Shown here piece after piece: positions 1-62,744 of a stretch of DNA of 62,744 nucleotides. The stretch comes from Candidatus Coprenecus sp. GTDB lineage: Bacteria > Bacteroidota > Bacteroidia > Bacteroidales > UBA932. Position numbers and translations under genes: made by a program. Below the pieces are notes generated by a model that had not been told where the DNA came from, searched no databases, and saw only the letters and a list, made by a program, of their open reading frames with translations. How positions within the stretch are numbered: position 1 is the first letter of the stretch; the number at the start of each line of letters is the position of its first letter. Location of the stretch: assembly GCA_045644725.1 (NCBI GenBank), contig JAZRHK010000136.1, forward strand, positions 1 to 62,744, given 5' to 3'.

Positions 1-723
1 GATAGCTGCAATAGCCTCTTCCTCTGTATCGCATGCGAAGTGGGCAACACCAGATTTTGAAGCGTGAACAGAAGCGCCACCAAGTTGTTCCTGGGTAACT
101 TTCTCACCAAGTACCTGTTGTACTACAGCAGGACCTGTCAAGAACATATAGCTGGTACCTTTGGTCATGATGTTGAAGTCGGTAAGGGCTGGAGAATATA
201 CAGCACCACCTGCGCAAGGACCAAGGATAGCAGAAATCTGAGGAACAACACCAGATGCAAGGATGTTTCTTTCGAAGATCTCAGCATAACCTGCAAGTGC
301 GTTAACACCTTCCTGGATACGTGCTCCACCTGAGTCGTTAAGACCGATGATAGGGGCACCCATCTTCATAGCCTGATCCATAACTTTACAGATCTTCATT
401 GCAAGGGTCTCAGAAAGTGAACCGCCGAATACGGTGAAATCCTGTGCAAATACGTAAACCAATCTGCCGTCTACTGTACCGTAACCTGTTACAACGCCAT
501 CACCAAGGAATGTAGTTTTCTCCATTCCGAAGTTAGTACAACGGTGAGTCACGAACATATCGAATTCCTCGAAGCTACCTTCGTCAAGAAGCATCTGGAT
601 TCTTTCGCGAGCTGTGAATTTACCTTTTTCGTGCTGAGAGTCGATTCTTTTTTGACCACCACCAAGGCGAGCCTTTTCACGAAGTTCAATCAGCGCTTTA
701 ACTTGTTCAAGTTGTTTGCTCAT
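1..723 (-). CDS. methylmalonyl-CoA carboxyltransferase / propionyl-CoA carboxylase beta-chain family, N-terminal part (gene runs past window start)
   Basis: Not in ORF track because it is open at the window edge. Hand translation of the minus strand from ATG at 723-721 gives [57 protein letters not shown]...[24 protein letters not shown]...[18 protein letters not shown], a typical carboxyltransferase N-domain. It lies directly downstream of the epimerase gene. Confidence 0.8.
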
Positions 724-747
724 AGTATCTGATTTTATATTGTTGTT

Positions 748-1167
748 TTATTTGGTTTCGTTAGGGTTTTCACAAAGTTCAGTAAGAACACCTACAGTTG
801 ATTTTGGATGAAGGAATGCGATGTTAAGACCTTCAGCACCTTTACGAGGAGCTTTGTCGATAAGTTTTACACCTTTGCCCTCAAGTTCTACAAGTGCATT
901 CTGAACACCGTCAGCTACAGAGAATGCGATGTGGTGGATACCCTCACCTCTTTTCTCGATAAAGCTAGCGATAGTTCCGTCAGGAGATGTGCTTTCCAAA
1001 AGCTCAATTTTGGTTTGACCGATTTTCAAGAATGCGGTTTTAACTTTTTGGTCAGCTACTTCTTCGATAGCGTAGCATTTTAGGCCAAGAACGTTTTCAT
1101 AATATGGAAGTGCCTCGTCGATAGATTTGACAGCGATTCCAATGTGTTCGATGTGCGATAAGTTCAT
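748..1167 (-). CDS. mce: methylmalonyl-CoA epimerase (glyoxalase/VOC fold)
   Basis: 139 aa. IEHIGIAV...ELLE...GEGIHHIAF...FLHPKST pattern of VOC-family epimerases. ATG start at 1167. Adjacent to the carboxyltransferase gene. Confidence 0.85.
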   Translation of the reverse strand: MNLSHIEHIGIAVKSIDEALPYYENVLGLKCYAIEEVADQKVKTAFLKIGQTKIELLESTSPDGTIASFIEKRGEGIHHIAFSVADGVQNALVELEGKGVKLIDKAPRKGAEGLNIAFLHPKSTVGVLTELCENPNETK

Positions 1168-1203
1168 AATGCTTTATTTTATATAATTGTATTTGTAGTT
1201 TGA

Positions 1204-1953
1204 TTATTCTGCCATTGACATTGTGTGATATACGTTCTGTACATCATCATCGTCCTCTATTTTGGCAAGGAGTTTTTCCACTGCCTCTTTCTGCTCTCCG
1301 ATAAGAGATTTCAAAGGTACATTTGGTATCCTTTCGAAACCACCTGAGATAAGTTCGAAGCCGTTCTCCTCGATGTATTTTTGGATGGCACCATAAGAGC
1401 CGAAATCACCGTAGATAACAATCTGTTTTACTACAGTGCCGTCTTCTTTCTCGTCCTCATCCATATATACCTCATCAACGCCAAGGTCGATAAGTTCAAG
1501 CTCAAGCTCTTCAAGATCGACAGGCTTGTCACCTTTTACCTTGAAAACAGATTTGTGGTCAAACATAAACTCTACACTGCCTTGAGTGCCAAGTGCACCC
1601 CCAAATTTGGTAAAGTAGCTGCGGATGTTTGCTACAGTTCTGTTGTTGTTGTCGGTAGCGGTCTCAACAAGGATTGCGATACCGTGAGGACCGTAGCCTT
1701 CGTATACAAGCTCCTTGTAATCGCTCTGGTCTTTCTCTACAGCCCTCTTGATAGCCCTTTCGATATTCTCTTTAGGCATATTCTCAGAACGGGCGTTCTG
1801 GATAAGGGTCCTCAGACGTGGGTTATTTGCTGGATCTGTACCGCCAGCTTTTGCTGCGATGGTGATCTCTTTTCCGATTCTGGTGAAAACGCGGGCCATG
1901 TTGCCCCAACGTTTGAATTTACGTTCTTTTCTGAACTCAAATGCTCTTCCCAT
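1204..1953 (-). CDS. YebC/PmpR family DNA-binding transcriptional regulator
   Basis: 249 aa. MGRAFEFRKERKFKRWGNMARVFTRIGKEI...NPRLR...A...NMPKENIERAIKRA is the hallmark YebC N-terminus. Confidence 0.9.
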   Translation of the reverse strand: MGRAFEFRKERKFKRWGNMARVFTRIGKEITIAAKAGGTDPANNPRLRTLIQNARSENMPKENIERAIKRAVEKDQSDYKELVYEGYGPHGIAILVETATDNNNRTVANIRSYFTKFGGALGTQGSVEFMFDHKSVFKVKGDKPVDLEELELELIDLGVDEVYMDEDEKEDGTVVKQIVIYGDFGSYGAIQKYIEENGFELISGGFERIPNVPLKSLIGEQKEAVEKLLAKIEDDDDVQNVYHTMSMAE

Positions 1954-1977
1954 ACCTTAAATAATAGTAGTGTTAGC

Positions 1978-2655
1978 TTATTTTACTTGAATTCTGTTGA
2001 TGTATTTCTCCACTTCGTACCCTTCCAGTGTCTGAGGGTAATCTTTTTTGATTCTCTCATATAGAGAAAGTGCTTTGGCGTTGTCACCAATTTCCTCTGC
2101 GATAAGGCCTGCTTTGAGAAGATAACCGGCAGCATAAGCATTATTTGCGTAGTTTGCAGCTTTCTCGTATTGGGCAAGAGCCGATTTGTAATCCTCTTTC
2201 ATGGCATAAGCATCACCAATAAGGCAGATGACTCTTGCTGCCATAATCTCATCTTTTGAATTGTATTTCTTCAAATATGAAATGGCGTTCTCTGCATTGC
2301 CTAGCTGAAGCTCGCAGATGCCGGCATACAAGTAAACTGCAGCACCGCCCTTTTTGCCATATTCGTCAATGATCTGTGCAAAGCCAAGTGCGTTTCCGTC
2401 ACCGTTCAAAGCCTCTTCGAAAATTCCTGCACGGAAATATTGCTCAGCCACGAATGTCTGGTTGGCAGCTTCTGCTTTCATGGGTTTTACATAGAACTGG
2501 ATAATGGCCAAAATTACAACTGCCACTGCTACTGCTGCAGCACATACGATGGTCAGTTTTTTACCGTTTTCCTTGAAAAAAAGTTCAGCTTTAGATACAG
2601 CTTCACCAACGTTTGGTGCTGTCTCAATGTTCTGATTTTTAGATTGTTTAGTCAT
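1978..2655 (-). CDS. membrane-anchored tetratricopeptide-repeat protein (YfgM-like architecture)
   Basis: ORF 1978..2694 starts on GTG. The first ATG is at 2655 (MTKQSKNQ...). It has one TM helix (LTIVCAAAVAVAVVILAIIQF) followed by TPR-like repeats. Confidence 0.6.
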   Translation of the reverse strand: MTKQSKNQNIETAPNVGEAVSKAELFFKENGKKLTIVCAAAVAVAVVILAIIQFYVKPMKAEAANQTFVAEQYFRAGIFEEALNGDGNALGFAQIIDEYGKKGGAAVYLYAGICELQLGNAENAISYLKKYNSKDEIMAARVICLIGDAYAMKEDYKSALAQYEKAANYANNAYAAGYLLKAGLIAEEIGDNAKALSLYERIKKDYPQTLEGYEVEKYINRIQVK

Positions 2656-2785
2656 TGTTATGGATTTTAATATTATTTGCCAAAATTTTATCACGCAAAT
2701 ATAGCAAAAACCAATGGAACTAACCTAATATTAAATTAATAATTTTATCAACAATTTCTTATCTTCGCACTCAAATAGACAGGTA

Positions 2786-3880
2786 ATGTACATTAAAAGG
2801 ATTATACTTTCAAACTTTAAGAATATACAGTCGGCAGACTTGACTTTCTCTCCGAGAATAAATTGCATATATGGTGATAACGGTGAGGGAAAGACCAATT
2901 TGCTGGATGCTGTCCACTACTTGTCGATGACCAAGAGCTTTCTTCAGTCATCTGACAGATTTACATATACTTACGGTTCGCAGGAGGCGGCGCTTTGCGG
3001 CTACTATGATATGGGAGGATATGAAGACAAGATATCTGTTTGCGTCAAATCTTCAGGTGAAAAAACAGTGAAGAAAAATGATAAGAACTACCCTAAAATT
3101 TCGGAACATATAGGGCATGTTCCGGTAGTGGTGATATCTCCGTCTGATACATCTCTGATAAATGATTCTGGAGAGGAGAGGCGAAGATTCATGAATATTG
3201 TACTCTCACAGACAGATCCACAGTACTTGCGGGCCATACAGGGGTACAACAGGGTTTTACAGCAGAGAAACAAACTTCTTAAAGCCGAGGTTGCCCCTTC
3301 AAAAATACTCCTTGAGGCTTTCTCTCTCCAGCTTCAGAGGGATGGTGATTACATATTCAGGAAGAGGGGGGAGTTGGCTGATGAATTGAATCAGTTGTCG
3401 GCATATTTTTACAATATTCTTTCGGATGCTAAGGAGAGTGTCTCACTCGAGTACATTTCTGATCTCAAAAAAGGTACGATGAATGAACTGCTGGATAGCT
3501 CATACAGCAGGGATATAGCTCTGAAATATACCTCTGTAGGTATCCAGAAGGACGATTATGACTTTCTTATGAATGGTTATCCCATGAAGAAATGCTCCTC
3601 TCAAGGACAGCAGAAAACCTTCCTTATATCTTTGAAGCTTGCACAGCTTTCTATGATGAAAAAGAGGTACGGATTTTCTCCAATTCTCCTCCTTGACGAT
3701 GTTTTCGACAAGCTTGATATGAAGAGGGTGGAGCTCCTCATAAGTATGGTTTTGAGAGAAGGCTTTGGCCAGCTTTTTGTTACAGATTCCAATAAGGTAA
3801 GAGTGTCTGACCTGGTGAGGAAACTTGATAGTGAATGCAGATTCTACACGGTTACAAAAGGTGAATTTGTCCAGATTTGA
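2786..3880 (+). CDS. recF: DNA replication and repair protein RecF
   Basis: 364 aa. N-terminal Walker A GDNGEGKTNLLDA, SMC-like signature SQGQQKTF and Walker B LLLDDV. Confidence 0.9.
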   Translation: MYIKRIILSNFKNIQSADLTFSPRINCIYGDNGEGKTNLLDAVHYLSMTKSFLQSSDRFTYTYGSQEAALCGYYDMGGYEDKISVCVKSSGEKTVKKNDKNYPKISEHIGHVPVVVISPSDTSLINDSGEERRRFMNIVLSQTDPQYLRAIQGYNRVLQQRNKLLKAEVAPSKILLEAFSLQLQRDGDYIFRKRGELADELNQLSAYFYNILSDAKESVSLEYISDLKKGTMNELLDSSYSRDIALKYTSVGIQKDDYDFLMNGYPMKKCSSQGQQKTFLISLKLAQLSMMKKRYGFSPILLLDDVFDKLDMKRVELLISMVLREGFGQLFVTDSNKVRVSDLVRKLDSECRFYTVTKGEFVQI

Positions 3881-3882
3881 TT

Positions 3883-4179
3883 ATGAAGAGGGTGGATCCT
3901 ATAATGTTGGATGAACTTGTGGCTGTTTTTACCCGAAGGCTGGGTATAGACGGCGACCTCAAGAGGGTGCGTGTGTATCAGGCATGGGATGATGTTGTGG
4001 GGTTAAGGGTTGCAAAGGCTACCGCCAAAAAGTTTTACAGGGACAAGGACAGGATACTCTTCATTACCATGAACTCCTCTCCCTTGGCAAACCAGCTCTA
4101 TTTCCAGTCGGAGCTCATAAAGAGGAGGCTGAATGAAGAACTCAAGGAAGAATTGATCAATAAAGTGGTAATCAGATGA
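3883..4179 (+). CDS. DUF721-like small protein that follows recF
   Basis: ORF 3877 starts on TTG; the first ATG is at 3883. Its size and position immediately after recF match the conserved Bacteroidetes recF-DUF721 pair. Confidence 0.55.
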   Translation: MKRVDPIMLDELVAVFTRRLGIDGDLKRVRVYQAWDDVVGLRVAKATAKKFYRDKDRILFITMNSSPLANQLYFQSELIKRRLNEELKEELINKVVIR

Positions 4180-5222
4180 TAAAGGTAGTTGCAGATATTG
4201 ATATCCCCTATTTGAAGGGTGTGCTTGAACCTTTTGCGCAGGTGGTGTATATGAAAGGGAAGGAGATTGGCTGTGCGGCTGTCAAGGATGCCGACGCTCT
4301 TTTTGTCAGGACACGCACCAATTGCAACAGCGCTCTTTTAGAGGGTTCCGCAGTGCAGTTCATTTCGTCTGCCACCATCGGTACAGATCATATCGATCTT
4401 GATTATCTCGCTTCGCGCAATATAGCATTTGCCAATGCTCCGGGGTGCAATGCCGGAGGAGTGATGCAGTATGTTCACACGGCCCTATTTGCTGTTGCCT
4501 CAGCCAAAGGTATCGAACTTCAGGGGAAGACCTTAGGTGTTATAGGTGTGGGTAATACAGGAGGGAAGGTGGCTTCCCTTGGAGAGTATCTGGGGTTCAG
4601 GGTGCTGCGCAATGACCCTCCGAAAGAGGCAGTGTCAGAGGATAAAAGCCTCTATTGTCCATTGGAATACCTTCTTGGAAATTCCGATATTGTAACAATG
4701 CATGTGCCTCTTGACAAAACCACCCGTTCCATGGCAGGGGAGGAGTTCTTCTCCAGAATCAGGCCCGGTTCCATTTTTATAAATGCCTCGCGAGGAGAGG
4801 TGGTGTGTGATGGTGCACTTCTGACCAAAAGGGGGGAGCTGGCCGCTCTGGTCCTTGATGTGTGGAATGGTGAGCCAGGTGCAATACCACAGGCACTTAT
4901 TGATGCAGCTGATATTGCTACTCCTCATATTGCAGGCTATTCATACGAGGGGAAAATCAATGGTACTGCCATGTCTGTGCAGGCTTTTGCCAGACATTTC
5001 GGAATTGCAGAACTGATGGATTTTACCCCGGAACATACCCCTGTCCCGAAGGTGGAATTGCGTGCTCCCGATGGGACTCTTCTCCCTACCGGGGAGGTGG
5101 CAGCAAGACTGCTTGAAATGTTTCCGATATACGGGCTGGACAGTGCATTAAGGGGAAATCCTGCCTGTTTTGAGAAGATACGTTCAGAGTATAAATACAG
5201 GAGGGAGTTTGTATGGCAATAA
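4176..5222 (+). CDS. pdxB: 4-phosphoerythronate dehydrogenase / D-2-hydroxyacid dehydrogenase family
   Basis: 348 aa. NAD Rossmann motif GVIGVGNTGGKV. The catalytic region ...NASRGEV...D...TPHIAGYS is typical of D-isomer 2-hydroxyacid dehydrogenases. ATGA overlap with the upstream gene. Confidence 0.7.
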   Translation: MIKVVADIDIPYLKGVLEPFAQVVYMKGKEIGCAAVKDADALFVRTRTNCNSALLEGSAVQFISSATIGTDHIDLDYLASRNIAFANAPGCNAGGVMQYVHTALFAVASAKGIELQGKTLGVIGVGNTGGKVASLGEYLGFRVLRNDPPKEAVSEDKSLYCPLEYLLGNSDIVTMHVPLDKTTRSMAGEEFFSRIRPGSIFINASRGEVVCDGALLTKRGELAALVLDVWNGEPGAIPQALIDAADIATPHIAGYSYEGKINGTAMSVQAFARHFGIAELMDFTPEHTPVPKVELRAPDGTLLPTGEVAARLLEMFPIYGLDSALRGNPACFEKIRSEYKYRREFVWQ

Positions 5223-5905
5223 AGAAAATTCTAACCCTATATGCAATGGCGCTTTTTGCGACTGCCGCACTGTTCGGACAGTCGGGAGCCGGCTATTTTT
5301 GCACTAGGGAGGGGGCATCATTGGAATATGTCCGCACAAAAGCTAACGGAGATGTGGAGTGGTATCACACTATGAAGGTAGTAGATGTGTTTGAAAATGA
5401 AGCTGATACCATTGTTCATTATACTTCCCATATGCTGAATCATAAGGGGAAGCCTGTGTATGGTGATACCCCTGTTGTCCTTACCGCTGTGGTCAATAGC
5501 AGTGGTGTAGCCCTGAATGTCTCGGAGTCAGTGGCTGCTGTAATCAGGACACTGCTCCCGAACAATGCCAAAATCGTGTCAGAGGGTGGACACTCTTTCC
5601 TCCCTTCAGATATGGCCCCAGGTGATACCCTTCCAGACATCTCTTCTTATGTGAAAGTTTACGGAATGGGGATGAATGTTACTGTTTATGACCGGCAGGT
5701 GTTGCGTTTTGAAACAATCACAACACCGGCAGGCAGTTTTGATTGTATAGTGGTGAGGGAGACCAAGCTGGAGAAAGGACTTGGTCGCCACAGACACACT
5801 ACAGCATATACTTGGTATGTCCCTAGTATAGGGATGGTCAGACACGATACTCACGATACAAACCTTCGTCTCCTTACCTCAGAGGTCCTTACTGCGATCC
5901 GATAA
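5213..5905 (+). CDS. hypothetical secreted protein
   Basis: 230 aa with an N-terminal signal peptide (MAIKKILTLYAMALFATAALFGQ). No recognisable catalytic motif. Confidence 0.5.
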   Translation: MAIKKILTLYAMALFATAALFGQSGAGYFCTREGASLEYVRTKANGDVEWYHTMKVVDVFENEADTIVHYTSHMLNHKGKPVYGDTPVVLTAVVNSSGVALNVSESVAAVIRTLLPNNAKIVSEGGHSFLPSDMAPGDTLPDISSYVKVYGMGMNVTVYDRQVLRFETITTPAGSFDCIVVRETKLEKGLGRHRHTTAYTWYVPSIGMVRHDTHDTNLRLLTSEVLTAIR

Positions 5906-6674
5906 ACTTTATCCTGAAGCAACAGCTTTTTCCGTAGCTGTTTTCAAAAACATCTGTGTTGAGCTCCATCGTGATGACAGATATATTGTCATGCAGCGCC
6001 ATGGACCTTTGGGTGACAGATACCCCTTTCAATTTGGGGAAGTTGGGGAAATCATCATTGTAACTGACAGATGAACCGCTCATTCTGAAGTGGTCCCTCA
6101 CATTTGAGAAGGTTGTTTCGTCGTAGTGGAAGCCTTGGTCTACGATATATATGTTCTCAATAACAATCTTCTCCTCCGTTTCTTTGGGTATAAATTCAAG
6201 GAATTCAATCCTGAGTGTATCTTTTGGAACATGGCACTCGAATATGCGGGTTATTTTGCTGATGCCGTCCCCTTCCCCGTTGTGCTCTATCATGGGAAAA
6301 TATCTGTCCAATCCGTTTATTTTGAGGTGAAGACCGGTGTTGCTGTAAAGCTGGGACATGAATTCACAATTTTCAGATTTGTTGTCATATGTGGCAGTAA
6401 TTATCCCTTCCCCATCTCTGATATAATCTATATAGCAGCTTTTCCCATTGTCGATAGGTGTGAGTTTTACTATGTCATGAGGTTCCGAAGACCAGTCAAT
6501 CCCATCGGGAATGTTGTCTCCAATGGTGTTGATGGTTGCACCCTGGTCTGAAGTGATGAGTGTTCTGTGTGTGTCGATCCCCCAGTTGTACTCTTTTCTG
6601 GAGATTAGCCTGTCTGTCCAAAGACATGACTGGCATACAAGGGTGGCAATCAATGCAAAGATTATTTTATTCAT
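5889..6674 (-). CDS. hypothetical lipoprotein, last gene of the type V pilus operon
   Basis: 261 aa. Signal peptide plus Cys (ALIATLVCQSC). Overlaps the upstream 907-aa gene by 8 nt. Confidence 0.45.
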   Translation of the reverse strand: MNKIIFALIATLVCQSCLWTDRLISRKEYNWGIDTHRTLITSDQGATINTIGDNIPDGIDWSSEPHDIVKLTPIDNGKSCYIDYIRDGEGIITATYDNKSENCEFMSQLYSNTGLHLKINGLDRYFPMIEHNGEGDGISKITRIFECHVPKDTLRIEFLEFIPKETEEKIVIENIYIVDQGFHYDETTFSNVRDHFRMSGSSVSYNDDFPNFPKLKGVSVTQRSMALHDNISVITMELNTDVFENSYGKSCCFRIKFIGSQ

Positions 6675-9390
6675 ATTTCCAATTTGTTGTCACATTGAGC
6701 CATTTTGGGGATTGCCTTATGAAAAAATATCCGGAGTTGTCCATTTTCAGTGCGATCCCGTCGGTTCCGGTAGATGTTATGCTTCCATCCTGATTCTTAA
6801 GATGACTTATTGGAGCAATACGGTCCTTTATGCTTTTTTCAGGATAGGGCTCATTGGCAGGATTGTATTTGAAAGAGAACTGGCTCATGCCGGATATCTC
6901 CTCAGGTTCATTTGAGGGTCCGCTCAGATAATTGTAGCCAAAATAGCTGTTTGTCATTACTATCCTGAAAAGCGGCTCTCTGGTGAAGTTGAATACCCAT
7001 TCCGGATGAGTGTTGAGCATCTTCCAGGACAAGTCGGACCATTGGGAGAGTATCTCATAGTCTCCTGTTACCTCGTCTTTTCCCTTGTCAAAACTATTGA
7101 AGTCTGCTGACAGTGCATATTCAAGATACAGGTATACATCTACTTGGATTCTATTGGACATATAGTCGCCTGTTTTAGCTTGGAGGTAGTATCTTCCAGA
7201 TGCGTTGTTTTTTGCTTTCAATGCATTTGATGCAGATATCTCAAAATAATCTGAAAATGCTACTTGCTGATTGTTGGAATCGTAGACAAGCCACTCTATG
7301 GAAGCAGAAGGTTCACAATCTACGGTCAGAACAATAGAGCGGGGGAATCCCTCGATATTTGTAGTGGAGTTGTCGGGGTTGAGCAGTCTGTCGCCATTTG
7401 CAGATATTCTTATGGCTGGGAGTATCTCAATATTTGAGGTTGAATATGCACCTGTTATCGATTTTGCCATTATGGTAGCATGCCCTTCCTTTAATGGTGT
7501 TATTGTGCCATCTGAATCTATCGTTGCCAATTCGATATTGCTGCAAATCCATTCGTATCCGGCGTCAGAAGGGGCTAAGTGTGTCACAGTAGCCCTGCTT
7601 TGTGTTCCAACTCTCAATTTTTCAGCAGTTTCAATCGAAATGTTGCCGATATTGACCACTATATCCCTGTTACTCTCTTTTCCGTTCATTGATGCGGTGA
7701 GGGTATATCTTCCTATCTCTCCATTTCTGATGCCTCCATTGTAAAATGCAGTAAGTCTGTTTTCTTCCAGAGTAAGGCACTCTTCTCCGGATCTCCTGGC
7801 CAAGGAGAAAATGGGCGTTCCTGGAGGATTGGAGTGATACATGATGTTGTATGGAGTGTTGTAGCAGGGGTAGAGTATCGGTATCTCTTCCAGAGAGAAG
7901 CTTTTATCCGTTACAGTAATGGTGGCAAAGGCTGTCAGTCCTTTATCCTGTGTGGTTGCTGTTATTTTGCACACACCCTCCGAAATGGCAGTCACTTCAC
8001 CTGTGGGGCTTACAGTGGCTGTGTTCGCATCGTCAGAACTCCAGAGGATAGACTTGTTGTTTGCCTCTGATGGGTATACTGTGGCGGTAAGCAGGGCATT
8101 TTCCCCTATGTACAGGTTAATGTTTTCCGGCGAGACAAATATGCTTTCCGGGTATATGTAGCTGTTGACGGTGATTTTACATTTCCCGGTAACGCAAGAT
8201 CCATCATTTGCAGTCGCATAAATAGTGCATACACCGTCTGAAATGCTTGTTACTGTGCCGTTTTTGTCCACTGTTGCTATAGCTGGATTATCAGAATGCC
8301 ATGATACGGAGTTGTTTTCAGCGTCGTCTGGGAGAACAACAGCTGTAAGGGGCAGATTCTCCCCGAGTCCGGTAAATGTGAGATCATTGGGGATGACCTC
8401 TATGGATGTGACAAGTTTTTTCAAGGAGGAAGTGTCTATTCTCCACGAGTCTTCATTTATCCCTTCACCAGAAAAAGTGGTGAGACAGGTGTACATTGTA
8501 TTTCTGGTGATGTCGAAATTGTCAAGCAACCTCCCGTCATGCAAATAGTATCTGTAAATGAGATCCTCGTCGTATAGTTTGTCGGAGAGGTATTGTACAG
8601 TGAATTCTATGTATGTGCACAAATCTTTGTATCCGTCAGGAGGTATGTGGCTTCTCTGGTCGGTGTTTTCCGGAAGGAGGTCCCCTTGCATATTTTCAGG
8701 TATATAGAAGTCCAGCCCGGTGGTGTAGATAGGTAAAATGTCTGTCCCTTGTCTGCACTCTCCAACGGGGATTATATCTTCAGTAGAGGACGCTTTACCC
8801 TCCTGGAAGTATCCTACAGATTTATTTACATTTCTCAACCTTACCTGAGTTATATCAAAGGTTTTGACAGAAGGATCGAGATGAGTTTTGTCCACCTTCA
8901 CTCTGAATTTGGATAACAGCCTGGAAAGTTCTATCTGCACGATATCCCCATTCTGGTATCTCTGCAAAGGAATCTTTGCGCTCATAGGGATACCTTTTTC
9001 AGTGCCGGACAACGAAGATGGGCCGTCAAAATGGGCCTGCAGGGAGCATATGGATTGCTCGTCGGCGACACTTTTTGAACTGGTCAGGTCTCCAGAATTT
9101 GCTATCGCGTAGATACTGAACTCAGAATTGTCGGTGATGGCCATTGTTATATTTTCAGACAGATTTGAACTGTAATATGAGTAGGCCAGCAGTCCGCAGG
9201 GATTGTACAGCAATATGTTTATGTCGGAAATATCCGTTTCATCCACTTGTGCTGGTTCACCTTTGGTGTGCGGGTCATGATGGACAAGTTGGAAATTCAA
9301 AAATCCGGTCGGGGCTTCCCCCTTATCTTTGTTTTGGCAGGAGGTGAGAACCGAAAGGAGTGTCAGGAAAATGAAAATTTTTCTTTTCAT
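6667..9390 (-). CDS. large pilus-associated surface lipoprotein with fimbrillin-like N-terminal region and three Big_2 (bacterial Ig-like) domains
   Basis: 907 aa. Lipobox LSVLTSC. Three repeats of the pattern ...L.A.V.P..A.N..V.W.S.D..IATVD..G.VT....G...I.A... are typical of Big_2. Position matches tip or accessory subunits in Mfa-type operons. Confidence 0.6.
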   Translation of the reverse strand: MKRKIFIFLTLLSVLTSCQNKDKGEAPTGFLNFQLVHHDPHTKGEPAQVDETDISDINILLYNPCGLLAYSYYSSNLSENITMAITDNSEFSIYAIANSGDLTSSKSVADEQSICSLQAHFDGPSSLSGTEKGIPMSAKIPLQRYQNGDIVQIELSRLLSKFRVKVDKTHLDPSVKTFDITQVRLRNVNKSVGYFQEGKASSTEDIIPVGECRQGTDILPIYTTGLDFYIPENMQGDLLPENTDQRSHIPPDGYKDLCTYIEFTVQYLSDKLYDEDLIYRYYLHDGRLLDNFDITRNTMYTCLTTFSGEGINEDSWRIDTSSLKKLVTSIEVIPNDLTFTGLGENLPLTAVVLPDDAENNSVSWHSDNPAIATVDKNGTVTSISDGVCTIYATANDGSCVTGKCKITVNSYIYPESIFVSPENINLYIGENALLTATVYPSEANNKSILWSSDDANTATVSPTGEVTAISEGVCKITATTQDKGLTAFATITVTDKSFSLEEIPILYPCYNTPYNIMYHSNPPGTPIFSLARRSGEECLTLEENRLTAFYNGGIRNGEIGRYTLTASMNGKESNRDIVVNIGNISIETAEKLRVGTQSRATVTHLAPSDAGYEWICSNIELATIDSDGTITPLKEGHATIMAKSITGAYSTSNIEILPAIRISANGDRLLNPDNSTTNIEGFPRSIVLTVDCEPSASIEWLVYDSNNQQVAFSDYFEISASNALKAKNNASGRYYLQAKTGDYMSNRIQVDVYLYLEYALSADFNSFDKGKDEVTGDYEILSQWSDLSWKMLNTHPEWVFNFTREPLFRIVMTNSYFGYNYLSGPSNEPEEISGMSQFSFKYNPANEPYPEKSIKDRIAPISHLKNQDGSITSTGTDGIALKMDNSGYFFIRQSPKWLNVTTNWKYE

Positions 9391-9401
9391 AGTCAGGTAT
9401 T

Positions 9402-10217
9402 TTAGAATTTGAGGTCTATGTGTCCCATATCATCAAACTGGTCTATCCCAATTGATATTGACGGGAGAGATTGGTCGACTGTGATGTAAATGTCTTTTAA
9501 TGAAGCGTCATTCATGGATATTCCTGCATCAGACAATTTGTCCATTATGGACGTCTCATATATGAGCTTTGTTTTATTCGGTTCTGCAGGGCCAGTGGCA
9601 TAAATTTTCAATATCAGATGGCTGTCAATATTGTGTCTGGGGACCCTTGATGCGAAAAGGTAATAGTCTTCTTCATTTGTGGGCTCATGACAATTGGCAG
9701 GCCGGTGAAGGAATATGCCGTCTACCGCTCTTCCATCATTGGAATATCCTATTTTGTCACCCTCTATTTCAATATGTATTTTGCAGCTGTCCCTGCTTTT
9801 ACCCAATATTTTAACTATGACCCCCAGATTGTTTTTAGTGACAGAAATTTTTTCATTTATCAGATCCCTTCTGTAGTCAACTTGTGAAAAATGGGTGAAT
9901 ATGTTGTCAGATGGATAACCTGATGGAATTATATAGCCGTTGTCATATAAAGAGGTGTCCATGTTGCCGTAGACGGCAAGATGTCCATCTCCTCGAGGAA
10001 TGGCAATCTCATATTCCTCTTTGAAATTTTCTTTGCGGATGGTCTCAATATAAGTGGTCCCGTCCTGATACTCGAGAACCATATACAGGCTGTCTACCTC
10101 ATTTGGGGTATCCGAGAGATCCAGAGACATATATGCAGGGCACTTGTCGCGGTCTTCAAATATGCAGGATGTCAAAATGAGTATGAGAAAAGCTATTGTT
10201 GTCTGATATGCTTTCAT
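9402..10217 (-). CDS. FimB/Mfa2-family fimbrial anchor-like lipoprotein
   Basis: 271 aa. Lipobox ILTSC followed closely by a second Cys (DRDKCPAYMSLDLS), as in Mfa2/FimB. Located immediately after the major-subunit-like gene. Confidence 0.55.
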   Translation of the reverse strand: MKAYQTTIAFLILILTSCIFEDRDKCPAYMSLDLSDTPNEVDSLYMVLEYQDGTTYIETIRKENFKEEYEIAIPRGDGHLAVYGNMDTSLYDNGYIIPSGYPSDNIFTHFSQVDYRRDLINEKISVTKNNLGVIVKILGKSRDSCKIHIEIEGDKIGYSNDGRAVDGIFLHRPANCHEPTNEEDYYLFASRVPRHNIDSHLILKIYATGPAEPNKTKLIYETSIMDKLSDAGISMNDASLKDIYITVDQSLPSISIGIDQFDDMGHIDLKF

Positions 10218-10218
10218 G

Positions 10219-11268
10219 TCAGAATTCCTTGTTGAAATGTGGGATTATGGCCCAGTCGCTTACACTTATCGAGAGCTCCAGTGAGCCTGGTGTCAAGGGT
10301 ATGTTGGGATCCAGTGACCCCGGTTTTGTTATAGTTACACCATAACTGTAAGAGGTGTTGCGCCTTACCCCATAGTGCCCACTTTCAATACTGTATCCGT
10401 ATCCTGTCTGGTTGACCAGAATAGGGTAGTAGTAAGTTGTCCCCCCAAGATCCCCCTGGATAACCATTTTTGTGCAATTGGAAACATTGTCTGTTTCATT
10501 TGAATAGCAGTAAAAGTTATGGACCGTATTGTTGCCGGTGTCATTTATCTCACCCTCCAGTGGCTTGAAAATCAAATTTGGCTCTTTAGTGCCGTTGGTA
10601 TCTTTACCTACAAGTTTGGTGTAGTTGTATATGAGAGGTGTTTCGGGGGATTGGGCATTGTTGTATATTGTTTTCTGTGCATGTGCATTTACCAGGTACA
10701 GTTTGACATTTGACAATGTCATCCCTTCGAGCGGGGTTCCTTCAAACTCAGTTCTGATGGAGGTGACCGATATTCTGGAGATGTGCCGTTTGACAGTAAG
10801 GGATACGGATGATGTTGCCCCCAGAGTCTCCTCGATCTGGCCGTACATAGTAAAAGAGCCAATAAACTCATTGCTGAGATTTGTATACAAATTGCGAAAT
10901 GTGGTCAGATCTGTAACGCCATTGAAAGTGTCCATATGTCCGTTCACAATTACGCATATTGTTTTTGGACCTGTTGTGGTAGTGATGGTGATATCATCCA
11001 GATCGTTGCCACTAAATCTTTTGTATGTCTCCAGTTTCTGGTAGTCTGCGGAGGAGGGTGCTGTATTGCGGAATATAAAGACATCTGCTGTGTTTATGGT
11101 ATTGTCACTGATCTCAGAAACTGTTCCGGCTTTTGTCTGGTCTGAAGCCAATGATAGTGTTAGGGTGGATGGGTTTTGCCCGATGCATGGGATGCATGGC
11201 TTTTGGCAGGATGTCATAAAGGTGGTGATGGTGCATGCGATAGTGCTGATAATAAATAATTTTTTCAT
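10219..11268 (-). CDS. fimbrillin (Mfa1/FimA-like) major subunit candidate
   Basis: 349 aa. Lipobox FMTSC. N-terminal ...TKAG...I.....DVFIF... pattern of type V pilins. Operon context. Confidence 0.55.
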   Translation of the reverse strand: MKKLFIISTIACTITTFMTSCQKPCIPCIGQNPSTLTLSLASDQTKAGTVSEISDNTINTADVFIFRNTAPSSADYQKLETYKRFSGNDLDDITITTTTGPKTICVIVNGHMDTFNGVTDLTTFRNLYTNLSNEFIGSFTMYGQIEETLGATSSVSLTVKRHISRISVTSIRTEFEGTPLEGMTLSNVKLYLVNAHAQKTIYNNAQSPETPLIYNYTKLVGKDTNGTKEPNLIFKPLEGEINDTGNNTVHNFYCYSNETDNVSNCTKMVIQGDLGGTTYYYPILVNQTGYGYSIESGHYGVRRNTSYSYGVTITKPGSLDPNIPLTPGSLELSISVSDWAIIPHFNKEF

Positions 11269-11272
11269 AATG

Positions 11273-12616
11273 CTAGTTGATGTTTAATTGGCTGTTTTCT
11301 TCCAGGTTGAGATTGTATTTTTTTATAAGATGATTTATTTCCGGGTCAAGGTTTGCTCTGAATCTCATCGATTTGTCTTTGGCCAAGCTGTTGATGTACC
11401 ACTCAATAGCTCTTTTTTCATCGCCCTCTCTTGCAGAGATTAGGGCCAGCATGTAGTCCCTTTTTGCAGATGCCGGGAGTTTTTCAAGGATGTTTTTTGC
11501 GGGAGTGTCATTGTCCGTACACAGATAGGCTACAGCTGTATTCAAGTCATCATAGTGACAGAGATGCATGATGGCCCTTTCGTAATATCTCCCCTTTAGT
11601 GCAGTTATCCCCTCTGAGTAATAAGTGTCATGTTCATGAGTGGTATGTGGTTCCAGTAGTGTGGATATGCTTGATATGTAGAATGTGAGTGGTTTACCTT
11701 GGGGAATGGAGTATAGACTTTCACCATCTTTCATGATCTCTCCGTCTATGTTTATTTCCACTTTCCTCAAATCCGGTTTTGTGTCTATTGTTTCAGTATA
11801 GCAGTATGAGAAGTCATTAGGATGGGTTATTATTGTATCCAACCTGATCATTTGTCCGGAAGCATTCTCATTCTTGATATATCTGTCAAATGCCTTAGGG
11901 GCATTTTCTGTCCTATGATTGTTTCTTCCTATCTTCAATTTCTTTTCATAGTAGTCAAGTACCTCCCTGTATGATATGTCATATAGTCCATGGATTTTTT
12001 CCGGTGATATTATGGATGTGTCTTTTTTTAGTGCCGATAACGTGGGTATATTGCGCTCTATGAAAATCTCTACAAGTTTCTGATATCTCAGTTGGGTGCT
12101 GTCTGTTATTATGCCGGAGAGATATTTTGAATACAGTTCGTAGCCTCTGATCTGTTCGCGGCGGTAGTCTATGCCGGTAACATGAATAGGGTCCAGATCA
12201 ATGGTGTCTCCAAGGGCGATAATTCGTGGCTTGAATCTGAGCTGCCATCCTGGATCCTGAAGTTTTGCGGGAATATGTATATCAAAGGTCAATTTTATTT
12301 TTCCGTTCCTCTCTGCGATGTTCTTGAATTTGGCATTGACAACCACTCCGGACAAATTCTGTGTACCGCAAATGTTCCCGGAAGAATCGGTAGTGCTGCT
12401 CATCAAGTGGAGTTTCTCCCCATTGATTCCTCTTACAGTCAGTGTGTCTGATGTTTCATTGGATGAGAGTACTTCATTTTTGAACTCTCGTATATCTCCA
12501 TCTGAGACATTGATTTCTGTTGCGGTTTTTGAGTTTCTCAAATCCTGTATCTTTCCGTAAGTGCCGCAGCTGCCCAGTAGAACGGCGGCTGTGAAGTATA
12601 GTGTGATTTTTTTCAT
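11273..12616 (-). CDS. DUF3868-like protein of type V pilus loci, with C-terminal TPR-like region
   Basis: 447 aa. Lipobox LLGSC. The gene order DUF3575 - DUF3868 - fimbrillin is characteristic of Bacteroidales. Confidence 0.6.
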   Translation of the reverse strand: MKKITLYFTAAVLLGSCGTYGKIQDLRNSKTATEINVSDGDIREFKNEVLSSNETSDTLTVRGINGEKLHLMSSTTDSSGNICGTQNLSGVVVNAKFKNIAERNGKIKLTFDIHIPAKLQDPGWQLRFKPRIIALGDTIDLDPIHVTGIDYRREQIRGYELYSKYLSGIITDSTQLRYQKLVEIFIERNIPTLSALKKDTSIISPEKIHGLYDISYREVLDYYEKKLKIGRNNHRTENAPKAFDRYIKNENASGQMIRLDTIITHPNDFSYCYTETIDTKPDLRKVEINIDGEIMKDGESLYSIPQGKPLTFYISSISTLLEPHTTHEHDTYYSEGITALKGRYYERAIMHLCHYDDLNTAVAYLCTDNDTPAKNILEKLPASAKRDYMLALISAREGDEKRAIEWYINSLAKDKSMRFRANLDPEINHLIKKYNLNLEENSQLNIN

Positions 12617-12625
12617 GATGTAGTA

Positions 12626-13189
12626 CTAAAATGTGTATACGATGGATATGTTGATATTGTTCGGCATCAGGAAAAGTTTCCGGGACTCTCCAACAAGTTT
12701 TCCGCATCGGGGGGAAATGTATGTTTTGTACTTTTTCCATCCGCCCCAGCCCCCAAGGCCGAACTCCATATTTATGCTTTTTGTCAGCATAAGGGAGTAG
12801 CCTGCCTGGATTCCAGCCCCGATAGCGTCACCTTCTTCTGTCAAGGGGCTCAGTATTCCTCCGTGGTTGTATCTTGAATATTGGATACCGAAGCTGTAAA
12901 ACCACCCGGAGTATACGTACCAGCTCCAATATCTCGCATTCAGTGAGCCTGTCAGCTGCTTGTTCTGGAAAGGTCGTGAAGATATGTTCCTGTCAATGGC
13001 ATTGTATCTCCCTTCCAGGTGAAGACTCCAGTGACGGTTGAGGCTCATCCCTATATTGATGTTAGGTGTGAGAAAATTGAGGTATCCTAAGGTGTTGGTC
13101 CCGATGGATACGCGGTTTTCGGCTCCGTGAAGGGTTGGGGTGGCGAAGACCAGTAGGAGGAAAATTAGGATAGTCTTTCTTGTCTGCAT
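12626..13189 (-). CDS. DUF3575-like outer-membrane beta-barrel protein
   Basis: ORF 13204 starts on TTG; the first ATG is at 13189 (MQTRKTIL...). Alternating aromatic and Gly strands, ending in ...ISIVYTF, typical of an OM beta-barrel. First gene of the pilus operon. Confidence 0.65.
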   Translation of the reverse strand: MQTRKTILIFLLLVFATPTLHGAENRVSIGTNTLGYLNFLTPNINIGMSLNRHWSLHLEGRYNAIDRNISSRPFQNKQLTGSLNARYWSWYVYSGWFYSFGIQYSRYNHGGILSPLTEEGDAIGAGIQAGYSLMLTKSINMEFGLGGWGGWKKYKTYISPRCGKLVGESRKLFLMPNNINISIVYTF

Positions 13190-13352
13190 CTTTTTTTTGT
13201 GCAAATGAAAGGGATTGTCATTTGAAGGAGAGACATATCCAACAACACTTTTGGAGTTGTTTTGGAAAAACTGAATTTTAAAAATGTGTATTTTTTTCAG
13301 AATTGTATATTATTGGCTAACTTTACGGGATAATTCTAAAAAATAATCGGTT

Positions 13353-14786
13353 ATGACAATTGAACAGCAACTCGAGAACTATAAAAAAGGTTTTCCATAT
13401 CTTAAAGTGATCTCAGCAGCGACACCTGCAAGGGGTATTCTGGTACTCAATGAAGAAGAGAAGAAAAAAGCATTGGAGGTCTGCAATGCATTCAAAGGAT
13501 CAATAGTGAAGTTTGTCCCTGCATCAGGTGCGGCATCACGTATGTTCAAGGATTTGTTTGAGGCGAAGGATGCATTGGAGGCAGGACAGGAGGTGGCAGA
13601 GGGGTCACCTGCCGGTAAATTCCTGGCAAATGTGGAGAAATTCCCATTCTATTGCCCTGAGAAGTTTGCCGGAAAAGATTCAAAGGGTGTTCTGGAGACT
13701 GTTCTTACCGAGAAAGGACTCAATTATGGTGCCAAGCCCAAAGGCCAGCTTCTCTTCCACAGTTATCCCCAGGAGGTCCGTACCGCTTTTGAGGAGCATC
13801 TTGTAGAGGGTGCCATGTATGCCAAGACTGAGGGTTCGGATGTGGTAAAAATGCATTTCACTGTATCGCCTGAGCATATGGACGGTTTTGTTGCATTGCT
13901 TGACAGTGTGAAAGCGAAATATGAGGAGAGGTTCGGCTGCCAGTACCATATCTCTTTCTCTACCCAGAAGGCAGAGACAGATATGATTGCTGTAAATGAA
14001 GACAATACTCCATTCCTTAAGGAGGATGGCCAGCCCCTTTTCCGCCCGGGTGGACACGGCGCACTTCTAAGTAACCTCAATGATACTGCAGGTGATGTGG
14101 TAGTGGTCAAAAATATTGACAATGTGGTCAAGGAGGGTCTCATCTCAGAGACAGTGAACTGGAAGAAGATCCTTATCGGTACCCTTCTCGATGTTCAGGG
14201 TAAGGTCTTTGAGTATCTCCGCAAGATGGATGCTTGCGAAGGTTGCTGCAAGGATCTTTGCGATGAGATAGAAAAATTCCTTGATGATACATTCTGCGTG
14301 AAGCTCCCTGCAGATCTCCCTGCAGAGAAACGTTGCGAATACATCCGTGGCAAACTTGACCGCCCTGTAAGGGTGTGTGGTATGGTCAAGAATGAGGGTG
14401 AGCCGGGTGGTGGCCCTTATGTTGTTTACGATTCGGACGGCTCGACTTCACTCCAGATCCTTGAGGGTGCGCAGCTCAATACCAAGGATGCTGCTGTCGA
14501 GGCACTTGTAAAGGATGCGACACACTTCAATCCTGTAGATCTTGTTTGTTCTTATGTGGATTATAAAGGTGGCAAGTTTGATTTGGGCCAATATACAGAT
14601 CCCGCTACAGGTTTCATCAGTTCTAAGAGCTATCAGGGACGCAAGCTCAAAGCACAGGAGCTTCCAGGATTGTGGAACGGCTCTATGAGCAATTGGAATA
14701 CCCTGTTTGTGGAGGTTCCTCTAATCACATTCAACCCTGTAAAAACTGTTCTTGACCTACTCAGAAAAGAACACTGTTCAGAGTAA
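13353..14786 (+). CDS. DUF4301-family protein (nucleotidyltransferase-like)
   Basis: 477 aa. The N-terminal region (...FVPASGAASRMFKDLF...) and GGHGALL motif match what I recall for DUF4301. Confidence 0.6.
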   Translation: MTIEQQLENYKKGFPYLKVISAATPARGILVLNEEEKKKALEVCNAFKGSIVKFVPASGAASRMFKDLFEAKDALEAGQEVAEGSPAGKFLANVEKFPFYCPEKFAGKDSKGVLETVLTEKGLNYGAKPKGQLLFHSYPQEVRTAFEEHLVEGAMYAKTEGSDVVKMHFTVSPEHMDGFVALLDSVKAKYEERFGCQYHISFSTQKAETDMIAVNEDNTPFLKEDGQPLFRPGGHGALLSNLNDTAGDVVVVKNIDNVVKEGLISETVNWKKILIGTLLDVQGKVFEYLRKMDACEGCCKDLCDEIEKFLDDTFCVKLPADLPAEKRCEYIRGKLDRPVRVCGMVKNEGEPGGGPYVVYDSDGSTSLQILEGAQLNTKDAAVEALVKDATHFNPVDLVCSYVDYKGGKFDLGQYTDPATGFISSKSYQGRKLKAQELPGLWNGSMSNWNTLFVEVPLITFNPVKTVLDLLRKEHCSE

Positions 14787-14811
14787 CCTTTGAAAAAAAC
14801 CGATAAATTTT

Positions 14812-14819
14812 TACTTTTG
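14812..14819 (+). promoter_or_regulatory. Bacteroidetes -7 box (TActTTTG) upstream of lysA
   Basis: Exact TAnnTTTG match 24 nt upstream of the ATG at 14843. Confidence 0.45.
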
Positions 14820-14842
14820 CACGATTATTAAGAATTATTGTT

Positions 14843-16000
14843 ATGTATACACTACCTATTGAAGCTTTCAATTCGATTGAAACCCCTTTCTACTATTATG
14901 ATATGGATCTCCTTAGAGATACCTTGAATACCTACAATTCGCACCTTAACAAACATAACTACGTGGCCCACTATGCGGTGAAAGCAAATGCCGAGCAACG
15001 CATTATGGATGAGATCAAGAAAGCCGGCTTCGGTGTTGACTGTGTGAGCGGTAACGAGGTCAAACTTGCGATCAAGTACGGTTTTTCACCCGACAAGATT
15101 GTTTATGCAGGTGTTGGTAAAAGTGACAAGGAGATCAAGTATGCACTAAAAGCAGGTATCTACGCTTTCAATTGTGAATCTGTAGAGGAGATCAAAGTGA
15201 TTGGTGAATTGGCAAAATCAATGGGTAAAGTGGCACATATCTCTATCAGAGTAAACCCTGATATTGATGCGCATACTCACAAATATATCAGTACTGGAAA
15301 GAAAGAGGATAAATTCGGTATTTCACCATGGATGTTTGAGGATGTGTTGAACACCATCCAGACTTCAGACCATCTTGAACTTATCGGTCTTCACTTCCAT
15401 ATCGGATCACAAATTACAGAACTTGGTGTATTCAAGACACTTTGCCAGAGAGTTGAGGACTTGCAGAAATGGTTCCTTGACAGAGGTGTTCTTGTTGAGA
15501 GTCTTGACCTTGGTGGTGGCCTTGGTGTTGACTATGTAGATCCAGTAGGCAATCCTATCGCAAGATTTGATGAATATTTTGATATCATCAGCAAAAACCT
15601 TATCGTTCGTCCTGGCCAGAGCGTTCACTTCGAACCAGGCCGTGCTATCGTAGCTCAATGTGGTACCCTTATCTCACGTGTCCTTTATGTGAAGAAAGGT
15701 AAAGGTATCAAATTCGCTATTCTGGATGCAGGTATGAATGACCTTATCAGACCAGCTCTATATCATGCTCACCACAAAATTGACAACTTGACATCAACCG
15801 GAAGAAAACTCAGATATGATGTTGTAGGTCCTGTTTGTGAATCTTCTGACTTCTGGGACAAGAAGATAGTTCTTCCAGAGACTAAGAGAGGTGACCTGAT
15901 CGCTATCCGTTCTGCCGGTGCATACGGTCAGGTTATGGGTATGAGATATAACCAGAGAGATTTGGCAAAAGCATATTATTCAGACGATTTGAAAAAATAG
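14843..16000 (+). CDS. lysA: diaminopimelate decarboxylase
   Basis: 385 aa. PLP-Lys region YAVKAN. HFHIGSQ and EPGRAIVA motifs of group IV decarboxylases. Confidence 0.9.
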   Translation: MYTLPIEAFNSIETPFYYYDMDLLRDTLNTYNSHLNKHNYVAHYAVKANAEQRIMDEIKKAGFGVDCVSGNEVKLAIKYGFSPDKIVYAGVGKSDKEIKYALKAGIYAFNCESVEEIKVIGELAKSMGKVAHISIRVNPDIDAHTHKYISTGKKEDKFGISPWMFEDVLNTIQTSDHLELIGLHFHIGSQITELGVFKTLCQRVEDLQKWFLDRGVLVESLDLGGGLGVDYVDPVGNPIARFDEYFDIISKNLIVRPGQSVHFEPGRAIVAQCGTLISRVLYVKKGKGIKFAILDAGMNDLIRPALYHAHHKIDNLTSTGRKLRYDVVGPVCESSDFWDKKIVLPETKRGDLIAIRSAGAYGQVMGMRYNQRDLAKAYYSDDLKK

Positions 16001-16003
16001 TAT

Positions 16004-17341
16004 ATGTTCGAAAATCTATCAGAGAAGTTAGAGAGATCCTTCAAGATACTCAAGGGGCAGGGAAAGATTACAGAAATCAATGTGGCGGAGACTCTTAAAG
16101 AGGTCCGCCGCGCATTGCTTGATGCCGACGTAAGTTACAAAATTGCCAAGACATTTTGTGATGATGTCAAGAAGAAAGCTATAGGTCAGGATGTATTGAC
16201 AGCAGTTCGTCCTGATCAGATGATGATCAAGATCGTTCACGACGAACTTGCGTCATTGATGGGTAGCGAGTTTTCCGACATAAATATTAAAGGTAATCCA
16301 GGTATAGTACTGGTGGCCGGTCTCCAGGGCTCCGGTAAAACTACCTTCTCGGGAAAATTGGCCCATAACTGCAAAACCAAACGAGGCCTCAAAGTTATGC
16401 TTGTAGCTGGTGACGTTTATCGTCCTGCAGCTATTGATCAGTTGAAGGTATTGGGAAGTCAGGTAGATGTTACCGTATACTCTGAAGAGGATTGTAAAGA
16501 TCCTGTCAAAATCGCCAGAAATGCAGTATCCAAGGCAAAAGCCGAAGGGTACTCGTTGGTTATCGTCGATACAGCAGGACGTCTGGCTGTAGATGAGGAG
16601 ATGATGGATGAGATCTCTGCAATCAAAGCAGCTGTCAATCCTACAGAAATCCTCTTTGTTGTGGACGCAATGACCGGTCAGGATGCAGTTGAAACAGCCA
16701 AGGCTTTCAATGACCGTCTTGATTTTGATGGTGTTGTTTTGACCAAGATGGATGGTGATACCCGTGGTGGTGCTGCCCTTTCCATCAAGGCAGTAGTTAA
16801 CAAGCCTATCAAATTCATCAGCTCCGGTGAAAAAATGGAGGCTCTTGATGTCTTCCATCCTAAGAGAATTGCAGACCGTATCCTCGGTATGGGTGACGTG
16901 GTTACCCTTGTGGAGAAAGCTCAGGAGCAGTTCAATGAGGAGGAGGCACGCAAACTGCACAAGAAACTGGCTAAAGACCAGTTCACCCTCTCAGATTTTT
17001 ATCAGCAGATCCAGCAGATCAAAAAGATGGGTAATATAAAAGATTTGGCTTCTATGATCCCTGGTATGGCAAAAGCCATCAAGGATGTGGATATCGACAA
17101 TAATTCTTTCAAAAGCATTGAAGCCATAATTTTGTCCATGACCCTGGAAGAGAGGGAGAATCCTCAAATAATCAACGGCAGCAGACGCCGCAGGATCGCC
17201 CTCGGAAGCGGTACCACAGTAGTGGAGGTAAACAGACTTTTAAAACAATTTGAAGACACCCGTAAGATAATGAAGACAGTAGCTGGCGGAGGTATGAGAA
17301 ACGCTATGCGCACTATGGGTGCTATGAGAAAAAGGAGATAG
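16004..17341 (+). CDS. ffh: signal recognition particle protein Ffh
   Basis: 445 aa. G-domain motifs [14 protein letters not shown] and TKMDGD, with a Met-rich M domain at the C-terminus. Confidence 0.95.
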
Positions 17342-17346
17342 TCAAA

Positions 17347-18222
17347 ATGATTCTACTTGATGGAAAAAAGACAGCCGAAGCTATAAAATTGCAGATTGCA
17401 GCTGAAGTGGCAGAGATGGTGGCCAAGGGGCTTCGCAGACCCAAACTGGTGGCAATTCTCGTAGGTGAGGATGGTGCCAGCAAGACCTATGTCAATAACA
17501 AGGAGAAGGCTTGCCATGATGTAGGTTTTGATTCTGAGGTGCTAAGGTATCCGGAGACCATATCAGAAGGTGATCTTTTGGACAAAATCAGGGAGATTAA
17601 TGATGATAAAGGGGTGGACGGACTAATTGTTCAGTTGCCTCTTCCCAAACATATTGACGAGGACAAAGTGATAAATACCATAAGCCCTTTGAAGGATGTG
17701 GACGGGTTTCACGCTTCCAATGTGGGTAAAATGGTTCTGGGCGAGCCTTCTTTTGTGTCAGCTACTCCTTACGGGATTATGGCTATGTTGGAACACTACA
17801 ATATTGATACTAAAGGAAAGCATTGTGTAGTCCTGGGAAGAAGCAATATAGTAGGTCGCCCTATAGCCAATCTCCTCTCCCTTAAAGGGAATCCCGGAGA
17901 CTGCACAGTCACTATATGTCACAGCAGGACCCAAAATATTGAACAACATACCCGCATGGCAGATATTATTATTGCTGCTATCGGCATTCCTCACTTCCTT
18001 AAAGAGGATATGGTCAAGGAGGGTGCTGTCGTGGTGGATGTCGGCATCACCAGAGTCCCTGATGCCAGCAGACCAAAAGGTTACAGGATTGTGGGAGATG
18101 TGGACTTTGAAAATGTGGCCCCAAAATGTTCATATATCACCCCTGTTCCAGGTGGAGTAGGGCCGATGACAATAGTATCCCTGATGAGGAATACCCTTCA
18201 GGCAATGAAACAACACAAATAA
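17347..18222 (+). CDS. folD: bifunctional methylenetetrahydrofolate dehydrogenase/cyclohydrolase
   Basis: 291 aa. [10 protein letters not shown]...[23 protein letters not shown] and [10 protein letters not shown] motifs. Confidence 0.95.
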
Positions 18223-18236
18223 ATACGTAGTACCAT

Positions 18237-19169
18237 ATGAAACGTAGAGATTTCCTTAAAACAGCAATTATAGGCGCTGTAGCCGGTGCTGTCAAAGTTG
18301 ATGGCAGTACTATACTTGCTGCTGACAAGAGTGCCAATTCAGAAGCACCGAATGACCTTGTAGCTGTAATGGGTGGAGAGCCCGCAGAGCTGTACCGTAA
18401 AGGTATTGAGGCAATGGGTGGGATGTCAAGATTTGTAAAGAAAGGTCAGAAAGTGGTTGTAAAACCAAATATAGGTTGGGACAAGACACCGGAATTTGGT
18501 GCCAATACCAATCCTGTTCTTGTCTCGGAGATTGTGAAGGATTGTCTTAAGGCCGGCGCTGCAGAGGTGGTGGTATTTGACCACACCTGCGACGAGTGGG
18601 AAGGTTGCTACAAGAACAGCGGTATCGCTGAAGCTGCCCAGAAGGCTGGTGCCAAAATTGCCTTCGCCCACGATGAGAAATATTACAGGGAGGTGTCACT
18701 TCCTCTGGCTGTAAATATGAAGAGTCCCAAGATTCACGAGGCCATCCTTGACTGTGATGTATGGATCAATGTTCCGGTCCTAAAGAATCACGGTGGTGCC
18801 AAGATGACCATATCGATGAAGAACTATATGGGTATTGTATGGGATAGAGGTTATCTCCACAGACACAATCTTCAGCAGTGTATTGCTGATGCCACCACTT
18901 ATGAGAAAAGACCTGTACTCAATATTGTGGATGCTTACCGCATAATGACTCAGAATGGTCCTAAAGGTAAGAGTGTCAACGATGTACAGCTTGCAAAAGC
19001 CATCTTTATGTCGACAGACATCGTGGCTGTGGATACAGCTGCCACCAAGTTCTTCTCGCAGTACAAGGAGATGAGTCTGGAGAATCTTCCGTATCTCTCT
19101 ATGGCGCAGAAGGTCAATGTGGGTACAATGGATATTGATTCACTGAAAGTAGAAAGAATTAAACTTTAA
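18237..19169 (+). CDS. DUF362-domain protein with twin-arginine signal
   Basis: 310 aa. MKRRDFLKTAIIGAVAGA is a Tat-type signal. VVKPN... and LKNH motifs are typical of DUF362. Confidence 0.65.
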   Translation: MKRRDFLKTAIIGAVAGAVKVDGSTILAADKSANSEAPNDLVAVMGGEPAELYRKGIEAMGGMSRFVKKGQKVVVKPNIGWDKTPEFGANTNPVLVSEIVKDCLKAGAAEVVVFDHTCDEWEGCYKNSGIAEAAQKAGAKIAFAHDEKYYREVSLPLAVNMKSPKIHEAILDCDVWINVPVLKNHGGAKMTISMKNYMGIVWDRGYLHRHNLQQCIADATTYEKRPVLNIVDAYRIMTQNGPKGKSVNDVQLAKAIFMSTDIVAVDTAATKFFSQYKEMSLENLPYLSMAQKVNVGTMDIDSLKVERIKL

Positions 19170-19173
19170 TCCG

Positions 19174-20700
19174 ATGTACAGGACTCTCAGATGGATTAGA
19201 GTAGGGGTGGCACTTATGACGCTCCTACTTTTTATACTGGCATTTACCTTCGTCGGTAGAGGCCTTGAAGGGATATTGGGCATTGCACGTTTCCAGTTTG
19301 TCCCGGCATTGGTCTCTTTCCTCAGTGGCGGTGCCTTTATCCTTGTTTTCTTCCTTGTTCTTACCCTCCTTTTCGGCAGGGTATACTGCTCATTGTTCTG
19401 CCCCCTCGGCATAATGCAGGATGGTGTGGCCAAGGTGGCGTCGTGGTTCAAATCCAAAAAGGGGAAGAGGTTCAAATACTCTAAGCCCCACACAGTGCTC
19501 AGGGTGACAATCTGTATTATCTCGTTTGCAGTGCTGGCAATCTTTGGAGCCAGGTTCTTCGCCTGGATTGACCCATATTCAAACTTTGGAAAAATTGCCA
19601 CACAAATGGTAGATCCCATTTTTATTGGAATCAATAATTTGCTGGCCAAGATTTTCCCTGCTGCCGTCTTCCATCGCAGCTACTCTGCACTGGTATGGGG
19701 ATCATTTGCCTTTGGTGCGGCATTCTGCCTGATAGTGGTGTTGATGAGCGCCTTCAGAGGCAGGCTCTATTGCAATACAATATGCCCTGTGGGTACATTA
19801 TTGGGTTACCTCTCAAAGATATCTCTGTTTAAGCTTGCTATAGCAAAGGATGAGTGCATCAAATGCAATGCTTGTGTAAATGTCTGCAAATCGGAGTGTA
19901 TTGATGCAAAGAGCGGTGAGGTGGATGAGAGCAGATGTGTGGTGTGTCTCAATTGTACCACAGTGTGCAAAAAGCACGGTTTGAAATTTGTACGCCGTTC
20001 TGAAATAAACAAAGATTCTGCCGGTAAGGACTCTGTATCGCAAGGTAGGCGGGAGGCTATAGGTGCTGTTGCCCTGTTGGGTGCCACAATGGTCGGAATG
20101 GGTCTTAAGAGACGCAATGAAACAGCTGCAGAGCCAGAGGAAATAAAGGGTATTATCCCTCCGGGCGGTGTCAGCCTTAAGCACTTGAAGAATCATTGTA
20201 CTGCTTGTCAGGCGTGTGTGGAGGCTTGCCCGAACAGGATCATTTCACCTGCCTTTGGTGAATATGGTGCAGCAAATTTGATGCTCCCGGTCATCCATTA
20301 CAAGAAGCAGTTCTGCGGATTCAACTGCAATGTCTGCAGCTCTGTGTGCCCAAATGGTGCCCTCAAGCCTCTATCTGTGGAGGAGAAACGTAAAGTGCAG
20401 ATTGGCAGAGTGGAGTTCATTGCGAAGAACTGTATAGTATTTAAGCATAAAACAGACTGTGGCGCTTGTGATGAACACTGCCCTACAAAAGCGATCACCA
20501 TGAAGGAGTGGAAAGGTCGCCCCGGGTTATATTTCCCTACTGTCAATCCTGATATGTGTATCGGTTGCGGAGGGTGTGAGTACGTTTGTCCAGAGTCTCC
20601 AAAAGCTATGGTAATCAGACCTCTGTCTGTGCATGGAGAGGCCATCCCACCAAAAGAGGATAAGCAGGAACAGAAGGTAGTGGACGATTTCGGATTCTAA
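19174..20700 (+). CDS. membrane-bound polyferredoxin (multiple 4Fe-4S clusters, NapH/MauN-like N-terminal membrane part)
   Basis: 508 aa. Several TM helices with CxxxCP motifs (YCSLFCPLG, YCNTICPVG), followed by four or more CxxCxxCxxxCP ferredoxin motifs. Confidence 0.75.
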   Translation: MYRTLRWIRVGVALMTLLLFILAFTFVGRGLEGILGIARFQFVPALVSFLSGGAFILVFFLVLTLLFGRVYCSLFCPLGIMQDGVAKVASWFKSKKGKRFKYSKPHTVLRVTICIISFAVLAIFGARFFAWIDPYSNFGKIATQMVDPIFIGINNLLAKIFPAAVFHRSYSALVWGSFAFGAAFCLIVVLMSAFRGRLYCNTICPVGTLLGYLSKISLFKLAIAKDECIKCNACVNVCKSECIDAKSGEVDESRCVVCLNCTTVCKKHGLKFVRRSEINKDSAGKDSVSQGRREAIGAVALLGATMVGMGLKRRNETAAEPEEIKGIIPPGGVSLKHLKNHCTACQACVEACPNRIISPAFGEYGAANLMLPVIHYKKQFCGFNCNVCSSVCPNGALKPLSVEEKRKVQIGRVEFIAKNCIVFKHKTDCGACDEHCPTKAITMKEWKGRPGLYFPTVNPDMCIGCGGCEYVCPESPKAMVIRPLSVHGEAIPPKEDKQEQKVVDDFGF

Positions 20701-20704
20701 CAGA

Positions 20705-21391
20705 TCAGTCCTCGAGTTCTTCCAGCAGATCAGGTCTAAGCTCTCGGGTGCGCTCGAGGGCTTTTTCTTCTTGCCACTGGCGGATAAGTTTTGTATTGCC
20801 CGAAAGGAGTACCTGAGGGACCTCCCAGCCGTTGAAGTTGGCGGGACGGGTGTAGATGGGAGGGGCGAGGAGACCATCCTGGAATGAGTCGCTCAAAGCG
20901 GACATCTCATCTGTTATCGCACCCGGTATGAGTCTTATGATGGAGTCGCAAATTACTGCAGCTGCAAGTTCTCCCCCGCTGAGCACATAACTTCCTATCG
21001 ATATCTCCTTTGTTATCAGGTGTTCACGGATTCTGTGGTCGATACCCTTGTAGTGGCCGCAAAGGATTATTATGTTTTTTGCAATTGAGAGTGTATTGGC
21101 CATCGGCTGGTCCAGAAGTTCCCCATCCGGAGAGGTATAGATAACATAATCGTAGTCCCTCTGGGATGTGAGGTCGGTGATGGCACGGTAAAGCGGCTCT
21201 GGCATAATCACCATCCCGGCATCTCCTCCATAGGAATAGTCGTCGATCTGTTTATAGTTCCCCTTACCGTAGTCGTGGAGGTTTACGATGTTGATTTCCA
21301 CCAGCCCTTTTTCCTTGGCTCTCTTGATTATTGAGTGGTTCAAAGGGCTTTCCAAAATGTCCGGCACAGCCGATATAATATCTATTCTCAT
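20705..21391 (-). CDS. trmD: tRNA (guanine37-N1)-methyltransferase
   Basis: 228 aa. [11 protein letters not shown]..., [11 protein letters not shown] and [14 protein letters not shown] motifs. Confidence 0.95.
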
Positions 21392-21419
21392 AATGGTGCA
21401 AAATTAGAAAAAATAAATG

Positions 21420-21427
21420 TATATTTG
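21420..21427 (+). promoter_or_regulatory. Bacteroidetes -7 box (TAtaTTTG)
   Basis: Exact TAnnTTTG match about 40 nt upstream of the ATG at 21467. Confidence 0.45.
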
Positions 21428-21466
21428 CGGATTGTAATATGTTTACTAATGTAATTGACATCTACT

Positions 21467-23320
21467 ATGAGCGAAGAAACTAAAATCACTGCTCCACAAG
21501 AGCAATTCGAGGAAGTTGCAGAACAAAATGTTCCAGTCCTTGAAACTACTGAAGAAATTATTGAGAACAATCAGACAGAGGAGGAAGTTTCTCTCATTAG
21601 CGAAGAGATCCTTCAAGACTTGGCTAATAAGAGTTTGAAAGACATTGTCACACTCTTTGAGTCCTTGGTCGGAAAAGGAGATCAGCAGGAGATGTACAAA
21701 TACGCAGAACCTATTAAAGCCATTTTCTATAAAACTTTGAAGAAAGAGAAGATTGCAGCCGGTTTTCTTGCACCTGCAGAAGACGCAGTGGCAGAAGAGG
21801 AGCAGGAGGAAAAGGTTTCAGAAAACCCTTTTGCAGAGATAGAGAGAGGCTTCAAGGAGATCTATGCACAATATAAATCATTGAGGGGTACCCACCTCCA
21901 ACAGGTGGAGAAACAAAAAGAGGAGAACTTCGAGGTAAAAAAACAGATCATCGAGGAGCTGAAGGCACTTGTTGAGACTCAGGAGGATATCACCACCACA
22001 TTCCCCAAATTCAGATCACTGCAGACAAGATGGCGTGAGTCAGGCCCAGTTCCACAGGCTAAAGTAAAGGACATTTATGACAGCTATCAGCATTATGTGG
22101 AGATGTTCTATGACTATGTGAAGATCAATAATGAACTCCGTGACCTTGATTTCAAGAAGAATCTTGAGGCGAAGGTGGCTCTTTGCGAGAAGGCAGAGGC
22201 CCTTATCGATGAAGAGAATGTGGTAAATGCATTTGCTGTGCTTCAGAAACTTCACGAAGAGTGGAAAGAGTTCGGTCCTGTAGAGAAAGAGCACAGGGAG
22301 GCTATCTGGGAGAGATTCAAAGTGGCTACTTCACAGGTAAACAAAAAGCACCAGGCATATTTCGAGAAGATAAAAGCTGACCAGAAAGTAAATCTTGCAG
22401 CCAAGACACTTCTTTGTGAGAAAGCAGAGGAGATCGCTTCACGCGAGGTGGCTGAATCAAATACCTGGAACGAATACTCAAAAGAACTTGAGGGACTTCA
22501 GAAAGAGTGGAAGACCATCGGTTTTGCATCCAAGAAGGACAATCAGAAGATTTATGACCGTTTCAGAGCAGCGTGTGATTTGTTCTACAACAGAAAGAGG
22601 GAGTATTATTCTCAATTCAAGGATCAGATGACCCGCAATATGGAACAGAAAATTTCCCTTTGCGAGCAGGCTGAGGCTATGAAGGAGAGCACAGACTGGA
22701 AAAAGACCACTGAAGACCTTATCAATCTTCAGAAACAGTGGAAGGAGATCGGTCCTGTGTCACGCAAGAAATCTGACCAGATATGGAACAGATTCAGAGC
22801 TGCCTGTGACTATTTCTTCGACAATAAAGAGAAAAATTACGGCGGAGTTGATCCACAATATGTGGAGAACCTGAACAAGAAGCTTGCCCTTATCGAGGAG
22901 ATTAAAGCATATGAACCTGCTGACAGGGCTTCTGATGCTGAAGCTATGAAGGATTTCGCTGCAAGATGGAATGGGATCGGTTTTGTTCCATTCAAGGAGA
23001 AAGAGAAGATTCAGGCTCAGTATAAAGAGGCAATGGATTCAAAATTCCATGGAATGTCCCGCAACAGAAGGGGTGGCAAAGATGGTGGCAGAGGTCAGAA
23101 AGAGGTTAATCCTGTTCGTGCTGAGCGCGAAAAACTGGTTCAGAAATTCCGTAAGAAAGAGTCAGAAATTGCCACATATGAGAACAATATCGGTTTCTTT
23201 GCAAGCTCAAAGAATGCTGATGCCCTTGTGAGGGAATTTACCAAGAAGATTGAGGAGGCTAAAGCTGAGTTGGCCGAACTTGAAGAGAAGATTAAAGAGA
23301 TTGACAATCAATTTGAATAA
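21467..23320 (+). CDS. DUF349-repeat protein
   Basis: ORF 21455 starts on TTG; the first ATG is at 21467. Repeated ...W.E.GPV.......IW.RF..A.. units occur about five times, typical of DUF349. Confidence 0.75.
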   Translation: MSEETKITAPQEQFEEVAEQNVPVLETTEEIIENNQTEEEVSLISEEILQDLANKSLKDIVTLFESLVGKGDQQEMYKYAEPIKAIFYKTLKKEKIAAGFLAPAEDAVAEEEQEEKVSENPFAEIERGFKEIYAQYKSLRGTHLQQVEKQKEENFEVKKQIIEELKALVETQEDITTTFPKFRSLQTRWRESGPVPQAKVKDIYDSYQHYVEMFYDYVKINNELRDLDFKKNLEAKVALCEKAEALIDEENVVNAFAVLQKLHEEWKEFGPVEKEHREAIWERFKVATSQVNKKHQAYFEKIKADQKVNLAAKTLLCEKAEEIASREVAESNTWNEYSKELEGLQKEWKTIGFASKKDNQKIYDRFRAACDLFYNRKREYYSQFKDQMTRNMEQKISLCEQAEAMKESTDWKKTTEDLINLQKQWKEIGPVSRKKSDQIWNRFRAACDYFFDNKEKNYGGVDPQYVENLNKKLALIEEIKAYEPADRASDAEAMKDFAARWNGIGFVPFKEKEKIQAQYKEAMDSKFHGMSRNRRGGKDGGRGQKEVNPVRAEREKLVQKFRKKESEIATYENNIGFFASSKNADALVREFTKKIEEAKAELAELEEKIKEIDNQFE

Positions 23321-23329
23321 CAGATAGAC

Positions 23330-25204
23330 ATGAACAAGAATACCTTTATCGGTATGCTCCTTATCGGTGCGATACTGATTGGTTTTAGCATTTACAATTC
23401 AAAACAGTTCGAGAAGCAGAGAGCTTACCAGATGGAGCAGGACTCCATCGCACAGGTAAGGGCGCTCGAGTATGCTGCCGAGATGGCAGCGAAAGCAGAG
23501 GCAGAGGGGGCTGCAGTTGCTGCAGACCCATCAAAGGGGCAGTACTCATACACTTATAAGGATTCGTTGCTTGAAGCAGCCCACAAAGCCACTGCAGAGA
23601 TTTATACATTGGAGAACGACAAGATCAAGGCTGATTATACCACCAGAGGCGGTCAGGTATATCAGGTGGAGATAAAGGATTATTATACCTACGATAGCCT
23701 TGCTCTAAATCTGGTAAAGGGTGGTCAGAGTGATTTCGGTGTAGAGTTCTACTCGCACCAGATGATCAATACTAAGAACTTCACCTATTCATTGGTCTCT
23801 CACAATGATTCCTCTTTGGTGATGAGACTCAATTTTGATGAGGATTCTTACATTGAACACGTATACTCGCTCCCTTCGGAGAGTTATCTGGTCAATTTCG
23901 ACTTCAGACTCGTGAATATGGAGCAATATATTTCACAAAATGCCACTCAGTTTGATGTGGACTGGAGATTGAATATTCCAAGACTCGAAAAAGGTTACGA
24001 CAACGAAAGGAACTACTCTACCATCGATTTCAGATATCCAGGCGATGAGGTGGAGAATCTTGGATTGAGAAGGGAGTCTTCTTCAAAGGAGATTACCACC
24101 AAACTCTCATGGTTCGCTTTCCAGCAGCAGTTCTTCTCTGCGATCCTCAGAGCCAAAAACGACTTCACTTCAGGTAACCTATCTTACGCTTTCTTCAAGG
24201 AGAATGACCCTACAAACAACCTTATGCAGTGCCACGCAAATATGGAGGTGGCATACAATCCTGAGGGAAGTGTGGTGACAATTCCATTCGAGTTCTATTT
24301 CGGTCCAAACCACTTTCGTACATTGAGAGGGTATGATCAGGAGTATGAGAAGATTATCCCACTTGGCGGATGGCTTGTAAACTGGATCAACAGGATTGTA
24401 ATCATCCCTACATTTGACCTTTTGAGCAAATTCATCGGCAATTTCGGTATCATCATCCTTCTGATGACCATTATGCTGAAGATAGTCATATCACCTTTCA
24501 CCATCAAATCTTTTGCTTCATCTGCGAAAATGAGGGTGATCAAACCTGAGATTGACAAGATCAATGCGAAATATCCAAAACAGGAGGATGCCCTTAAGAA
24601 ACAACAGGCTATGCAGGAACTATACAAGGCGAGTGGTGTAAGTATGTTCGGAGGCTGTCTCCCTATGCTCTTCCAGTTCCCTATCCTATTTGCGATGTTC
24701 CGTTTCTTCCCAGCATCTATTGAGCTTCGTCAGCAGTCATTCCTTTGGGTTGATGACTTGAGCGCATACGACTCAATCATTGATCTTCCATTCAAATTGC
24801 CTTTGTATGGTGATCACGTCAGCCTCTTTGCGATACTCGTAGCAGTAACCATGTATTTCTACTCTAAGGCAATGCTTAACCAGCAGGGCGATACTGCCAA
24901 TATGATGCCCGGTATGAAAGCTATGCAGCTTTATTTTATGCCTATCATGATGTTGTTCATATGTAACAACCTCTCAAGTGCATTGAGTTACTACTATATG
25001 CTTTCAAACCTTATCACTATGGGGTTGACTTGGGTGATTCGCAAATTTTTTGTGGATGAAGAGAAGATTTTGGCTCAGATTCAGGCAAGCAAGGCTAAAG
25101 CCAAAACCAAACCAAAATCAAAATTCCAGCAGAGACTTGAAGAGGCTGCAAAAGCACAGCAGGAGATGCTCAAACAGCAGCAAGCCCAACAAAGACGCAA
25201 ATAA
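23330..25204 (+). CDS. yidC: membrane protein insertase YidC (long Bacteroidetes form)
   Basis: 624 aa. N-terminal TM, large periplasmic domain, and a C-terminal 60-kDa IMP core (...GGCLPMLFQFPILFAMF...). Confidence 0.9.
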   Translation: MNKNTFIGMLLIGAILIGFSIYNSKQFEKQRAYQMEQDSIAQVRALEYAAEMAAKAEAEGAAVAADPSKGQYSYTYKDSLLEAAHKATAEIYTLENDKIKADYTTRGGQVYQVEIKDYYTYDSLALNLVKGGQSDFGVEFYSHQMINTKNFTYSLVSHNDSSLVMRLNFDEDSYIEHVYSLPSESYLVNFDFRLVNMEQYISQNATQFDVDWRLNIPRLEKGYDNERNYSTIDFRYPGDEVENLGLRRESSSKEITTKLSWFAFQQQFFSAILRAKNDFTSGNLSYAFFKENDPTNNLMQCHANMEVAYNPEGSVVTIPFEFYFGPNHFRTLRGYDQEYEKIIPLGGWLVNWINRIVIIPTFDLLSKFIGNFGIIILLMTIMLKIVISPFTIKSFASSAKMRVIKPEIDKINAKYPKQEDALKKQQAMQELYKASGVSMFGGCLPMLFQFPILFAMFRFFPASIELRQQSFLWVDDLSAYDSIIDLPFKLPLYGDHVSLFAILVAVTMYFYSKAMLNQQGDTANMMPGMKAMQLYFMPIMMLFICNNLSSALSYYYMLSNLITMGLTWVIRKFFVDEEKILAQIQASKAKAKTKPKSKFQQRLEEAAKAQQEMLKQQQAQQRRK

Positions 25205-25894
25205 ATGGGTATAGCAGAGAATATACTTCAAATCAATAAGGAACTGCCGCCATCGACCAAGTTGGTGGCAGTTTCCAAATTCAAACCTGCCGAAGCTGTT
25301 CAGGAGGCTTACGATGCAGGACAGAGGGTCTTTGCGGAGAGCCGTCCTCAGGAACTGAAGACGAAGGTGGTGATTCTTCCCAAAGATATTGAGTGGCACT
25401 TCATAGGTCATCTTCAGACCAATAAGATCAAGATGGTAGTGCCATATACCAAACTCATTCACTCTATTGATTCTGAGAGACTCCTTCTGGAGGTGGCTGA
25501 TTATGCCAGGAAACATGGTTACCATACTGACCTTCTCCTGGAACTTTTTATCGCACAGGAGGAGTCCAAACAAGGTTTCTCTGCTGATGAGATTCTGGAC
25601 CTCTTTGACAGGGTATCTTCAGATCCCCATCTTCAGGAAAGACTCTCCAGTGTCACTTTCAAGGGGCTTATGGGTATGGCGTCCTTTGTCGATGATGAGA
25701 CTCAGATCAGAGCAGAGTTCTCAAAGATTACAACTTTAATGGACGAAATAAAAAAGAGAAGCTATCCATTCCTGAACAACTTCTCTGAACTCTCTTTCGG
25801 AATGTCCGGTGATTACCACATCGCAGCCCAGATGGGTAGCACTATGGTCCGTATCGGCACATCCATCTTCGGTGACCGTAACTACAACCAGTAA
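25205..25894 (+). CDS. YggS-family pyridoxal-phosphate homeostasis protein
   Basis: 229 aa. LVAVSKFKP (PLP-Lys), WHFIGHLQTNK and ELSFGMSGDY motifs. Confidence 0.85.
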   Translation: MGIAENILQINKELPPSTKLVAVSKFKPAEAVQEAYDAGQRVFAESRPQELKTKVVILPKDIEWHFIGHLQTNKIKMVVPYTKLIHSIDSERLLLEVADYARKHGYHTDLLLELFIAQEESKQGFSADEILDLFDRVSSDPHLQERLSSVTFKGLMGMASFVDDETQIRAEFSKITTLMDEIKKRSYPFLNNFSELSFGMSGDYHIAAQMGSTMVRIGTSIFGDRNYNQ

Positions 25895-25949
25895 ACTATA
25901 TTGGTATATTCCCGCGTTCATTTTTTGCCAATTTTGAGCGCGACACCCT

Positions 25950-25998
25950 AAAAAAAAGCACTCCCGCGTTCGATTTTGACGAAAAATGAACGCGGGAG
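25950..25998 (-). terminator. rho-independent terminator of dapF (minus strand)
   Basis: 11-bp perfect stem CTCCCGCGTTC (25961-25971) / GAACGCGGGAG (25988-25998). On the minus strand it is followed by a U-run (plus-strand A-run at 25950-25957). Confidence 0.7.
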
Positions 25999-26022
25999 TA
26001 CTTTGTCCTGATATCTTTTGCT

Positions 26023-26820
26023 TTAGTCGATATCGATATCTGTCTCATATACGAATGTGGCAGGACCTGTAAGGTAGACGTTGGTCAAGTCCTCTTTGAA
26101 GTCGATTGCCAAAGTGTCCTTAAGGGTTTTGACTGTGTACTTGATGGTGCCGTCTTCCGATACTGTGCAGCATTTAAGCCCCTCTTTGTATGCTGAGATG
26201 GCAGATGCTGTACAGCCTGTACCGCAAGCGTAAGTCTCGGCCTCCACACCTCTCTCCCATGTGCGGACATGCAAACCATCCTCTTTCTCCTGGATGAAGT
26301 TTACATTGGTGCCGTTAGGGAAATCTTTATGGTATCTCCAGTATGGACCATCCTTTTCAATATTCATAGTGTCAAGGTCATCACGGAACTGCACCACGTG
26401 GTCCACTCCTGTGTCGGCATAGTACATATTGTCCGAATATTTGTAGATGGTCTTCACATCTTTGATTTTTACCCTTATGATGCATCTTTTGCTGCTCCCT
26501 TCCAGAACAAATCCCTCGTGGTATCCGTCGCGAGCATCAAATCTGAATGATGGGAGTCCCCTGTGGTAGGCAAAAGCTACCAGACAGCGTGCACCATTGC
26601 CGCACATATCGCCTTCGAAGCCGTCTGCATTGTAGAATTTCATCTCGAAGTCGCGGTCTGCGCTCTTTGGGGCATTGAGCAGCATAAGTCCGTCTGCACC
26701 TATGCCGTAGCGGCGGTCACATAGTAGTCTGATTTGGCTGTCATTGAGATTGATATCTCCTGCGCGGTTGTCAAAAATGACGAAGTCATTCCCCGCACCT
26801 TGGTATTTGTACGCTTTCAC
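26023..26820 (-). CDS. dapF: diaminopimelate epimerase
   Basis: 265 aa. YQGAGNDFV, MCGNGARC and CGTGCTA (two catalytic Cys). The longest ORF starts on GTG at 26820 and overlaps the lpxB 3' end by 35 nt. Confidence 0.9.
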   Translation of the reverse strand: MKAYKYQGAGNDFVIFDNRAGDINLNDSQIRLLCDRRYGIGADGLMLLNAPKSADRDFEMKFYNADGFEGDMCGNGARCLVAFAYHRGLPSFRFDARDGYHEGFVLEGSSKRCIIRVKIKDVKTIYKYSDNMYYADTGVDHVVQFRDDLDTMNIEKDGPYWRYHKDFPNGTNVNFIQEKEDGLHVRTWERGVEAETYACGTGCTASAISAYKEGLKCCTVSEDGTIKYTVKTLKDTLAIDFKEDLTNVYLTGPATFVYETDIDID

Positions 26821-27964
26821 TGTATTGTTGTTTTTTAAGTTCTTCTATCATCGCTTCGGCGACCTTCACGGAGGCACCTTCATCACCGAGAGCCTTGCGT
26901 ATGTCGCTGTAATTCTGGAGCATCTCTTCCCTGTATGGGAGATCTGAAACCAGCCTTCTGACTTCATCTGAAATGGTCTTGGCGGTGCATTGGTCCTGCA
27001 GCAGCTCGCGGAATGCCTGGCGGTTGATTATCAGATTGCCCAAAGATATATAGGATATGCTCTTTGAGTGGAGTATAAATTGCTTTGCAATCCAGAATGA
27101 TATGGGATTGCCTCCGTAGCAGACCACCTGCGGGGTCCCGATGAGGGCAGTCTCCAGGCTGGCGGTGCCTGATGCCACTATTGCAGCTTCTGCATTGCAG
27201 AGCACACCATAGGTGTCATCAGCAATAAGTTTGATGTTGCTCCCTTCTATATATTTTGTATAGTATTCCAATTCAATCGATGGTGCCCCTGCAAGGAGGA
27301 TCTGGTACCCTTCAGGGAGAAGTGCTGCAGCCTCTTTGTAGCGGGGGAGGAGCCAGCTGATTTCACCCTTGCGGCTCCCGGCGAGCAACGCAATAATGGG
27401 TTTGTCCTCGAGTGAGTGTCTCTGGAGGAATTCTTCCCTTGATTCGCTGCAGGACCTGTGGTTGGCAATGCTGTCTATAAGGGGATTGCCCCGGTAGATG
27501 GCATTAATATTCTTTTTGTGGAAATAGTCTGTTTCGAATGGGAATATGATGAAGAGCTTGTCCACATATTTCCGGATCTTCTTTATACGCCCCTCTTTCC
27601 AGGCCCATACCTTGGGTGCGATGTAATAGAATGTCCTGATGCCGTGCTCCTTGGCAAAACGGGCAATCTTCAGGTTGAATCCTGCATAGTCTATCAGAAT
27701 CACCACGTCGGGTGAGTATTTGAGGATGTCTTTTTTGCAGTGTGAAAGATTGTTGAGCACTTTGTGGGCCTTGGCCAGTACCTCGACGAAACCCATGACA
27801 GCTGTCTCTTTGTAATGGCGTACCATAGTGCCACCGGCTGCTGCCATCCTGTCTCCACCCCAAAATCTTACATCACATTGGGGGTCGGCAACATAGAGCC
27901 CCTTCATAAGGTTTGAGCCGTGAAGGTCACCTGAAGCCTCTCCTGCGATGATGTAGTATTTCAT
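26786..27964 (-). CDS. lpxB: lipid-A-disaccharide synthase
   Basis: 392 aa. MKYYIIAGEASGDLHGSNLM... N-terminus and GT19 family pattern. Confidence 0.9.
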   Translation of the reverse strand: MKYYIIAGEASGDLHGSNLMKGLYVADPQCDVRFWGGDRMAAAGGTMVRHYKETAVMGFVEVLAKAHKVLNNLSHCKKDILKYSPDVVILIDYAGFNLKIARFAKEHGIRTFYYIAPKVWAWKEGRIKKIRKYVDKLFIIFPFETDYFHKKNINAIYRGNPLIDSIANHRSCSESREEFLQRHSLEDKPIIALLAGSRKGEISWLLPRYKEAAALLPEGYQILLAGAPSIELEYYTKYIEGSNIKLIADDTYGVLCNAEAAIVASGTASLETALIGTPQVVCYGGNPISFWIAKQFILHSKSISYISLGNLIINRQAFRELLQDQCTAKTISDEVRRLVSDLPYREEMLQNYSDIRKALGDEGASVKVAEAMIEELKKQQYSESVQIPRCGE

Positions 27965-27974
27965 GTGGCAAGTT

Positions 27975-28757
27975 TTATTGCAGATTCCAGACTGAGCGGA
28001 GTCTTTCCACCTCCTGGTAATCAGTTGTGTCTATTTTGTGGGGTACGATGGTTACATATTTGCCCAGGACATTGAGTGTGTGGTCGCCGAACTCGGGACT
28101 GGTCTCAAGGTTCTCGAATTCACCCTTCATGAAGTAGAATTTTCCCCCTTCACTGTCTTCGCGGATCTCGTACTCCTTTATCCATCTTCCGAGTCCCCTG
28201 CGTGCCATCTTTATCCCGCGGATCTCCTCTACCGGAAGATTTGGGAAATTTATGTTAAGGTATACATCCTTGGCGTGTGGCTCCTGGAAGAATTTGTCCA
28301 GGATAATCTTGCCGTAGTGTTCCACGCACGAGAAGTCGGGATCCTCACTGTGTGTATTGATCGAAAAACCGATGGATGGGACCTCGTAGAGGGTTCCCTC
28401 GATGCATGCACCTAATGTTCCTGAATATAGTGAGGCTACTGAGAAGTTTGGGCCATGGTTGATTCCCGACATTATGAGGTCGGGGCGGCGCTCTGTGAAA
28501 AATACATTCATTGCAAGTTTGATGCAGTCTACAGGTGTCCCCTCGAAAGAGTAGATTCTCAGCCCATCCTCCTCGTGTATTTTCTTGAGGTATTGTGGAG
28601 TAGCCAGTGAGAGGGCAGCAGATTTGCCGGATTGTGGTTCAGCGGGTCCTACGACTGTGACATTTCCATATTGCATCATCATTTTGGCCAGGGTGTTTAT
28701 ACCTTTGGCTTTTACACTGTCATCGTTAGTGATTAAAATCTCGATTTTTCTGTCCAT
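27975..28757 (-). CDS. surE: 5'/3'-nucleotidase SurE
   Basis: ORF 28778 starts on TTG; the first ATG is at 28757 (MDRKIEILITNDDS...). GINHGPN and YSGT motifs. Confidence 0.9.
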   Translation of the reverse strand: MDRKIEILITNDDSVKAKGINTLAKMMMQYGNVTVVGPAEPQSGKSAALSLATPQYLKKIHEEDGLRIYSFEGTPVDCIKLAMNVFFTERRPDLIMSGINHGPNFSVASLYSGTLGACIEGTLYEVPSIGFSINTHSEDPDFSCVEHYGKIILDKFFQEPHAKDVYLNINFPNLPVEEIRGIKMARRGLGRWIKEYEIREDSEGGKFYFMKGEFENLETSPEFGDHTLNVLGKYVTIVPHKIDTTDYQEVERLRSVWNLQ

Positions 28758-28806
28758 ACACCAAAATTTCTTACACAAAGATAGTTTATTTTATATCTAA
28801 ATTTTA

Positions 28807-28814
28807 TAAATTTG
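28807..28814 (+). promoter_or_regulatory. Bacteroidetes -7 box (TAaaTTTG) upstream of gap
   Basis: Exact TAnnTTTG match 49 nt upstream of the ATG at 28863. Confidence 0.45.
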
Positions 28815-28853
28815 CGCGATTTTTGGAAACAAAGGAATTGTTTAATTTAATAA

Positions 28854-29867
<1,014 letters not shown>

Positions 29868-29890
29868 TCTGACCGATATGATATTTTTAG

Positions 29891-29921
29891 ACGGACCGCC
29901 TATGAGGTGGTCCGTTTTTTT
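29891..29921 (+). terminator. rho-independent terminator after gap
   Basis: Stem ACGGACCGCC / GGTGGTCCGT (one G-U pair), 5-nt loop, then TTTTTTT. Confidence 0.7.
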
Positions 29922-29934
29922 ATATCTTTGCGAT

Positions 29935-30723
29935 ATGAAACATTTTGTACTTGGGATAAAGAGCAAGGTTTTTCTTGGTTCTATGGTGATAGGCCTTATA
30001 CTTCTGTTGTCTTGTGTTATCTCCTTTGTGGAGTTTGAAAGGCTCAGCAAATATGTGTCATCAGTACTGGCAGACAACATCGCATGTGTGAATACATCCA
30101 GAAATCTGATGAATATAAGTGAGGAGTACAATACTTATATCCTGGAACAGATAGGGAATGATGATTCTTTGACAGAAGTTCCTGAACTGGCCGGAAATGA
30201 GGACTTCGTCTCAAATTTTGAGAATATGAAGCACCATTTTACCCTTAATGATGAAAAGGAGATGGCAGACTCTGTCCTCTATGCCTTTGTCGCTTATATG
30301 CATGTGGTAAACGAAGCTCCTGAAATATGGCTGAATGGCTATTCCCAAAGAAGAGAGTGGTATTTCAATAGACTTCAGGGTGTATATGACAAACTGAGAG
30401 ACTATATTCAGGAACTGACTCTGATTTCCCAAAATGCACTTGCAGAGAATTACTATAATCTCAATGACAGATTCTACAGATCCATTACCCCTATAATTGT
30501 GGCCGCATTTGTGGGAATTATTCTCGTGATTTTGTTCAATTATTTCATCAATATATTCTTCATTAAGCCGTTAATGGGCATCAATAAGGGACTTAAGAGT
30601 TATCGTGAATACAATAAAGGGTATGATGTCAAGTTTGATTTCGGCCGGGATCAGATAGAAGAGCTGAACGGCAATATAAAGGAGATTATCGAGGAGAACA
30701 GGAATCTTAAGAAGAAACTATGA
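29935..30723 (+). CDS. two-TM membrane protein with periplasmic four-helix-bundle-like sensor region, no output domain
   Basis: The long ORF 29686 overlaps gap, so the realistic ATG is 29935 (MKHFVLGIKSK...) or the next Met. Architecture is TM1, about 200 aa helical, TM2, then a short HAMP-like coiled tail. The stop overlaps the trkH ATG (ATGA). Confidence 0.45.
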   Translation: MKHFVLGIKSKVFLGSMVIGLILLLSCVISFVEFERLSKYVSSVLADNIACVNTSRNLMNISEEYNTYILEQIGNDDSLTEVPELAGNEDFVSNFENMKHHFTLNDEKEMADSVLYAFVAYMHVVNEAPEIWLNGYSQRREWYFNRLQGVYDKLRDYIQELTLISQNALAENYYNLNDRFYRSITPIIVAAFVGIILVILFNYFINIFFIKPLMGINKGLKSYREYNKGYDVKFDFGRDQIEELNGNIKEIIEENRNLKKKL

Positions 30724-32171
30724 ATATTAAACTGATATCGAGGTATCTGGGAGTGACACTGATCTTCAACGGGTCATTTATGCTCCTGTCGATGTTGATA
30801 TCTATCCTCAATGGGATGGATTCATCCTTCACACCTCTCCTTATCAGCGGTTTTATCACCCTCATTGTAGGTCTTTTCCCCCTTATTTTTGTAAGGAGGA
30901 CTGAAGAGATCAGCATATCAGAGGGTTTTACCATCACCATACTGGCCTGGTTCCTCTCCTGTATTTTCGGTATGCTCCCATATCTGATGTGGGGAGGGGA
31001 ATTTACATTGCCCAATGCGTTTTTCGAGTCAGTCTCGGGCTTTACCACCACAGGTGCGACCATACTTAATGATATAGAGGGGCTCCCTAAAGGTCTCATC
31101 TTCTGGAGATCATCTACACACTTTATCGGTGGTGCAGGTGTGGTGGTGTTCACTTTGCTGGTCCTCCCTACGATGAGTACTTTCAGGTTCAAGATGACCA
31201 AGATGGAGATCTCTTCACTCTCCAAGGAGAATTACCGTTTCAGGACCAAAGAGCTTATCAGAATAATCCTGTCAGTGTATCTCTGTATTACCCTTCTTGC
31301 TCATGCAGCTTTGTGCGTGGCAGGTATGCCGGCATTTGATGCTATAAACCATGCATTCAGTATAGTGGCGACAGGTGGATTCAGCACCAGAAATGCTTCG
31401 GTAATGGCATTTGAATCCTTTCCGATAGAGATGGTAGTCACATTCTTTACACTTATATCCGGACTACATTTCGGTCTCCTGTACTCCCTTTTTGTAAGCC
31501 GCTCTACCAAGATATTCAAGTCACCTGTGATAAGAATGTTTCTCTTGTCAATAGTGATATCCACACTTTCAGTATCATTTAATCTGCTCCATTCTGACTT
31601 GGCAGACAATTGGTTTGATGCGTTGAGAAAAGCTCTATTTCAAGTGGTGACGATTAGTACTACGACAGGTTTTGCCACTGCAGACACATCTGTCTGGCCT
31701 GCATTCTCCATACTCATATTGCTGTATCTCTCCATTCAGGGTGCCTGTTCCGGCTCTACCACAGGTGGATTGAAGGTGGACAGGGTACTTATATTGTTCA
31801 AGACGCTGAAAGCACAGCTTGTGAAATTGCAGCACCCCTCTTCTGTAGTGCATATCAAGGTGGGAGACAGAAGGATTGAGAATGATGTAGTTTTGGGTGT
31901 GGCACTTTTTGCGGCATTGTATCTCTTTGTGATATTTTTCGGGGCAATAGTTGTATCGGTATTCGGTCTTGATTTTACAGATGCGTTCACTTCATCGGTA
32001 TCAATGACGGCAAATATCGGTCCGGCATTCGGAAGCTGCGGGTCATTGGAAAATTACTCCCATTTCCCCGGCGCTGTGAGGTTTTTCTTCTCCCTCCAGA
32101 TGCTTTTCGGACGTCTTGAGATTTACCCCATCCTGGTAATGTTCTCCATCTTTAGAATAAGGAGGAGATAG
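30720..32171 (+). CDS. trkH: TrkH-family potassium uptake protein
   Basis: 483 aa polytopic protein with repeated selectivity-filter-like segments (SGFTTTGAT, ATGGFST, TTGFAT, TGGLKV). Confidence 0.9.
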   Translation: MNIKLISRYLGVTLIFNGSFMLLSMLISILNGMDSSFTPLLISGFITLIVGLFPLIFVRRTEEISISEGFTITILAWFLSCIFGMLPYLMWGGEFTLPNAFFESVSGFTTTGATILNDIEGLPKGLIFWRSSTHFIGGAGVVVFTLLVLPTMSTFRFKMTKMEISSLSKENYRFRTKELIRIILSVYLCITLLAHAALCVAGMPAFDAINHAFSIVATGGFSTRNASVMAFESFPIEMVVTFFTLISGLHFGLLYSLFVSRSTKIFKSPVIRMFLLSIVISTLSVSFNLLHSDLADNWFDALRKALFQVVTISTTTGFATADTSVWPAFSILILLYLSIQGACSGSTTGGLKVDRVLILFKTLKAQLVKLQHPSSVVHIKVGDRRIENDVVLGVALFAALYLFVIFFGAIVVSVFGLDFTDAFTSSVSMTANIGPAFGSCGSLENYSHFPGAVRFFFSLQMLFGRLEIYPILVMFSIFRIRRR

Positions 32172-32173
32172 GG

Positions 32174-33589
32174 ATGTCAGCTGCAGATTTCTTTTTGGAC
32201 CATATCAGGAGGAATTTTTCTTTTGAGCCTACAGCTTGTCAGGATAATCTTTTCAGGGAACTTTCAGAATTCACCATTCAGCGCGAAGAGTGCGATATAA
32301 TGGTGGTGAACGGTTATGCAGGTACAGGTAAGACTTCTGCAATAGGGGCTTATGTGAAAACCCTCAAGGAGTTCCAGATAAAGTTCAAACTTATGGCCCC
32401 GACCGGGCGTGCAGCCAAGGTGCTGGCGGGCTATACGGGTTTCAGTTCACTCACTATACACAAACAGATATACAGGCAGAAGTCCTCATCCGATGTGATG
32501 AGCAAATTTGCCCTTGACTTCAATAAGGCCAACGATACTGTATATATTGTCGATGAGGCTTCCCTGATATCCATTGATTCCCCAGGGTCCCTTTTTGGCT
32601 CCGGCAACCTCCTTATGGATCTTGTCCAATATGTCCGCAACGGAAGCGGCAACAAACTGATCCTGATAGGGGACAATGCCCAGTTGCCGCCTGTCATGGA
32701 GGAGGTGAGCCCGGCACTGGATAAAGGTTGCATGGAGATCTTCGGTAATGTGGACTATAGGGAACTCTTCACTGTAGTGCGTCAGGCGGAGGAGTCCGGA
32801 ATTTTACACAATGCTACCATTATCCGCAAGATTATAGAGAGTTACGACTACACCGACATATCACTCAAGCTTGACCTCAAAGGGTTCAAGGATATAGAGA
32901 GCATAGGCGGAGGGGATCTTATAGAGTCACTGGATGATGCTTTCGGACGCTATGGTACAGATGATACAGTAGTCCTGTGCCGCTCCAATAAAAGGGCAAA
33001 CCGCTACAATAACGGCATTCGTGCCCAAGTCCTGTCCAAAGAGGAACAGTTGTGTAGAGGTGATAAGGTGATGGTGGTGAAGAACTGTTACCAGTTTCTG
33101 GATGATATCGAGGATTTGGATTTTATTGCCAATGGTGATGTGGCGGAACTGATGAGGATACGCAATTATGAAGAGCGTTACGGACTCCATTTTGCAGATG
33201 CTATCCTCTCCTTTCCAGATTATCACGATATAGAGATATCTGCCAAAATTATTCTGGATACGCTGCAGTCTGAGAGTGCGTCACTGACCCAGGAGCAGCA
33301 GCAGGCCCTTTATGAAGGTGTTTATGCCGATTATGATCATCTGACTACCAAAAAGAAGAGGAATCAGGCTGTCCGGGAGGATAAATACTACAATGCTCTC
33401 CAGCTCAAATATGCTGCCGCCATCACCTGTCACAAATCGCAAGGTGGACAGTGGAGATGTGTTTTCATCGACAATCCATTCTGGAAGGATGAGCTTACAG
33501 CAGATGATCTCAAATGGCTCTATACAGCCCTCACTCGAGGTGTGGAGAAGGTGTATTTAGTCAATTTCCCCAAAAATTTGTTGGGTTAG
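32174..33589 (+). CDS. RecD/Dda-like SF1 DNA helicase (AAA_30 + UvrD_C_2 architecture)
   Basis: 471 aa. Walker A GYAGTGKTS, Walker B IVDEASLIS, GDNAQLPPV, and C-terminal ITCHKSQGGQW. Confidence 0.75.
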   Translation: MSAADFFLDHIRRNFSFEPTACQDNLFRELSEFTIQREECDIMVVNGYAGTGKTSAIGAYVKTLKEFQIKFKLMAPTGRAAKVLAGYTGFSSLTIHKQIYRQKSSSDVMSKFALDFNKANDTVYIVDEASLISIDSPGSLFGSGNLLMDLVQYVRNGSGNKLILIGDNAQLPPVMEEVSPALDKGCMEIFGNVDYRELFTVVRQAEESGILHNATIIRKIIESYDYTDISLKLDLKGFKDIESIGGGDLIESLDDAFGRYGTDDTVVLCRSNKRANRYNNGIRAQVLSKEEQLCRGDKVMVVKNCYQFLDDIEDLDFIANGDVAELMRIRNYEERYGLHFADAILSFPDYHDIEISAKIILDTLQSESASLTQEQQQALYEGVYADYDHLTTKKKRNQAVREDKYYNALQLKYAAAITCHKSQGGQWRCVFIDNPFWKDELTADDLKWLYTALTRGVEKVYLVNFPKNLLG

Positions 33590-33593
33590 CAAC

Positions 33594-34805
33594 TCATTGG
33601 ACCCTTTCGGTGCAGAACAGATACTTCTCTCCCCCTATGGCTGTAAATCCAAAGATATGGAGGCGGTCATCCTCCTTTACGCATAGCCTTTTGGCCAGCT
33701 CTTCTGATGTGAGGGGGAAGTTTTTGGCTGATACAGAGGCACGGGGGTATTTTTTCTTCCACTCCCCTAGGGTCCGTTTGTTAAATGGTGCACCTTCTAT
33801 GACCCGGAAGCATTTCCCGGGGAAGTCAGATTTGAGCCCCTCTGAAAAATAGAGGTGGGTGGCTGGGGATACTTTGCGGATCCCAAAACGTTGCGAAGCA
33901 AGTTTGAACGCACCCCCCTTGGATATAGATTTGTTTGGCTCATATAGGAAGCACCCCTGATGGATATACTTGTCAATAGAACTTGGCTCAATGTAATCAG
34001 CCTCTGCACCTGACTCTTCAGCCCCGGTAAATTCAAAGTGCTGGACACCATCTTTTGTGATGTTGACGGTTATAATGCGGGGCTCAATCACCTCTTCAGC
34101 TGTGATGCGAAGGAGGAGCTCCTTGCATTCGTGGTCCACTGAGATAATATGCACTTCGCTGACTCCAGACAACTCCCTTAGGACCTGTGAGATATCTGCC
34201 ATAGGGGATATTTTTGCCAGGATAACATCCGCTTTGGCCAGAAGGGGGGCTCTCCATTCGATAAGATTGGGTTCACAATCAGCCACTGAATAGACTCTGC
34301 CACCCGATTTGTCCCTGCGTGCCGGATCGATGAAAATTATATCGACTTTTGGGAAATCAGGTGATGAGATCTCATTTAGTGTAAGTTCTGCACTATGGCA
34401 ATGGATGTTCTCTCCCCCTAGAGTGGTAAAGTTTGCGGCTGCTGCCTCTGCAAGGTGTGGCTTCCTTTCGTAATAGTGAAGCACTGATGCTCTTCTGGAG
34501 AGGAAAAATGAATCAACCCCAAGCCCTCCGGTGAGATCTGCCACTGTAGCCCCTTCCGGGATAAGGCTCCCTTTGTATTCAGCAGATGCTTGGGAGCTGC
34601 ACTGTTCAAGTGCCAATGTGTCAGGATAGAGCAGGGAGGGCTCATTCCAAAATGCAGGTATCTTTGACTTTATCTTCCTCCTCGCTTCGATGCAGCGGGC
34701 AGCCAATGGGATATCCACATCGGGGAATTTTCCCGGTGAGAGGAGAAATCTGGTTACATCCTCACCGTCGTGTTCAATAATGAATTGTAATGTTTTACCC
34801 TCCAT
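33594..34805 (-). CDS. class I SAM-dependent methyltransferase with C-terminal THUMP-like domain
   Basis: 403 aa. SAM motif I VADLTGGLGVDS and post-I acidic residue. Overall layout resembles the conserved Bacteroidetes family. Confidence 0.55.
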   Translation of the reverse strand: MEGKTLQFIIEHDGEDVTRFLLSPGKFPDVDIPLAARCIEARRKIKSKIPAFWNEPSLLYPDTLALEQCSSQASAEYKGSLIPEGATVADLTGGLGVDSFFLSRRASVLHYYERKPHLAEAAAANFTTLGGENIHCHSAELTLNEISSPDFPKVDIIFIDPARRDKSGGRVYSVADCEPNLIEWRAPLLAKADVILAKISPMADISQVLRELSGVSEVHIISVDHECKELLLRITAEEVIEPRIITVNITKDGVQHFEFTGAEESGAEADYIEPSSIDKYIHQGCFLYEPNKSISKGGAFKLASQRFGIRKVSPATHLYFSEGLKSDFPGKCFRVIEGAPFNKRTLGEWKKKYPRASVSAKNFPLTSEELAKRLCVKEDDRLHIFGFTAIGGEKYLFCTERVQ

Positions 34806-34878
34806 AGGTGCAAAGTTATATTAAACCTTGATACTTCGGCTTAATTTTATTAAATTCGCGAAATATTCTGTTAAAACT

Positions 34879-36546
34879 ATGGAAAGAAATTATATCGATG
34901 TAGCCAAATCATGGCTTTCTGACAGCTACGATGTCGAAACAAGACAAAAAGTTAACATGATGTTGAATAGTGGCGATCCCAAAGAGCTTGAGGATGCATT
35001 CTACCGTACTCTTGAGTTCGGTACAGGTGGCCTCAGAGGTATCATGGGTGTGGGTACAAACCGTATGAACAAATACACCGTAGGTATGGCTACTCAAGGT
35101 CTTGCGAACTATCTCAAGATGCACTATGCAGATCTCGGGAAAATTCATGTTGCCATCTCTTACGACTCACGTAACAACAGCCGTGAATTTGCATTGATTA
35201 CAGCACAGGTTCTTGGTGCCAATGAGATCCACGTATACCTTTTTGACAATCTGAGACCACTTCCTGAACTCAGCTACACTATCAGAGAGCTTGGATGCCA
35301 GGCCGGTGTAATGATTACAGCTTCCCATAACCCTAAAGAGTACAACGGTTACAAGGTATTCTGGGCTGACGGTGCACAGGTTACCCCTCCACACGATGGC
35401 AATATCATCGCAGAGGTTAACAAAATCACTGACCCTTCACAAGTCAAATTCGGTGACGGAACACCATACAATATTACCTCTATCGGTGCAGAGATGGATG
35501 AGAAATACCTTAAGGCTATCCTCTCATTGACCCTTTCACCAGAGGCAATAGAGAAAAATGCAGATCTTAAGATTGTCTATACCCCTATCCACGGTACAGG
35601 TGTAAGACTTGTTCCTGAGGCACTTCGCAGAGTAGGTTTCAAAAATATCATCACTGTGGCAGATCAGGAGATCAGTGACGGAAACTTCCCTACAGTAATG
35701 TCACCTAACCCAGAGGAACCATCTGCACTTAAAATGGCCATTGATTTGGCTGAGAAAGAGGGTGCAAACCTTGTTATGGCTACCGACCCTGATGCAGACC
35801 GCGTAGGTATCGCTGTTAGGGATAATGAGGGTAAAATGGTACTTATGAACGGTAACCAGACCGCCTCTATCCTTACTTACTATATCCTCACCCGTTGGCA
35901 GGAGCTTGGCAAACTTTCTGAGAAAAACTATTTGGTTAAAACCATCGTGACTACTGAGCTTTTGGTGGAGATCGCCAAGAAATTCGGTGTGCAGATCTAC
36001 GACGTATTGACCGGTTTCAAATATATTGCCCAGATTATCCGCGAAAATGAGGGTGAAAAGGTATTTATCTGTGGTGGCGAAGAGAGCTACGGTTTCAATA
36101 TCGGTGAGTTTGTAAGGGATAAAGATGCAGTAAACTCTTGTAAGATGATCGCTGAGGCTGCTGCTTGGGCTGCTGACCAAGGCATGACACTTTATCAGCT
36201 TCTTCAGAAAATTTATGCTGAGTTCGGTATCTTTATCGAGAGACTTCTCTCAGTAACCCTTAAAGGTAAAGACGGTGCTGAGCAAATCGCGCAGCTTATG
36301 AAAGACTACCGCGCTACACCTCCTACAGTTATCGGTGATGAGAAGGTGGTCAAAGTTATTGACTACAACAAACCAGAGGAGACAGGTCTTCCAAAATCAA
36401 ATGTGCTCCGCTTCTTTGGTGAAGGTGGTTCAGTGGTTACAGTAAGACCTTCAGGTACAGAGCCTAAGATCAAGTACTACTTCGGAGCCAAAGGTGATAC
36501 AGCTGAGGCCAAGATCGAGTTGATGAAAGCTCAGTTCCAGAAATAG
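34879..36546 (+). CDS. phosphoglucomutase/phosphomannomutase family protein
   Basis: ORF 34828 starts on TTG; the first ATG is at 34879. Active-site TASHNPKEYNGYK and Mg loop DPDADR. Confidence 0.85.
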   Translation: MERNYIDVAKSWLSDSYDVETRQKVNMMLNSGDPKELEDAFYRTLEFGTGGLRGIMGVGTNRMNKYTVGMATQGLANYLKMHYADLGKIHVAISYDSRNNSREFALITAQVLGANEIHVYLFDNLRPLPELSYTIRELGCQAGVMITASHNPKEYNGYKVFWADGAQVTPPHDGNIIAEVNKITDPSQVKFGDGTPYNITSIGAEMDEKYLKAILSLTLSPEAIEKNADLKIVYTPIHGTGVRLVPEALRRVGFKNIITVADQEISDGNFPTVMSPNPEEPSALKMAIDLAEKEGANLVMATDPDADRVGIAVRDNEGKMVLMNGNQTASILTYYILTRWQELGKLSEKNYLVKTIVTTELLVEIAKKFGVQIYDVLTGFKYIAQIIRENEGEKVFICGGEESYGFNIGEFVRDKDAVNSCKMIAEAAAWAADQGMTLYQLLQKIYAEFGIFIERLLSVTLKGKDGAEQIAQLMKDYRATPPTVIGDEKVVKVIDYNKPEETGLPKSNVLRFFGEGGSVVTVRPSGTEPKIKYYFGAKGDTAEAKIELMKAQFQK

Positions 36547-36571
36547 TTTATAGCATAAACAGATAAGCAAA

Positions 36572-36604
36572 AGCCAGGTGGAGTTGATGCCATCTGGCTT
36601 TTTA
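36572..36604 (+). terminator. rho-independent terminator after pgm
   Basis: Stem AGCCAGGTGG / CCATCTGGCT (one G-U pair), followed by TTTTT. Confidence 0.65.
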
Positions 36605-36628
36605 AACAAATTTGAGTCATTAATTCTT

Positions 36629-37933
36629 ATGAGAATCAAGTCGTTTTGTACCCGTTTTGGAATATTTGTCCTATTGCTGATTCCCTATTTTGTTTCAGCT
36701 CAGAGTCGTGACAAAAGCGGTTATTACAAGGATATCTTTATGGATAGTGGAGTCAAACTCTACGACCGCAAACATCTTATTGCAGCAGATTCATTGGGGG
36801 CGGATCTGGAGGTTTTCCTTGCGACAAAAAATGACCGTAATGACACACTTATGCAGCACAGATGTTTTGCAGGGTGGGAGCAGGATAGAAATGGCGCCCT
36901 TTTGTATCCGGACGGATCTCCCCGCTTCAGACTCCTTTATGTCAATGGTGGCCTTGCCGGTTCGCACGGAAGATCACTCGGAGAGGAGGGGAGAGAGAGG
37001 ATAAGGGAGTTTGTCAGTGCCGGAGGTTCATACCTGGGGACTTGCGCTGGGGCATTTATGGCTTCAGCTGGTTACTATAATGATGACAATATCTACAGTA
37101 AGAATAACAATTATCTCGCCATATGGCCCGGCAGGGTGAGGGATACCTATCTTCAGGACAAGTATTTCACTATGTATATGGACCAGGAGTGTCCGTTGCT
37201 AAAGTACGATGATTTCGGTGGTGACCGTAAGGTGGAGGGGATATATCACCTCAATGGTCCCCATGCAGCCCTTCAGCCACAGGACTCTGTACCAGAGGGT
37301 ACTTTGCCTCTCCTTAGGGTGGATTACGATACGATTCCACCAATAGGTCCAAGTATAGACAATGCTGTCCTATGCTGGGCATACAAAGCCAATGAGAAGG
37401 CTGGAACTGTAATCCTGATGTCTTCGCATCCGGAAGATATTGCTACAGGTGAGAGGCTCCATCTGATGGAGTCGTTTCTCCAATATGGTATGGATGGCAA
37501 TGGTGTGCCATCTGTCAAAGGTGAACTTATCCCAGATAAGGAGAGAAAGATGGATAAAGATACTGAGGACAATGACCCTCTCTATACTAAAATTGGAGAC
37601 CGTCAATATCACCATTTTACAGTGGAAATACCAAAACGTACGCGTAAGGTGGTCATTACATTGGAAGGATATGACGGCTCGGATAATTTTGATCTCTCTC
37701 TGGCCGCACGTGAAGGTGATTTTGCATTCCACCATGCAGCTTTGGCGTCCAATATGGAGCCAGGATGCAAAAAGAGACTTCAGATCGAAAGACCTGCTCC
37801 CGGTAAATTATATATCTCTGTATTTTGTGAAACCACAGTCACATCCGGCTTTGGAGAAAACGGATTTGAATATTCAGGACGCACTGACGTTCTTAACGGA
37901 GTGCCGTATAGGATAAAGGTGGAGGTGCGTTAA
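36629..37933 (+). CDS. secreted protein: class I glutamine-amidotransferase-like (BPL_N-like) domain plus C-terminal pre-peptidase (PPC) type domain
   Basis: ORF 36578 starts on GTG; ATG at 36629 gives signal peptide MRIKSFCTRFGIFVLLLIPYFVSAQ. GGSYLGTCAGAFMAS nucleophile-elbow-like motif. The C-terminal about 90 aa is a beta-sandwich-like PPC pattern. Confidence 0.45.
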   Translation: MRIKSFCTRFGIFVLLLIPYFVSAQSRDKSGYYKDIFMDSGVKLYDRKHLIAADSLGADLEVFLATKNDRNDTLMQHRCFAGWEQDRNGALLYPDGSPRFRLLYVNGGLAGSHGRSLGEEGRERIREFVSAGGSYLGTCAGAFMASAGYYNDDNIYSKNNNYLAIWPGRVRDTYLQDKYFTMYMDQECPLLKYDDFGGDRKVEGIYHLNGPHAALQPQDSVPEGTLPLLRVDYDTIPPIGPSIDNAVLCWAYKANEKAGTVILMSSHPEDIATGERLHLMESFLQYGMDGNGVPSVKGELIPDKERKMDKDTEDNDPLYTKIGDRQYHHFTVEIPKRTRKVVITLEGYDGSDNFDLSLAAREGDFAFHHAALASNMEPGCKKRLQIERPAPGKLYISVFCETTVTSGFGENGFEYSGRTDVLNGVPYRIKVEVR

Positions 37934-38646
37934 TGCTTTGAAAACGGTAGCCTGATGGTGTTGTAGATTATATACATCAGGAATATGAAGGCGATGATGC
38001 CGCTCCAGTGGATGTGGGTGATGATGGCTGCCACTATGAAAGGTAGCAGTATCAATGCGAATGTATAAAGTGTTTTGTTCTCTGCCCAACGGAGGGATTT
38101 GAATTTAAGGGAGAACATTGGGATCTCGCTGATAAGGGCTAATGATAGGGCAATCGCTACGATAGGGAGTGTCCAGGAGTTGAGAAGTGCCATGTGTAGG
38201 GCTGGGGAGTGCTCTGATGCGAAGGCTATCAGTGACCCTACAAATAGTGCACAGGCAGGGGTAGGGAGGCCGATGAATGATGTGGTCTGACGTGTGTCAA
38301 GATTGAATTTGGCGAGGCGTAGTGCCGAAAATGGGGCGATGACAAGCACCAGATAGACAATCCACGAAGGATTGATGGATGCCTGTTGCAGATAATTGAA
38401 TAAAATAAGGGAAGGAGCCAGACCAAAGCTTACTGCATCGCAGAGCGAGTCAAGCTCCTTTCCTATATCTGAATATGCATGGAGGGTCCTCGCAGCGAGT
38501 CCATCCATAAAGTCAAACACAGATGCCAAAACCATAAGGATAAATGCAGTCATAAAGTCGCCTTGAAAAGCGAATATGATGGAACCTGTTCCGGAAATAA
38601 GGTTCATGCAGGTGATGGTATTGGGGATATGCTTGACTATTTTCAT
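37930..38646 (-). CDS. pssA: CDP-diacylglycerol--serine O-phosphatidyltransferase (CDP-alcohol phosphatidyltransferase family)
   Basis: ATG at 38646 (MKIVKHIPNTITCMNL...) avoids overlap with the upstream gene. DGxxAR...G...D...D motif present (DFMDGLAARTLHAYSDIGKELDSLCD). Confidence 0.8.
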   Translation of the reverse strand: MKIVKHIPNTITCMNLISGTGSIIFAFQGDFMTAFILMVLASVFDFMDGLAARTLHAYSDIGKELDSLCDAVSFGLAPSLILFNYLQQASINPSWIVYLVLVIAPFSALRLAKFNLDTRQTTSFIGLPTPACALFVGSLIAFASEHSPALHMALLNSWTLPIVAIALSLALISEIPMFSLKFKSLRWAENKTLYTFALILLPFIVAAIITHIHWSGIIAFIFLMYIIYNTIRLPFSKH

Positions 38647-38666
38647 ACTCTTTACACATTGGGCCT

Positions 38667-39788
38667 TTATAGGCCAAGTTTCTTTCTTATATCTTTGGGA
38701 ATGCTGTTTTTGTGTACCAGGATACACATGGTTTTCCCTTTTACATAATTTTCAGACATCATGTGGTGCCCAGTTTTGGTGTATTCGTGACCCCATGAGT
38801 TTTTGGTGTTGTAGTATTTGACACCATTCTGGTCTTTGTAGAGTCCGGTGATATGCTCAAGGTGGTCGTCCACTGAGATAAATGTCTCATAGAACATCTG
38901 ACGCATTTCCTGTGTTACCTCCATCTCTGGGATTATCTCTTTTGACTCCTGGATCTGTTTTCTGGTAAGTTTGGTATCCTGTGGAAGGATGCTCAAATCT
39001 CTTGCCAGTACATAACCGGGTTCGCTGATATCTCCTGACCAAGCTACGGTATATCCGTTTAGAAGTGCGTGGTCGATAATCTCTATCATCTCTTCCAATG
39101 GGACATTGTACATGGTGCCATTGTCCCAGTTGTCAGGGAGTTCGAGCAGTACCTTCTCATAAAATGGGAGATGGGTGAAACTGGTGATATCTACATAGTC
39201 AGAGAAATCGAGGCCGAGATACTCCTTGAATGAAAGGGGAGTGTACTCTTTGCCATTGTATTCGAATGTCTCTGGAAGTTTGCCGAGATAGATATCAAAA
39301 AGCGCCTCCTGTAGTTCAATCGACTCAGGTGTCAGAACACCACGTTCTGTGGTTACTGAAGCCAATGCAGCCACATATGCGCTAAGTTCGCTATGGTCGT
39401 GTTTGGGAGAATCGTAGTTGATACCATCATAGGCTGACTGAGGTACAAGTCCATATTTGTCCATCATATTTATGGCCATGTGACCCAAACTGCCCTCTAC
39501 AATGCTCCCGTTCCCTTCTCTAAGGTAATTGTCAAAGATGCGGTGGCGGTAGTTGTGGCGGACAGTGAACATCTCGGAGAGGTCAAATTCGCCTTTGCCT
39601 GTCCTTAGGAGTTCGGACTCTATAAATGATGTGGTGCCGAAACACCAGCAGGTGCCAGTCTCTGCCTGGTCTTTGATAGGGGTGGAGGGATTCTCCACTA
39701 CCTTGGTAAATTTATAAACATTCTCTTGAGCCGAGAGGCTGCAAGAGAATGCTATAACTATACCCAAAAGAATACTTTTGATTTTCAT
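38667..39788 (-). CDS. secreted C1-family cysteine peptidase (aminopeptidase C / bleomycin-hydrolase-like), paralog 1
   Basis: 373 aa with a signal peptide. Catalytic Cys context QAETGTCWCFGTTSF, and His context DHLEHITG. Confidence 0.75.
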   Translation of the reverse strand: MKIKSILLGIVIAFSCSLSAQENVYKFTKVVENPSTPIKDQAETGTCWCFGTTSFIESELLRTGKGEFDLSEMFTVRHNYRHRIFDNYLREGNGSIVEGSLGHMAINMMDKYGLVPQSAYDGINYDSPKHDHSELSAYVAALASVTTERGVLTPESIELQEALFDIYLGKLPETFEYNGKEYTPLSFKEYLGLDFSDYVDITSFTHLPFYEKVLLELPDNWDNGTMYNVPLEEMIEIIDHALLNGYTVAWSGDISEPGYVLARDLSILPQDTKLTRKQIQESKEIIPEMEVTQEMRQMFYETFISVDDHLEHITGLYKDQNGVKYYNTKNSWGHEYTKTGHHMMSENYVKGKTMCILVHKNSIPKDIRKKLGL

Positions 39789-39800
39789 CTTGTTGTAAGA

Positions 39801-40922
39801 TTATAGACCAAGTTTCTTTCTGATGTCTTTAGGAATACCGTTTTTGTTTACAAGGATGCTGATGGTTTTTCCTTTTACGAAGTTTTCAGACATATAGTGG
39901 TAACCTGAGCCGTTGCGCTCTGTACCCCAAGAGTTTTTGGTGTTGTAGTATTTTACACCATTCTGGTCTTTATAGATACCGGTGATGTGCTCAAGGTGGT
40001 CATCCACTGTAAGGAATGTCTCGAAGAAATTCTGACGGATCTCCTGAGTCACTTCGATTTCAGGGATAATCTCTGTAGATTCAAGGATCTGTTTTCTGGT
40101 AAGTTTGGTGTCCTGAGGAACAATACAAAGTTCTCTCTCAAATACATAAGCTGCTTCGCTGCAGTCACCATCCCATACCAATGTGTAACCATTGGTGAGA
40201 GAGTGGTCGATAACGGCCATAAACTCATCAAGAGGGAGGTTGTACATAGTGCCGTGGTCCCAATTGTCAGGAACCTCTACTTGTACTTTCTCGTAGAATG
40301 GGTGGTGAGTAAAGCTTGTAATCTCTACATAATCTGAGAAATCAAGACCAAGATACTCTTTGAATGAAAGAGGGGTGTACTCTTTGCCATTGTACTCGAA
40401 AGTCTCAGGAAGCTTGCCAAGGTAGATGTCGAAAAGGGCCTCCTGAAGCTCTTTTGATTCAGGGGTAATCACTTTTCTCTCTGTGGTAACACTTGCCAAG
40501 GCTTTAACATACATGCTGAGCTCATTGTGGTTGTGTGTCTCAGAGTCGTAGTTGATGCCATCGTAAGCATATTCGGGTACAAGACCATGCTGGTTCATCA
40601 TATTGATGGCCATATGTGCCAAACTACCTGGGGTGATGTTTCCACGGCCCCTTCTGATGTAATTGTCATAGATACGTTTGTTGTAGTTATGACGAACTGT
40701 AAACATTTCAGATAGGTCAATCTCACCTTTACCGGTTCTGATAAGCTCAGACTCAATAAATGAAGTGGTACCATAGCACCAGCAAGTACCAGTGCTTGCC
40801 TGATTTTTGACAGGGGTAGCAGGGTTCTCCACTACTTTGGTGAATTTGTAAACGGTCTCCTGAGCGAAAAGTGAGCAGGTGGCCATCAACATTGCACCGA
40901 CAAGGATATTTTTAAGTTTCAT
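39801..40922 (-). CDS. secreted C1-family cysteine peptidase (PepC-like), paralog 2
   Basis: 373 aa, collinear with paralog 1. QASTGTCWCYGTTSF. Identical C-terminal IPKDIRKKLGL. Confidence 0.75.
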   Translation of the reverse strand: MKLKNILVGAMLMATCSLFAQETVYKFTKVVENPATPVKNQASTGTCWCYGTTSFIESELIRTGKGEIDLSEMFTVRHNYNKRIYDNYIRRGRGNITPGSLAHMAINMMNQHGLVPEYAYDGINYDSETHNHNELSMYVKALASVTTERKVITPESKELQEALFDIYLGKLPETFEYNGKEYTPLSFKEYLGLDFSDYVEITSFTHHPFYEKVQVEVPDNWDHGTMYNLPLDEFMAVIDHSLTNGYTLVWDGDCSEAAYVFERELCIVPQDTKLTRKQILESTEIIPEIEVTQEIRQNFFETFLTVDDHLEHITGIYKDQNGVKYYNTKNSWGTERNGSGYHYMSENFVKGKTISILVNKNGIPKDIRKKLGL

Positions 40923-40943
40923 ACTTGATAATGTTAATAAGTA

Positions 40944-42149
40944 TTAAAGACCGAGTTTAGCTCTGATTTCCTGAGGGATGGCGTTTTTGTTTACAAGAAC
41001 ATCCATAGTTTTGTATCTTACAAATGACTCAGATACGTACCATACACCCTTATATGTGCCAGATGCACCCCATGAGTTTTTGATGATGTAGTATTTTGTG
41101 CCGTTCTGATCTTTTGCAATACCGTACATATGCATACCGTGGTCATCGGTAGTCTGGTAGTTGTCATAACCAGCCTGACGCATCTCCTGAGTGATGTTCA
41201 ATTCAGGACCAGGGGTAGCAACAGCTTTGCTGGCGTTGCGTGGGTCAGCACCGATCCAGCGAGCCTCATCGCTGCCTGCAGCTTTTTTGATAGCCTCAGT
41301 GTCAGGAACTACACCGATACCGTCGCGGGTGAACCCTTTCTCACTTACGTCAGATGCCCATGCAAGGGTGTAACCATTGTTGAGAGCATTGTCGATGATA
41401 GCCATAAGGTCCTCAAGTGGAACATTGTAAGCTTTTTCCCAACGCCAGTTGTCTGGAACTTCCTGGATGGTCTCAGTATAGTAAGGGATATGTGTCCAAG
41501 AAACGATATCCACATAGTCATCAAGATTGATAGGGAGAGACTCCATATAAGTTTTAGGGGTGTACTCTTTGCCGTCAACTGTAAATTTCTCAGGTCTTGC
41601 ACCAAGATATGCATCAAGGATACCCTGGAAACCTTTTTTCCAAGCTGTAGAGAGCTTTCTGTTAGGGTTTCTGATTATAGCTTTTACGTATGCACCGGTT
41701 ACTGCGTCCATCTCACCGTGAACGTGGATGTCAGTGCCGTAGTTAAGGCCAACCATCTCTGAGTTTGGAACCATACCGTAGTGTTTCATTACGTACAGTG
41801 CATCACCGAATGAGCTGCCGGGTCCGAAATTAAGATTGCCGTGAAGTCTTACATATTTTTCAGCTTTGTCAGCATAAGCGTGAGAAACTACAAACATTTC
41901 TGAAAGGTCGATGTCCTGAGGACCGCCTGCTTTGATAATCTCTGATTCGAAGAATGAAAGGGCAGAGAAGCACCAGCAAGTACCTGTACTGCTCTGGTTT
42001 TTAATTGATGTTACAGGATTTTCAACCACGGTTGTAAATACATAACCTTGAGGTTCTTCCTGTTTAGGAGCTTTTTTCTTTTGTGCAAAAGAATTGACCG
42101 AAAGCATACATACAGATGCGACGATCAGTGCGAAAGATTTTAGGTTCAT
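40944..42149 (-). CDS. secreted C1-family cysteine peptidase (PepC-like), paralog 3 (more divergent)
   Basis: 401 aa with a signal peptide. QSSTGTCWCFSALSF. DDHGMHMYG His region. Confidence 0.75.
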   Translation of the reverse strand: MNLKSFALIVASVCMLSVNSFAQKKKAPKQEEPQGYVFTTVVENPVTSIKNQSSTGTCWCFSALSFFESEIIKAGGPQDIDLSEMFVVSHAYADKAEKYVRLHGNLNFGPGSSFGDALYVMKHYGMVPNSEMVGLNYGTDIHVHGEMDAVTGAYVKAIIRNPNRKLSTAWKKGFQGILDAYLGARPEKFTVDGKEYTPKTYMESLPINLDDYVDIVSWTHIPYYTETIQEVPDNWRWEKAYNVPLEDLMAIIDNALNNGYTLAWASDVSEKGFTRDGIGVVPDTEAIKKAAGSDEARWIGADPRNASKAVATPGPELNITQEMRQAGYDNYQTTDDHGMHMYGIAKDQNGTKYYIIKNSWGASGTYKGVWYVSESFVRYKTMDVLVNKNAIPQEIRAKLGL

Positions 42150-42282
42150 AATTGTTTATTTTAGTTTATTGTTTTTCTTATCAGGCAAATTTAAGAAATA
42201 TATACTATAAATGCAATATGCCAAAATGTCATAAAATTCCTTGGCTTGCATTTTGAAGCAGAGGTGGCGGAGGAAATTTATT

Positions 42283-44415
42283 ATGAAACAGGAAAACAAA
42301 GAGATTTTGAACAAATTTGCCGTCAATCTCAATGACAGGGCAAAAGGGGGAAAACTTGACCCCGTAATCGGTAGAGATGAGGAGATTAGAAGGGTCCTCC
42401 AGATATTGAGCAGAAGGACTAAGAACAATCCGATCCTTGTCGGGGAGCCGGGTGTAGGCAAGACCGCAATATCCGAAGGCATTGCGCAGCGCATCATTAA
42501 TCAGGATGTCCCTGAGAACCTTAAATCAAAGGAGATATATTCATTGGATATGGGTGCCCTTATTGCTGGGGCAAAATATCAGGGGGAATTTGAAGAGAGA
42601 CTCAAAGGTGTAGTTAAAGCAGTAATAGAGAGTGAGGGTGAAATTATCCTTTTTATCGACGAGATCCATACCCTTGTAGGGGCAGGGCGTTCATCCGGCG
42701 CAATGGATGCCGCCAATATCCTCAAACCAGCCCTTGCCCGCGGCGAATTGAGGGCAATAGGTTCCACTACCCTGGATGAATACCGCAAGTATTTCGAAGA
42801 GGACAAGGCTCTTGAAAGGCGTTTCCAGATGGTACTGGTGGATGAACCCTCACCTGCCGAGTCCATTTCCATTCTAAGAGGACTCAAGGAGAAATATGAG
42901 AACCACCACAAGGTCCATATTGAGGATGATGCTATCATTGCGGCAGTGGAACTCTCGCACCGCTATATCACCAACAGATTTCTCCCGGACAAGGCTATTG
43001 ACCTTATAGATGAGGCTGCTTCAAAGCTCCGTCTGGAGATGAATTCTGTGCCGGAGTCCATCGATGAGCTCAGCCGCAAGATAAGGCAGCTGGAAATTGA
43101 GCGTGAAGCGATCAAACGGGAGGGGAAATCTCCAAAACTGGATGAAATCCAATCGGCTCTGAAGGGGCTTGAGAAGGAGTATGAGGCGGCCAACAAGAGG
43201 TGGAAAGAGGAGAAATCACTCCTCGAGCAGATACAGAAAAAGCGCGAGGATATGGAGCGGTACAAATACCAGGCGGAGGATGCCGAGAGGAGTGGGGATT
43301 ACGGTAAAGTGGCAGAGATACGCTATGGAAAGATGGCCGACGCCCAGAGAACAATAGATGAACTCACAGCCAGGAAGGATTCCAACCCGGATCCTCTTAT
43401 CAATGAGGCAGTCATTGCAGAGGATATTGCTGAGATCGTGTCACGCTGGACAGGTATCCCTGTAAACAGGATGCTGGAGAGTGAAAAGACAAAACTTCTC
43501 AATATGGAGTCTCTTCTCCATAAAAGGGTTGTGGGGCAGGATGAAGCAGTACAGGCAGTCTCTGATGCTGTCCGGAGGAGCAGGGCAGGACTTCAGAATG
43601 AGAAGAGACCCATAGGATCCTTTATGTTCCTCGGAACGACCGGTGTAGGAAAGACAGAGCTTGCCAAGGCTCTGGCGGAGGCCCTTTTCAATGATGAGAA
43701 TATGATGACCCGTATAGATATGTCGGAATACCAGGAGAGACACTCCGTATCGAGACTTGTGGGGGCCCCTCCGGGTTATGTGGGGTATGATGAGGGTGGC
43801 CAGCTTACTGAGGCTGTGAGGAGAAAACCCTATTCGGTAATCCTTCTTGACGAGATAGAGAAGGCCCATCCCGATGTCTTCAATGTCCTTCTCCAGGTAC
43901 TTGACGACGGACGCCTGACAGACAACAAAGGGAGGACTGTGGACTTCAAGAATACTATCCTTATTATGACATCAAATATAGGGTCGGATATTATCCAGCT
44001 CTATATGAACAAGATAGTGAATGGGGGAGACAAGGGTGCCCTGATGGATGAGTGCAAGAGGGATGTCCTCACTATCCTCAAGAAAAGTGTAAGGCCCGAG
44101 TTCATCAACCGCATAGACGAGATAATAATGTTCGAACCATTGACTATGGAGGCCATTCACGGTATACTTGATATACAGCTTCGAGAGGTGAAAAGCAAAC
44201 TTCTGGAGAATGGGGTGGAGATAAGTTTTACCAGGAATTTTATAGAATATTTGGCTGAAAAAGGGTTTGATCCTGCATATGGTGCAAGACCTATAAAGAG
44301 ACTTCTCCAGAGAGAACTTGTCAATAGACTGGCTACAGAGATGCTGAAAGGTGCTATCTCTAAAGAAGATAAGATCACTGTAGATATCCATGATGGAGAT
44401 TTAATCATAAAATAG
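42283..44415 (+). CDS. clpB: ClpB-type AAA+ disaggregase lacking the N-terminal domain
   Basis: ORF 42241 starts on TTG; the first ATG is at 42283, giving 710 aa. It begins at the linker just before NBD1 ([40 protein letters not shown]). The coiled-coil M-domain and NBD2 ([10 protein letters not shown]) are present. The upstream 133 nt is intergenic to a divergent gene. Confidence 0.85.
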
Positions 44416-44440
44416 GGGTGAATATGTCCGATATTTTACC

Positions 44441-44448
44441 TACTTTTG
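44441..44448 (+). promoter_or_regulatory. Bacteroidetes -7 box (TActTTTG) inside a 13-bp inverted repeat
   Basis: Exact TAnnTTTG. It lies in or next to the loop of the hairpin GATATTTTACCTA (44430-44442) / TAGGTAAAATATC (44462-44474), just upstream of the ATG at 44480. Confidence 0.35.
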
Positions 44449-44479
44449 TATGAGTATATACTAGGTAAAATATCCGATT

Positions 44480-46144
44480 ATGGCGTGGATAAATACATTG
44501 TTGTGGGATTCATCCAATATTGCACATATCATATTGCTCTATGCGATAGTGATAACAGTGGGTGTACTTTTAGGAAAAATTAAAATTTTCGGTGTCTCAT
44601 TTGGGGTTACCTTCGTACTTTTCGTAGGGCTTCTGATGGGACACTTCGGTTTTGGAGTGGAGTCGTCGGCTCTCAAGGTGGTCAAGGAGTTCGGACTTAT
44701 ACTTTTTGTCTATTGTGTCGGTCTTCAGGTGGGCCCCTCATTCTTCTCTTCCATGAAACAGGGTGGGGTGAAGCTCAATTCCATAGCTCTTACTATGGTG
44801 GCTCTGAACCTTATATTGGCATTCGGTATCTTCTACCTTGACGGCAGGATAGATTTCCCTATGATTGTGGGTATGCTTTGTGGTGCTGTGACCAATACCC
44901 CTGGTCTTGGTGCAGCAAACGAGGCTCTTGGCCAGATGAGCTATACCGGTGATCCGATAGCACTTGCATACGCCTGTGCATACCCCCTTGGTGTAGTTGG
45001 AATCATAGTTTCCATTGTGATTGTCAGATATCTCTGTAAAGTTAACCTTAAAAAAGAGGAGGATGAGATTCTGGCCAAAACAGCCGACTCGAAGGATGCC
45101 CCCAAATTCCTCTACCTGGAGGTCTCGAATGAAAATCTTGATGGGAAGACCCTTCCACAGGTCAGTGAACTCATAGGAAGAAGCTTTGTGTGCTCACGTA
45201 TCCGTCATGAAGGACACGTCAGTATACCTAATAAGGAGACTCAAGTCTATCTTGGTGATATAATGTATGTGGTCTGCTCTGATGAGGACATGGAGTCAAT
45301 TATCTCATTTATCGGAAAAGAGGTCAATATTGATTGGGAAGCACAGGATGCTCCTCTGGTGTCCAAGAGAATCCTGGTGACCAAAAATGAGATCAATGGC
45401 AAGACCCTTGGCAGTCTTAATCTTAGAAGCATATACGGGGTAAATGTTACCAGAATCCACCGATCAGGGCTCCAATTCTTCGCAGACCCGCATTTCAGGC
45501 TGATGGTGGGTGACAGAATAGTGGTGGTAGGTAGGCAAAGTGATATAGACAGAGTTGGCAATTATCTCGGAAATGAGCTCAAGCACCTTGACTCGCCGCA
45601 GCTGGCTGCTATCTTCGTGGGTATAGCATTGGGTATCATATTCGGCAGTATCCCTATTGCATTCCCAGGTATCCCTACACCAGTCAAGCTTGGATTGTCC
45701 GGAGGACCCCTTATCATAGCTATATTGATAGGAAGTTTCGGATATAAGCTCAAACTGATAACCTATACCACCCAGAGTGCAAATCTTATGTTGAGAGAGG
45801 TGGGTATATCTCTTTTTCTGGCCAGTGTCGGTATTGAATCGGGTGGTGGTTTTATGGATGCGCTTGTCCAGGGTGATGGTGTCCTATATGTAGGATATGG
45901 TCTTCTTCTGACCATGGTACCTATCATTCTGGTGGGTGTGCTGACCAAGTTCTTCCTTAAACTTGACTATTTTACTATTGCAGGTATCATAGCCGGCACC
46001 TACACCAATCCATCTGCCCTCTCATATTCAAGTTCACTATCCAACAAGATAAATACCCCTGCAATCAGCTACTCTACAGTATATCCTCTCGCTATGTTCT
46101 TGAGGATATTGACAGCGCAGGTGCTCATATTGATAATGATGTAG
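44480..46144 (+). CDS. YidE/YbjL (AAE, aspartate:alanine exchanger) family transporter with two central RCK_C/TrkA_C domains
   Basis: 554 aa. Two 5-6 TM halves separated by about 170 cytoplasmic residues containing two ...G.TL..L.....G..V..I.R.G duplicated motifs. Confidence 0.75.
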   Translation: MAWINTLLWDSSNIAHIILLYAIVITVGVLLGKIKIFGVSFGVTFVLFVGLLMGHFGFGVESSALKVVKEFGLILFVYCVGLQVGPSFFSSMKQGGVKLNSIALTMVALNLILAFGIFYLDGRIDFPMIVGMLCGAVTNTPGLGAANEALGQMSYTGDPIALAYACAYPLGVVGIIVSIVIVRYLCKVNLKKEEDEILAKTADSKDAPKFLYLEVSNENLDGKTLPQVSELIGRSFVCSRIRHEGHVSIPNKETQVYLGDIMYVVCSDEDMESIISFIGKEVNIDWEAQDAPLVSKRILVTKNEINGKTLGSLNLRSIYGVNVTRIHRSGLQFFADPHFRLMVGDRIVVVGRQSDIDRVGNYLGNELKHLDSPQLAAIFVGIALGIIFGSIPIAFPGIPTPVKLGLSGGPLIIAILIGSFGYKLKLITYTTQSANLMLREVGISLFLASVGIESGGGFMDALVQGDGVLYVGYGLLLTMVPIILVGVLTKFFLKLDYFTIAGIIAGTYTNPSALSYSSSLSNKINTPAISYSTVYPLAMFLRILTAQVLILIMM

Positions 46145-46145
46145 T

Positions 46146-47033
46146 ATGGGGAAGCTAAGTAAAACATATTGTGTGGCAGGACATCAGTTCTCTTTCGTTA
46201 TGGCGGAGACTTCGCCCCTGTGGAAATATGTTTTTCGTGCATACACCCCTTTTGAATCCATAGAATCCGAAGAGGACCTTTTTTCATTGGAGGTGACAGA
46301 TGTTCTGGAGGTTGTGGATCTGGAACAGATATATGTAGATGAAAATCCGGAACCCGGTTTTGTGAAAATAGCAGTCTACAGGTATCATGGCGGGTATTAC
46401 ATGGAGTTTACCCAGCATGACAGTGTTGAGGTCAATGGAAGAATGACTATGGATGGATATGGAAAGGTGAGACTCACCCTTATTGGTGACGAAATGAACC
46501 AATGGATGACCTTTACAAATATAGCTCAGGTAGTCTACTTTATGCGTACTGCTACATTGGAAACAGTGATGGCCCACGCCTCAGCTGTCCATTATCAGGG
46601 CAAATCATATCTGTTTTTAGGAAAGAGCGGTACAGGAAAAAGTACCCATAGCAGAATGTGGCTTCAAGGGGTAGAGGGATCTGAGCTTATGAACGATGAC
46701 CACCCTATAGTGAGGATTTCCGAGGATGGTACCCCTATTGCATATGGTTCGCCGTGGAGCGGGAAGACCCATTGCTATCACAATATGGCAGCACCCGTAG
46801 GTGCAATCGTGAGAATCCGCCAGGAAAAGGAGAATGCGATCCGCAAGCTCCGCCCTGTTGAGGCATATGGCTCTGTGATGGTCAGTTGCTCGGGATTCCC
46901 TATAGAAGAGAGAATCACAGAGGGGAAGAGCAATACACTTCAAAAGATAGTAAAAGGTACCTCCTGCTGGGAACTTGGCTGCCTGCCCAACGTGGATGCT
47001 GCCATTGTATGCAGGGATGCCGTTTGTCAGTAG
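46146..47033 (+). CDS. P-loop HPr-kinase-like (HprK C-terminal domain-like) protein
   Basis: 295 aa. HASAVHYQGKSYLFLGKSGTGKSTHSRMW resembles the HprK/lasso-kinase 'HA.AV...G.a.l..G.SGaGKST' core, followed by NDDHP. Starts 1 nt after the transporter stop. Confidence 0.55.
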   Translation: MGKLSKTYCVAGHQFSFVMAETSPLWKYVFRAYTPFESIESEEDLFSLEVTDVLEVVDLEQIYVDENPEPGFVKIAVYRYHGGYYMEFTQHDSVEVNGRMTMDGYGKVRLTLIGDEMNQWMTFTNIAQVVYFMRTATLETVMAHASAVHYQGKSYLFLGKSGTGKSTHSRMWLQGVEGSELMNDDHPIVRISEDGTPIAYGSPWSGKTHCYHNMAAPVGAIVRIRQEKENAIRKLRPVEAYGSVMVSCSGFPIEERITEGKSNTLQKIVKGTSCWELGCLPNVDAAIVCRDAVCQ

Positions 47034-47036
47034 CTT

Positions 47037-47492
47037 ATGGGAGAGAAACTTACTATACCGAATTCCATTTTTTTTGCTGAGGTGGAGAGCCACATATCGG
47101 GGGGGAGGAGTGTGGTAATTCCTGTGAAAGGTTACAGCATGCTCCCTTTCATCCGGGATGGCAGGGACAGTGTAGAGCTTGTAGGATGCAAGGAATTGAA
47201 AGTGGGAGATATTGCTTTGGCCAAATTGGGCAATGGCAATTTTGTGCTCCACAGAGTGTGGGAGACAGATGGTGGGAAAGTGGTTCTTATGGGAGATGGC
47301 AATATCGCAGGAAAGGAGGTTTGCAGACACTCTGATATAATTGGTGTAGCCTCCAGGATTTTTAGAGGCAAGAGGGTGATAGACTGCACCTCTGCCGCTT
47401 ATTTGAGAAATGTTAAAATATGGAGGGGGCTCCTCCCTATAAGAAGATATATTCTGGCGGTTTACCGCCGTTTAATAAAATTAGGGCTATGA
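47037..47492 (+). CDS. soluble S24/S26-type serine peptidase-like protein
   Basis: 151 aa. VKGYSMLPFIRDGRDSVELV matches the G-x-S-M-x-P nucleophile motif. No N-terminal TM or signal peptide. 3-nt gap from the kinase-like gene and 4-nt overlap with the next gene. Confidence 0.55.
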   Translation: MGEKLTIPNSIFFAEVESHISGGRSVVIPVKGYSMLPFIRDGRDSVELVGCKELKVGDIALAKLGNGNFVLHRVWETDGGKVVLMGDGNIAGKEVCRHSDIIGVASRIFRGKRVIDCTSAAYLRNVKIWRGLLPIRRYILAVYRRLIKLGL

Positions 47493-47755
47493 GGATTAAA
47501 AAAGGTTTCAAATTAAGGGAAATTATGGGCGAATTTGCCGTTATAGGTGAAGGGCTTGAGCAGGTCAATTTCAATAAGATAATATCTCTCAACAGCACAG
47601 CTGCATACATATGGAGAGAGATCGAGGGGAAGGACTTTGATGCAGAGATGGTGGCAGAGCTGCTTCTTGACAAGTACGAAGTGAGTCGTGAGACAGCATT
47701 GTCAGATGCTACAGTGCTGGTGCGCAAATTGGTGGAAAACGGATTGACCGAATAG
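47489..47755 (+). CDS. PqqD-family protein (RiPP recognition element-like)
   Basis: ATG at 47489 within ORF 47420..47755, giving 88 aa. ...LNSTAAYIWREIEGKDFDAEMVAELLLDKYEVSRETALSDATVLVRKLVENGL is the classic PqqD pattern. Confidence 0.7.
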   Translation: MRIKKGFKLREIMGEFAVIGEGLEQVNFNKIISLNSTAAYIWREIEGKDFDAEMVAELLLDKYEVSRETALSDATVLVRKLVENGLTE

Positions 47756-47760
47756 GCAAA

Positions 47761-49401
47761 ATGGTAATAAAGAGGATTATAAAGATTCTTCCGAAGGAGT
47801 TTTACCGGACGGGTGGCTGGATAGTGGCTTCGGTTCCGGTAAGGGCCCTTTTGAATCTTGTGGGTGTGGCAGCCCTCCTTCCGGTGCTTCAGGTGGTGCT
47901 GGATGATAATCCTACCCGTTTCAGCCCTGTGACCGTATGTTTGGGAGTTCTGGCGGTCATTCTTCTCAAGAATATCCTCAATATTGCCCTGGGGGCATAT
48001 CAGAACAGGTTCCTCCTCAAGATATACAGATACTTTTCCACTGCACTTTTCTCTAATCTGTATCACAAGGGCCTTCTGTATATAAAAGGGCGCAACTCTG
48101 CTGAGATCTCGCACGAGATCAACGGGGTATGCTACTCTTTCTCATTGGGTGTGCTGTCTCCAATTCTGAACATGGCAGGTGAGAGCCTTTTGCTCCTGCT
48201 GATATATATTGGTCTCATTTTCTACTCCCCTGTTGCTTCAGTGCTTGTCCCTGTATGCTTTATTCCGGTGATACTCCTCTATGTCCATATGGTAAAAAAC
48301 AGGGTGCAGAGTTATGGGAAAAAGGAGAATGAGGCGAGAAGGAAGATGTGGAAAACTGTAGTGGAGACCTTCCGGGGTTATGCAGAAGTGGAGGTAAACG
48401 GTGCATTTCCGTCGATTGAAAAGCAATTTGATGAAAATTTGCAGGATATATCGCTGCAACGTGAGAAGATGACTGTAGTCCAGCAGCTCCCAATTACTCT
48501 GATAGAGCTCTCTGTGGTAGGGGCTATGGTTATACTGGTGCTTCTTAGCGGAGCTTTGGAGGGGGACAACCTGAGTGTCATGGTGGGTGTATTTGCCATT
48601 GCTGCCATGAGAATTCTCCCTGCAGTGAGGACTTTGACAAACGGGTGGACATCGGTGAAAAATGGGATGTACAGCCTGGATATCATAGAGCAGGGCCTCT
48701 CTGAAGAGGGCGTGGACAAGAAGATGGATGAACAGTTCAGTTTCTCCTGTGGACTTGAGGTAAGAAATCTGTCTTTTGCATTCCCGGATGGAGAACATAA
48801 GGTATTTGATGATTTCTCTATGTATGTGAGAAAAGGGGAGAAAGTGGGAATCAGAGGCCATTCCGGTGCCGGCAAGACCACCCTTTTCAATTTACTGCTG
48901 GGGTTTTACAGACCGGACAAAGGTGGCATCTATATTGACGGCAAAGAACTGACAGTGGAAAATCGTGCAGGATGGCTCAAATATGCAGGATATGTACAGC
49001 AGGATGTATTTATTCTTGATGCTTCATTGGCTGAGAATATTGCACTTGGTGTAAAAAGCGAGTTGATAGACAGGAACAGGGTCATGAGGGTGATCAAGGA
49101 GGTATCTCTTGCATCTTATCTGGAACAGCTTCCAGATGGTATCGATACTAGAATAGGTGAGATGGGGGCAAAGCTCTCCGGTGGACAGAAGCAGCGTGTA
49201 GGTATTGCCAGAGCACTTTATAAAGGGGCAGATATTTTATTCTTTGACGAGGCTACATCATCACTGGATAGTGCTACAGAGTCAGAAATCAACGAATCTA
49301 TAATGGAACTCTCCTCCCATAGAAAAGACCTGACTATTATTGCAATAGCTCACAGGGAGTCTTCTTTGGCTTTCTGTGACAGGATTATAGAGATTTTCTA
49401 G
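47761..49401 (+). CDS. ABC exporter, fused permease/ATPase (no C39 peptidase domain)
   Basis: 546 aa. Six-TM N-terminal half. Walker A GHSGAGKTT, signature LSGGQKQRVGIARA and Walker B ILFFDEATSSLD. Confidence 0.9.
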   Translation: MVIKRIIKILPKEFYRTGGWIVASVPVRALLNLVGVAALLPVLQVVLDDNPTRFSPVTVCLGVLAVILLKNILNIALGAYQNRFLLKIYRYFSTALFSNLYHKGLLYIKGRNSAEISHEINGVCYSFSLGVLSPILNMAGESLLLLLIYIGLIFYSPVASVLVPVCFIPVILLYVHMVKNRVQSYGKKENEARRKMWKTVVETFRGYAEVEVNGAFPSIEKQFDENLQDISLQREKMTVVQQLPITLIELSVVGAMVILVLLSGALEGDNLSVMVGVFAIAAMRILPAVRTLTNGWTSVKNGMYSLDIIEQGLSEEGVDKKMDEQFSFSCGLEVRNLSFAFPDGEHKVFDDFSMYVRKGEKVGIRGHSGAGKTTLFNLLLGFYRPDKGGIYIDGKELTVENRAGWLKYAGYVQQDVFILDASLAENIALGVKSELIDRNRVMRVIKEVSLASYLEQLPDGIDTRIGEMGAKLSGGQKQRVGIARALYKGADILFFDEATSSLDSATESEINESIMELSSHRKDLTIIAIAHRESSLAFCDRIIEIF

Positions 49402-49410
49402 AACTTGGGA

Positions 49411-49441
49411 TTTGTTTCTTGCTGGAAAATGTTTATATTTG
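49411..49441 (+). promoter_or_regulatory. Bacteroidetes promoter (TTTG -33, 19-nt spacer, TAtaTTTG -7) for the small ORF / lipoprotein pair
   Basis: TTTG at 49411-49414 and TATATTTG at 49434-49441, 30 nt upstream of the ATG at 49471. Confidence 0.5.
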
Positions 49442-49470
49442 CATTAATTTGAATGTAGATAGGAATTATT

Positions 49471-49602
49471 ATGTCAGAGAAAATGAAATCCCCATACATC
49501 TCTCCTGAAATGGAGATTATCGATCTTGTAACAGAATCAGGCTTTTGCTCAAGCAATCCAGGTGGAAATACTCCTGGTCTGGACAATAATACATGGAATT
49601 GA
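49471..49602 (+). CDS. unannotated 43-codon ORF, leader-peptide-like (family member 1)
   Basis: Hand translation gives MSEKMKSPYISPEMEIIDLVTESGFCSSNPGGNTPGLDNNTWN*. It is below the ORF-track size cut-off. It has its own promoter and is homologous at protein level to the small ORFs at 55073-55189 and 56979-57098. An alternative start is ATG at 49483. Confidence 0.55.
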   Translation: MSEKMKSPYISPEMEIIDLVTESGFCSSNPGGNTPGLDNNTWN

Positions 49603-49619
49603 CAAAAGGAGGATGTGAT

Positions 49620-51497
49620 ATGAAAATAGGGGTTAAACTCACTTTTTTTGCGGTATTCTTTTTTGTTATTCACTCATGTGCCAGTTTAGAGAATACATGT
49701 GGTGAGAATATGGGGCTGTATCCTGCGGAGATAGGGGTAAGCATGTCATCCGGTGATAAGACCAAAGTGTATCTTGGTGATTCTGACAATGACAGCAATA
49801 CAACCCCTATATATTGGAGCGACGATGAAAGTGATCAGATTAAAGTAAAGGTTGATGGTGTGGACTACATTTTTCAAAAGGTAGGAAATACATCCAATTC
49901 AAAAAATGCAAAGTTCAGATGCGAATTGGCACCGGCGGTAGAGGCTGGAAAGACCTATACAGCCACATATAGCAGTGACGGGTTCAATTCAATCGGGTAT
50001 TACCAAAGTGGAACTATAAGCTCTCTTAAGGATCATATTGATCTTTCAGCAACATATACAGCTAAGGAGGGTGATACATGGAATGATGTGGTATTCAATT
50101 TTCAGATGGAGCGTGCTATAGTGAAAATCACCATAAGAAGTGATATTGTGAATGATGTTGGAGTTGGTGTTGATCTTATGGAGGATGGAAAGGGCCTTGT
50201 CACCTCCACCAGTACTGTTGAACTCTCTCAGGAAGGTGTTGCCGAGTTCTACTTTGTCTTGGAACCCAGAGAGTACAATGAAATTACCATGGAGGTTACT
50301 TTGTATATATGTGGAGATCCTCTAAATTTCCAAACCAGGGTGATTAGATATGAGATGAGTGATATCACTATTAGGAGGAACAATATGTACTATGTAGAGA
50401 AGCAGCTTCTGTCAGATACGAGTATAGAGGAAAATTTTAATATCGTCAAGCTCTCAGGAGAGGACAACAGTTCTACTGCAAATTCATATATATTGAATCC
50501 TGTAACCGACAATCCCGTACTTGGTAAAGATAACACTATCTACAGAATATACGCCAAATACAAAGGGAACAGCTCTTCCGTATCTGATGAGATCGGTTCA
50601 CGTATCAAAAAGGTAAAAGTGTTGTGGGAGTCAGATGGAACAAATTCACCTCTTGCTCAAGGGGCAATTATAACCCGTGCGATATGGCATAATGACTTCA
50701 TCTACTTTGACATTAATGGATCAGGTGCTGAAGGAAATGCACTTATAGGTGCATTTGATGGTGATGGCAATATAGTGTGGTCATGGCATATCTGGGTTAC
50801 AGATACCCCTCAAGAGCATCAATATGAAGATAATGACGGTATAGTCTTCGGTACTTATATGGACAGGAACTTGGGTGCATTAAGAGCTGATGGTACCGCA
50901 GTGGAAAATAGTGGCCTTTTCTATCAGTGGGGGAGAAAAGATCCGTTCCTTCCCGGTAATGTCTCATGCGCAATGATGGAAGGCGCTTCATGGAATAAAG
51001 TGAGAGTGGATAACGCCACCGGATCAATAGCTTATGCAACAGAGCACCCTATGACTTATTTGTACAGTACAGCATCTCCATTCACCTGGATTTATCTCTC
51101 TGCAGGAGAATCTGTGCAAAGTTCTATGTGGGGGGCATCCAAGACTGTATACGACCCTTGCCCCTACGGATGGAAAGTGACAGAAAGTAATCTTGGAAAC
51201 AATATAGATGTCTCTTCCGGTAGGGGTTCATTCAATTCCACAACAGGCAATTATGAACTCAAGTACAAAAAAGATAAGGGAGATGTGGCATATTTCCCAA
51301 CTTCAGGGCGATATTCGTATTCTACAGGTGAATGGATACAGGCTGGACTGGCCGGTTTCTATTGGTCTTCAACAGTTTCCCGTGACAGCGAGATAAGACC
51401 TGCATGCAGTTTCTATTTTGATGATCAGGGTAACGTGAATCCTGCGAGAACATATTTCTTCGCGGAAGGTGCTTCCGTAAGGTGTAAAAAAATGTAG
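49620..51497 (+). CDS. surface lipoprotein with fimbrillin-like N-terminal part and C-terminal FISUMP-like (Fibrobacter succinogenes major paralogous) domain
   Basis: ATG at 49620 (MKIGVKLTFFAVFFFVIHSC, lipobox). C-terminal motifs MDRNLGA, LFYQWGRKDPF, DPCPYGWKV, GFYWSST and GASVRCKK. Confidence 0.55.
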   Translation: MKIGVKLTFFAVFFFVIHSCASLENTCGENMGLYPAEIGVSMSSGDKTKVYLGDSDNDSNTTPIYWSDDESDQIKVKVDGVDYIFQKVGNTSNSKNAKFRCELAPAVEAGKTYTATYSSDGFNSIGYYQSGTISSLKDHIDLSATYTAKEGDTWNDVVFNFQMERAIVKITIRSDIVNDVGVGVDLMEDGKGLVTSTSTVELSQEGVAEFYFVLEPREYNEITMEVTLYICGDPLNFQTRVIRYEMSDITIRRNNMYYVEKQLLSDTSIEENFNIVKLSGEDNSSTANSYILNPVTDNPVLGKDNTIYRIYAKYKGNSSSVSDEIGSRIKKVKVLWESDGTNSPLAQGAIITRAIWHNDFIYFDINGSGAEGNALIGAFDGDGNIVWSWHIWVTDTPQEHQYEDNDGIVFGTYMDRNLGALRADGTAVENSGLFYQWGRKDPFLPGNVSCAMMEGASWNKVRVDNATGSIAYATEHPMTYLYSTASPFTWIYLSAGESVQSSMWGASKTVYDPCPYGWKVTESNLGNNIDVSSGRGSFNSTTGNYELKYKKDKGDVAYFPTSGRYSYSTGEWIQAGLAGFYWSSTVSRDSEIRPACSFYFDDQGNVNPARTYFFAEGASVRCKKM

Positions 51498-51504
51498 GGC
51501 CAGA

Positions 51505-51978
51505 TTATATCGGGTAGATCTCTGCCCCAGTGAAGTCAAACAGGTCTTGGGGGGATATCCTTAACTGGAGCCCTCTGAGACCTGCGCTTATATAGATGTG
51601 GTCATACAGGAGGGCAGATTCGTGGATGAAGGTGGGATAAGGCTTCTTCATCCCGATAGGGGTGCACCCTCCACGGATGTATCCGGTGTTTGGAAGGAGC
51701 TCTTTCATCGGAATCAGGTCGCAGTTCTTGTTACCTGATATTTTGGCAGCCACCTTCAGGTCTACCTCAAAGTTCCCTGGGATGACACACACGAAGAGCC
51801 CATTTTTGTCTCCACGCAGGACAAGGGTCTTGAAAACCTGTTCTATGTTCTGACCAAGTTGTTCTGCGACATGATCTGCCGCAAGATTCGATTCATCCAC
51901 TTCATATGGGATAAGTTCGTATGTTATCCCCGCTTTGTCCAGAAGGCGGGCAGCATTGGTCTTCTCTATTTTTCCCAT
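51505..51978 (-). CDS. ybaK: Cys-tRNA(Pro)/Cys-tRNA(Cys) deacylase YbaK
   Basis: 157 aa. KTNAARLLDKAGI.YE...Y, FKTLV and GGCTPIG motifs. Confidence 0.85.
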   Translation of the reverse strand: MGKIEKTNAARLLDKAGITYELIPYEVDESNLAADHVAEQLGQNIEQVFKTLVLRGDKNGLFVCVIPGNFEVDLKVAAKISGNKNCDLIPMKELLPNTGYIRGGCTPIGMKKPYPTFIHESALLYDHIYISAGLRGLQLRISPQDLFDFTGAEIYPI

Positions 51979-52952
51979 TTGTCGAGTGCCTCCTTCATGA
52001 GTTCCCTCCCTTTTTTTGCTATCTCTTTGGCTCTTGAATAGTCGGATATCTCCCCATATGCGTCGAATGGCATACGGACCAGAACATCAGGATTATATTT
52101 GGAGATAGTAATTTCACTTATTGTATGGTTCATAAGACTGAATGTCCTGTCCAGAAGTGAATAGTAGTTGTCTCCTAAAGAGAAGTCAGTGGAACTGTCT
52201 TTGGATATGCTCTCAGAAATGACCTTTTTACCATATATTCCTGCGAGTTTTACCCTTTCACCAAACGTTAGTGTTTCATTGTTTTTGATTGAGTCCAGAA
52301 GTTTTCTATTCTCAAGTTGTCTCTCTTTCTCGAGAATCATCTTCTCCTGTTCATCTCTATGTCTTTGGACTATGGCAGCCTGCATCTCTGTAACATTGAC
52401 ATCGTTTACATCAAATGCCACTAGAATGTCCTTCCCGTTTCTTACCACTCTATTGATAGGTAGTGAGTTCACTATTCCACCATCAACCAAGGTTCTTAGC
52501 CCTTGTTTGACTGGCCTGAACAGGGATGGAATGGATATTGAGGCGCGGATTGCATCAAAAAGATTCCCCTCAGAGTAGACTATCTCCTCTCCTGTATACA
52601 GATCGGCAGCTACCGCCCTGAATGGTATTTTCAGATCCCGGATATCTATATCTGGTATTATCTCTTTAATTGCATTGATAATCTTGTCTCCTTTTACAAT
52701 GTGGTTTTTGCTTAGGGACAGATCCATTAATCCGAAAACTTTCCATGCGTTGAGGTTGTAAAGCCACTCCTTGAGCTCATCAAGTCTCCCTGTGGCATAA
52801 ATGCCGCCTATCAGTGAGCCCATAGATGTTCCTGCTACTGATGTTATATTGTAACCTCTCCTTTCGAGTTCTTCGATCGCTCCGATATATGCAAATCCTC
52901 TGGGGCCGCCGCTTGAGAGCACTAATGCTACATCTTGTCTGATAGGTTTCAT
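51966..52952 (-). CDS. patatin-like phospholipase
   Basis: 328 aa. Oxyanion SSGGPRG, nucleophile GTSMGS and DGG Asp motif. Confidence 0.8.
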   Translation of the reverse strand: MKPIRQDVALVLSSGGPRGFAYIGAIEELERRGYNITSVAGTSMGSLIGGIYATGRLDELKEWLYNLNAWKVFGLMDLSLSKNHIVKGDKIINAIKEIIPDIDIRDLKIPFRAVAADLYTGEEIVYSEGNLFDAIRASISIPSLFRPVKQGLRTLVDGGIVNSLPINRVVRNGKDILVAFDVNDVNVTEMQAAIVQRHRDEQEKMILEKERQLENRKLLDSIKNNETLTFGERVKLAGIYGKKVISESISKDSSTDFSLGDNYYSLLDRTFSLMNHTISEITISKYNPDVLVRMPFDAYGEISDYSRAKEIAKKGRELMKEALDKWEK

Positions 52953-52989
52953 AGTGAAATGTATTTACTCAACAAAGATAATAATTTTC

Positions 52990-52997
52990 TAACTTTG
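52990..52997 (+). promoter_or_regulatory. Bacteroidetes -7 box (TAacTTTG)
   Basis: Exact TAnnTTTG match 27 nt upstream of the ATG at 53024. Confidence 0.4.
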
Positions 52998-53023
52998 TTT
53001 CGAAAATCAATTATTTCGCACTT

Positions 53024-54031
53024 ATGGAGATACTCAAGAGGTTATTCAGGAAATATGTTGTAGACGCATTGAGCTATATGGCCCTGGGTCTGTTCTGCTC
53101 ATTGATATTGGGCCTAATAGTGGGGCAGTTGGCGAAAATGGAGTTTCTGGGCTTTCTGGGCTTTATTGCGGAGGCTCTCTCTGCAAGTTCTCCTCTGGTG
53201 GGTGCCTGCATAGGCTTTGCAATAGTGCTGGGGCTGAAGTATGCCCCCCTTGTGACCATATCTTCAGCGATAGTAGGTGCACTCGGTTATAAATATGGCG
53301 GCCCTGTTGGCTCATACTTTGCAGTGATAATAGCAGCGAGGGTGGGTGAACTTATCTCCAAAAAGACCCCTGTAGATATCATCCTTACCCCACTGGTCAC
53401 TATTGTAGTGGGTGGACTTATTGCCAGATATTGCTGCTCTCCGATCAATGATTTTATGCTCTATCTGGGGAGCCTCATCAACAATGCCACAAATCTCAGC
53501 CCATTCTTGATGGGGATTGTGGTCTCTATCCTGGTGGGTTGTGCACTTACCCTCCCAATCAGTTCTGCAGCCCTCTGCATTATGCTCGGGATAGATGGCC
53601 TTGCTGCCGGTGCTGCCACAGTAGGGTGCTGTGCCCAGATGGTGGGATTTGCCGTGATAAGTTTCAGGGACAATGGGGTAGGAGGGCTCCTTTCTCAGGG
53701 GCTCGGAACCTCAATGCTGCAGATAGGCAATATTGTTCGCAAACCAATAATATGGCTTGCACCGACCCTCACTGCTGCCATCCTTGGACCCGTTTCCACA
53801 GTGGTGTTCGGGATGACCAACAATGCCCTCGGTGCTGGTATGGGTACCTCCGGCCTTGTAGGGTCTATTGCGTCCTATGCCGATATGACTGCAGCTGGAG
53901 GCGATTCTACCGCCATAATAATAAAAATAGCGGTGCTACATTTCGTAGCACCGGCTATCATTTCTCTTTTCATCCATTTGGGAATGACCAGACTCGGCTG
54001 GGTCAAAAATGGTGATATGAAGATAGGGTAG
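53024..54031 (+). CDS. polytopic membrane protein, PTS EIIC-like (PTS_EIIC_2 type)
   Basis: 335 aa, Gly/Ala-rich, with about 9-10 TM segments. The assignment is from overall resemblance only. Confidence 0.4.
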   Translation: MEILKRLFRKYVVDALSYMALGLFCSLILGLIVGQLAKMEFLGFLGFIAEALSASSPLVGACIGFAIVLGLKYAPLVTISSAIVGALGYKYGGPVGSYFAVIIAARVGELISKKTPVDIILTPLVTIVVGGLIARYCCSPINDFMLYLGSLINNATNLSPFLMGIVVSILVGCALTLPISSAALCIMLGIDGLAAGAATVGCCAQMVGFAVISFRDNGVGGLLSQGLGTSMLQIGNIVRKPIIWLAPTLTAAILGPVSTVVFGMTNNALGAGMGTSGLVGSIASYADMTAAGGDSTAIIIKIAVLHFVAPAIISLFIHLGMTRLGWVKNGDMKIG

Positions 54032-54037
54032 TGGGGG

Positions 54038-55042
54038 TTAAATATGTGAATCACTCTCTGTTACAGTCCATCCTGTACTAGGCAGTCTGTATGCTTTGCC
54101 CACAACTATGTTTTTATCTGTAACAGGTACAAGCAATTCGTATTTGTAATATTTTGAGGATGATTTGTATCTTACGTGGAATGCCCAACTTGAAGTTGGT
54201 TTTTTAATCATAAGTTCATTTTTGAAAGCAAAACAATAGGAAATGTCCTCCCCATTGACCACACATCCGGCATCGCCTGTAGCAGTACTCCTGTCAAAAA
54301 CAAATCCATGTGTCTCAGTAGGATTGAATGATAATGCATCTTTTTTAAGTGCGACCACTGCCCAATTCGCTTCAGTGGTGCTGTTCACAATGGATATAGT
54401 TGACTCTTCCATATATGCTTCATCGTGGCCTGAGGGCATACCAGTCAACTCTCTTGGAACAGAGATCTGGAAAAGTCTTGGATCAATATTAAGAGTCACA
54501 GAACCGAGAGAGACAACGCCATCAGTAACTGTATATGTGCCGGTACCTTTCATAAATTCACCTCCGTTATAATTAAGTAGTGGATATGTACCTTCTTTCT
54601 CAAACCAGTTGCCAACATTGTTTGTACCTTTTATAAAGTAAGTTTCGTCCTTCGTGCCATGAGTAAGCATTTCTCCTCTGTGGTGTATGGCCATCCACTC
54701 ACCACCTTCCCCTAAGTTAGATGTAATTGTATTATTGAGCACAATCTCAGACCATCCTGTTATAGATGAATAGACGGTGTAAGCAGCTTTTATGTATGGA
54801 GTTCCACCTAAAGTTCCTCCGTACCAATTTGCTCCAGTTGGTTTGAATACAAACACCACCCAATCCCCATTGGCCCATTCGGATTTTACAGCTTTAGTGA
54901 GATTCCCGCTGAAATCTGGTCTGTCTGATATTGTAAATACAGCTTTTGTACCCTCATTCTCCATTGGGGAGTCAATCTTTTGGCACCCTGATGCAGTTAC
55001 CACCAATGCGATAACTGCCATAATAAGATTTCTCATTTTCAT
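54038..55042 (-). CDS. fimbrillin-like lipoprotein, paralog A (downstream of small ORF 2)
   Basis: 334 aa. Lipobox VVTASGC. ...TKAVKSEWANGDWVVFVF... N-terminal pattern. Clear paralog of 55982..56947. Confidence 0.55.
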   Translation of the reverse strand: MKMRNLIMAVIALVVTASGCQKIDSPMENEGTKAVFTISDRPDFSGNLTKAVKSEWANGDWVVFVFKPTGANWYGGTLGGTPYIKAAYTVYSSITGWSEIVLNNTITSNLGEGGEWMAIHHRGEMLTHGTKDETYFIKGTNNVGNWFEKEGTYPLLNYNGGEFMKGTGTYTVTDGVVSLGSVTLNIDPRLFQISVPRELTGMPSGHDEAYMEESTISIVNSTTEANWAVVALKKDALSFNPTETHGFVFDRSTATGDAGCVVNGEDISYCFAFKNELMIKKPTSSWAFHVRYKSSSKYYKYELLVPVTDKNIVVGKAYRLPSTGWTVTESDSHI

Positions 55043-55072
55043 AATTGTCCTTTTTATCAGTTATACATTTGG

Positions 55073-55189
55073 TTACCATTGTTCTTCTCCATCAAATCCG
55101 TCATAATTTGGTGATGCGGCAAAACCCTGTTCCACCGACATTTCGACTACCTCCAGCAGAGGAGCTTCGTAAAGTTTCAGTTTTTCCAT
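55073..55189 (-). CDS. unannotated 38-codon ORF, leader-peptide-like (family member 2)
   Basis: Hand translation gives MEKLKLYEAPLLEVVEMSVEQGFAASPNYDGFDGEEQW*. It ends 30 nt upstream of the lipoprotein ATG at 55042. Confidence 0.55.
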   Translation of the reverse strand: MEKLKLYEAPLLEVVEMSVEQGFAASPNYDGFDGEEQW

Positions 55190-55232
55190 AGGCTTATATT
55201 TTATGTTTGTATGTAACTACTGACTTTTTTTT

Positions 55233-55264
55233 CAAATATACCTTTTTTTTGGTTAATCGTCAAA
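55233..55264 (-). promoter_or_regulatory. Bacteroidetes promoter on minus strand (TTTG, 20-nt spacer, TAtaTTTG) for small ORF 2 / lipoprotein A
   Basis: Plus-strand CAAATATA at 55233-55240 and CAAA at 55261-55264. The -7 box lies 44 nt upstream of the ATG at 55189. Confidence 0.5.
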
Positions 55265-55312
55265 CAAGTACGAATTTTGAAGTGCATTATTGAAATATTT
55301 CAGAAAAAATAT

Positions 55313-55320
55313 TATATTTG
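55313..55320 (+). promoter_or_regulatory. Bacteroidetes -7 box (TAtaTTTG) upstream of ferritin
   Basis: Exact TAnnTTTG match 38 nt upstream of the ATG at 55358. Confidence 0.45.
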
Positions 55321-55357
55321 CGATAGGAAATAATTATAAATAAAGAATAAACAAATT

Positions 55358-55876
55358 ATGATCAGCGAAAAACTACACAAAGCAATCAATGACCAGATCA
55401 ATGCAGAACTTTGGTCAGCATATTTGTATCTCTCAATGTCTATGGACGCTGAGGAGAAGAACTATAAAGGAGTGGCCAACTGGTTCCATATCCAGTTCCA
55501 GGAGGAGCAGGCTCACGCACGTATCTTCATGAACTACCTTAACTCAGTAGAGGCTAAAGTGGAACTCAAACCTATTGAGGGAGTTCAGACTACCTGGGAT
55601 TCAGTTTTGGATATGTTCAAATCTACCCTTGAGCACGAGAAGAAAGTATCTGCACTTATCCGTAACCTTATGAGCATAGCTAAAGAGGATCATGACTACG
55701 CAGCAGAGAGCAAACTCAAATGGTTCATCGAGGAGCAGGTGGAAGAGGAAGAGGCTGCAAGGGATATCATCTTCGCTGTAGAGTCAGTCGGTAACAGCAA
55801 AAATGATATGTATATCCTTGATAAGGAGTTGGCAGCACGTGTATACAATGTGCCTGCCCCACTAGCTGGCAAGTAG
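55358..55876 (+). CDS. ftnA: non-heme ferritin
   Basis: 172 aa. ...INAELWSAYLYLSM...WF..Q..EE..HA..F..Y ferroxidase-centre pattern. Confidence 0.9.
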   Translation: MISEKLHKAINDQINAELWSAYLYLSMSMDAEEKNYKGVANWFHIQFQEEQAHARIFMNYLNSVEAKVELKPIEGVQTTWDSVLDMFKSTLEHEKKVSALIRNLMSIAKEDHDYAAESKLKWFIEEQVEEEEAARDIIFAVESVGNSKNDMYILDKELAARVYNVPAPLAGK

Positions 55877-55921
55877 CCTTTTAAAGGGTGATTTCTGCGT
55901 TACGCTCGATTCGGAAATATA

Positions 55922-55955
55922 AGGGAGACTAATCTGTTTAAGAATTAGTCTCCCT
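55922..55955. terminator. bidirectional terminator hairpin between ferritin (+) and lipoprotein B (-)
   Basis: 12-bp perfect stem AGGGAGACTAAT / ATTAGTCTCCCT with T-rich flanks on both strands. Confidence 0.6.
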
Positions 55956-55981
55956 CTTTCTTCAAAAATAAGCCGTCTTAT

Positions 55982-56947
55982 TTATTTGGTCCATCCAGTG
56001 AGTGGTAGTCGATATGATTTTCCAATTTTGATAGAATGGTCATTTCTGTCAATGTTGATTGATGCGAAACTTGCAGCATTTTCTCCATTTGTAATTGAGA
56101 ATACTAAATCTGTAAATGTTGCATCTTCTGGTTTGCTGAATACAAAGCAGTAAGACACATCTTCACCGTTTAATACCCCCTCAGCAAAACCAGATTTTGT
56201 TGAATTGTCAAGCCAAAAGCCATTGGTGGTTTGTGGAGCCAAATAAAGCACCCCTCTTTTAAGGGCCACAACTCTATATAGATCTTCCGGTGATGAATTT
56301 TGTTTTATGGATAATCTAAATTTCAGGTTTTTGAACCAGGTAGAATATGCGTTATTAAATATAGGGTTGCTACTCCCATCTGTAATGTCTTTGCTCACTG
56401 AAAATTGGAATAAAGAACTATACAGCTGTAAGTCTATTGTGGATAGTGTAATTGTAGTACCGTCCGATGTGTAAGTTCCTTTATGGGACATAAATTCTCC
56501 TCCTTTATATCCATCAAGCTGGTATCCGTTATAGGTGTTAGGTGCAGTACCTACTTCAGAGGGAATAGCTTTAGCTGTTACCTTCCCTCTATGGTGGATG
56601 GCCAGATAAGTGCCACTTTCGCCCAAGTCAGTTATATTTTGAGAAGTGAGAGTTATATCTGACCACACAGATGATGTATAGGTTGTCGTGAATTTATAAA
56701 GGGCATCTTCCATAGGCCCATACCAATTTGTAGCCCCTGCAGGTTTGAAAATTATCATGACCGAATCCCCCTCTGCCCAAGCTGTTTTGACCGCTTTTGT
56801 CTGGCCTGGGTCGCCAAGTACAGGTTTGTCTGCGATGGTGAATTTTACTTTTACTGTGCTATTTGAGTCGGCTCTGTCGATTTTTTGACATCCTGAAGCA
56901 GTTATAACCAATGCGATAACTGCCATAATGATATTTCTAAATTTCAT
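55982..56947 (-). CDS. fimbrillin-like lipoprotein, paralog B (downstream of small ORF 3)
   Basis: 321 aa. Lipobox VITASGC. TKAVKTAWAEGDSVMIIF. Collinear with paralog A through to the C-terminal ...YRLP.TGWT. Confidence 0.55.
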   Translation of the reverse strand: MKFRNIIMAVIALVITASGCQKIDRADSNSTVKVKFTIADKPVLGDPGQTKAVKTAWAEGDSVMIIFKPAGATNWYGPMEDALYKFTTTYTSSVWSDITLTSQNITDLGESGTYLAIHHRGKVTAKAIPSEVGTAPNTYNGYQLDGYKGGEFMSHKGTYTSDGTTITLSTIDLQLYSSLFQFSVSKDITDGSSNPIFNNAYSTWFKNLKFRLSIKQNSSPEDLYRVVALKRGVLYLAPQTTNGFWLDNSTKSGFAEGVLNGEDVSYCFVFSKPEDATFTDLVFSITNGENAASFASINIDRNDHSIKIGKSYRLPLTGWTK

Positions 56948-56978
56948 AATTGTCCTTTTTTATCAGTTATACATTTGG

Positions 56979-57098
56979 TTACCATTGTTCTTCCCCTTCA
57001 AATCCGTCATAATTTGGCGATGCGGCAAAACCCTGTTCCACCGACATTTCGACTACCTCTAGCAGAGGAGCTTCGTAGAATTGATTTTCCTTCTTCAT
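56979..57098 (-). CDS. unannotated 39-codon ORF, leader-peptide-like (family member 3)
   Basis: Hand translation gives MKKENQFYEAPLLEVVEMSVEQGFAASPNYDGFEGEEQW*. It ends 31 nt upstream of the lipoprotein ATG at 56947. Confidence 0.55.
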   Translation of the reverse strand: MKKENQFYEAPLLEVVEMSVEQGFAASPNYDGFEGEEQW

Positions 57099-57148
57099 AG
57101 TGTTGGCTTTTAAATGTTTGTTTGCAATTTACCTAAAATTTTCCTTGG

Positions 57149-57880
57149 ATGCAAACAAAGTACTATCTTAGAGCAAATTTTGAACTTATGGCACTATTCA
57201 GATTGAGTGAGAAATGTGTTAAGCCAATGGTATTTTCTGCTACCGGGCTTTTTATCGCATTGGTCGCAATTTTCTTTTTGCCATTGGCATTGCCCTATGA
57301 ACTGGCATACCCTGTGGCTGCCCTTTTCGTAGTATCGCTATGGCTGACACCGTGGGAAGTCTCATTGGCATTGCTCTTCTCAGCAATGGGGGATGTGGCA
57401 GGGAGTGCCGGAGAGATTCTTTGGCAGATGGGGCTTTTCGGAGTGGCGCATCTGTGGTACATCCTCTTTTTCGTGAGAAGATATTTTGCAAAAGTTGATA
57501 AAAGGGATGGGAAGGTGAGCAGAAGGACGGTGGTCCATCTGAGCATATTCTCCCTCTGCGTCCTGGCAGTAATGGCTGTGGCGTTTGCGCTTGTGGTACC
57601 GGCAATGCCTGCTGGTGTGGTGAGAATTGCTGGAGGTGCCTATGCAGTGGTGATATGTGGAATGTTCCTGATGGCATTGCTCCAGAGGAGTTCGCTGTAT
57701 GCATTGGGCGCTGCCCTGTTTGTGATATCGGACCTTGTTCTGGCATGGAACCTTTTTGTGGAGCCAGTGGAGAATGCAGGTGCAATGATAATGGTGACCT
57801 ATTATCTGGCACAATGGCTCATTTTCATCCGTGCCACTCCGTATGAGGTGCCCCATCCGGTACGGCTGTTGAGGTTTTGA
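57149..57880 (+). CDS. YhhN-like (lysoplasmalogenase family) membrane protein
   Basis: 243 aa, about 7 TM, with the FSAMGDVAG motif. The true start may be a downstream Met (57188 or 57227). Confidence 0.45.
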   Translation: MQTKYYLRANFELMALFRLSEKCVKPMVFSATGLFIALVAIFFLPLALPYELAYPVAALFVVSLWLTPWEVSLALLFSAMGDVAGSAGEILWQMGLFGVAHLWYILFFVRRYFAKVDKRDGKVSRRTVVHLSIFSLCVLAVMAVAFALVVPAMPAGVVRIAGGAYAVVICGMFLMALLQRSSLYALGAALFVISDLVLAWNLFVEPVENAGAMIMVTYYLAQWLIFIRATPYEVPHPVRLLRF

Positions 57881-57899
57881 TGGGATGTGCTGCTTCGGC

Positions 57900-57956
57900 G
57901 GCCAGGTCTGCAAAAATGTGCTAGACCTGGCCGGATGTGATGGCCGGCCCTTTTTT
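57900..57956 (+). terminator. terminator region: 10-bp perfect hairpin plus GC hairpin and T-run
   Basis: GGCCAGGTCT (57900-57909) / AGACCTGGCC (57923-57932), then GCCGG...CCGGC followed by TTTTTT at 57951-57956. Confidence 0.6.
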
Positions 57957-58009
57957 ATGGTGGATTTTAGCCAGACATTAAGCTGTCCGGCCAATAATGA
58001 TTATCTTTG

Positions 58010-58750
58010 ATGGAAATTTGGCAAGTAATGACTGATACACAACTCCTCACAGGTATAATGCAGAATGATGACCGCGTGTGGCGGCATATCTGCAGGGAGA
58101 TGAAACCGGGATTTTCATCGATCCTCTCGCATACATACCCTTTTGCACATCTGACTGATGAGGATATTGAAGATATATTTCAGGATTCCTTGATTGTCCT
58201 GATGCAGAAGGTCAAGAATGGCTTGGTTACTGCACCCCGTCAAGGTGCCATTTTCAGTTATCTCGTCCAGACCGGTAAGCTGACAGCAAGTAATTTCATC
58301 AGAAAAAGGAAGAGCTTGAGTTCGGATGAGGAGGTTATAGTTTCCCGTAACCTACATAAAGAAGCTGGTGACGTGGAAGTTACTGCAGAAGTCAGACAGC
58401 GGACCCAGGATGAATTCCTTGACAGGGCCTATAATTCATTGCCTGACACCTGCAAGAAAATCTTCAGGCAATATTACTGGGAGGGCAGGCCGTTTGATGA
58501 AATTGCCGATAATATAGGATACTGCACTATTGACTCTGTAAAGACCAAAAAGAGTAAATGTATGAATCAGTTTAGAGAATTTGCAAAGAAACTCATTGCT
58601 GATGATGAGTTTGAGGAAGAGGTGGTGCGTGCTGCTGTCGAAAGGGCTGTCTTGAGAGAATTGATAGAAGAGGAGAGGGAGTATGCCAAAACAGATGTGA
58701 TGTTGGCTGCTCTGGATCTTGATGATAAATCTCATAAGGATAGCGAATAA
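58010..58750 (+). CDS. sigma-70 family (ECF-like) RNA polymerase sigma factor with acidic C-terminal extension
   Basis: ATG at 58010. Region 2-like DIEDIFQDSLIVLMQKV. Region 4 HTH LPDTCKKIFRQYYWEGRPFDEIADNIGYCTIDSVKTKKSKC. Followed by about 60 aa of extra acidic coil. Confidence 0.7.
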   Translation: MEIWQVMTDTQLLTGIMQNDDRVWRHICREMKPGFSSILSHTYPFAHLTDEDIEDIFQDSLIVLMQKVKNGLVTAPRQGAIFSYLVQTGKLTASNFIRKRKSLSSDEEVIVSRNLHKEAGDVEVTAEVRQRTQDEFLDRAYNSLPDTCKKIFRQYYWEGRPFDEIADNIGYCTIDSVKTKKSKCMNQFREFAKKLIADDEFEEEVVRAAVERAVLRELIEEEREYAKTDVMLAALDLDDKSHKDSE

Positions 58751-59466
58751 TGTCGGAGAAGCACAGGAAGTATTCTTATTGGGCCACTACATGCATCTAT
58801 GTTCTGCTGGCACTCCTTTTTTTCGGTGTGCTGCTCAAGTCATTTGGGTATGATGCGTTGGATATGTGGGTCAAATCACCAAGGCACGGGAGTATGAGAG
58901 GATTGGTGTGTGGCTTTGCCGCGTATGCCCTCTTTATGCCATCCCTTATTTTTCCTAAAATCCGCCACAACTTGAAATGGTTCATGCACTTTACCCATGA
59001 ATTGACCCATACATTGGCAGCAGTGCTCTTTTTCAGAAGGATTGAGGAGTTTGTTGTCTCCGGGAGGGACTGCCACGTCAGGTATGAAAAGAGTCCTGTA
59101 GGATATGTCCCGATAACACTCTCCCCTTATTGTGTTCCGTTATATACCTTTATGCTCTTCCCTTTCAGGTATTTCGGTGCTGCCGAATATATGTTTGCTT
59201 TTGATGTGATGATAGCATTTACCTATGCTTTCCACATCCACTCGTTTATAAGATATACCCGCTATACACAGTCTGATATCGAAGGTTGCGGCCTGGCCCG
59301 ATCTACAGCCTTCATATCATTCGTCCATTGTGCAGTTCTCGCCCTGATCCTCTCAATGCCAAAAGGTGGTATGAAGCTGGCGATAGGAAGGGTGTTTTGG
59401 GAATATCCGGTGCAGTTGGTTACCGATCCGGCTGCCTGGCTGCAAGATGTTGTGAAATTTTTCTGA
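58750..59466 (+). CDS. polytopic membrane protein with HExxH motif (M50B-like putative metallopeptidase)
   Basis: 238 aa. FTHELTHTLAAVLF lies in a TM segment. ATG overlaps the sigma-factor stop (TAATG). Confidence 0.45.
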   Translation: MSEKHRKYSYWATTCIYVLLALLFFGVLLKSFGYDALDMWVKSPRHGSMRGLVCGFAAYALFMPSLIFPKIRHNLKWFMHFTHELTHTLAAVLFFRRIEEFVVSGRDCHVRYEKSPVGYVPITLSPYCVPLYTFMLFPFRYFGAAEYMFAFDVMIAFTYAFHIHSFIRYTRYTQSDIEGCGLARSTAFISFVHCAVLALILSMPKGGMKLAIGRVFWEYPVQLVTDPAAWLQDVVKFF

Positions 59467-59540
59467 TTTTCCGGTTACCATTTCTCCGATGCTACATTAT
59501 AGAGTGAAAACAAATCAATAACACTCTAAATTCAAGCATT

Positions 59541-59930
59541 ATGAAGAAAATCTTTTTTGCAGCGATCATCTCGCTTATTACCGTTATCTGTGTTTCTGCA
59601 ACTGTTGCAAACACCCCTGAAGGCAATTTCTCGTCATCTGTCACAGCCACCATCGCCGGAGTTGATGAGGGGATCGATTTTGATACCAGGACTCTGGTGA
59701 CCATCTACAATCTTTTGCCCCAGAAGGTGAAAGATCTCTGCGTGGCAAGTTATAAGGATATTGCCCCCAGGATAGATGCCTCAGGCTCAAAGGGTTTCTC
59801 TTATGCAGGTGTCTCAATCCGTCTGATCAGCAATGATACCGGTGATGATCTCAAATTCAGTTGCGGCGGCCACTCTATCGTAGTGAAAAACTACAACCGT
59901 CCGGAGTTTGACACTATTTTCGGGATCTAA
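59541..59930 (+). CDS. hypothetical small secreted protein
   Basis: 129 aa with signal peptide MKKIFFAAIISLITVICVSA. Confidence 0.4.
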   Translation: MKKIFFAAIISLITVICVSATVANTPEGNFSSSVTATIAGVDEGIDFDTRTLVTIYNLLPQKVKDLCVASYKDIAPRIDASGSKGFSYAGVSIRLISNDTGDDLKFSCGGHSIVVKNYNRPEFDTIFGI

Positions 59931-59956
59931 GCCTTGCTCCTGATCTCTGTGCTAAT

Positions 59957-59996
59957 ATCTGTGCTGTTGCTCTCCTTTCGCAGCGACAGCACAGAT
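59957..59996 (+). terminator. 14-bp stem-loop after the secreted-protein gene (no clear U-tract)
   Basis: ATCTGTGCTGTTGC / GCGACAGCACAGAT (one G-U pair) with a 12-nt loop. Confidence 0.35.
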
Positions 59997-60024
59997 TCCA
60001 CCAAAAAGAATAAATGATTGCCAT

Positions 60025-60774
60025 ATGAAACTTAATGATATCAAGGAGTGGCTCATGAGAGTTACTGCCGACAAGAAAAGGCTTGTTTTGTGGATCATTC
60101 TGCTGATTATCTTCCCATATGCTGCAGGATTGTTCCTTATATGGCCAAGTAACCTGTTTAAAGAGAGGATGCCGAAGGGATGGAAGACCTTCTGCTGGGT
60201 TGTATATGCTCCAATTGGTCTTTATTCCATTGCACTGAAAGTGTTTGCAGTTGTGCTGTTTATTGGAATGTGTGCTGATCCTGGTGCAGGGAAGCCATAC
60301 ATTGTCAAAGAAAATATCTCTGCACCGGAGTATAGAACTGCAGAAGACTTCTACAAACTTACAGGAGTAGAGTTCCCTGAACTGGAAATGGTGGATTCCC
60401 TGTTCTATGATGAAGGATGTCTCAGGGCCTGTACCTGGCACGAATATAAGTTTGTCGCCAAGGACGGTCCTGATAAAGAGTTCTTCAATCGTCTGGATCT
60501 GGCCTGTCAGACAGATTCTACTCACTGGAATCTCAGTAGGGGAAGTTTGGCTGATTATTTTTATAGAGGAACAGACGAGCCAATTAAGGAAGACGAGTCC
60601 ATATATTCATATTTTATCTACCCCGATCAGACCCCTGTAGACCGCAGTCGTGGAATGTGCGACAGGATGGTGGAGAGTTCTGATGGGAAATTGACCCCTG
60701 ATTGGGATGGAGATTTTGTCTCTGTCGAGATCCAAAAAGATACGATCGTTCTGAGAGACGGGTGGTTAAGGTAG
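60025..60774 (+). CDS. hypothetical membrane-anchored protein
   Basis: 249 aa. Two N-terminal TM helices, then a soluble domain with several Cys and Trp. No recognised motif. Confidence 0.4.
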   Translation: MKLNDIKEWLMRVTADKKRLVLWIILLIIFPYAAGLFLIWPSNLFKERMPKGWKTFCWVVYAPIGLYSIALKVFAVVLFIGMCADPGAGKPYIVKENISAPEYRTAEDFYKLTGVEFPELEMVDSLFYDEGCLRACTWHEYKFVAKDGPDKEFFNRLDLACQTDSTHWNLSRGSLADYFYRGTDEPIKEDESIYSYFIYPDQTPVDRSRGMCDRMVESSDGKLTPDWDGDFVSVEIQKDTIVLRDGWLR

Positions 60775-60838
60775 GTTGCGAGTTATAAGTGGACTGATTT
60801 ATATAATGGTGACTGGATAGTGTAAAAAGAATGTAAAC

Positions 60839-60960
60839 TGGCATCGGCGTCGGGTGTGTCTTCGAACGGGGTAATGGATCAGCATCATTGATAATGTGAC
60901 TGGCCCTTTGGCAGCGACTCCGAGGAAGATGGTAATGATGAGGACTATCAGCCTTTTCAT
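60839..60960 (-). pseudogene. internally deleted, frameshifted remnant of a paralog of the 61898..62521 outer-membrane protein gene
   Basis: 60876-60960 matches the signal-peptide coding end (62437-62521; MKRLIVLIITIFLG...). 60842-60875 matches 61927-61959 near the 3' end of the intact gene. About 477 nt is missing and the junction is out of frame. Confidence 0.65.
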
Positions 60961-61112
60961 AAATGTGTATCAGTTTTTTTTATTTGAATTTGATGAGCTG
61001 TGACGTTTTTCGCGGTATGTATGTCACAGTCATCCCGCTTTTTGCCATTTAACCTCCATTTTAGCCACTACTGTGACATTTTTCTTTCAAAAAACTGCAC
61101 AGTGATACTTGG
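60961..61112 (-). repeat. conserved about 150-nt 5' leader, copy A (paralogous to 62522-62672)
   Basis: Near-identical by eye to copy B. Contains interlocking inverted repeats CTGTGAC (60998-61004), ATGTCACAGT (61021-61030), ACTGTGACAT (61070-61079) and CACAGTG (61098-61104). Confidence 0.7.
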
Positions 61113-61121
61113 TAAGCCGCA

Positions 61122-61198
61122 GGCATTCCCCCTGCGAGGATTTGGCCGCTGGCATTCCCCTTCGGGGATTTGGCCTCCGGCATTCCCCTTCGGGGATT
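61122..61198. repeat. tandem 28-29-nt hairpin repeat array A (about 2.7 units)
   Basis: GGCATTCCCCCTGCGAGGATTTGGCCGCT / GGCATTCCCCTTCGGGGATTTGGCCTCC / GGCATTCCCCTTCGGGGATT. Confidence 0.8.
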
Positions 61199-61259
61199 AC
61201 GTCGCTAAACTTTTGAGCATCAATAAACCTGTTGAGATTTTACATGTCCTTTTTTTATT

Positions 61260-61685
61260 TTATTCATTTGGTTTGATTATTATCTTCCACAGGACAAATA
61301 AACATACCATTACTGAAAGCAGAATAAATATAGCACATATTTCAAATAGGGTGGTCTGAAATCTTATGAAATTATATATGCCCACTGCCATCCATATCCA
61401 TAGATTTATGATTATTCCTTTTGTGATGTAAATCCATATTTTCCCTTTTCTAAACAAGGATATACAGCTTATTGTTCCGGCAAAAGTTAACAAAGCGAAG
61501 TTTGAGTATATCAGTATAGTGACCATTTTATGTGCTGTTTCCCCAAATCTATCCCATATTGGATACCTGTAAAGCCAATCATACGTCAATTCAAAAGTGG
61601 TACATGCAGCCAATATAGTCCCCAAGATTAGAAAAGACCATATTGCCACTTTATTGATTTTGCCTGATGTCATTGTAGCACTCAT
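61260..61685 (-). CDS. small four-TM membrane protein in an AT-rich segment
   Basis: ORF 61703 starts on TTG; the first ATG is at 61685, giving 141 aa with four hydrophobic helices. Composition is visibly more AT-rich than the flanks. Confidence 0.45.
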   Translation of the reverse strand: MSATMTSGKINKVAIWSFLILGTILAACTTFELTYDWLYRYPIWDRFGETAHKMVTILIYSNFALLTFAGTISCISLFRKGKIWIYITKGIIINLWIWMAVGIYNFIRFQTTLFEICAIFILLSVMVCLFVLWKIIIKPNE

Positions 61686-61803
61686 ATTTGTTAAATGGAG
61701 CAAAATGGAAACTTTGCTGATGCAGTAAAGTTACACATAAAATGCTTCATAATACAAAAACACTCCAGCGATAGGATCGGTGCAGCTCCATGCAATTCAA
61801 CAT

Positions 61804-61848
61804 CTGGGGATTGGGCCTCCGGCATTCCCCTATGGGGATTGGGCCGCT
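61804..61848. repeat. hairpin repeat array M (about 1.6 units)
   Basis: CTGGGGATTGGGCCTCC / GGCATTCCCCTATGGGGATTGGGCCGCT. Same unit family as arrays A and B. Confidence 0.75.
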
Positions 61849-61897
61849 GTGCTACAATCCACAACCTATAGAGTATTTTGGCCGTACCCTCCCCCTT

Positions 61898-62521
61898 TTA
61901 CAATCTCCACCTGAGGGTGATCATGGCATCGGCGTCGGGTGTGCCTTCGAAGGGGTAATCCAAGGTGCCAATAATGCCCAATGCGAGCTTATCAGTTATC
62001 TTTACGAAGAGTCTGGTCTGGGAGTAAAACTCTGCTGGGACATTTGTCAAATGGGTTTTCCACAGGTCGTTGAATGTCTCAATCTGGAAATGTTTCCATT
62101 CCCATCCCCCGACAATGGAGAGTTGTCCGCCAAATCCACCGCGTTGCCTCCACATGGCAAGGGGCTCAATTGCCAGATATCCGTGCTGACTATAGAAACA
62201 GTAGGCTCCGCCAAGATATGCGGTGCTCTCAAAAAATGAGAGTCCGGCTGCTGCTCTGTATTCAGCGTGGAGAAAAACGGGGAGATCCCACCATCTCTGT
62301 TCCCAAAAGAATTGTCCGTATGCCCCGAATGAATGGCCTCTCCAGTCACCCATTTCGATATATCCGTAACCGATATGATTTTCTCCGATACCTGTGGATT
62401 CAGATGCAATCACCCCATTGTCTCCAAATGGGGAATACATCAGCATCATCGATGATGTGACTTGCCCTTTGGCAGTGAGTCCGAGGAAGATGGTAATGAT
62501 GAGGACAATCAGCCTTTTCAT
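61898..62521 (-). CDS. putative outer-membrane beta-barrel protein (Tsx/DUF5020-like size and composition)
   Basis: 207 aa. Signal peptide MKRLIVLIITIFLGLTAKGQ. Aromatic/Gly-rich alternating strands. Family assignment is uncertain. Confidence 0.5.
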   Translation of the reverse strand: MKRLIVLIITIFLGLTAKGQVTSSMMLMYSPFGDNGVIASESTGIGENHIGYGYIEMGDWRGHSFGAYGQFFWEQRWWDLPVFLHAEYRAAAGLSFFESTAYLGGAYCFYSQHGYLAIEPLAMWRQRGGFGGQLSIVGGWEWKHFQIETFNDLWKTHLTNVPAEFYSQTRLFVKITDKLALGIIGTLDYPFEGTPDADAMITLRWRL

Positions 62522-62672
62522 AAATGTGTATCAGTTTTTTTATTTGAATTTGATGAGCTGTGACGTTTTTCGCGGTATTTATGTCACAGTCATCCCGCTT
62601 TTTGCCATTTAACCCCCATTTTAGCCACCACTGTGACATTCTTCTTTCAAAAAAGTGCACAGTGATACTTGG
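62522..62672 (-). repeat. conserved about 150-nt 5' leader, copy B (upstream of the intact OMP gene)
   Basis: Same sequence family and the same CTGTGAC / GTCACAG inverted-repeat set as 60961-61112. Confidence 0.7.
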
Positions 62673-62673
62673 T

Positions 62674-62744
62674 GGGCCTCCGGCATTCCCTTCGGGGATT
62701 GGGCCTCCGGCATTCCCTTAGGGGATTTGGCCTCCGGCATTCCC
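62674..62744. repeat. tandem 27-nt hairpin repeat array B (truncated by window end)
   Basis: GGGCCTCC / GGCATTCCCTTCGGGGATTGGGCCTCC / GGCATTCCCTTAGGGGATTTGGCCTCC / GGCATTCCC... Confidence 0.8.

Follow-up and report, generated by a model that had tools for sequence, protein, structure and literature searches.

Kinase-containing lasso-peptide gene clusters (A, B1, B2, C, D, K, N), such as those of paeninodin (pade), Bradymonas (bsf) and pseudomycoidin (psm), combine a discrete PqqD-type RRE (B1), an HprK-like kinase (K), often an NTP_transf-type nucleotidyltransferase (N) and a half-size ABC exporter (D) with an asparagine-synthetase-like cyclase (C) and a transglutaminase-like leader peptidase (B2). 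In these systems, B1 binding requires a Y(-17)xxP(-14)xL(-12) motif in the precursor leader, and the kinase acts on the linear, leader-bearing peptide with help from the RRE (PMC10368454, PMC8498205). Related pairings of an HprK-like protein with a PqqD-family protein are found in the SynChlorMet cassette (NCBIfam TIGR04248 ScmD, TIGR04249 ScmC; Pfam PF27840 ScmC), which also includes the radical-SAM/SPASM proteins ScmE/ScmF, and in the uncharacterized HPr-rel-A system (NCBIfam TIGR04352 HprK_rel_A, TIGR04353 PqqD_rel_X, TIGR04355 HprK_rel_B). Here, we examined a locus in Candidatus Coprenecus sp. that resembles these systems in part, using a window consisting of the whole 62,744-nucleotide stretch of contig JAZRHK010000136.1 (assembly GCA_045644725.1).

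A conserved kinase-like, peptidase, PqqD and exporter cassette

The original prediction described four tightly packed genes for an HprK-like protein, a soluble S24/S26 peptidase, a PqqD/RRE protein and an ABC exporter next to a leader-like small open reading frame (ORF), and proposed that they may phosphorylate and/or trim and export small peptides. We confirmed this arrangement (Table 1). The four genes are separated by a 3-nt gap, a 4-nt overlap and a 5-nt gap, and a 69-nt spacer precedes the small ORF. An AAE-family transporter gene ends at 46144, 1 nt before the first gene, and had been suggested as possibly co-transcribed; however, it lies upstream only in the closest relatives and is not part of the system.

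Table 1 Features of the cassette and of the peptide–lipoprotein modules in the window.
Feature	Coordinates	Strand	Length	Description
ScmC-like/HPr-kinase-like P-loop protein	46146..47033	+	295 aa	Candidate peptide kinase
S26B-like (Sec11/SipW-type) protease	47037..47492	+	151 aa	Soluble, signal-peptidase-like
PqqD-family protein	47489..47755	+	88 aa	Peptide-binding protein (RRE)
ABC exporter	47761..49401	+	546 aa	Half-size (TMD+NBD), no C39 domain
Promoter consensus 1	49411..49441	+		TTTG-N19-TAnnTTTG, 30 nt upstream of the ATG of peptide 1
Precursor-like peptide 1	49471..49602	+	43 aa	MSEKMKSPYISPEMEIIDLVTESGFCSSNPGGNTPGLDNNTWN
Lipoprotein 1	49620..51497	+		Lipobox ...VIHSC; partner of peptide 1
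Lipoprotein 2	54038..55042	-		Lipobox ...TASGC; starts 31 nt after the stop of peptide 2
Precursor-like peptide 2	55073..55189	-	38 aa	MEKLKLYEAPLLEVVEMSVEQGFAASPNYDGFDGEEQW
Promoter consensus 2	55233..55264	-		Bacteroidetes-type, upstream of peptide 2
Lipoprotein 3	55982..56947	-		Lipobox ...TASGC; starts 32 nt after the stop of peptide 3
Precursor-like peptide 3	56979..57098	-	39 aa	MKKENQFYEAPLLEVVEMSVEQGFAASPNYDGFEGEEQW

Profile and fold analyses agree with these assignments. The PqqD-family protein scores well above the Pfam gathering threshold for PF05402 (E 8.9e-15; 55.2 bits against 23.4), its best NCBIfam hit is the lasso PqqD chaperone (below cut-off), and it is 88 aa long in nearly all related loci. 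The P-loop protein carries the Pfam tag PF27840 (ScmC), although sequence-profile hits to HprK models and to the Protein Data Bank (PDB) are not significant. Its AF2 model (pLDDT 94, pTM 0.90) has a predicted PEPCK/HprK fold, with Foldseek PDB hits to ATP-PEPCKs and to HprK/P (1knx, 1kkl and 1jb1) at probability 1.0. Residues H144, G159, G162, G164, K165, S166, D184 and D185 are invariant in 64 sequences and match the signature of the lasso-precursor kinase BsfK, H148-G163-G166-G168-K169-S170-D186-D187 (PMC10368454).

The peptidase hits in curated libraries are likewise below their cut-offs (Pfam Peptidase_S24, 19.5 bits against 23.3; NCBIfam sigpep_I_arch, E 4e-8, 33.1 against 51.85), and NCBI names its homologs 'S24/S26 family peptidase'. 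Nevertheless, the catalytic boxes of the Sec11/SipW type (GxS34MxP, H72-R73 and G86-D87-G88-N89) are invariant in 75 of 75 homologs. Because the protein scores below these cut-offs and has no hydrophobic N-terminal segment that could serve as a membrane anchor, we classify it as S26B-like rather than as a signal peptidase. The exporter contains ABC_membrane and ABC_tran domains, with best NCBIfam hits that are PglK/MsbA-like and below cut-offs. Only its NBD aligns to the exporter of the related locus L001 (31% identity, 39% coverage), whereas other cassette exporters are at least 42% identical over their full length, indicating that the exporter in the window is a non-orthologous replacement.

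The kinase–peptidase–PqqD core is conserved in about 80 Bacteroidales species. Of 61 complete species-level loci, found in differing housekeeping contexts, 58 have PqqD, 56 have the peptidase, 47 have an ABC exporter and 20 have an NTP_transf_5 nucleotidyltransferase. The latter is often part of the ancestral cassette but is missing here. Because the cassette contains only the accessory genes of kinase-type lasso clusters, and because NTP_transf_5 and the original exporter have been lost in this lineage, we considered whether it is a nonfunctional, decaying remnant of a lasso cluster. We regard this as very unlikely: the kinase-like protein forms more than 7,500 90%-identity clusters with about 60 invariant residues, including the whole catalytic signature; the catalytic boxes of the peptidase are invariant; the genes are tightly packed or overlapping in many lineages; and an exporter was re-acquired in the same position.

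A family of small peptides encoded before lipoprotein genes

The original prediction noted three small ORFs with a conserved Ser after GF, and all three are present. The small ORF next to the cassette is a real gene, conserved in three related species (loci L006, L007 and L010) with more synonymous (16–18) than non-synonymous (10–12) codon changes. It belongs to an unannotated family of 2,038 representative clusters, with a YxxPx[LIM]E leader, a conserved Ser and a variable acidic tail. Y, P and E are 100% conserved, position 5 is L/I/M/V, and the Ser, about 19–20 residues after the Tyr, is 77–90% conserved.

Each of the three small ORFs sits immediately upstream of a lipoprotein gene, a feature that had not been noted, and almost every family member is followed at 0–50 nt by such a gene. 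Lipoprotein 1 has a signal peptide plus Cys, lectin-like C-terminal motifs by eye and only a weak SlpA_N Pfam hit, and its gene is gained or lost together with the peptide gene; lipoproteins 2 and 3 have no Pfam hit. In modules 2 and 3, the peptide, spacer and signal peptide form one near-identical block. The window contains six matches to the Bacteroidetes-type promoter consensus against 1.84 expected, consistent with the modules having their own promoters.

This near-obligate pairing has no precedent in RiPP pathways and is not explained by the peptide-maturation model proposed below. It raises the possibility that the small ORFs are not substrates but upstream or co-translated partners of the lipoprotein genes, for example a regulatory leader peptide or a small subunit or escort, with the cassette serving lipoprotein biogenesis or surface display in some other way. 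We consider this unlikely. Amino acid conservation across the family, with synonymous changes exceeding non-synonymous ones, argues for a functional peptide rather than a regulatory uORF, and one cassette locus, L044, has four peptide genes with no lipoprotein. Moreover, a cytoplasmic RRE, kinase, soluble peptidase and exporter follow the logic of peptide maturation, and lipoproteins, which are generally exported by Sec/LspA, would not be expected to need them.

Genomic linkage and a proposed pathway

To determine whether the cassette and the peptide family are linked, we examined the flanks of the cassette loci. Of 17 peptide–lipoprotein modules, 12 end within 1.3 kb of the cassette (P 8e-8; seven of nine lineages, P 2e-5), and all 12 are co-directional with it. 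One module sits inside the cassette (locus L034), and the tandem array of peptide genes in L044 lies directly upstream of PqqD. Starting instead from an independent peptide (P0185) recovered the cassette immediately upstream, in the same layout as in the window. Two of three such independent look-ups, however, showed no cassette in the sequence available: none within 10 kb in one case and, in the other, a contig that ends beside the peptide on one side. In addition, only 14 of 80 species loci show a family member within the fetched flanks, so most precursors would have to be encoded elsewhere, and L008 and L009 keep the cassette without the adjacent module. These observations leave room for an alternative in which the cassette matures some other substrate and the modules are merely frequent neighbors, because both sit in variable, surface-protein-rich regions of the chromosome. 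We find this alternative doubtful, given the strongly non-random, co-directional adjacency, the arrangements in L034 and L044, the presence in the peptide leader of the motif that lasso-type PqqD proteins recognize, and the absence of any other conserved small ORF seen next to the cassette.

Overall, our analyses support the original prediction, and no characterized pathway or curated family among those we searched matches the cassette, nor did we find a published description. With moderate confidence, and on the basis of sequence and predicted structure rather than biochemistry, we propose that the four genes are a lineage-specific form of a widespread Bacteroidales cassette that matures and exports small ribosomal peptides with the accessory toolkit of kinase-containing lasso clusters. 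In this model, the ~40-aa peptides are made in the cytoplasm from their own promoters, together with a lipoprotein, and the PqqD protein binds the YxxPx[LIM]E/alternating hydrophobic-Glu strand and presents the peptide to the kinase-like enzyme. This enzyme would phosphorylate a Ser, for which the best candidate is the conserved Ser after GF, and where NTP_transf_5 is present the phosphate would be decorated further. The S26B-like peptidase would then separate the conserved N-terminal part from the variable acidic tail, near the small-residue motif [AS]-S, although in peptides 2 and 3 the residue after the conserved Ser is Pro, which canonical type I signal peptidases are not expected to tolerate at +1, making the cleavage site uncertain. 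The ABC half-transporter would export the product to the periplasm, where it probably acts together with the co-encoded lipoprotein. A more speculative possibility, which we advance only tentatively, is that this is a new, cyclase-less RiPP class whose linear products are dedicated partners (ligand, cap, activator or address tag) of the surface lipoproteins encoded right behind each peptide gene. Such a peptide–lipoprotein pairing would have no known counterpart and would be present in thousands of gut and rumen Bacteroidales genomes.

Comparison with known systems

The locus has the genomically linked elements of a generic RiPP pathway: a short precursor with a conserved recognition region and a variable region, an RRE, a tailoring enzyme, a peptidase and an exporter. 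A comparison with anti-phage defense models (PADLOC) gave only generic ABC-ATPase similarity for the exporter and nothing for the other four proteins. Like the SynChlorMet cassette, the locus pairs an ScmC-type HprK-like protein with a PqqD-family protein, but NCBIfam ScmC and ScmD scores are far below cut-off (13.9 against 125 bits and 20.8 against 100 bits, respectively), and no radical-SAM gene is in any inspected context. Hits to all three HPr-rel-A models are weak and far below cut-offs; there is no second kinase, and the peptidase, exporter and peptide family are different. The peptidase shares the Ser-His catalytic arrangement and the SM.P, HR and GDGN boxes of SipW/Sec11-type (S26B) dedicated signal peptidases, but it has no membrane anchor and is presumably cytoplasmic, its substrates in our model lack a Sec signal peptide, and it is encoded with an RRE and a kinase.

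The kinase-containing lasso clusters share with this locus a discrete PqqD-type RRE, an HprK-like kinase with the H...GxxGxGKS...DD signature, often an N gene, a half-size ABC exporter and a leader with the Y-x-x-P-x-L motif, although the NCBIfam lasso-leader and lasso-PqqD models do not reach their cut-offs here. No asparagine-synthetase-like cyclase or B2 protease was found in the cassette, among the window neighbors scanned or in the Pfam-annotated contexts L001–L005 and L090–L101, a search that did not extend to the rest of the genome. Counted from the conserved Gly, peptide 1 (GFCSSNPGG...) has no Asp/Glu at core positions 7–9, whereas peptides 2 and 3 (GFAASPNYD...) have Asp at position 9, and the family has no conserved acidic residue at a fixed distance. 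Characterized lasso kinases act on a C-terminal Ser (PMC8498205), whereas most family members end in W, F or E, and only the short forms in L044 end at the conserved Ser. Compared with the kinase-containing lasso clusters, the locus carries an S26B-like serine peptidase in place of the cyclase and B2 protease, its peptide genes are paired with lipoprotein genes, and its host clade is Bacteroidales.

Gene arrangement and predicted products

To test the original prediction of an orphan RiPP-like cassette, we first mapped the ORFs of the window, and this analysis reproduced every predicted coordinate and spacing. The second and third genes overlap by 4 nt, and the fourth gene is separated from a 43-codon ORF by a 69-nt spacer that holds an exact Bacteroidetes promoter consensus, TTTG-N19-TAnnTTTG. 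The window contains six matches to this consensus, against 1.84 expected. The original prediction also described three small peptides with a conserved Ser after GF. A local BLAST of the 43-aa peptide against the window found no paralog, but an intergenic small-ORF listing and a profile recovered all three peptides, which share Y-x-x-P-x-h-E-h-h-[ED]-h..E.GF..S and a Trp at or next to the C-terminus. Antisense ORFs on the minus strand were rejected, because they lie inside conserved plus-strand genes and have no support.

Coordinates of the features described in the window and in related loci (L handles denote the loci retrieved in our searches)
Feature	Sequence	Coordinates	Strand	Length
P-loop (kinase-like) protein gene	window	46146-47033		295 aa
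S26B-like peptidase gene	window	47037-47492		151 aa
PqqD gene	window	47489-47755		88 aa
ABC half-transporter gene	window	47761-49401		546 aa
Bacteroidetes promoter consensus	window	49411-49441		
Peptide 1	window	49471-49602	+	43 codons
Peptide 2	window	55073-55189	-	
Peptide 3	window	56979-57098	-	
Antisense ORF (example)	window	46617-47330	-	
Regions with the block shared by modules 2 and 3	window	54900-55330 and 56810-57240	-	~200 nt (block)
Three tandem paralogous genes with signal peptides	window	38667-42149	-	373, 373 and 401 aa
Duplicated sequence near the window's end	window	60799-61052 and 61898-62612		
Repeated 'MPEAKSPKG'-type small ORFs	window	61061-61183 and 62621-62740		
ABC exporter gene	L001	10744-12369		
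Tandem array of peptide genes	L044	7781-8257		
Peptide P0221 and its surroundings	L096/L097	8134-13949		
Second small ORF and the gene it precedes	L093-L095	about 12540-14650	-	38-82 aa as called; ~604-611 aa
Start of a capsule locus	L001/L002	12956-16903		

The assignment of PqqD is solid (Pfam, 55 bits against a threshold of 23), and its best NCBIfam neighbors are lasso-type PqqD chaperones, below cut-off. The P-loop protein obtained only E~0.01 hits to HprK_rel_A, HprK_rel_B, ScmC and HPr kinase in the local libraries, although it and its homologs carry the newer precomputed Pfam tag PF27840 'ScmC', and a profile search of this kinase-like family against PDB sequences gave only P-loop noise. 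We therefore turned to fold comparison. A 64-sequence alignment yielded an AlphaFold model with pLDDT 94 and pTM 0.90, whose best PDB matches are ATP-dependent PEP carboxykinases and HPr kinase/phosphatases (1knx, 1kkl and 1jb1), all at probability 1.0, which places the predicted structure in the PEPCK/HprK P-loop kinase fold. The invariant residues H144, G159, G162, G164, K165, S166, D184 and D185 reproduce, in order and almost in spacing, the signature H148-G163-G166-G168-K169-S170-D186-D187 reported for lasso-precursor kinases (PMC10368454).

The 151-aa protein scores just below the curated S24 and archaeal signal-peptidase cut-offs. Across 75 homologs, however, GxS34MxP37, H72-R73 and G86-D87-G88-N89 are invariant, and these are the catalytic boxes of the Sec11/SipW (S26B, Ser-His) signal peptidases. 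The protein has no N-terminal hydrophobic anchor, so its original description as soluble is right, and NCBI's pipeline names some homologs 'S24/S26 family peptidase'. The 546-aa protein is a TMD+NBD half-transporter without a C39 domain.

The neighboring genes are housekeeping (ClpB, YbaK-like tRNA editing, patatin, PTS EIIC, ferritin and YhhN), and none of the neighbors scanned is a cyclase, radical-SAM, YcaO, Lan or ATP-grasp gene. No PADLOC defense model matched, and we rejected a known defense system on this basis. Elsewhere in the window, the 401-aa member of three tandem paralogs has a papain-like 'QSSTGTCWCFSALS' active-site motif, so these genes, read from the translation only, appear to encode C1-type (aminopeptidase C/bleomycin-hydrolase-like) peptidases. 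Near the window's end, the same N-terminal coding stretch (MKRLIVLIITIFLG...) and the same antisense small ORFs (MVMMRTISLFINVYQFF...) occur twice.

Conservation of the cassette in Bacteroidales

The kinase-like protein has more than 7,500 clusters at 90% identity. A scan of one genome per species returned 127 relatives, and the 80 that we kept are all uncultured gut or rumen Bacteroidales: Rikenellaceae including Ca. Coprenecus (the closest, 74-76% identity), Ca. Cryptobacteroides, Egerieisoma and Muribaculaceae. In the 61 loci with complete flanks, the kinase-like gene is accompanied by PqqD in 58, the S26B-like peptidase in 56, an ABC half-transporter in 47 and NTP_transf_5 (PF14907) in 20. 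Two main gene orders occur, namely ScmC-S26-PqqD-(NTP5)-ABC and PqqD-NTP5-ABC-ScmC-S26. The flanking genes differ between lineages, so only these genes travel together. In the lineage of L001 and L002, for example, the cassette is followed by a NusG/UpxY-like gene, a WecA-type glycosyltransferase and a Wza-type polysaccharide exporter, that is, the start of a capsule locus; because the other loci inspected have different neighbors, this is probably coincidental.

The four-gene form of the window is the commonest architecture (27 of 61 loci). Its exporter, however, is not the exporter of the other cassettes: only the ATPase domain aligns (31% identity, 39% coverage), whereas the others are at least 42% identical to each other over full length. 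In the clade comprising the window and loci L006-L010, the NTP_transf_5 gene that usually precedes the exporter is also absent, which indicates a non-orthologous replacement by a different half-transporter in the same slot. The AAE-family transporter (Asp-Al_Ex plus TrkA_C) ends 1 nt before the first gene of the cassette, and the original prediction allowed that it might be co-transcribed with the cassette. It is upstream only in the five closest loci, and at a distance in a further locus (L056), so it is not part of the system.

A peptide family paired with lipoprotein genes

A profile built from the peptides of the window and iterated on the loci found 23 members in 14 species loci plus the window. 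The protein database added 151 more, all unnamed and without Pfam domains, and an exhaustive search of 1.84 billion representatives found 2,038 clusters at E<=0.001, all 32-87 aa. A metagenome scan with the peptide alignment returned only 4 confirmed loci, because the query is too short. No Pfam or NCBIfam model recognizes any member, including the lasso-leader models. In the profile from 118 unique sequences, numbered from the Tyr, Y0, P3 and E6 are conserved at 100% and position 5 is L/I/M/V; E9 (89%), E11 (82%) and E13 (99%) alternate with I/V/L and are followed by A-[IV]-[LMC]-x-[AS]-S (Ser 77%) and then by a 9-26-residue tail rich in Gly, Glu, Asp and Ser, ending in W, F or 'FGE'. Y-x-x-P-x-L is exactly the motif at positions -17 to -12 of lasso leaders that the PqqD-type B1 protein needs for binding, and in the Bsf system that RRE is also needed for efficient phosphorylation by the HprK-like kinase (PMC10368454).

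Almost every family member is followed at 0-50 nt by a lipoprotein gene of 320-1250 aa with a lipobox Cys. The lipoproteins share only a weakly similar N-terminal region and have different C-terminal parts: one has BspA-type LRRs, and lipoprotein 1 of the window has lectin-like C-terminal motifs by eye. An AF2 model of lipoprotein 3 built from a two-sequence alignment was unusable (pLDDT 47). In L008 and L009, the peptide gene and the lipoprotein gene are missing together, as one clean indel. The tight translational spacing suggests that the peptide and lipoprotein are made together and act together. Modules 2 and 3 of the window point the same way, as they share a block at 88-98% identity that runs from the YEAP codons of the peptide through the spacer and the lipoprotein signal peptide to the lipobox, whereas the promoter regions and the mature lipoprotein bodies are only 30-55% identical. 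This pattern looks like gene conversion, or a conserved 5' cassette placed in front of diversifying lipoprotein bodies.

We next asked whether these modules cluster at the cassette. Of 17 modules, 12 end within 1.3 kb of it, against 13% expected (P=8e-8); collapsed by lineage, this is 7 of 9 (P=2e-5). All 12 adjacent modules are co-directional. In one locus (L034), a module lies between the peptidase and PqqD genes. In another (L044), four tandem peptide genes with no lipoprotein lie directly upstream of PqqD, one full-length and three near-identical short ones that are separated by conserved ~45-nt spacers and stop exactly at the conserved Ser; no ABC gene was detected in that cassette. Starting from an independent peptide (P0185), we found the full five-gene cassette immediately upstream of peptide plus lipoprotein, the same layout as the window.

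The link nevertheless appears facultative. Another independent peptide (P0221), which precedes a 926-aa protein with LTD and Flg_new domains and is flanked by two Endonuclease_1 genes, has no cassette within 10 kb, in a genomic context that looks different (ABC sugar-uptake genes), and a third (P0239) lies at a contig end. In L093-L095, a second small ORF, convergent with the first peptide-lipoprotein module, precedes another gene and is probably another module. The pattern fits several dispersed precursor genes served by one cassette. In the window itself, all three modules lie within 8 kb downstream of the cassette, and none lies in the 46 kb upstream.

A proposed maturation route and comparison with known systems

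In characterized clusters, the HprK-like kinase phosphorylates the linear, leader-bearing precursor on a Ser, and the nucleotidyltransferase adds hexose to that phosphate in pseudomycoidin (PMC8498205, PMC10368454). By analogy, we propose that the RRE binds the YxxPx[LIM]E strand, that the kinase-like enzyme phosphorylates a Ser, that NTP_transf_5, where present, decorates the phosphate, that the S26B-like enzyme cuts near the small-residue motif and that the ABC transporter exports the product. The conserved Ser is a better phosphorylation candidate than the tail, because 18 of 131 tails contain no Ser or Thr and the short forms in L044 end at this Ser. It is unresolved which fragment is the product: the tail is variable, as RiPP cores usually are, but the short forms have no tail at all. 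The Pro after the Ser in peptides 2 and 3 would probably be unfavorable for a canonical signal peptidase.

Overall, our analyses confirm the predicted gene arrangement and support its interpretation as a RiPP-like cassette, although the enzymology is inferred, and they correct it in that an NTP_transf_5 component has been lost in this lineage, the exporter is a non-orthologous replacement, the peptides are paired with lipoproteins and the AAE transporter is not involved. RRE-dependent peptide maturation is itself known. If our reading holds, the cassette defines a maturation route for ribosomal peptides that reuses the lasso accessory enzymes without making a lasso, and it would introduce a soluble Sec11/SipW-type enzyme as a peptide-processing protease, which we have not seen described. 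It would also give a first functional handle on a large, unannotated family of ~40-residue peptides (about 2,000 clusters at 50% identity) and on the many uncharacterized surface lipoproteins encoded with them. Both occur in Rikenellaceae, Muribaculaceae and other uncultured gut and rumen Bacteroidales, where surface lipoproteins drive nutrient capture and host or phage interactions.

A 2023 survey of RiPP clusters in Bacteroidales describes GG-leader/PCAT/radical-SAM clusters and nothing like this cassette (PMC10352776), and our other literature searches found no description, although absence from the literature we could search is not proof of absence. The cassette shares the ScmC/PqqD pair with Haft's SynChlorMet and HPr-rel-A cassettes, but it lacks their other components and scores far below their cut-offs. 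As inferred here, the system works most like the kinase-type lasso clusters, but it fails the two class-defining features, the cyclase (C) and the B2 protease, neither of which is encoded in the regions inspected, and it is therefore not a lasso cluster on present evidence.

Follow-up and report, generated by a model that had tools for sequence, protein, structure and literature searches.

Several described systems share parts with the locus analysed here. In Bacillus subtilis, the tapA-sipW-tasA operon contains an ER-type signal peptidase dedicated to surface fibre proteins. The SynChlorMet cassette and related HprK-PqqD cassettes are a second case, and we know of no substrate or function assigned to either of them. 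Type V pilus operons have, as far as we are aware, been described without a small leader-peptide gene. The nearest relatives are found among the lasso peptides. The paeninodin/pseudomycoidin gene set consists of a precursor (A), a RiPP recognition element (RRE, B1), a protease (B2), a cyclase (C), an ABC exporter (D), a kinase (K) and a nucleotidyltransferase (N). In lasso clusters, the HPr-kinase homologue phosphorylates a serine of the precursor, namely the C-terminal one, and the nucleotidyltransferase adds a hexose to the phosphate (PMC8498205).

The window, by which we mean the whole 62,744-nucleotide stretch of DNA analysed here, from Candidatus Coprenecus sp., holds three modules (P1, P2 and P3) of a small open reading frame (ORF) and a lipoprotein gene, together with an operon directly upstream of P1 (Table 1). 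As in paeninodin/pseudomycoidin-type pathways, the peptides show a Y-x-x-P-x-L leader spacing, which we take to be the lasso leader recognition motif, and are accompanied by a stand-alone PqqD RRE, a protein of the PEPCK/HPr-kinase fold and an ABC exporter without a peptidase domain; in most lineages an NTP_transf_5 nucleotidyltransferase is present as well. Unlike lasso pathways, the examined loci yielded no identified cyclase or B2 protease and contain an S26 Ser-His peptidase instead, and the precursors are scattered through the genome, each ahead of a lipoprotein gene. The best reading of the peptides, which we hold to be slightly better than an even bet, is that a lasso-like machinery without a cyclase accepts them as leader-guided substrates and that they are co-produced with surface lipoproteins.

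Table 1. Features of the peptide modules and of the operon upstream of P1, in window coordinates.
Feature	Position	Strand	Description
ScmC-like P-loop protein, PEPCK/HPr-kinase fold	46146-47033	+	candidate peptide kinase
Small soluble S26 (Sec11/SipW-type) signal-peptidase-like protein	47037-47492	+	candidate leader peptidase
PqqD-family RiPP recognition element	47489-47755	+	Pfam PqqD E 1.7e-14
ABC exporter, MsbA/PglK-like half-transporter	47761-49401	+	Pfam ABC_membrane, ABC_tran; without C39 peptidase domain
Bacteroidetes-type promoter motif TTTG-N19-TATATTTG	49411-49441	+	upstream of P1
P1 precursor peptide gene	49471-49602	+	43 aa; ESGFCSS variant of the peptide family
P1 partner	49620-51497	+	625-aa lipoprotein, lipobox IHSC; distant FISUMP-like C-terminal domain
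P2 partner	54038-55042 (ATG 55042)	-	334-aa fimbrillin-like surface lipoprotein, ASGC|QKID
P2 precursor peptide gene	55073-55189	-	38 aa
Promoter motif TTTG-N20-TATATTTG	55233-55264	-	upstream of P2
P3 partner	55982-56947 (ATG 56947)	-	321-aa fimbrillin-like surface lipoprotein; AlphaFold model and Foldseek
P3 precursor peptide gene	56979-57098	-	39 aa

A preliminary description of this DNA had placed the three ORFs, the partner starts and the spacings between them, and the recomputed coordinates agree with it throughout: the gaps from peptide to lipoprotein are 17 nt in P1, 30 nt in P2 and 31 nt in P3. All three partner genes lie on the same strand as their peptide and encode a signal peptide with a lipobox Cys. 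Between P2 and P3, the peptides are 87% identical and the modules share a DNA island of about 180 bp at 92-97% identity; their partners, earlier called paralogs, are indeed related at 40% identity (E 1e-64). P1 has a homologue (P0005) that is 79% identical to it. Orthologues of P1 sit ahead of a 644-aa lipoprotein gene in loci L019 and L020, and a peptide identical to P3 is present in these two as well as in L091 and L092.

The peptide family is large, with 2,608 representative clusters (50% identity) recovered by an exhaustive profile search at E<=1e-3. Neither Pfam nor NCBIfam holds a model for it; in the search of these collections one member matched lasso_cyano at E 0.16, and weak matches of a few peptides to two unrelated Pfam families were taken as spurious. 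The shared motif reads Y-x-x-P-x-hydrophobic-E...E-Q-G-F-A-x-S and is followed by an acidic tail of about 15 residues with an aromatic near its end. The conserved N-terminal part takes up 27 residues, with Y8-x-x-P11-x-hydrophobic13, then E14, E17 and E21, and finally Q-G-F-A-x-S27. Y8 and P11 are invariant, and 250 of 255 peptides have V, L, I or M at position 13. All 255 carry a hydroxyl residue at position 27, Ser in 247 and Thr in 8, and none has Ala or Gly there, which suggests that the hydroxyl itself is needed. The tails are short and variable. G, D, E, N and P are frequent in them, and most have W, F or Y close to the end; 98% carry a net negative charge, 81% have an aromatic residue within the last four positions, and none contains Cys. 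They are kept within module lineages, as seen with PNYDGFEGEEQW and NWNGFDNEEQW, the partners of which are 34% identical.

These peptides are coding and selected at the protein level, as the codon-position pattern and synonymous codon use in 75 sequences make clear. Among 75 distinct 20-codon leader segments, the pairwise difference is 0.30 at the first codon position, 0.17 at the second and 0.63 at the third, the invariant Ser27 is encoded by both TCN and AGY, and the invariant Gly and Pro residues are encoded by all four of their codons. One might otherwise dismiss the small ORFs as arising by chance, or as noise of annotation, within conserved 5' untranslated regions: their length is small, Pfam and NCBIfam have no entry for them, some NCBI annotations leave them uncalled (in two of the checked loci), and the P2/P3 island could suggest conservation at the DNA level. 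The signature of protein-level selection effectively refutes this, the occurrence of one common motif in 2,608 clusters also speaks against it, and we give it practically no credence.

In the genome sample (L019-L084), 65 of the 66 returned loci were confirmed, mostly from MAGs labelled Bacteroidales; the false match, L063 (Nitrospirae), lies inside a radical SAM gene. A lipoprotein gene follows 69 of the 71 family ORFs in this sample within 176 nt, against a chance expectation of about 2% derived from lipoprotein-start density as measured on the operon loci, a different locus set. The gap has a median of 21 nt and mostly falls between -10 and 62 nt, with a single one of 176 nt. Every one of the 69 partners has a signal peptide with a lipobox Cys and at least one acidic residue just after it (at least two in 56), a motif that resembles the lipoprotein surface-export signal C-X-K-(D/E)2 (PMC5080379). 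The pairing also holds in five metagenome families. Whether homologues of these lipoproteins are preceded by such a small ORF had been raised in the preliminary description as a question, and a reverse search from the lipoproteins found the peptide upstream in 5 of 5 loci. With adjacency conserved in both directions and in many Bacteroidales lineages, the earlier proposal of a functional link between peptide and lipoprotein gains support.

Turning to expression, the window contains five sites of the Bacteroidetes promoter type where 1.0 is expected, and none of 100 shuffles reached five or more. Consensus motifs stand upstream of P1 and P2, upstream of P3 there is just an imperfect -7 box (TAAATTGC), and no promoter-like box was found in the short peptide-lipoprotein spacers of the window modules, all of which fits the earlier account of consensus promoters ahead of P1 and P2 and of none between peptide and lipoprotein. 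Across modules, the motif is enriched upstream of the peptide only, and RNA structure at the peptide-lipoprotein junction is not significant (folding z-scores -0.22 and +0.22). The short gaps, the position of the motif and the lack of significant structure at the junction suggest that peptide and lipoprotein are co-transcribed. An RNA attenuator or terminator at the junction was considered and rejected in light of the same z-scores and of the gap lengths. An invertible promoter was likewise set aside: a single 13-nt perfect inverted repeat surrounds P3, with none comparable at P1 or P2, and is probably a coincidence.

The constant place of the small ORF directly upstream, the very short or overlapping gaps and the enrichment of the promoter motif ahead of the peptide only would also suit a purely cis-acting upstream ORF, whose translation sets the level of the lipoprotein through coupling or ribosome arrest and whose released peptide has no function. 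We consider this unlikely. The amino acids are strongly conserved while synonymous change is free, the junction shows no significant RNA structure, and the conserved segment lies at a variable distance of 5-28 residues from the stop codon, which is ill-suited to an arrest peptide. Moreover, a role in cis alone would explain neither the lasso-type motif nor the association of the peptides with the PqqD operon. Roles of the peptide as ligand, cargo or partner remain candidates.

The partner proteins range from 265 to 1181 aa. N-terminal similarity links 77 of 85 of them, and a fimbrillin-like N-terminal region, as judged by sequence comparison, is common to most. Pfam Mfa_like_1 matches 16 of 52 partner homologues (best E 9.8e-18) and none of the three window partners, of which those of P2 and P3 are linked by BLAST to matching homologues. 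An AlphaFold model of the P3 partner (pLDDT 75.6) has as its top Foldseek matches 4h40 (BF2867, E 1.7e-6) and 3sy6 (BF1861, E 3.5e-6), both with probability 1.0. The annotation of B. fragilis BF2867 reads putative cell adhesion protein, and BF1861 is a fimbrial protein. The predicted structure would thus have the two-domain pilin fold, at a low global TM of 0.31-0.36. The fimbrillin-like character that had been claimed for the partners is supported by the fold match of the P3 partner and by the Mfa_like_1 hits among the homologues.

In their lipoprotein nature, in an N-terminal region that is probably of the Mfa_like_1 type and, for the P3 partner, in the fold match to BF2867 and BF1861, the partners resemble type V pilins and the Mfa/Fim fimbrillins. 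Unlike type V pilins, many of them bear adhesin-like C-terminal domains, with LRR_5, PCMD, DUF4465 or FISUMP-like domains placed on the pilin-like base. The P2 partner is homologous to the N-terminal 315 aa of LRR_5 lipoproteins in L001 and L002. A FISUMP-like C-terminus had also been assigned to the P1 partner. BLASTP aligns it with a PF09603 protein from locus L090 at 27% identity over 222 aa (E 1e-5), the motifs YQWGRK, DPCPxGW, YWS and SVRC being in register, and to this extent the assignment was right; the family profiles (PF09603/TIGR02145) gave no match to it in Pfam at E<=10 or in NCBIfam at E<=0.01.

In the operon upstream of P1, the ABC exporter gene stops 70 nt short of the P1 start codon. 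The ScmC-like protein of the operon, like its homologues, carries PF27840 'ScmC' in the precomputed Pfam annotation of the collection, and the P-loop GxSGTGKST is invariant in these proteins. The AlphaFold model (pLDDT 93.3) matches PEP carboxykinases (E 2e-7) and the HPr kinase 1knx (E 3.5e-5) in Foldseek; a single-sequence PDB search was uninformative and a profile search gave P-loop matches only. The S26-like protein has GxSMxP, HR and GD boxes, with G32, S34, M35, P37, H72, R73, G86 and D87 invariant among seven homologues. Its PDB profile matches are SpsB (E 1.2e-4) and SEC11C (E 9e-3), the single-sequence search again being uninformative, and its match to NCBIfam sigpep_I_arch (E 4e-8) lies below the family cut-off, as does its Pfam score. 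No membrane anchor was found in it (maximum KD(19) hydropathy 0.81). In NCBIfam the PqqD protein finds two weak matches, ScmD (E 6e-4, far below the cut-off) and, at E 5e-5, the lasso PqqD chaperone. In the exporter, which matches the PglK, MsbA and type I secretion ABC families of NCBIfam, the membrane domain begins at residue 41, and Pfam gave no match to a C39 domain. NTP_transf_5, usual in the operon elsewhere, is missing here.

This gene content sets the operon apart from known pathways. An asparagine-synthetase-like cyclase is not among the identified operon genes of the window, L044, L078, L085-L087 and L100-L117, and no transglutaminase-type B2 protease is among the genes at the examined loci, where the S26-like protein fills the protease position. 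To close its macrolactam, a lasso core needs Gly, Ala, Ser or Cys as its first residue and Asp or Glu at position 7-9. With the core counted from A25, D7 is present in P2 and P3; in P1, P0028, P0026 and P0046, positions 7-9 are free of acidic residues. A true lasso peptide was rejected, as neither cyclase nor B2 was found and there is no regular Asp/Glu at core positions 7-9. Like the SynChlorMet cassette (ScmC with the PqqD-like ScmD) and the sets of HprK-related kinase and PqqD defined in TIGRFAMs/NCBIfam, the operon has a PF27840 'ScmC' protein beside a PqqD-family protein; unlike SynChlorMet, it has no radical SAM partners, and its ScmD match is weak.

The peptide family is linked by position to this operon. 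In a genome scan, five independent lineages had a PqqD-containing operon no more than 10 kb from a module; the chance rate is estimated at below 1% per module. The full four-gene set accompanies a module at such a distance in L019 and L020, and versions of it with 35-46% identity do so in L044, L054, L069 and L078; in L044 the module is inside the operon. Clustering of small ORFs with a looser motif further recovered a sister peptide family (MKKMNKMYEAPKAEVIE...), which sits within the operon, directly downstream of ScmC, S26, PqqD and NTP_transf_5, with a gene for a lipoprotein of 325-333 aa next in line. At operon loci, a lipoprotein gene follows 8 of 9 loose-motif ORFs, as against 0 of 2 in a reversed-sequence control. 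A leader recognisable by PqqD, as first suggested in the preliminary description, is supported by the Y-x-x-P-x-L spacing, by the operons nearby in five lineages and by the sister family. Seen from the operon, 83 of 83 operon-centred loci have no strict EQGFA peptide within 10 kb and only 8 of 83 have a looser leader-like module. The operon family, with more than 7,500 clusters of the ScmC-like protein at 90% identity, looks commoner than the peptide family at 50%, the clustering levels being different. The scarcity of peptides at operon loci and the larger size of the operon family imply that the operon may have other substrates or another main role.

If the peptides are leader-guided substrates, the small ORF would encode a real precursor peptide on the same transcript as a type-V-pilin-like, surface-exposed lipoprotein, and the conserved part would be a leader directing it in trans to one machine shared by the whole genome, in the window the operon upstream of P1. 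The YxxPxL element would first be bound by PqqD, followed by cleavage at G-F-A-x-S by the soluble Sec11/SipW-type S26 peptidase. The PEPCK/HPr-kinase-fold protein would then modify a hydroxyl, most likely that of position 27, and the NTP_transf_5 enzyme of most other lineages may add to this modification. Finally, the product would cross the inner membrane via the ABC exporter and act with the co-expressed lipoprotein, in the periplasm or at the surface. Such a pathway recalls double-glycine leader peptides in its conserved, acidic, amphipathic N-terminal leader on short variable cargo, in having several precursors per exporter and in a cleavage presumably coupled to ABC export. It differs from them in having Q-G-F-A-x-S and no GG, GA or GS site, and a separate S26-like peptidase and RRE in place of C39. 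As in tapA-sipW-tasA, a Sec11/SipW-type Ser-His S26 peptidase would be dedicated to a surface-structure system; unlike SipW, it is without a membrane anchor and would probably act on a cytoplasmic peptide that has no signal sequence, rather than on the fibre protein itself.

Which part of the peptide is the product can be argued both ways. The 27-residue N-terminal part might itself be the product and the tail a disposable follower, with a cut after Ser27 and export of a uniform modified peptide, the exposed C-terminal Ser being phosphorylated, and glycosylated where NTP_transf_5 is present, as in paeninodin and pseudomycoidin. The restriction of position 27 to Ser or Thr and the small residues at -3 and -1 (A25 and S27) would fit an S26 site, this part is about 65% identical between modules with unrelated partners, and the HPr-kinase homologues of lasso clusters target a C-terminal Ser (PMC8498205). 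A 26-aa natural peptide adjoining the operon in L054 even ends exactly at Ser27, but the locus looks like a decayed module and was dropped as proof, being an anecdote. Against this, known leader-guided systems discard the conserved recognition part and keep the variable one, and tails so consistently negative, aromatic-ended and lineage-conserved are unlike a disposable stretch. Pro also follows Ser27 in 10% of peptides, P2 and P3 among them; a classical signal peptidase would not readily cut such a bond, and the cleavage site is therefore uncertain. We see a modest chance at most that the N-terminal part is the product.

Our tentative proposal, which is less likely than not to be right, is that the exported and possibly phospho-modified peptide is a required cofactor of its lipoprotein, the two forming an undescribed two-part surface-protein system of Bacteroidales. 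The peptide could serve as a trans-acting pro-peptide, as a groove plug or as an aid to assembly or surface export; the glycine-rich, acidic tails do not look like donor strands. Lipoproteins that share just 38-40% identity can be paired with one and the same peptide, tail included, and the tail can therefore not recognise the variable body of the partner.

An ordinary secreted RiPP, a bacteriocin-like signal or toxin for which the lipoprotein provides immunity, a receptor or an export accessory, would account for the leader peptide, RRE, peptidase and ABC exporter, which together are a typical RiPP toolkit. Many precursors per genome served by one machine also have precedent in other RiPP classes. 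However, the partners are large, diverse and adhesin-like, unlike small immunity proteins, and the uniformly acidic tails without Cys have no obvious antimicrobial character. An inner-membrane ABC exporter alone would not suffice to leave a diderm cell, and between close relatives the body of the lipoprotein is replaced while the peptide stays identical. We regard such a secreted product as rather improbable.

Together, the surveys suggest that gut Bacteroidales have a peptide system, so far undescribed, that is connected with their surface proteins. A literature search, limited enough that an earlier description is possible, found none of the peptide family or of its pairing with lipoproteins, in line with the earlier statement that no described pairing of a PqqD-recognisable leader peptide with type V pilin-like lipoproteins was known. 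Pilin- and adhesin-like lipoproteins are prominent where gut Bacteroidales meet the host, phage and other microbes, and at least 2,600 clusters of small unannotated proteins are tied almost without exception to the genes of such lipoproteins. The mechanism by which Bacteroidota transport lipoproteins to the surface is still unresolved. The peptides offer a concrete candidate substrate for the widespread PqqD/kinase/nucleotidyltransferase set, a very common five-gene operon for which we found no assigned substrate or function. If they are its substrate, lasso-type leader recognition would extend to a system without a cyclase. Should the cofactor proposal be true, the peptides would form a new class of linear products made under the guidance of a leader, and the biogenesis of Bacteroidota surface lipoproteins or pili would include a previously unrecognised step. 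As a minor observation on the tails, the correlation between tail similarity and partner similarity reflects co-inheritance only.

The three small peptide ORFs of the window (P1, P2 and P3) are each followed directly by a lipoprotein gene, here called the partner, and the two genes together are termed a module. The preliminary description had given spacings of 17 nt (P1), 30 nt (P2) and 31 nt (P3) between peptide and partner, which were borne out. It had also placed promoters before P1 and P2, and the Bacteroidetes promoter pattern TTTG-N18-21-TAnnTTTG indeed occurs at five sites in the window versus 1.0 expected, two of the five lying directly upstream of these ORFs; upstream of P3 the -7 box is imperfect. 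As peptides, P2 and P3 are 87% identical, P1 shares their motif at 28-34% identity, and a search for additional copies in the window found none beyond these three.

Coordinates of the peptide modules, the gene set preceding P1 and the sister peptide family
Feature	Position	Strand	Size	Remarks
P1 peptide ORF	49471-49602	+	43 aa	ORF listing and sequence reading
P2 peptide ORF	55073-55189	-	38 aa	ORF listing and sequence reading
P3 peptide ORF	56979-57098	-	39 aa	ORF listing and sequence reading
Partner gene starts	49620 (P1), 55042 (P2), 56947 (P3)	same as peptide		signal peptide and lipobox Cys in each
Four-gene set before P1	46146-49401	+		ScmC-like, S26-like, PqqD, ABC exporter
Sister peptide family	L100, L102, L103, L108, L117; e.g. 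L103 12849-12986			for example MKKMNKMYEAPKAEVIEV...

Two minor features of the window deserve mention here. The promoter and peptide of P3 are flanked by a perfect 13-nt inverted repeat (56907-56919 and 57252-57264). Each arm codes for ..IALV.. as part of a hydrophobic segment, which belongs to the signal peptide of the lipoprotein for one arm and to YhhN for the other. No counterpart is present at P1 or P2, and the repeat may be a coincidence. A ClpB-like ORF (42241-44415, + strand) matches the ClpB model over positions 150-852 only, and each of the three frames upstream of it contains stops. Either the gene is truncated or it encodes a ClpB that lacks the N domain.

A word-indexed profile search identified 48 small proteins of the peptide family, and an exhaustive HMMER search of 1.84 billion representatives raised this to 2,608 members at E<=1e-3, for which neither Pfam nor NCBIfam holds a matching model. 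Among 255 collected sequences, Y8, P11, E21 and F24 never vary and E14 and E17 hardly do; position 23 is Gly in 254, position 25 is Ala in 248, and position 13 is V, L, I or M. Position 27 is Ser (247) or Thr (8) and never Ala or Gly. The variable tail that follows has a median length of 15 residues, is rich in G, E, D, N and P, and carries a negative net charge in 98% of peptides. Cys is almost absent from it, W, F or Y falls within the last four residues in 81%, and the final residue is W in 37%. By hydropathy, the peptides contain no hydrophobic signal sequence. When 75 distinct DNA segments of the leader were compared pair by pair, differences of 0.30, 0.17 and 0.63 were obtained for the first, second and third codon positions, and the invariant leader residues use all synonymous codons, including both Ser codon families. 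The regular expression that picked the segments acts on amino acids, and the synonymous spread is independent of that choice. The codon-position pattern and this spread therefore show selection on the protein rather than on an RNA or DNA element, and we consider it hardly in doubt that the peptide is a real gene in a conserved module. Intact peptide ORFs at two loci found from lipoprotein homologues (L088 3841-3969 and L092 2276-2395) are uncalled in the NCBI annotation of these MAG contigs, and the family is likely under-annotated in general.

Five peptide clusters in public assemblies each lie 2-62 nt upstream of a lipoprotein gene, in modules flanked by unrelated housekeeping genes. Scanning one genome per species (GTDB) returned 66 loci, among which L063 was a false match. 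The remaining 65 mostly carry Bacteroidales MAG labels, many of which refer to gut samples of ruminants or other herbivores, with Alistipes and other Rikenellaceae, Ca. Egerieisoma, Ca. Coprenecus, Bacteroidaceae, Prevotellaceae and Odoribacter represented; two Flavobacteriales MAGs are also included. At the scan loci, a lipobox gene lies within 176 nt downstream (median 21) of 69/71 peptide ORFs; the two unpaired ones are in L054, where the peptide is truncated, and in L079, where it is an orphan. The survey of lipoprotein homologues proposed in the preliminary description was run from three homologues of the P3 partner and found an upstream peptide in 5/5 loci, divergent forms and two ORFs uncalled by NCBI annotation among them. 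The adjacency is thus conserved in other genomes from either side and, as judged by gene order, the pairing is close to a rule. Several MAGs hold at least three modules spread over different contigs, and tandem modules occur at L024, L025, L055 and L090. Typical modules are also found on contigs labelled Faecalimonas, Faecalibacterium and Lachnospira (L024, L030 and L057). Since most other matches come from Bacteroidota, these Firmicutes labels probably reflect binning contamination and not true presence.

The partners at the scan loci range from 265 to 1181 aa, and their C-terminal regions vary, containing LRR_5, PCMD, DUF4465, a GLUG motif or nothing recognisable. Their N-termini are more uniform, with BLAST similarity linking 77/85. 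The sole recurring Pfam family is Mfa_like_1 (16/52), and Pfam gave no match to the P2 and P3 partners of the window. An AlphaFold model of the P3 partner, built on a 20-sequence alignment (pLDDT 75.6, pTM 0.75), found its best PDB matches by Foldseek in two B. fragilis proteins, BF2867 (E 1.7e-6, annotated as a putative cell adhesion protein) and the fimbrial protein BF1861 (E 3.5e-6), with a probability of 1.0 yet a global TM of only 0.31-0.36. The earlier designation of the partners as fimbrillin-like is upheld at moderate strength on these data, and we group them with the type V pilin-like superfamily. With the FISUMP-like C-terminus proposed for the P1 partner, a genuine PF09603 protein aligns at E 1e-5 with the proposed motifs in register, whereas FISUMP profiles fail to recognise this domain. 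At least one acidic residue is found at +2 to +7 after the lipobox Cys in 69/69 partners, and two or more in 56. This pattern is similar to C-X-K-(D/E)2, a signal for lipoprotein export that was defined by experiment and reads SDDDD in B. fragilis (PMC5080379). Because of this resemblance, the partners are probably surface-exposed.

The P2 and P3 modules share a DNA island of ~180 bp that is 92-97% identical (window 54971-55171 and 56880-57080). It runs from near codon 8 of the peptide through the spacer into the first signal-peptide codons of the lipoprotein. Outside it DNA identity is 30-55%, and the two lipoproteins are 40% identical. The island suggests gene conversion, or a shared 5' block that acts as a recombination anchor. 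A syntenic relative of window 51501-57938, L091, has one module where the window has two; the additional one in the window, P2, is inserted between the genes for ferritin and PTS-EIIC. In L091 the flanks and the initial 61 codons of the lipoprotein gene are 95-97% identical to the window and the peptide is identical, whereas the lipoprotein body is unalignable as DNA and 38% identical as protein. Both comparisons indicate that the lipoprotein body behaves as a fast-changing cassette, and it looks hypervariable behind its conserved 5' block. Changes in the variable body of the partner are not mirrored in the peptide. Any interaction between the two would therefore have to run via conserved features of the pilin-like base, or via a shared pathway, rather than via the adhesin part. 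Motifs on the conserved face of the lipoprotein are TKAVKTAW-x-GD, AIHHRG and Y-x-GGE.

The four-gene set preceding P1 encodes what could be a processing and export apparatus. The ScmC-like protein (295 aa, with a P-loop) is assigned to PF27840 'ScmC' in the collection's precomputed Pfam matches and is not recognised by the local Pfam copy. It has more than 7,500 homologous clusters, and its AlphaFold model (pLDDT 93.3) matches PEP carboxykinases (E 2e-7) and HPr kinase (E 3.5e-5). The S26-like protein (151 aa) has GxSMxP, HR and GD boxes invariant in seven homologues, a homologue profile matching S. aureus SpsB (E 1.2e-4) and human SEC11C (E 9e-3), and no transmembrane segment. The PqqD protein (Pfam E 1.7e-14) is weakly similar to lasso-type PqqD chaperones, and the ABC exporter is MsbA/PglK-like without a C39 peptidase domain.

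This set recurs near peptide modules. All four proteins are encoded no further than 10 kb from a module in L019 and L020, which are closely related to the window, and are found within the same distance at 35-46% identity in L044 (Prevotellaceae), L054, L069 and L078 (Rikenellaceae), where an NTP_transf_5 nucleotidyltransferase is also present. The order in L044 (PqqD, NTP_transf_5, ABC, peptide, lipoprotein, ScmC, S26) places the module inside the operon. With one operon per ~3-Mb genome, a random module is estimated to lie within 10 kb in <1% of cases; six such loci from five independent lineages were seen, versus about 0.5/66 expected. The typical operon order is ScmC, S26, PqqD, NTP_transf_5, ABC (L085-L087). 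A metagenome scan added 80 further operon loci, near which no strict EQGFA peptide was found. Clustering of all small intergenic ORFs revealed a sister peptide family in five operon loci, which has the YxxPxxE-hydrophobic-hydrophobic-E start in common with the main family and has no EQGFA box. It stands directly after ScmC, S26, PqqD and NTP_transf_5 and directly before a gene for a 325-333-aa lipoprotein; a search of one stretch of these loci for the ABC gene gave no homologue. A loose leader motif picked nine small ORFs in 894 kb of operon loci, eight with a lipoprotein gene next, versus two and none in the reversed-sequence control (chance expectation about 1.8%). The window's order of operon, leader peptide and lipoprotein thus recurs with other peptides and other lipoproteins. 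The peptides are probably substrates of the PqqD, S26-like, kinase-like and ABC proteins.

Y-x-x-P-x-L is the lasso-leader motif bound by PqqD-type RREs. As its spacing is the same in the peptides, the analogy suggests that PqqD would bind residues 8-13. The S26-like peptidase would cut G23-F24-A25-x-S27 at A25 or S27, with small residues at -3/-1. Pro directly follows S27 in 10% of peptides, P2 and P3 included, which favours the A25 bond or implies an atypical specificity. The restriction of position 27 to Ser or Thr points to a needed hydroxyl, for whose phosphorylation the PEPCK/HPr-kinase-fold protein would be the natural candidate. Lasso clusters contain a homologue of HPr kinase that phosphorylates a Ser of the precursor, and a nucleotidyltransferase that attaches a hexose to this phosphate (PMC8498205). 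By hydropathy PqqD, the kinase-like protein and the peptidase are soluble, so processing would take place on the cytoplasmic side, before the ABC exporter moves the product into the periplasm. Candidate products of cleavage are PNYDGFEGEEQW or AASPNYDGFEGEEQW, or the fragments 1-25 or 1-27. Since all other leader-guided systems work in this way, we favour the variable tail as the exported part, and we keep as a rival the reverse arrangement, in which the conserved N-terminal part would be exported instead.

The promoter motif lies upstream of the peptide in 25% of modules, versus 5.9% in the background and 5% inside or after the ORF, and a folding test found no significant RNA structure at the peptide-lipoprotein junction. 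Together with the short gaps, this upstream-only enrichment and absence of junction structure point to co-expression of peptide and lipoprotein. The functional linkage first proposed is supported and much extended by conserved adjacency and the positional link to the operon. That the exported tail acts with the lipoprotein is the weakest step of this reading, and we hold it to be doubtful. If it does, the peptide could serve the pilin fold as a pro-peptide acting in trans or as a plug for its groove, it could assist surface export, or it could be a modified ligand present in stoichiometric amount.

Compared with the lasso pathway, the machinery, judged by the operon genes identified, appears as if the cyclase and B2 protease had been lost and an S26 peptidase gained; membership of the lasso peptide systems was rejected on three tested defining features. 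Double-glycine-leader systems likewise use peptidase-coupled ABC export, with a GG site and a C39 domain that are lacking here. The literature searched contained no pairing of a leader peptide with a pilin-like lipoprotein, as first stated, nor a description of the peptide family or of a substrate for the S26/PqqD/ScmC operon; prior work may exist on any of these. We place the system within leader-guided peptide processing, a known kind, with a substantial chance that the lipoprotein partnership is categorically new.

Several observations concern individual operon loci. The truncated peptide of L054 (9983-10063) is 26 aa long and stops exactly at the motif Ser27. A hairpin and then a gene for a 428-aa P-loop protein (GKT motif) follow, and on both sides operon genes lie within about 3-7 kb. 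The locus may represent a module in decay or a form that naturally lacks the tail. In L085 and L086 (14956-20469) the operon adjoins polysaccharide genes with NusG/KOW (weak), Glycos_transf_4, Poly_export and Wzz domains, and in L044 (3881-6741) a GT4 glycosyltransferase, a 2-hydroxyacid dehydrogenase and an HpcH-type aldolase stand beside it. The operon may have a role in glycan-linked chemistry. Directly upstream of the sister-family operon, on the opposite strand, an Lnt-like gene is found in L103 (8267-9934, - strand), where LNT_N and CN_hydrolase domains were identified in the one copy examined. The gene holds the same position in L100, L108 and L117, which is of note given the system's tie to lipoproteins, and the four loci may represent one lineage.

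Follow-up and report, generated by a model that had tools for sequence, protein, structure and literature searches.

The window (the whole stretch of Candidatus Coprenecus DNA that was analysed, 62,744 nucleotides) contains three short peptide genes, P1, P2 and P3, each paired with a lipoprotein gene. P1 (49471..49602, forward strand; 43 residues, divergent ESGFCSS subtype) opens a module with the gene for a 625-residue SPII lipoprotein (49620..51497, forward strand) that has a pilin-like N-terminal domain (HMM E value of 7e-8) and a FISUMP-like C-terminal region. P2 (55073..55189, reverse strand; 38 residues) is followed after 30 nt by the gene for a 334-residue pilin-like SPII lipoprotein (54038..55042, reverse strand). 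The partner of P3 (56979..57098, reverse strand; 39 residues) is a 321-residue SPII lipoprotein (55982..56947, reverse strand) that was modelled by AF2 as a two-domain β protein with a prepilin-like layout. Putative promoter boxes precede the P1 ATG by 37 nt (TATATTTG, Bacteroidota-type −7 box; 49434..49441, forward strand) and the P2 ATG by 51 nt (TATATTTG; 55233..55240, reverse strand), and the 25-nt stretch surrounding the former is 100% conserved in the P1 ortholog.

P1 also lies at the end of a set of four genes in the order K > S > Q > A, referred to here as the hub, within an operon spanning 44480–51497. K (46146..47033, forward strand) encodes an HprK/PEPCK-like P-loop phosphotransferase; its model (pLDDT of 90.7) matches the folds of PEPCK and HprK/P, and the precomputed Pfam assignment PF27840 ('ScmC') covers the window protein and many homologs. 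S (47037..47492, forward strand) encodes an S24/S26-like peptidase of the Ser/His, ER/archaeal SPase-I-like type with invariant KGxSMxP, LHR[VI] and GDGN boxes (best NCBIfam match TIGR02228, E value of 4.4e-8, below cut-off). The enzyme lacks an N-terminal transmembrane segment and is therefore probably cytoplasmic or peripheral. Q (47489..47755, forward strand) is the PqqD gene reported in the initial annotation and is real (Pfam E value of 1.7e-14), with its ORF ending 1.7 kb 5′ of P1; the open frame begins at 47420, and the start Met chosen by comparison with homologs gives an 88-residue RRE and a 4-nt overlap with the S stop codon. A (47761..49401, forward strand) encodes a half-size ABC exporter with a six-TM domain and an NBD, without a C39 peptidase domain. 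K, S, Q and A were found in 44, 40, 38 and 31 of 47 hub loci, respectively, and an NTP_transf_5 enzyme is present in some genomes.

The three peptide ORFs are present with translations exactly as first given. The regular expression derived from them, run over the six frames of the window, matches at these three places only, and the family HMM likewise recovers P1–P3 (E values of 1e-14 to 1e-15) with no other match. A degenerate nucleotide pattern of the core matches twice, at P2 and P3, against 0.00 expected from shuffles. The reported alignment, Gly/Asn/Asp-rich tails and near-terminal Trp are as described and hold family-wide. The claim that P1 departs from the other two copies at most third codon positions was not confirmed: of the seven core residues that P1 and P3 have in common, five are encoded by the same codon, one differs at position 3 only and one is a Ser encoded by AGC versus TCG. 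P2 and P3 share ∼95% DNA identity across a block of ∼200 bp (peptide core, spacer and signal peptide) between diverged flanks, which looks like gene conversion; a peptide identical to P3 also occurs at another Ca. Coprenecus locus (L123). For P1, comparison with its ortholog at the syntenic loci L207/L210 gave a pS of 0.36, a pN of 0.13 and a pN/pS of 0.35, in-frame only. The P1 orthologs also share a similar block of 215 nt, and zero synonymous changes separate them in the tail and spacer.

The peptides have 48 close homologs, and an exhaustive profile search yielded 2,614 clusters (counted by representatives), of which nearly all are 32–70 residues long and none carries a name; the family is a large, unnamed group of ∼40-residue gut-Bacteroidales peptides. 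The N-terminal segment common to P1–P3 and the family reads Y-x-x-P-x-h-E-h-h-E-h-x-V-E-Q-G-F-A-x-S (h, hydrophobic) and is followed by a short, variable, acidic, Gly-containing and aromatic tail of 6–28 residues that is free of Cys. This arrangement bears out the precursor-like layout proposed earlier, with a conserved recognition-type segment and a variable tail; the peptides have no signal peptide. A set of 94 loci was collected with a DNA pattern that fixes the core alone and leaves all other codons free. In all 94 the family copy lies within an intact ORF of 33–63 residues, and residues outside the pattern are conserved (E6 in 82, V/I/L12 in 92 and S/T19 in 94). The invariant Ser/Thr at Y+19 is encoded, where Ser, by TCN and AGY codons alike. 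Entropies at the three positions of the free codons are 1.45, 1.23 and 1.77, with as many as 36 different codons at a free core position, and the tail has a pN/pS of 0.29; together with the in-frame ortholog ratio, this is a coding-type substitution pattern. Protein-level conservation, as first claimed, is therefore borne out by the family-wide and orthologous data, but the window copies themselves do not show it. The notion that there is no gene here, and that a promoter-proximal DNA element or a recombination handle for swapping lipoprotein genes happens to be open by chance, would account for the P2/P3 and P1-ortholog blocks and for the gain and loss of peptide–lipoprotein modules as cassettes among close relatives. 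It is extremely improbable given the third-position variability with amino-acid conservation, the two Ser codon families, the frame-specific ratio, the intact ORFs and the range of codons used. On sequence grounds, P1–P3 are real protein-coding genes.

The main feature of the family, absent from the initial annotation, is its near-obligatory pairing with lipoproteins. An SPII lipoprotein gene lies directly 3′ of the peptide gene in 91 of 92 family members, with a gap of −35 to +60 nt. The partners range from ∼200 to 1,336 residues, share the post-Cys consensus C-[STQN]-K-[DE]-[ED] and contain adhesin-type domains (LRR_5/HupY, Mfa_like_1, DUF4465, Big_2 and fn3). A common N-terminal domain is present in 90 of 92 partners compared with 10 of 83 control lipoproteins, and its AF2 model matches Bacteroides fimbrial/adhesin structures. 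Fimbrillin-like Pfam matches (Mfa_like_1) were obtained for 16 of 77 partners; the three window partners matched none of the fimbrillin Pfam or NCBIfam models. The P3 partner is predicted to have a lipobox Cys at position 20, a strand at residues 32–35, a disordered loop (43–50), the sequence T50-K51-A52 and a W57..GD motif, and its top Foldseek matches are BF2867 (PDB entry 4h40) and BF1861 (3sy6), both with a probability of 1.00. Like the type V pilins of Bacteroidia (FimA/Mfa1 superfamily), the partners are lipoproteins of the SPII type and have a short N-terminal strand and a flexible loop, and their [TS]-[RK] pair, ∼25–35 residues past the lipobox Cys, is comparable with the processing sites of FimA/Mfa1 (Arg46/Arg49; PMC8512630). 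The likeness, which comes from sequence and predicted fold, extends to the two-domain β architecture of BF2867/BF1861, but global TM-scores are low (0.31–0.36) and many partners differ in bearing large adhesin-type C-terminal extensions. The fimbria literature searched, including PMC8512630, mentions neither a small upstream peptide gene nor a PqqD/kinase hub. Strand mimicry by the peptide finds no support in sequence, because the peptide profile resembles no partner segment.

Median DNA identity is 0.89 for the spacer and 0.86 for the signal peptide, but 0.61 for the mature body. Since this 5′ conservation operates at the nucleotide level and includes synonymous sites at the junction, the constraint may partly reflect DNA, RNA or recombination. 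The peptide might then be an upstream ORF acting in cis, through translational coupling or nascent-peptide/leader-type control of the lipoprotein gene, with the hub acting elsewhere. The fixed position directly 5′ of the lipoprotein gene, the promoter-type box 5′ of the peptide combined with a spacer too short for one, the synonymously invariant tail and spacer of P1 and the location of most modules away from a hub all suit such a role. Arrest and attenuator peptides, however, are conserved in their stop-proximal C-terminal part, whereas here conservation lies in the N-terminal 20 residues and the tail varies in length; RNA structure at the peptide–lipoprotein junction is not significant (z of 0.16 and −1.95), with no Rfam match. 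Control in cis also leaves the embedding in hub operons in shuffled orders, the YxxP register and the Ser/Thr-only position unexplained, and we consider it unlikely.

Hub genes occur inside the 8-kb block of seven of ∼90 peptide loci (L034, L036, L040, L045, L059, L084 and L108), compared with an estimate of ∼0.4 chance co-occurrences per 90 blocks if a genome of ∼3 Mb carries a single hub of ∼4 kb. Conversely, a peptide and lipoprotein are found within hub operons at L135, L138, L143, L152, L170 and L191. Pairs thus lie in or adjoin a hub at at least 13 independent loci from divergent genomes and in shuffled gene orders. No recognisable precursor was found within 10 kb of ∼39 of 47 long hub loci; with few hubs near precursors and most modules far from a hub, the link is drawn from a minority of loci and from analogy. 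Genomes carry several different modules and one hub. The earlier suggestion that the upstream PqqD protein is the cognate RRE gains indirect but recurrent support from this linkage and from the YxxP register, and the binding itself is proposed from sequence.

Several known systems resemble parts of the hub. The SynChlorMet ScmC/ScmD and HPr-rel-A (HprK-related kinase A) systems also combine an HprK-like P-loop protein with a PqqD-like chaperone, and K (TIGR04249 ScmC, E value of 5.9e-6; TIGR04352, 1.2e-3) and Q (TIGR04248 ScmD, 6.4e-4) match the corresponding NCBIfam models weakly, far below the curated cut-offs. The window hub differs in having no radical-SAM partners, and we know of no peptidase, ABC exporter or peptide–lipoprotein modules in those cassettes. 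Bacillus subtilis SipW is a dedicated ER-type signal peptidase for TasA/TapA fibres. Hub S (box motifs SM..P, HR[VI] and GD(G)N; best NCBIfam model an archaeal-type signal peptidase I) is likewise an SPase-I-like enzyme of the Ser/His ER/archaeal type whose gene is linked to those of fibre/adhesin-type surface proteins; unlike SipW, it lacks a membrane anchor at its N-terminus and is presumed to act on a 40-residue peptide without a signal sequence rather than on a secreted fibre protein.

The closest parallels are the phosphorylated or phosphoglycosylated lasso clusters (paeninodin, pseudomycoidin and Bradymonas BsfA), which share with the system described here a small precursor, Y-x-x-P-x-L-type leader spacing, a stand-alone PqqD RRE (B1), a D-type ABC exporter, an optional nucleotidyltransferase and an HPr-kinase homolog. 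In those clusters B1 binds the YxxPxL leader and the kinase homolog phosphorylates a Ser of the linear precursor, either C-terminal or core Ser3 with B1; in BsfA, B1 speeds phosphorylation of core Ser3. The phosphate is decorated by a nucleotidyltransferase (PMC8498205; PMC10368454). The family spacing, Y-x-x-P-x-[VIL], is in the lasso leader register, which places Ala at core position 1, the invariant Ser19 at core +3 (where BsfA is phosphorylated) and the core length at 9–31 residues (median 17). Ser/Thr downstream of Ser19 is absent in 22 of 98 peptides, and only one of 98 has a C-terminal Ser. The lasso-type flavour noted initially is thus upheld as to spacing, but lasso identity is unsupported, and a lasso system was rejected for want of a cyclase, a B2 protease and a conserved ring acceptor. 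No asparagine-synthetase-like cyclase or transglutaminase-like B2 cysteine protease recurs within 7 kb of the 47 hubs or is present in the window hub operon, and the protease slot is occupied by the conserved S24/S26-like enzyme. Asp/Glu at core positions 7–9 is not enriched (62 of 98 against 57 expected) and is absent there from P1, and position −2 is an invariant Gly rather than Thr/Ile/Val (Thr/Ile in the clusters compared). The precursors also differ in being multi-copy, mostly unlinked from the enzymes, always lipoprotein-paired and from the phylum Bacteroidota. That they are true lasso precursors whose cyclase and B2 protease are encoded at other loci is largely refuted and highly improbable.

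We propose, with a probability of roughly 0.55, that P1–P3 are hub-processed, probably phosphorylated, exported peptides that act with their pilin-like partners. By analogy with these systems, the peptide, whose gene leads a two-gene module completed by that of a type-V-pilin-like surface lipoprotein, would most likely be the hub substrate. The PqqD RRE would bind the YxxP segment and the HprK/PEPCK-like kinase would phosphorylate a hydroxyl, most likely that of Ser/Thr at Y+19 (core +3), with further decoration by the NTP_transf_5 enzyme in some genomes. The soluble Ser/His S24/S26-like peptidase may then cut at a small-residue junction near G-F-A-x-S. This site was guessed from the −3/−1 rule, which fits GFAAS and fits poorly some related leaders (ILNGS and VFMGS). 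The ABC exporter would carry the product out of the cytoplasm, a proposed step that contact between a peptide without a signal peptide and an extracytoplasmic lipoprotein requires. A single hub would serve several modules scattered over the genome. In the last and least certain step, the exported peptide may act on or with the co-encoded lipoprotein.

The same hub evidence would serve an exported RiPP of bacteriocin or signal type with the lipoprotein as its immunity protein or receptor. Lantibiotics provide a precedent for lipoprotein immunity (LanI), the tails vary, are specific to each type and evolve under purifying selection, and cassette gain and loss is common in conflict or communication loci. 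We regard this as distinctly unlikely: the partners, with their sizes and adhesin-type domains, do not resemble compact immunity proteins, acidic Cys-free tails as short as six residues are atypical of membrane-active bacteriocins, and a genome has several different modules but one hub. It is very unlikely that the peptide is instead a cytoplasmic escort that binds the nascent prelipoprotein or its signal peptide and times or routes export, regulated by the hub through phosphorylation and cleavage. Strict 1:1 gene pairing with co-transcription anatomy, a signal-less peptide and joint conservation of peptide, spacer and signal peptide would fit such an escort, as would an in-frame fusion of a leader-like segment to a partner-type body without a signal peptide (L018), but this fusion is a single MAG case that may be a deletion artefact. 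The ABC exporter belongs to the core of the hub (present in 31 of 47 loci), which suggests that the peptide leaves the cytoplasm, and we know of no precedent for lipoprotein escorts of this kind. Whichever role the peptide has, its near-obligatory pairing with a lipoprotein must be accounted for by any functional model.

The window contains three short open reading frames, P1 (49471–49602, + strand), P2 (55073–55189, − strand) and P3 (56979–57098, − strand), which were located by six-frame translation with exactly the sequences reported in the initial annotation. The regular expression proposed there matches the six-frame translation of the window at these three sites only, a family HMM recovers the same three and no others, and a degenerate nucleotide pattern of the core matches the window twice, against 0.00 expected. 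Additional homologs, on which the annotation had made its proposal depend, are numerous: a profile built from the three peptides retrieved 48 unnamed homologs of 32–71 residues, and HMMER, run exhaustively over 1.84 billion representative sequences, retrieved 2614 members at E ≤ 0.001, counted as clusters at 50% identity and nearly all 32–70 residues long. Searches of Pfam, NCBIfam and Rfam with the peptides gave no match.

A DNA pattern that fixed only the Tyr, the Pro, three hydrophobic second positions, an Asp/Glu and EQGFA was scanned against one genome per species and gave at least 117 loci; about 94 among those listed are ORFs of 33–63 residues (median 41). Hosts among the matches listed include Alistipes, Ca. 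Egerieisoma, other Rikenellaceae, Bacteroidaceae, Phocaeicola, Prevotellaceae and Odoribacter, together with one Flavobacteriales MAG. The window itself probably comes from Ca. Coprenecus, of the family Rikenellaceae, to which locus L123 belongs. Two typical Bacteroidales loci (L057 and L062) are on contigs binned as the Firmicutes Faecalimonas sp. and Faecalibacterium prausnitzii and are probably binning contamination rather than a true occurrence outside Bacteroidota. About 25 of the 117 listed matches were discarded; these lie in an unrelated LOG-like protein of ∼200 residues (HVIEQGFAD) found in L015, L022, L024, L032 and about 20 further Rhodobacterales loci, where the core match has the context ...PGGAGSLDEFFEVLTW...YWxPLxxLxDHVIEQGFA... 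and reflects accidental similarity over a short motif rather than kinship with the peptide family.

Conservation extends to positions that the pattern left free. In the 94 listed loci residue 6 is Glu in 82, residue 12 is Val, Ile or Leu in 92 and residue 19 is Ser (87) or Thr (7), never Ala or Gly, with the Ser19 codons drawn from both the TCN and AGY families; the entropy at pattern-free codons is 1.45, 1.23 and 1.77 for positions 1, 2 and 3, respectively. The initial annotation had argued for protein-level constraint from third-position differences between P1 and P2/P3, a premise that is incorrect, as five of the seven identical core residues use the same codon. A coding-type substitution pattern is nevertheless found between P1 and its ortholog P0005 in the syntenic locus L207 (pS of 0.36 and pN of 0.13 in frame, with pS no greater than pN in the two other frames). 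The 15-codon tail of P1 has no synonymous changes between orthologs, while the neighbouring gene has a pS of 0.64. Pooled over tails, pN/pS is 0.29 within tail-types, a grouping by similarity that itself biases pN downward. The P2–P3 comparison was dropped as a selection test owing to a near-identical block of ∼200 bp with suspected gene conversion. The tails span 6–28 residues, are rich in Gly, Glu, Asp, Pro, Asn and Trp, lack Cys and carry an aromatic residue among their last four positions in 81 of 96 cases. P1–P3 are genuine genes and belong to a large small-protein family; that these stretches are instead a non-coding element is extremely improbable.

In 91 of 92 listed loci the gene that follows in the same orientation, at a distance of −35 to +60 nt, encodes an SPII lipoprotein, and all three partners in the window are of this type. 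The partners share the post-Cys consensus C-[STQN]-K-[DE]-[ED], which resembles the Bacteroidota surface-export signal. They range from 209 to 1336 residues with heterogeneous C-terminal parts, in which Pfam and NCBIfam identify Mfa_like_1 (16 of 77 partners), BspA-type LRR_5/HupY adhesin domains (13), DUF4465 (6) and, in a few, FISUMP, Big_2, fn3 or BACON; the NCBIfam model fim_Mfa1_fam matches three of the 77. The partners of P1–P3 themselves match nothing in Pfam or NCBIfam, Mfa_like_1 and fim_Mfa1_fam included. An iterative profile seeded with the P3 partner, which recruited all three window partners, defines a common N-terminal domain in 90 of 92 partners compared with 10 of 83 other lipoproteins of the same loci, and the motif [TS][RK]...[WFY]xxGDx[ILV] occurs in 61 of 92 partners compared with five of 83 control lipoproteins.

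AF2 models the P3 partner (pLDDT 75.6) as a two-domain β-protein, for which the best Foldseek matches in the PDB are BF2867 (4h40) and BF1861 (3sy6) of B. fragilis, with E values of 2e-6 to 9e-6 and a probability of 1.00, but with TM scores of only 0.31–0.36. In the model the lipobox Cys20 is followed by a strand (residues 32–35), a disordered loop (residues 43–50) and then Thr50-Lys51-Ala52. Type V prepilins are lipoproteins that are cut at Arg46/Arg49, which opens a groove for the donor strand (PMC8512630), and the predicted succession of lipobox, strand, loop and Thr50-Lys51-Ala52 in the P3 partner appears to parallel their layout. Mimicry of a pilin strand by the peptide sequence was rejected (hhalign probability of 0.1%).

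Each peptide gene and its lipoprotein gene form a module. An exact TAnnTTTG box lies at −37 of P1 and −51 of P2, and family-wide the box is found at −90 to −20 in 20 of 95 listed loci against 3.7 expected; these promoter-type boxes indicate that the peptide is often first in its transcription unit. The spacer between P1 and its partner (49603–49619) carries a strong Shine–Dalgarno-like stretch, AAAGGAGGA, that is 94% conserved in the ortholog; since Bacteroidota rarely use Shine–Dalgarno sequences, this stretch is unusual. The peptide–lipoprotein junction showed no significant RNA fold and matched nothing in Rfam at E ≤ 0.1. That the peptide frame functions as a cis-acting uORF of the lipoprotein gene is, in our estimate, unlikely.

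Over 20 locus pairs the median DNA identity is 0.83 for the peptide core, 0.89 for the spacer, 0.86 for the signal peptide and 0.61 for the mature lipoprotein body. Near-identical blocks of ∼200 bp occur between paralogs and also between orthologs. In the window, 54990–55171 and 56895–57077 (− strand) form such a block of ∼200 bp with about 95% DNA identity, which starts at the Tyr codon and covers the stop codon, the entire 30 nt spacer and the signal peptide up to the lipobox Cys; outside it the upstream DNA has diverged and the mature lipoproteins of P2 and P3 are 39% identical. Such a pattern points to gene conversion or to a recombination handle. In a close relative (L208/L209; K kinase-like protein 72% identical), the backbone is syntenic throughout, from the three Peptidase_C1 genes to YhhN, and all three modules are absent with no blastn trace of window segments 49401–51504, 54032–55357 and 55877–57148, while L210/L211 have the P1 module only. 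The modules thus behave like cassettes that are gained or lost; no mobility genes are visible. Separately, in a Ca. Egerieisoma MAG (L018, 3983–4966, + strand) a leader-like segment (...YETPQVELIEVQVEQGFANS) is joined in frame to a FISUMP-like, partner-type body of ∼300 residues that has no signal peptide and shows homology to the C-terminal part of the P1 partner (E of 1e-5), which could be a natural fusion or a deletion or assembly artefact.

Upstream of P1 lies a tightly packed set of four genes, here called the hub: K (46146–47033), an HprK/PEPCK-like P-loop protein; S (47037–47492), an S24/S26-like peptidase; Q (47489–47755), a PqqD protein (PF05402, E of 1.7e-14) that also matches lasso PqqD models weakly; and A (47761–49401), an ABC exporter with ABC_membrane and ABC_tran domains. 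HprK/P proteins are marked by a P-loop GxSGxGKS(T/E) with a conserved His before it and (L/I)xDD after it. K contains this His, P-loop and DD pattern of HprK/PEPCK-like phosphotransferases as H-x-S...GxSGTGKST...NDD, with His144, Ser146, Gly159–Thr167 and Asn183–Asp185 invariant in the homolog alignment, and its AF2 model (pLDDT 90.7) matches PEPCK (TMq of about 0.5) and HprK/P (1ko7) in Foldseek with a probability of 1.00. K falls below the curated cutoffs of HprK_rel_A and ScmC (best scores of 25.8 and 18.1 bits against 125 and 200), and the window protein carries a precomputed Pfam assignment to PF27840 (‘ScmC’). Its family exceeds 7500 clusters at 90% identity, in which the names, where given, are all ‘hypothetical’, and more than 532 relatives were found in the metagenome scan.

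S has the invariant boxes Lys31-Gly32-x-Ser34-Met35-x-Pro37, His72-Arg73 and Gly86-Asp87-Gly88 (KGxSMxP, LHR[VI] and GDGN in the alignment), which match the SMxP, HRV and GDN boxes of ER/archaeal-type signal peptidase I, and it is classed as ER/archaeal SPase-I-like on this basis; its scores are below the curated cutoffs (33.1 against 51.85 bits for TIGR02228 and 19.5 against 23.3 for Pfam S24), and its L138 homolog reaches 26.4 bits for Pfam S24. No N-terminal hydrophobic segment or membrane anchor is present in the alignment of S homologs. Sequence searches of the PDB with K, S and the P3 partner gave no match. Across 47 hubs on loci no shorter than 8 kb, the only families that recur within 7 kb are K (44), S (40), Q (38), A (31) and NTP_transf_5 (10; Pfam E of 1.9e-37), usually in the order K>S>Q>A. 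An Asp-Al_Ex/TrkA_C permease gene (44480–46144, + strand) ends 1 nt before K, a juxtaposition kept in the close relatives L208, L210 and L211 and not in more distant hubs, and may be co-transcribed with K in this lineage. Three tandem Peptidase_C1/C1_2-like (aminopeptidase C-type) paralogs of 373, 373 and 401 residues at 38667–42149 (− strand) are likewise kept in the syntenic relative L208.

Hub genes are present in seven of about 90 peptide-centred 8 kb blocks (L034, L036, L040, L045, L059, L084 and L108), against a chance expectation that we estimate at ∼0.4 for one hub per ∼3 Mb genome. A strict EQGFA-type HMM gave a single match around 80 hubs; precursors flanking hubs were sought with a relaxed leader regular expression, the false positives of which were left out of the counts, and peptide–lipoprotein pairs in shuffled gene orders were found within six hub operons: L135 (peptide at 7701–7829), L138 (12849–12986), L143 (12934–13083), L152 (6733–6849), L170 (8674–8814) and L191 (12329–12481). 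The linkage expected of an RRE-dependent RiPP is thus seen in the window, seven peptide-centred and six hub-centred loci. The peptides of the six hub operons belong to a broader leader superfamily (for example MKKMNKMYEAPKAEVIEV... and MKKMNKxYEAPxAE[VM]IE[LV]...) that lacks the EQGFA signature and keeps a Y-x-x-P-x3-h-h-E-h core, in many cases with Ser at Y+19 or Y+20; they too are followed by a lipoprotein gene. The true family exceeds the 2614 clusters counted. Most hubs have no nearby precursor and most modules are unlinked to a hub, while a genome can hold several modules (three in this window and at least six in one Egerieisoma MAG), which suggests that one hub acts in trans on several modules. 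Hub L208 and peptide locus L110, for example, are from the same MAG.

Lasso precursors carry YxxPxL at −17 to −12 and their leader is bound by B1 (PqqD); HPr-kinase homologs phosphorylate the linear precursor at a C-terminal Ser or, for BsfA and with B1 assisting, at core Ser3, and a nucleotidyltransferase can glycosylate the phosphate (PMC8498205; PMC10368454). The resemblance to lasso leaders proposed in the initial annotation holds for the spacing of YxxPxL. Tyr and Pro are invariant and position 5 is Val, Ile, Leu, Phe or Met in 94 of 94 peptides, all three being imposed by the search pattern; the pattern-free support is that a core starting at Y+17 has Ala at +1 and an invariant Ser/Thr at +3, giving the register ...Q(−3)G(−2)F(−1)/A(+1)x(+2)S(+3). 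Residue 19 (core +3) coincides with the BsfA phosphorylation site; in 22 of 98 peptides it is the sole hydroxyl after the leader, while a C-terminal Ser occurs in only one of 98. The PqqD-type RRE (B1) and the D-type ABC exporter are also shared with lasso systems.

The lasso-defining features fail. Position −2 is Gly in all 94 listed loci (required by the pattern) and equally in P1 and its orthologs, which had been found independently of the pattern, rather than the lasso Thr (rarely Ile/Val). A ring acceptor, Asp/Glu at core positions 7–9, is present in 62 of 98 peptides against 57 expected from within-tail shuffles (range 45–71), which is chance level, and is absent from P1. Neither an asparagine-synthetase-like cyclase (C) nor a transglutaminase-like leader protease (B/B2) recurs within 7 kb of 47 hubs, and the window hub operon (44480–51497) has no cyclase; where lasso clusters have the B2 protease, the hub conserves the S24/S26-like peptidase. 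Lasso identity was rejected on these five grounds, a true lasso peptide being very improbable, and in its action the hub would resemble the B1-K-N-D portion of phosphorylated-lasso pathways.

The system is best placed with RRE-dependent peptide maturation, where its genetic pairing with pilin-like lipoproteins is unprecedented. By analogy with these pathways, PqqD would bind the YxxP segment, K would phosphorylate Ser19, NTP_transf_5 may decorate the phosphate, S would cut the peptide at a small-residue junction and A would export the product, which might then act with the co-encoded pilin-like lipoprotein, the weakest step of the scheme. We favour this mechanism of hub-processed peptides acting with pilin-like partners at slightly better than even odds (about 0.55). 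The same gene pair could be read as a bacteriocin or signal peptide with the lipoprotein as its immunity protein or receptor, which seems to us rather improbable, and a role of the peptide as a cytoplasmic escort appears slighter still. Extending the mechanism with hub-processed peptides, we tentatively envisage a widespread, hitherto unrecognized Bacteroidales system in which a lasso-derived, lasso-less hub yields short phosphorylated peptides, each a dedicated extracytoplasmic partner of its co-encoded pilin-like lipoprotein, with the cassettes swapped as units; the peptide might, for example, occupy, prime or cap the pilin groove or license surface display.

The motif is absent from all searchable papers, and neither the searchable literature nor the family libraries describe a system of peptide, hub and pilin-like lipoprotein. 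The genes, at ∼40 residues, lie under the usual ORF cutoffs and are unnamed where called; a simple HMM would annotate thousands. If the peptide–lipoprotein partnership is functional, it would represent a new category of RiPP role, and, if the peptides are indeed extracytoplasmic partners, a new RiPP function as an assembly or display factor for adhesins, not an antibiotic or signal. Gut Bacteroidales (Alistipes, Rikenellaceae, Bacteroides, Phocaeicola and Prevotellaceae) need variable adhesins and type V pili to colonize, and the maturation and display of such lipoproteins outside Porphyromonas are poorly understood. Should the link hold, it would add a new RiPP-type pathway to a phylum with few characterized RiPPs, give an orphan PqqD/HprK-like enzyme pair a concrete substrate that can be tested and tie peptide maturation to surface-adhesin biology.
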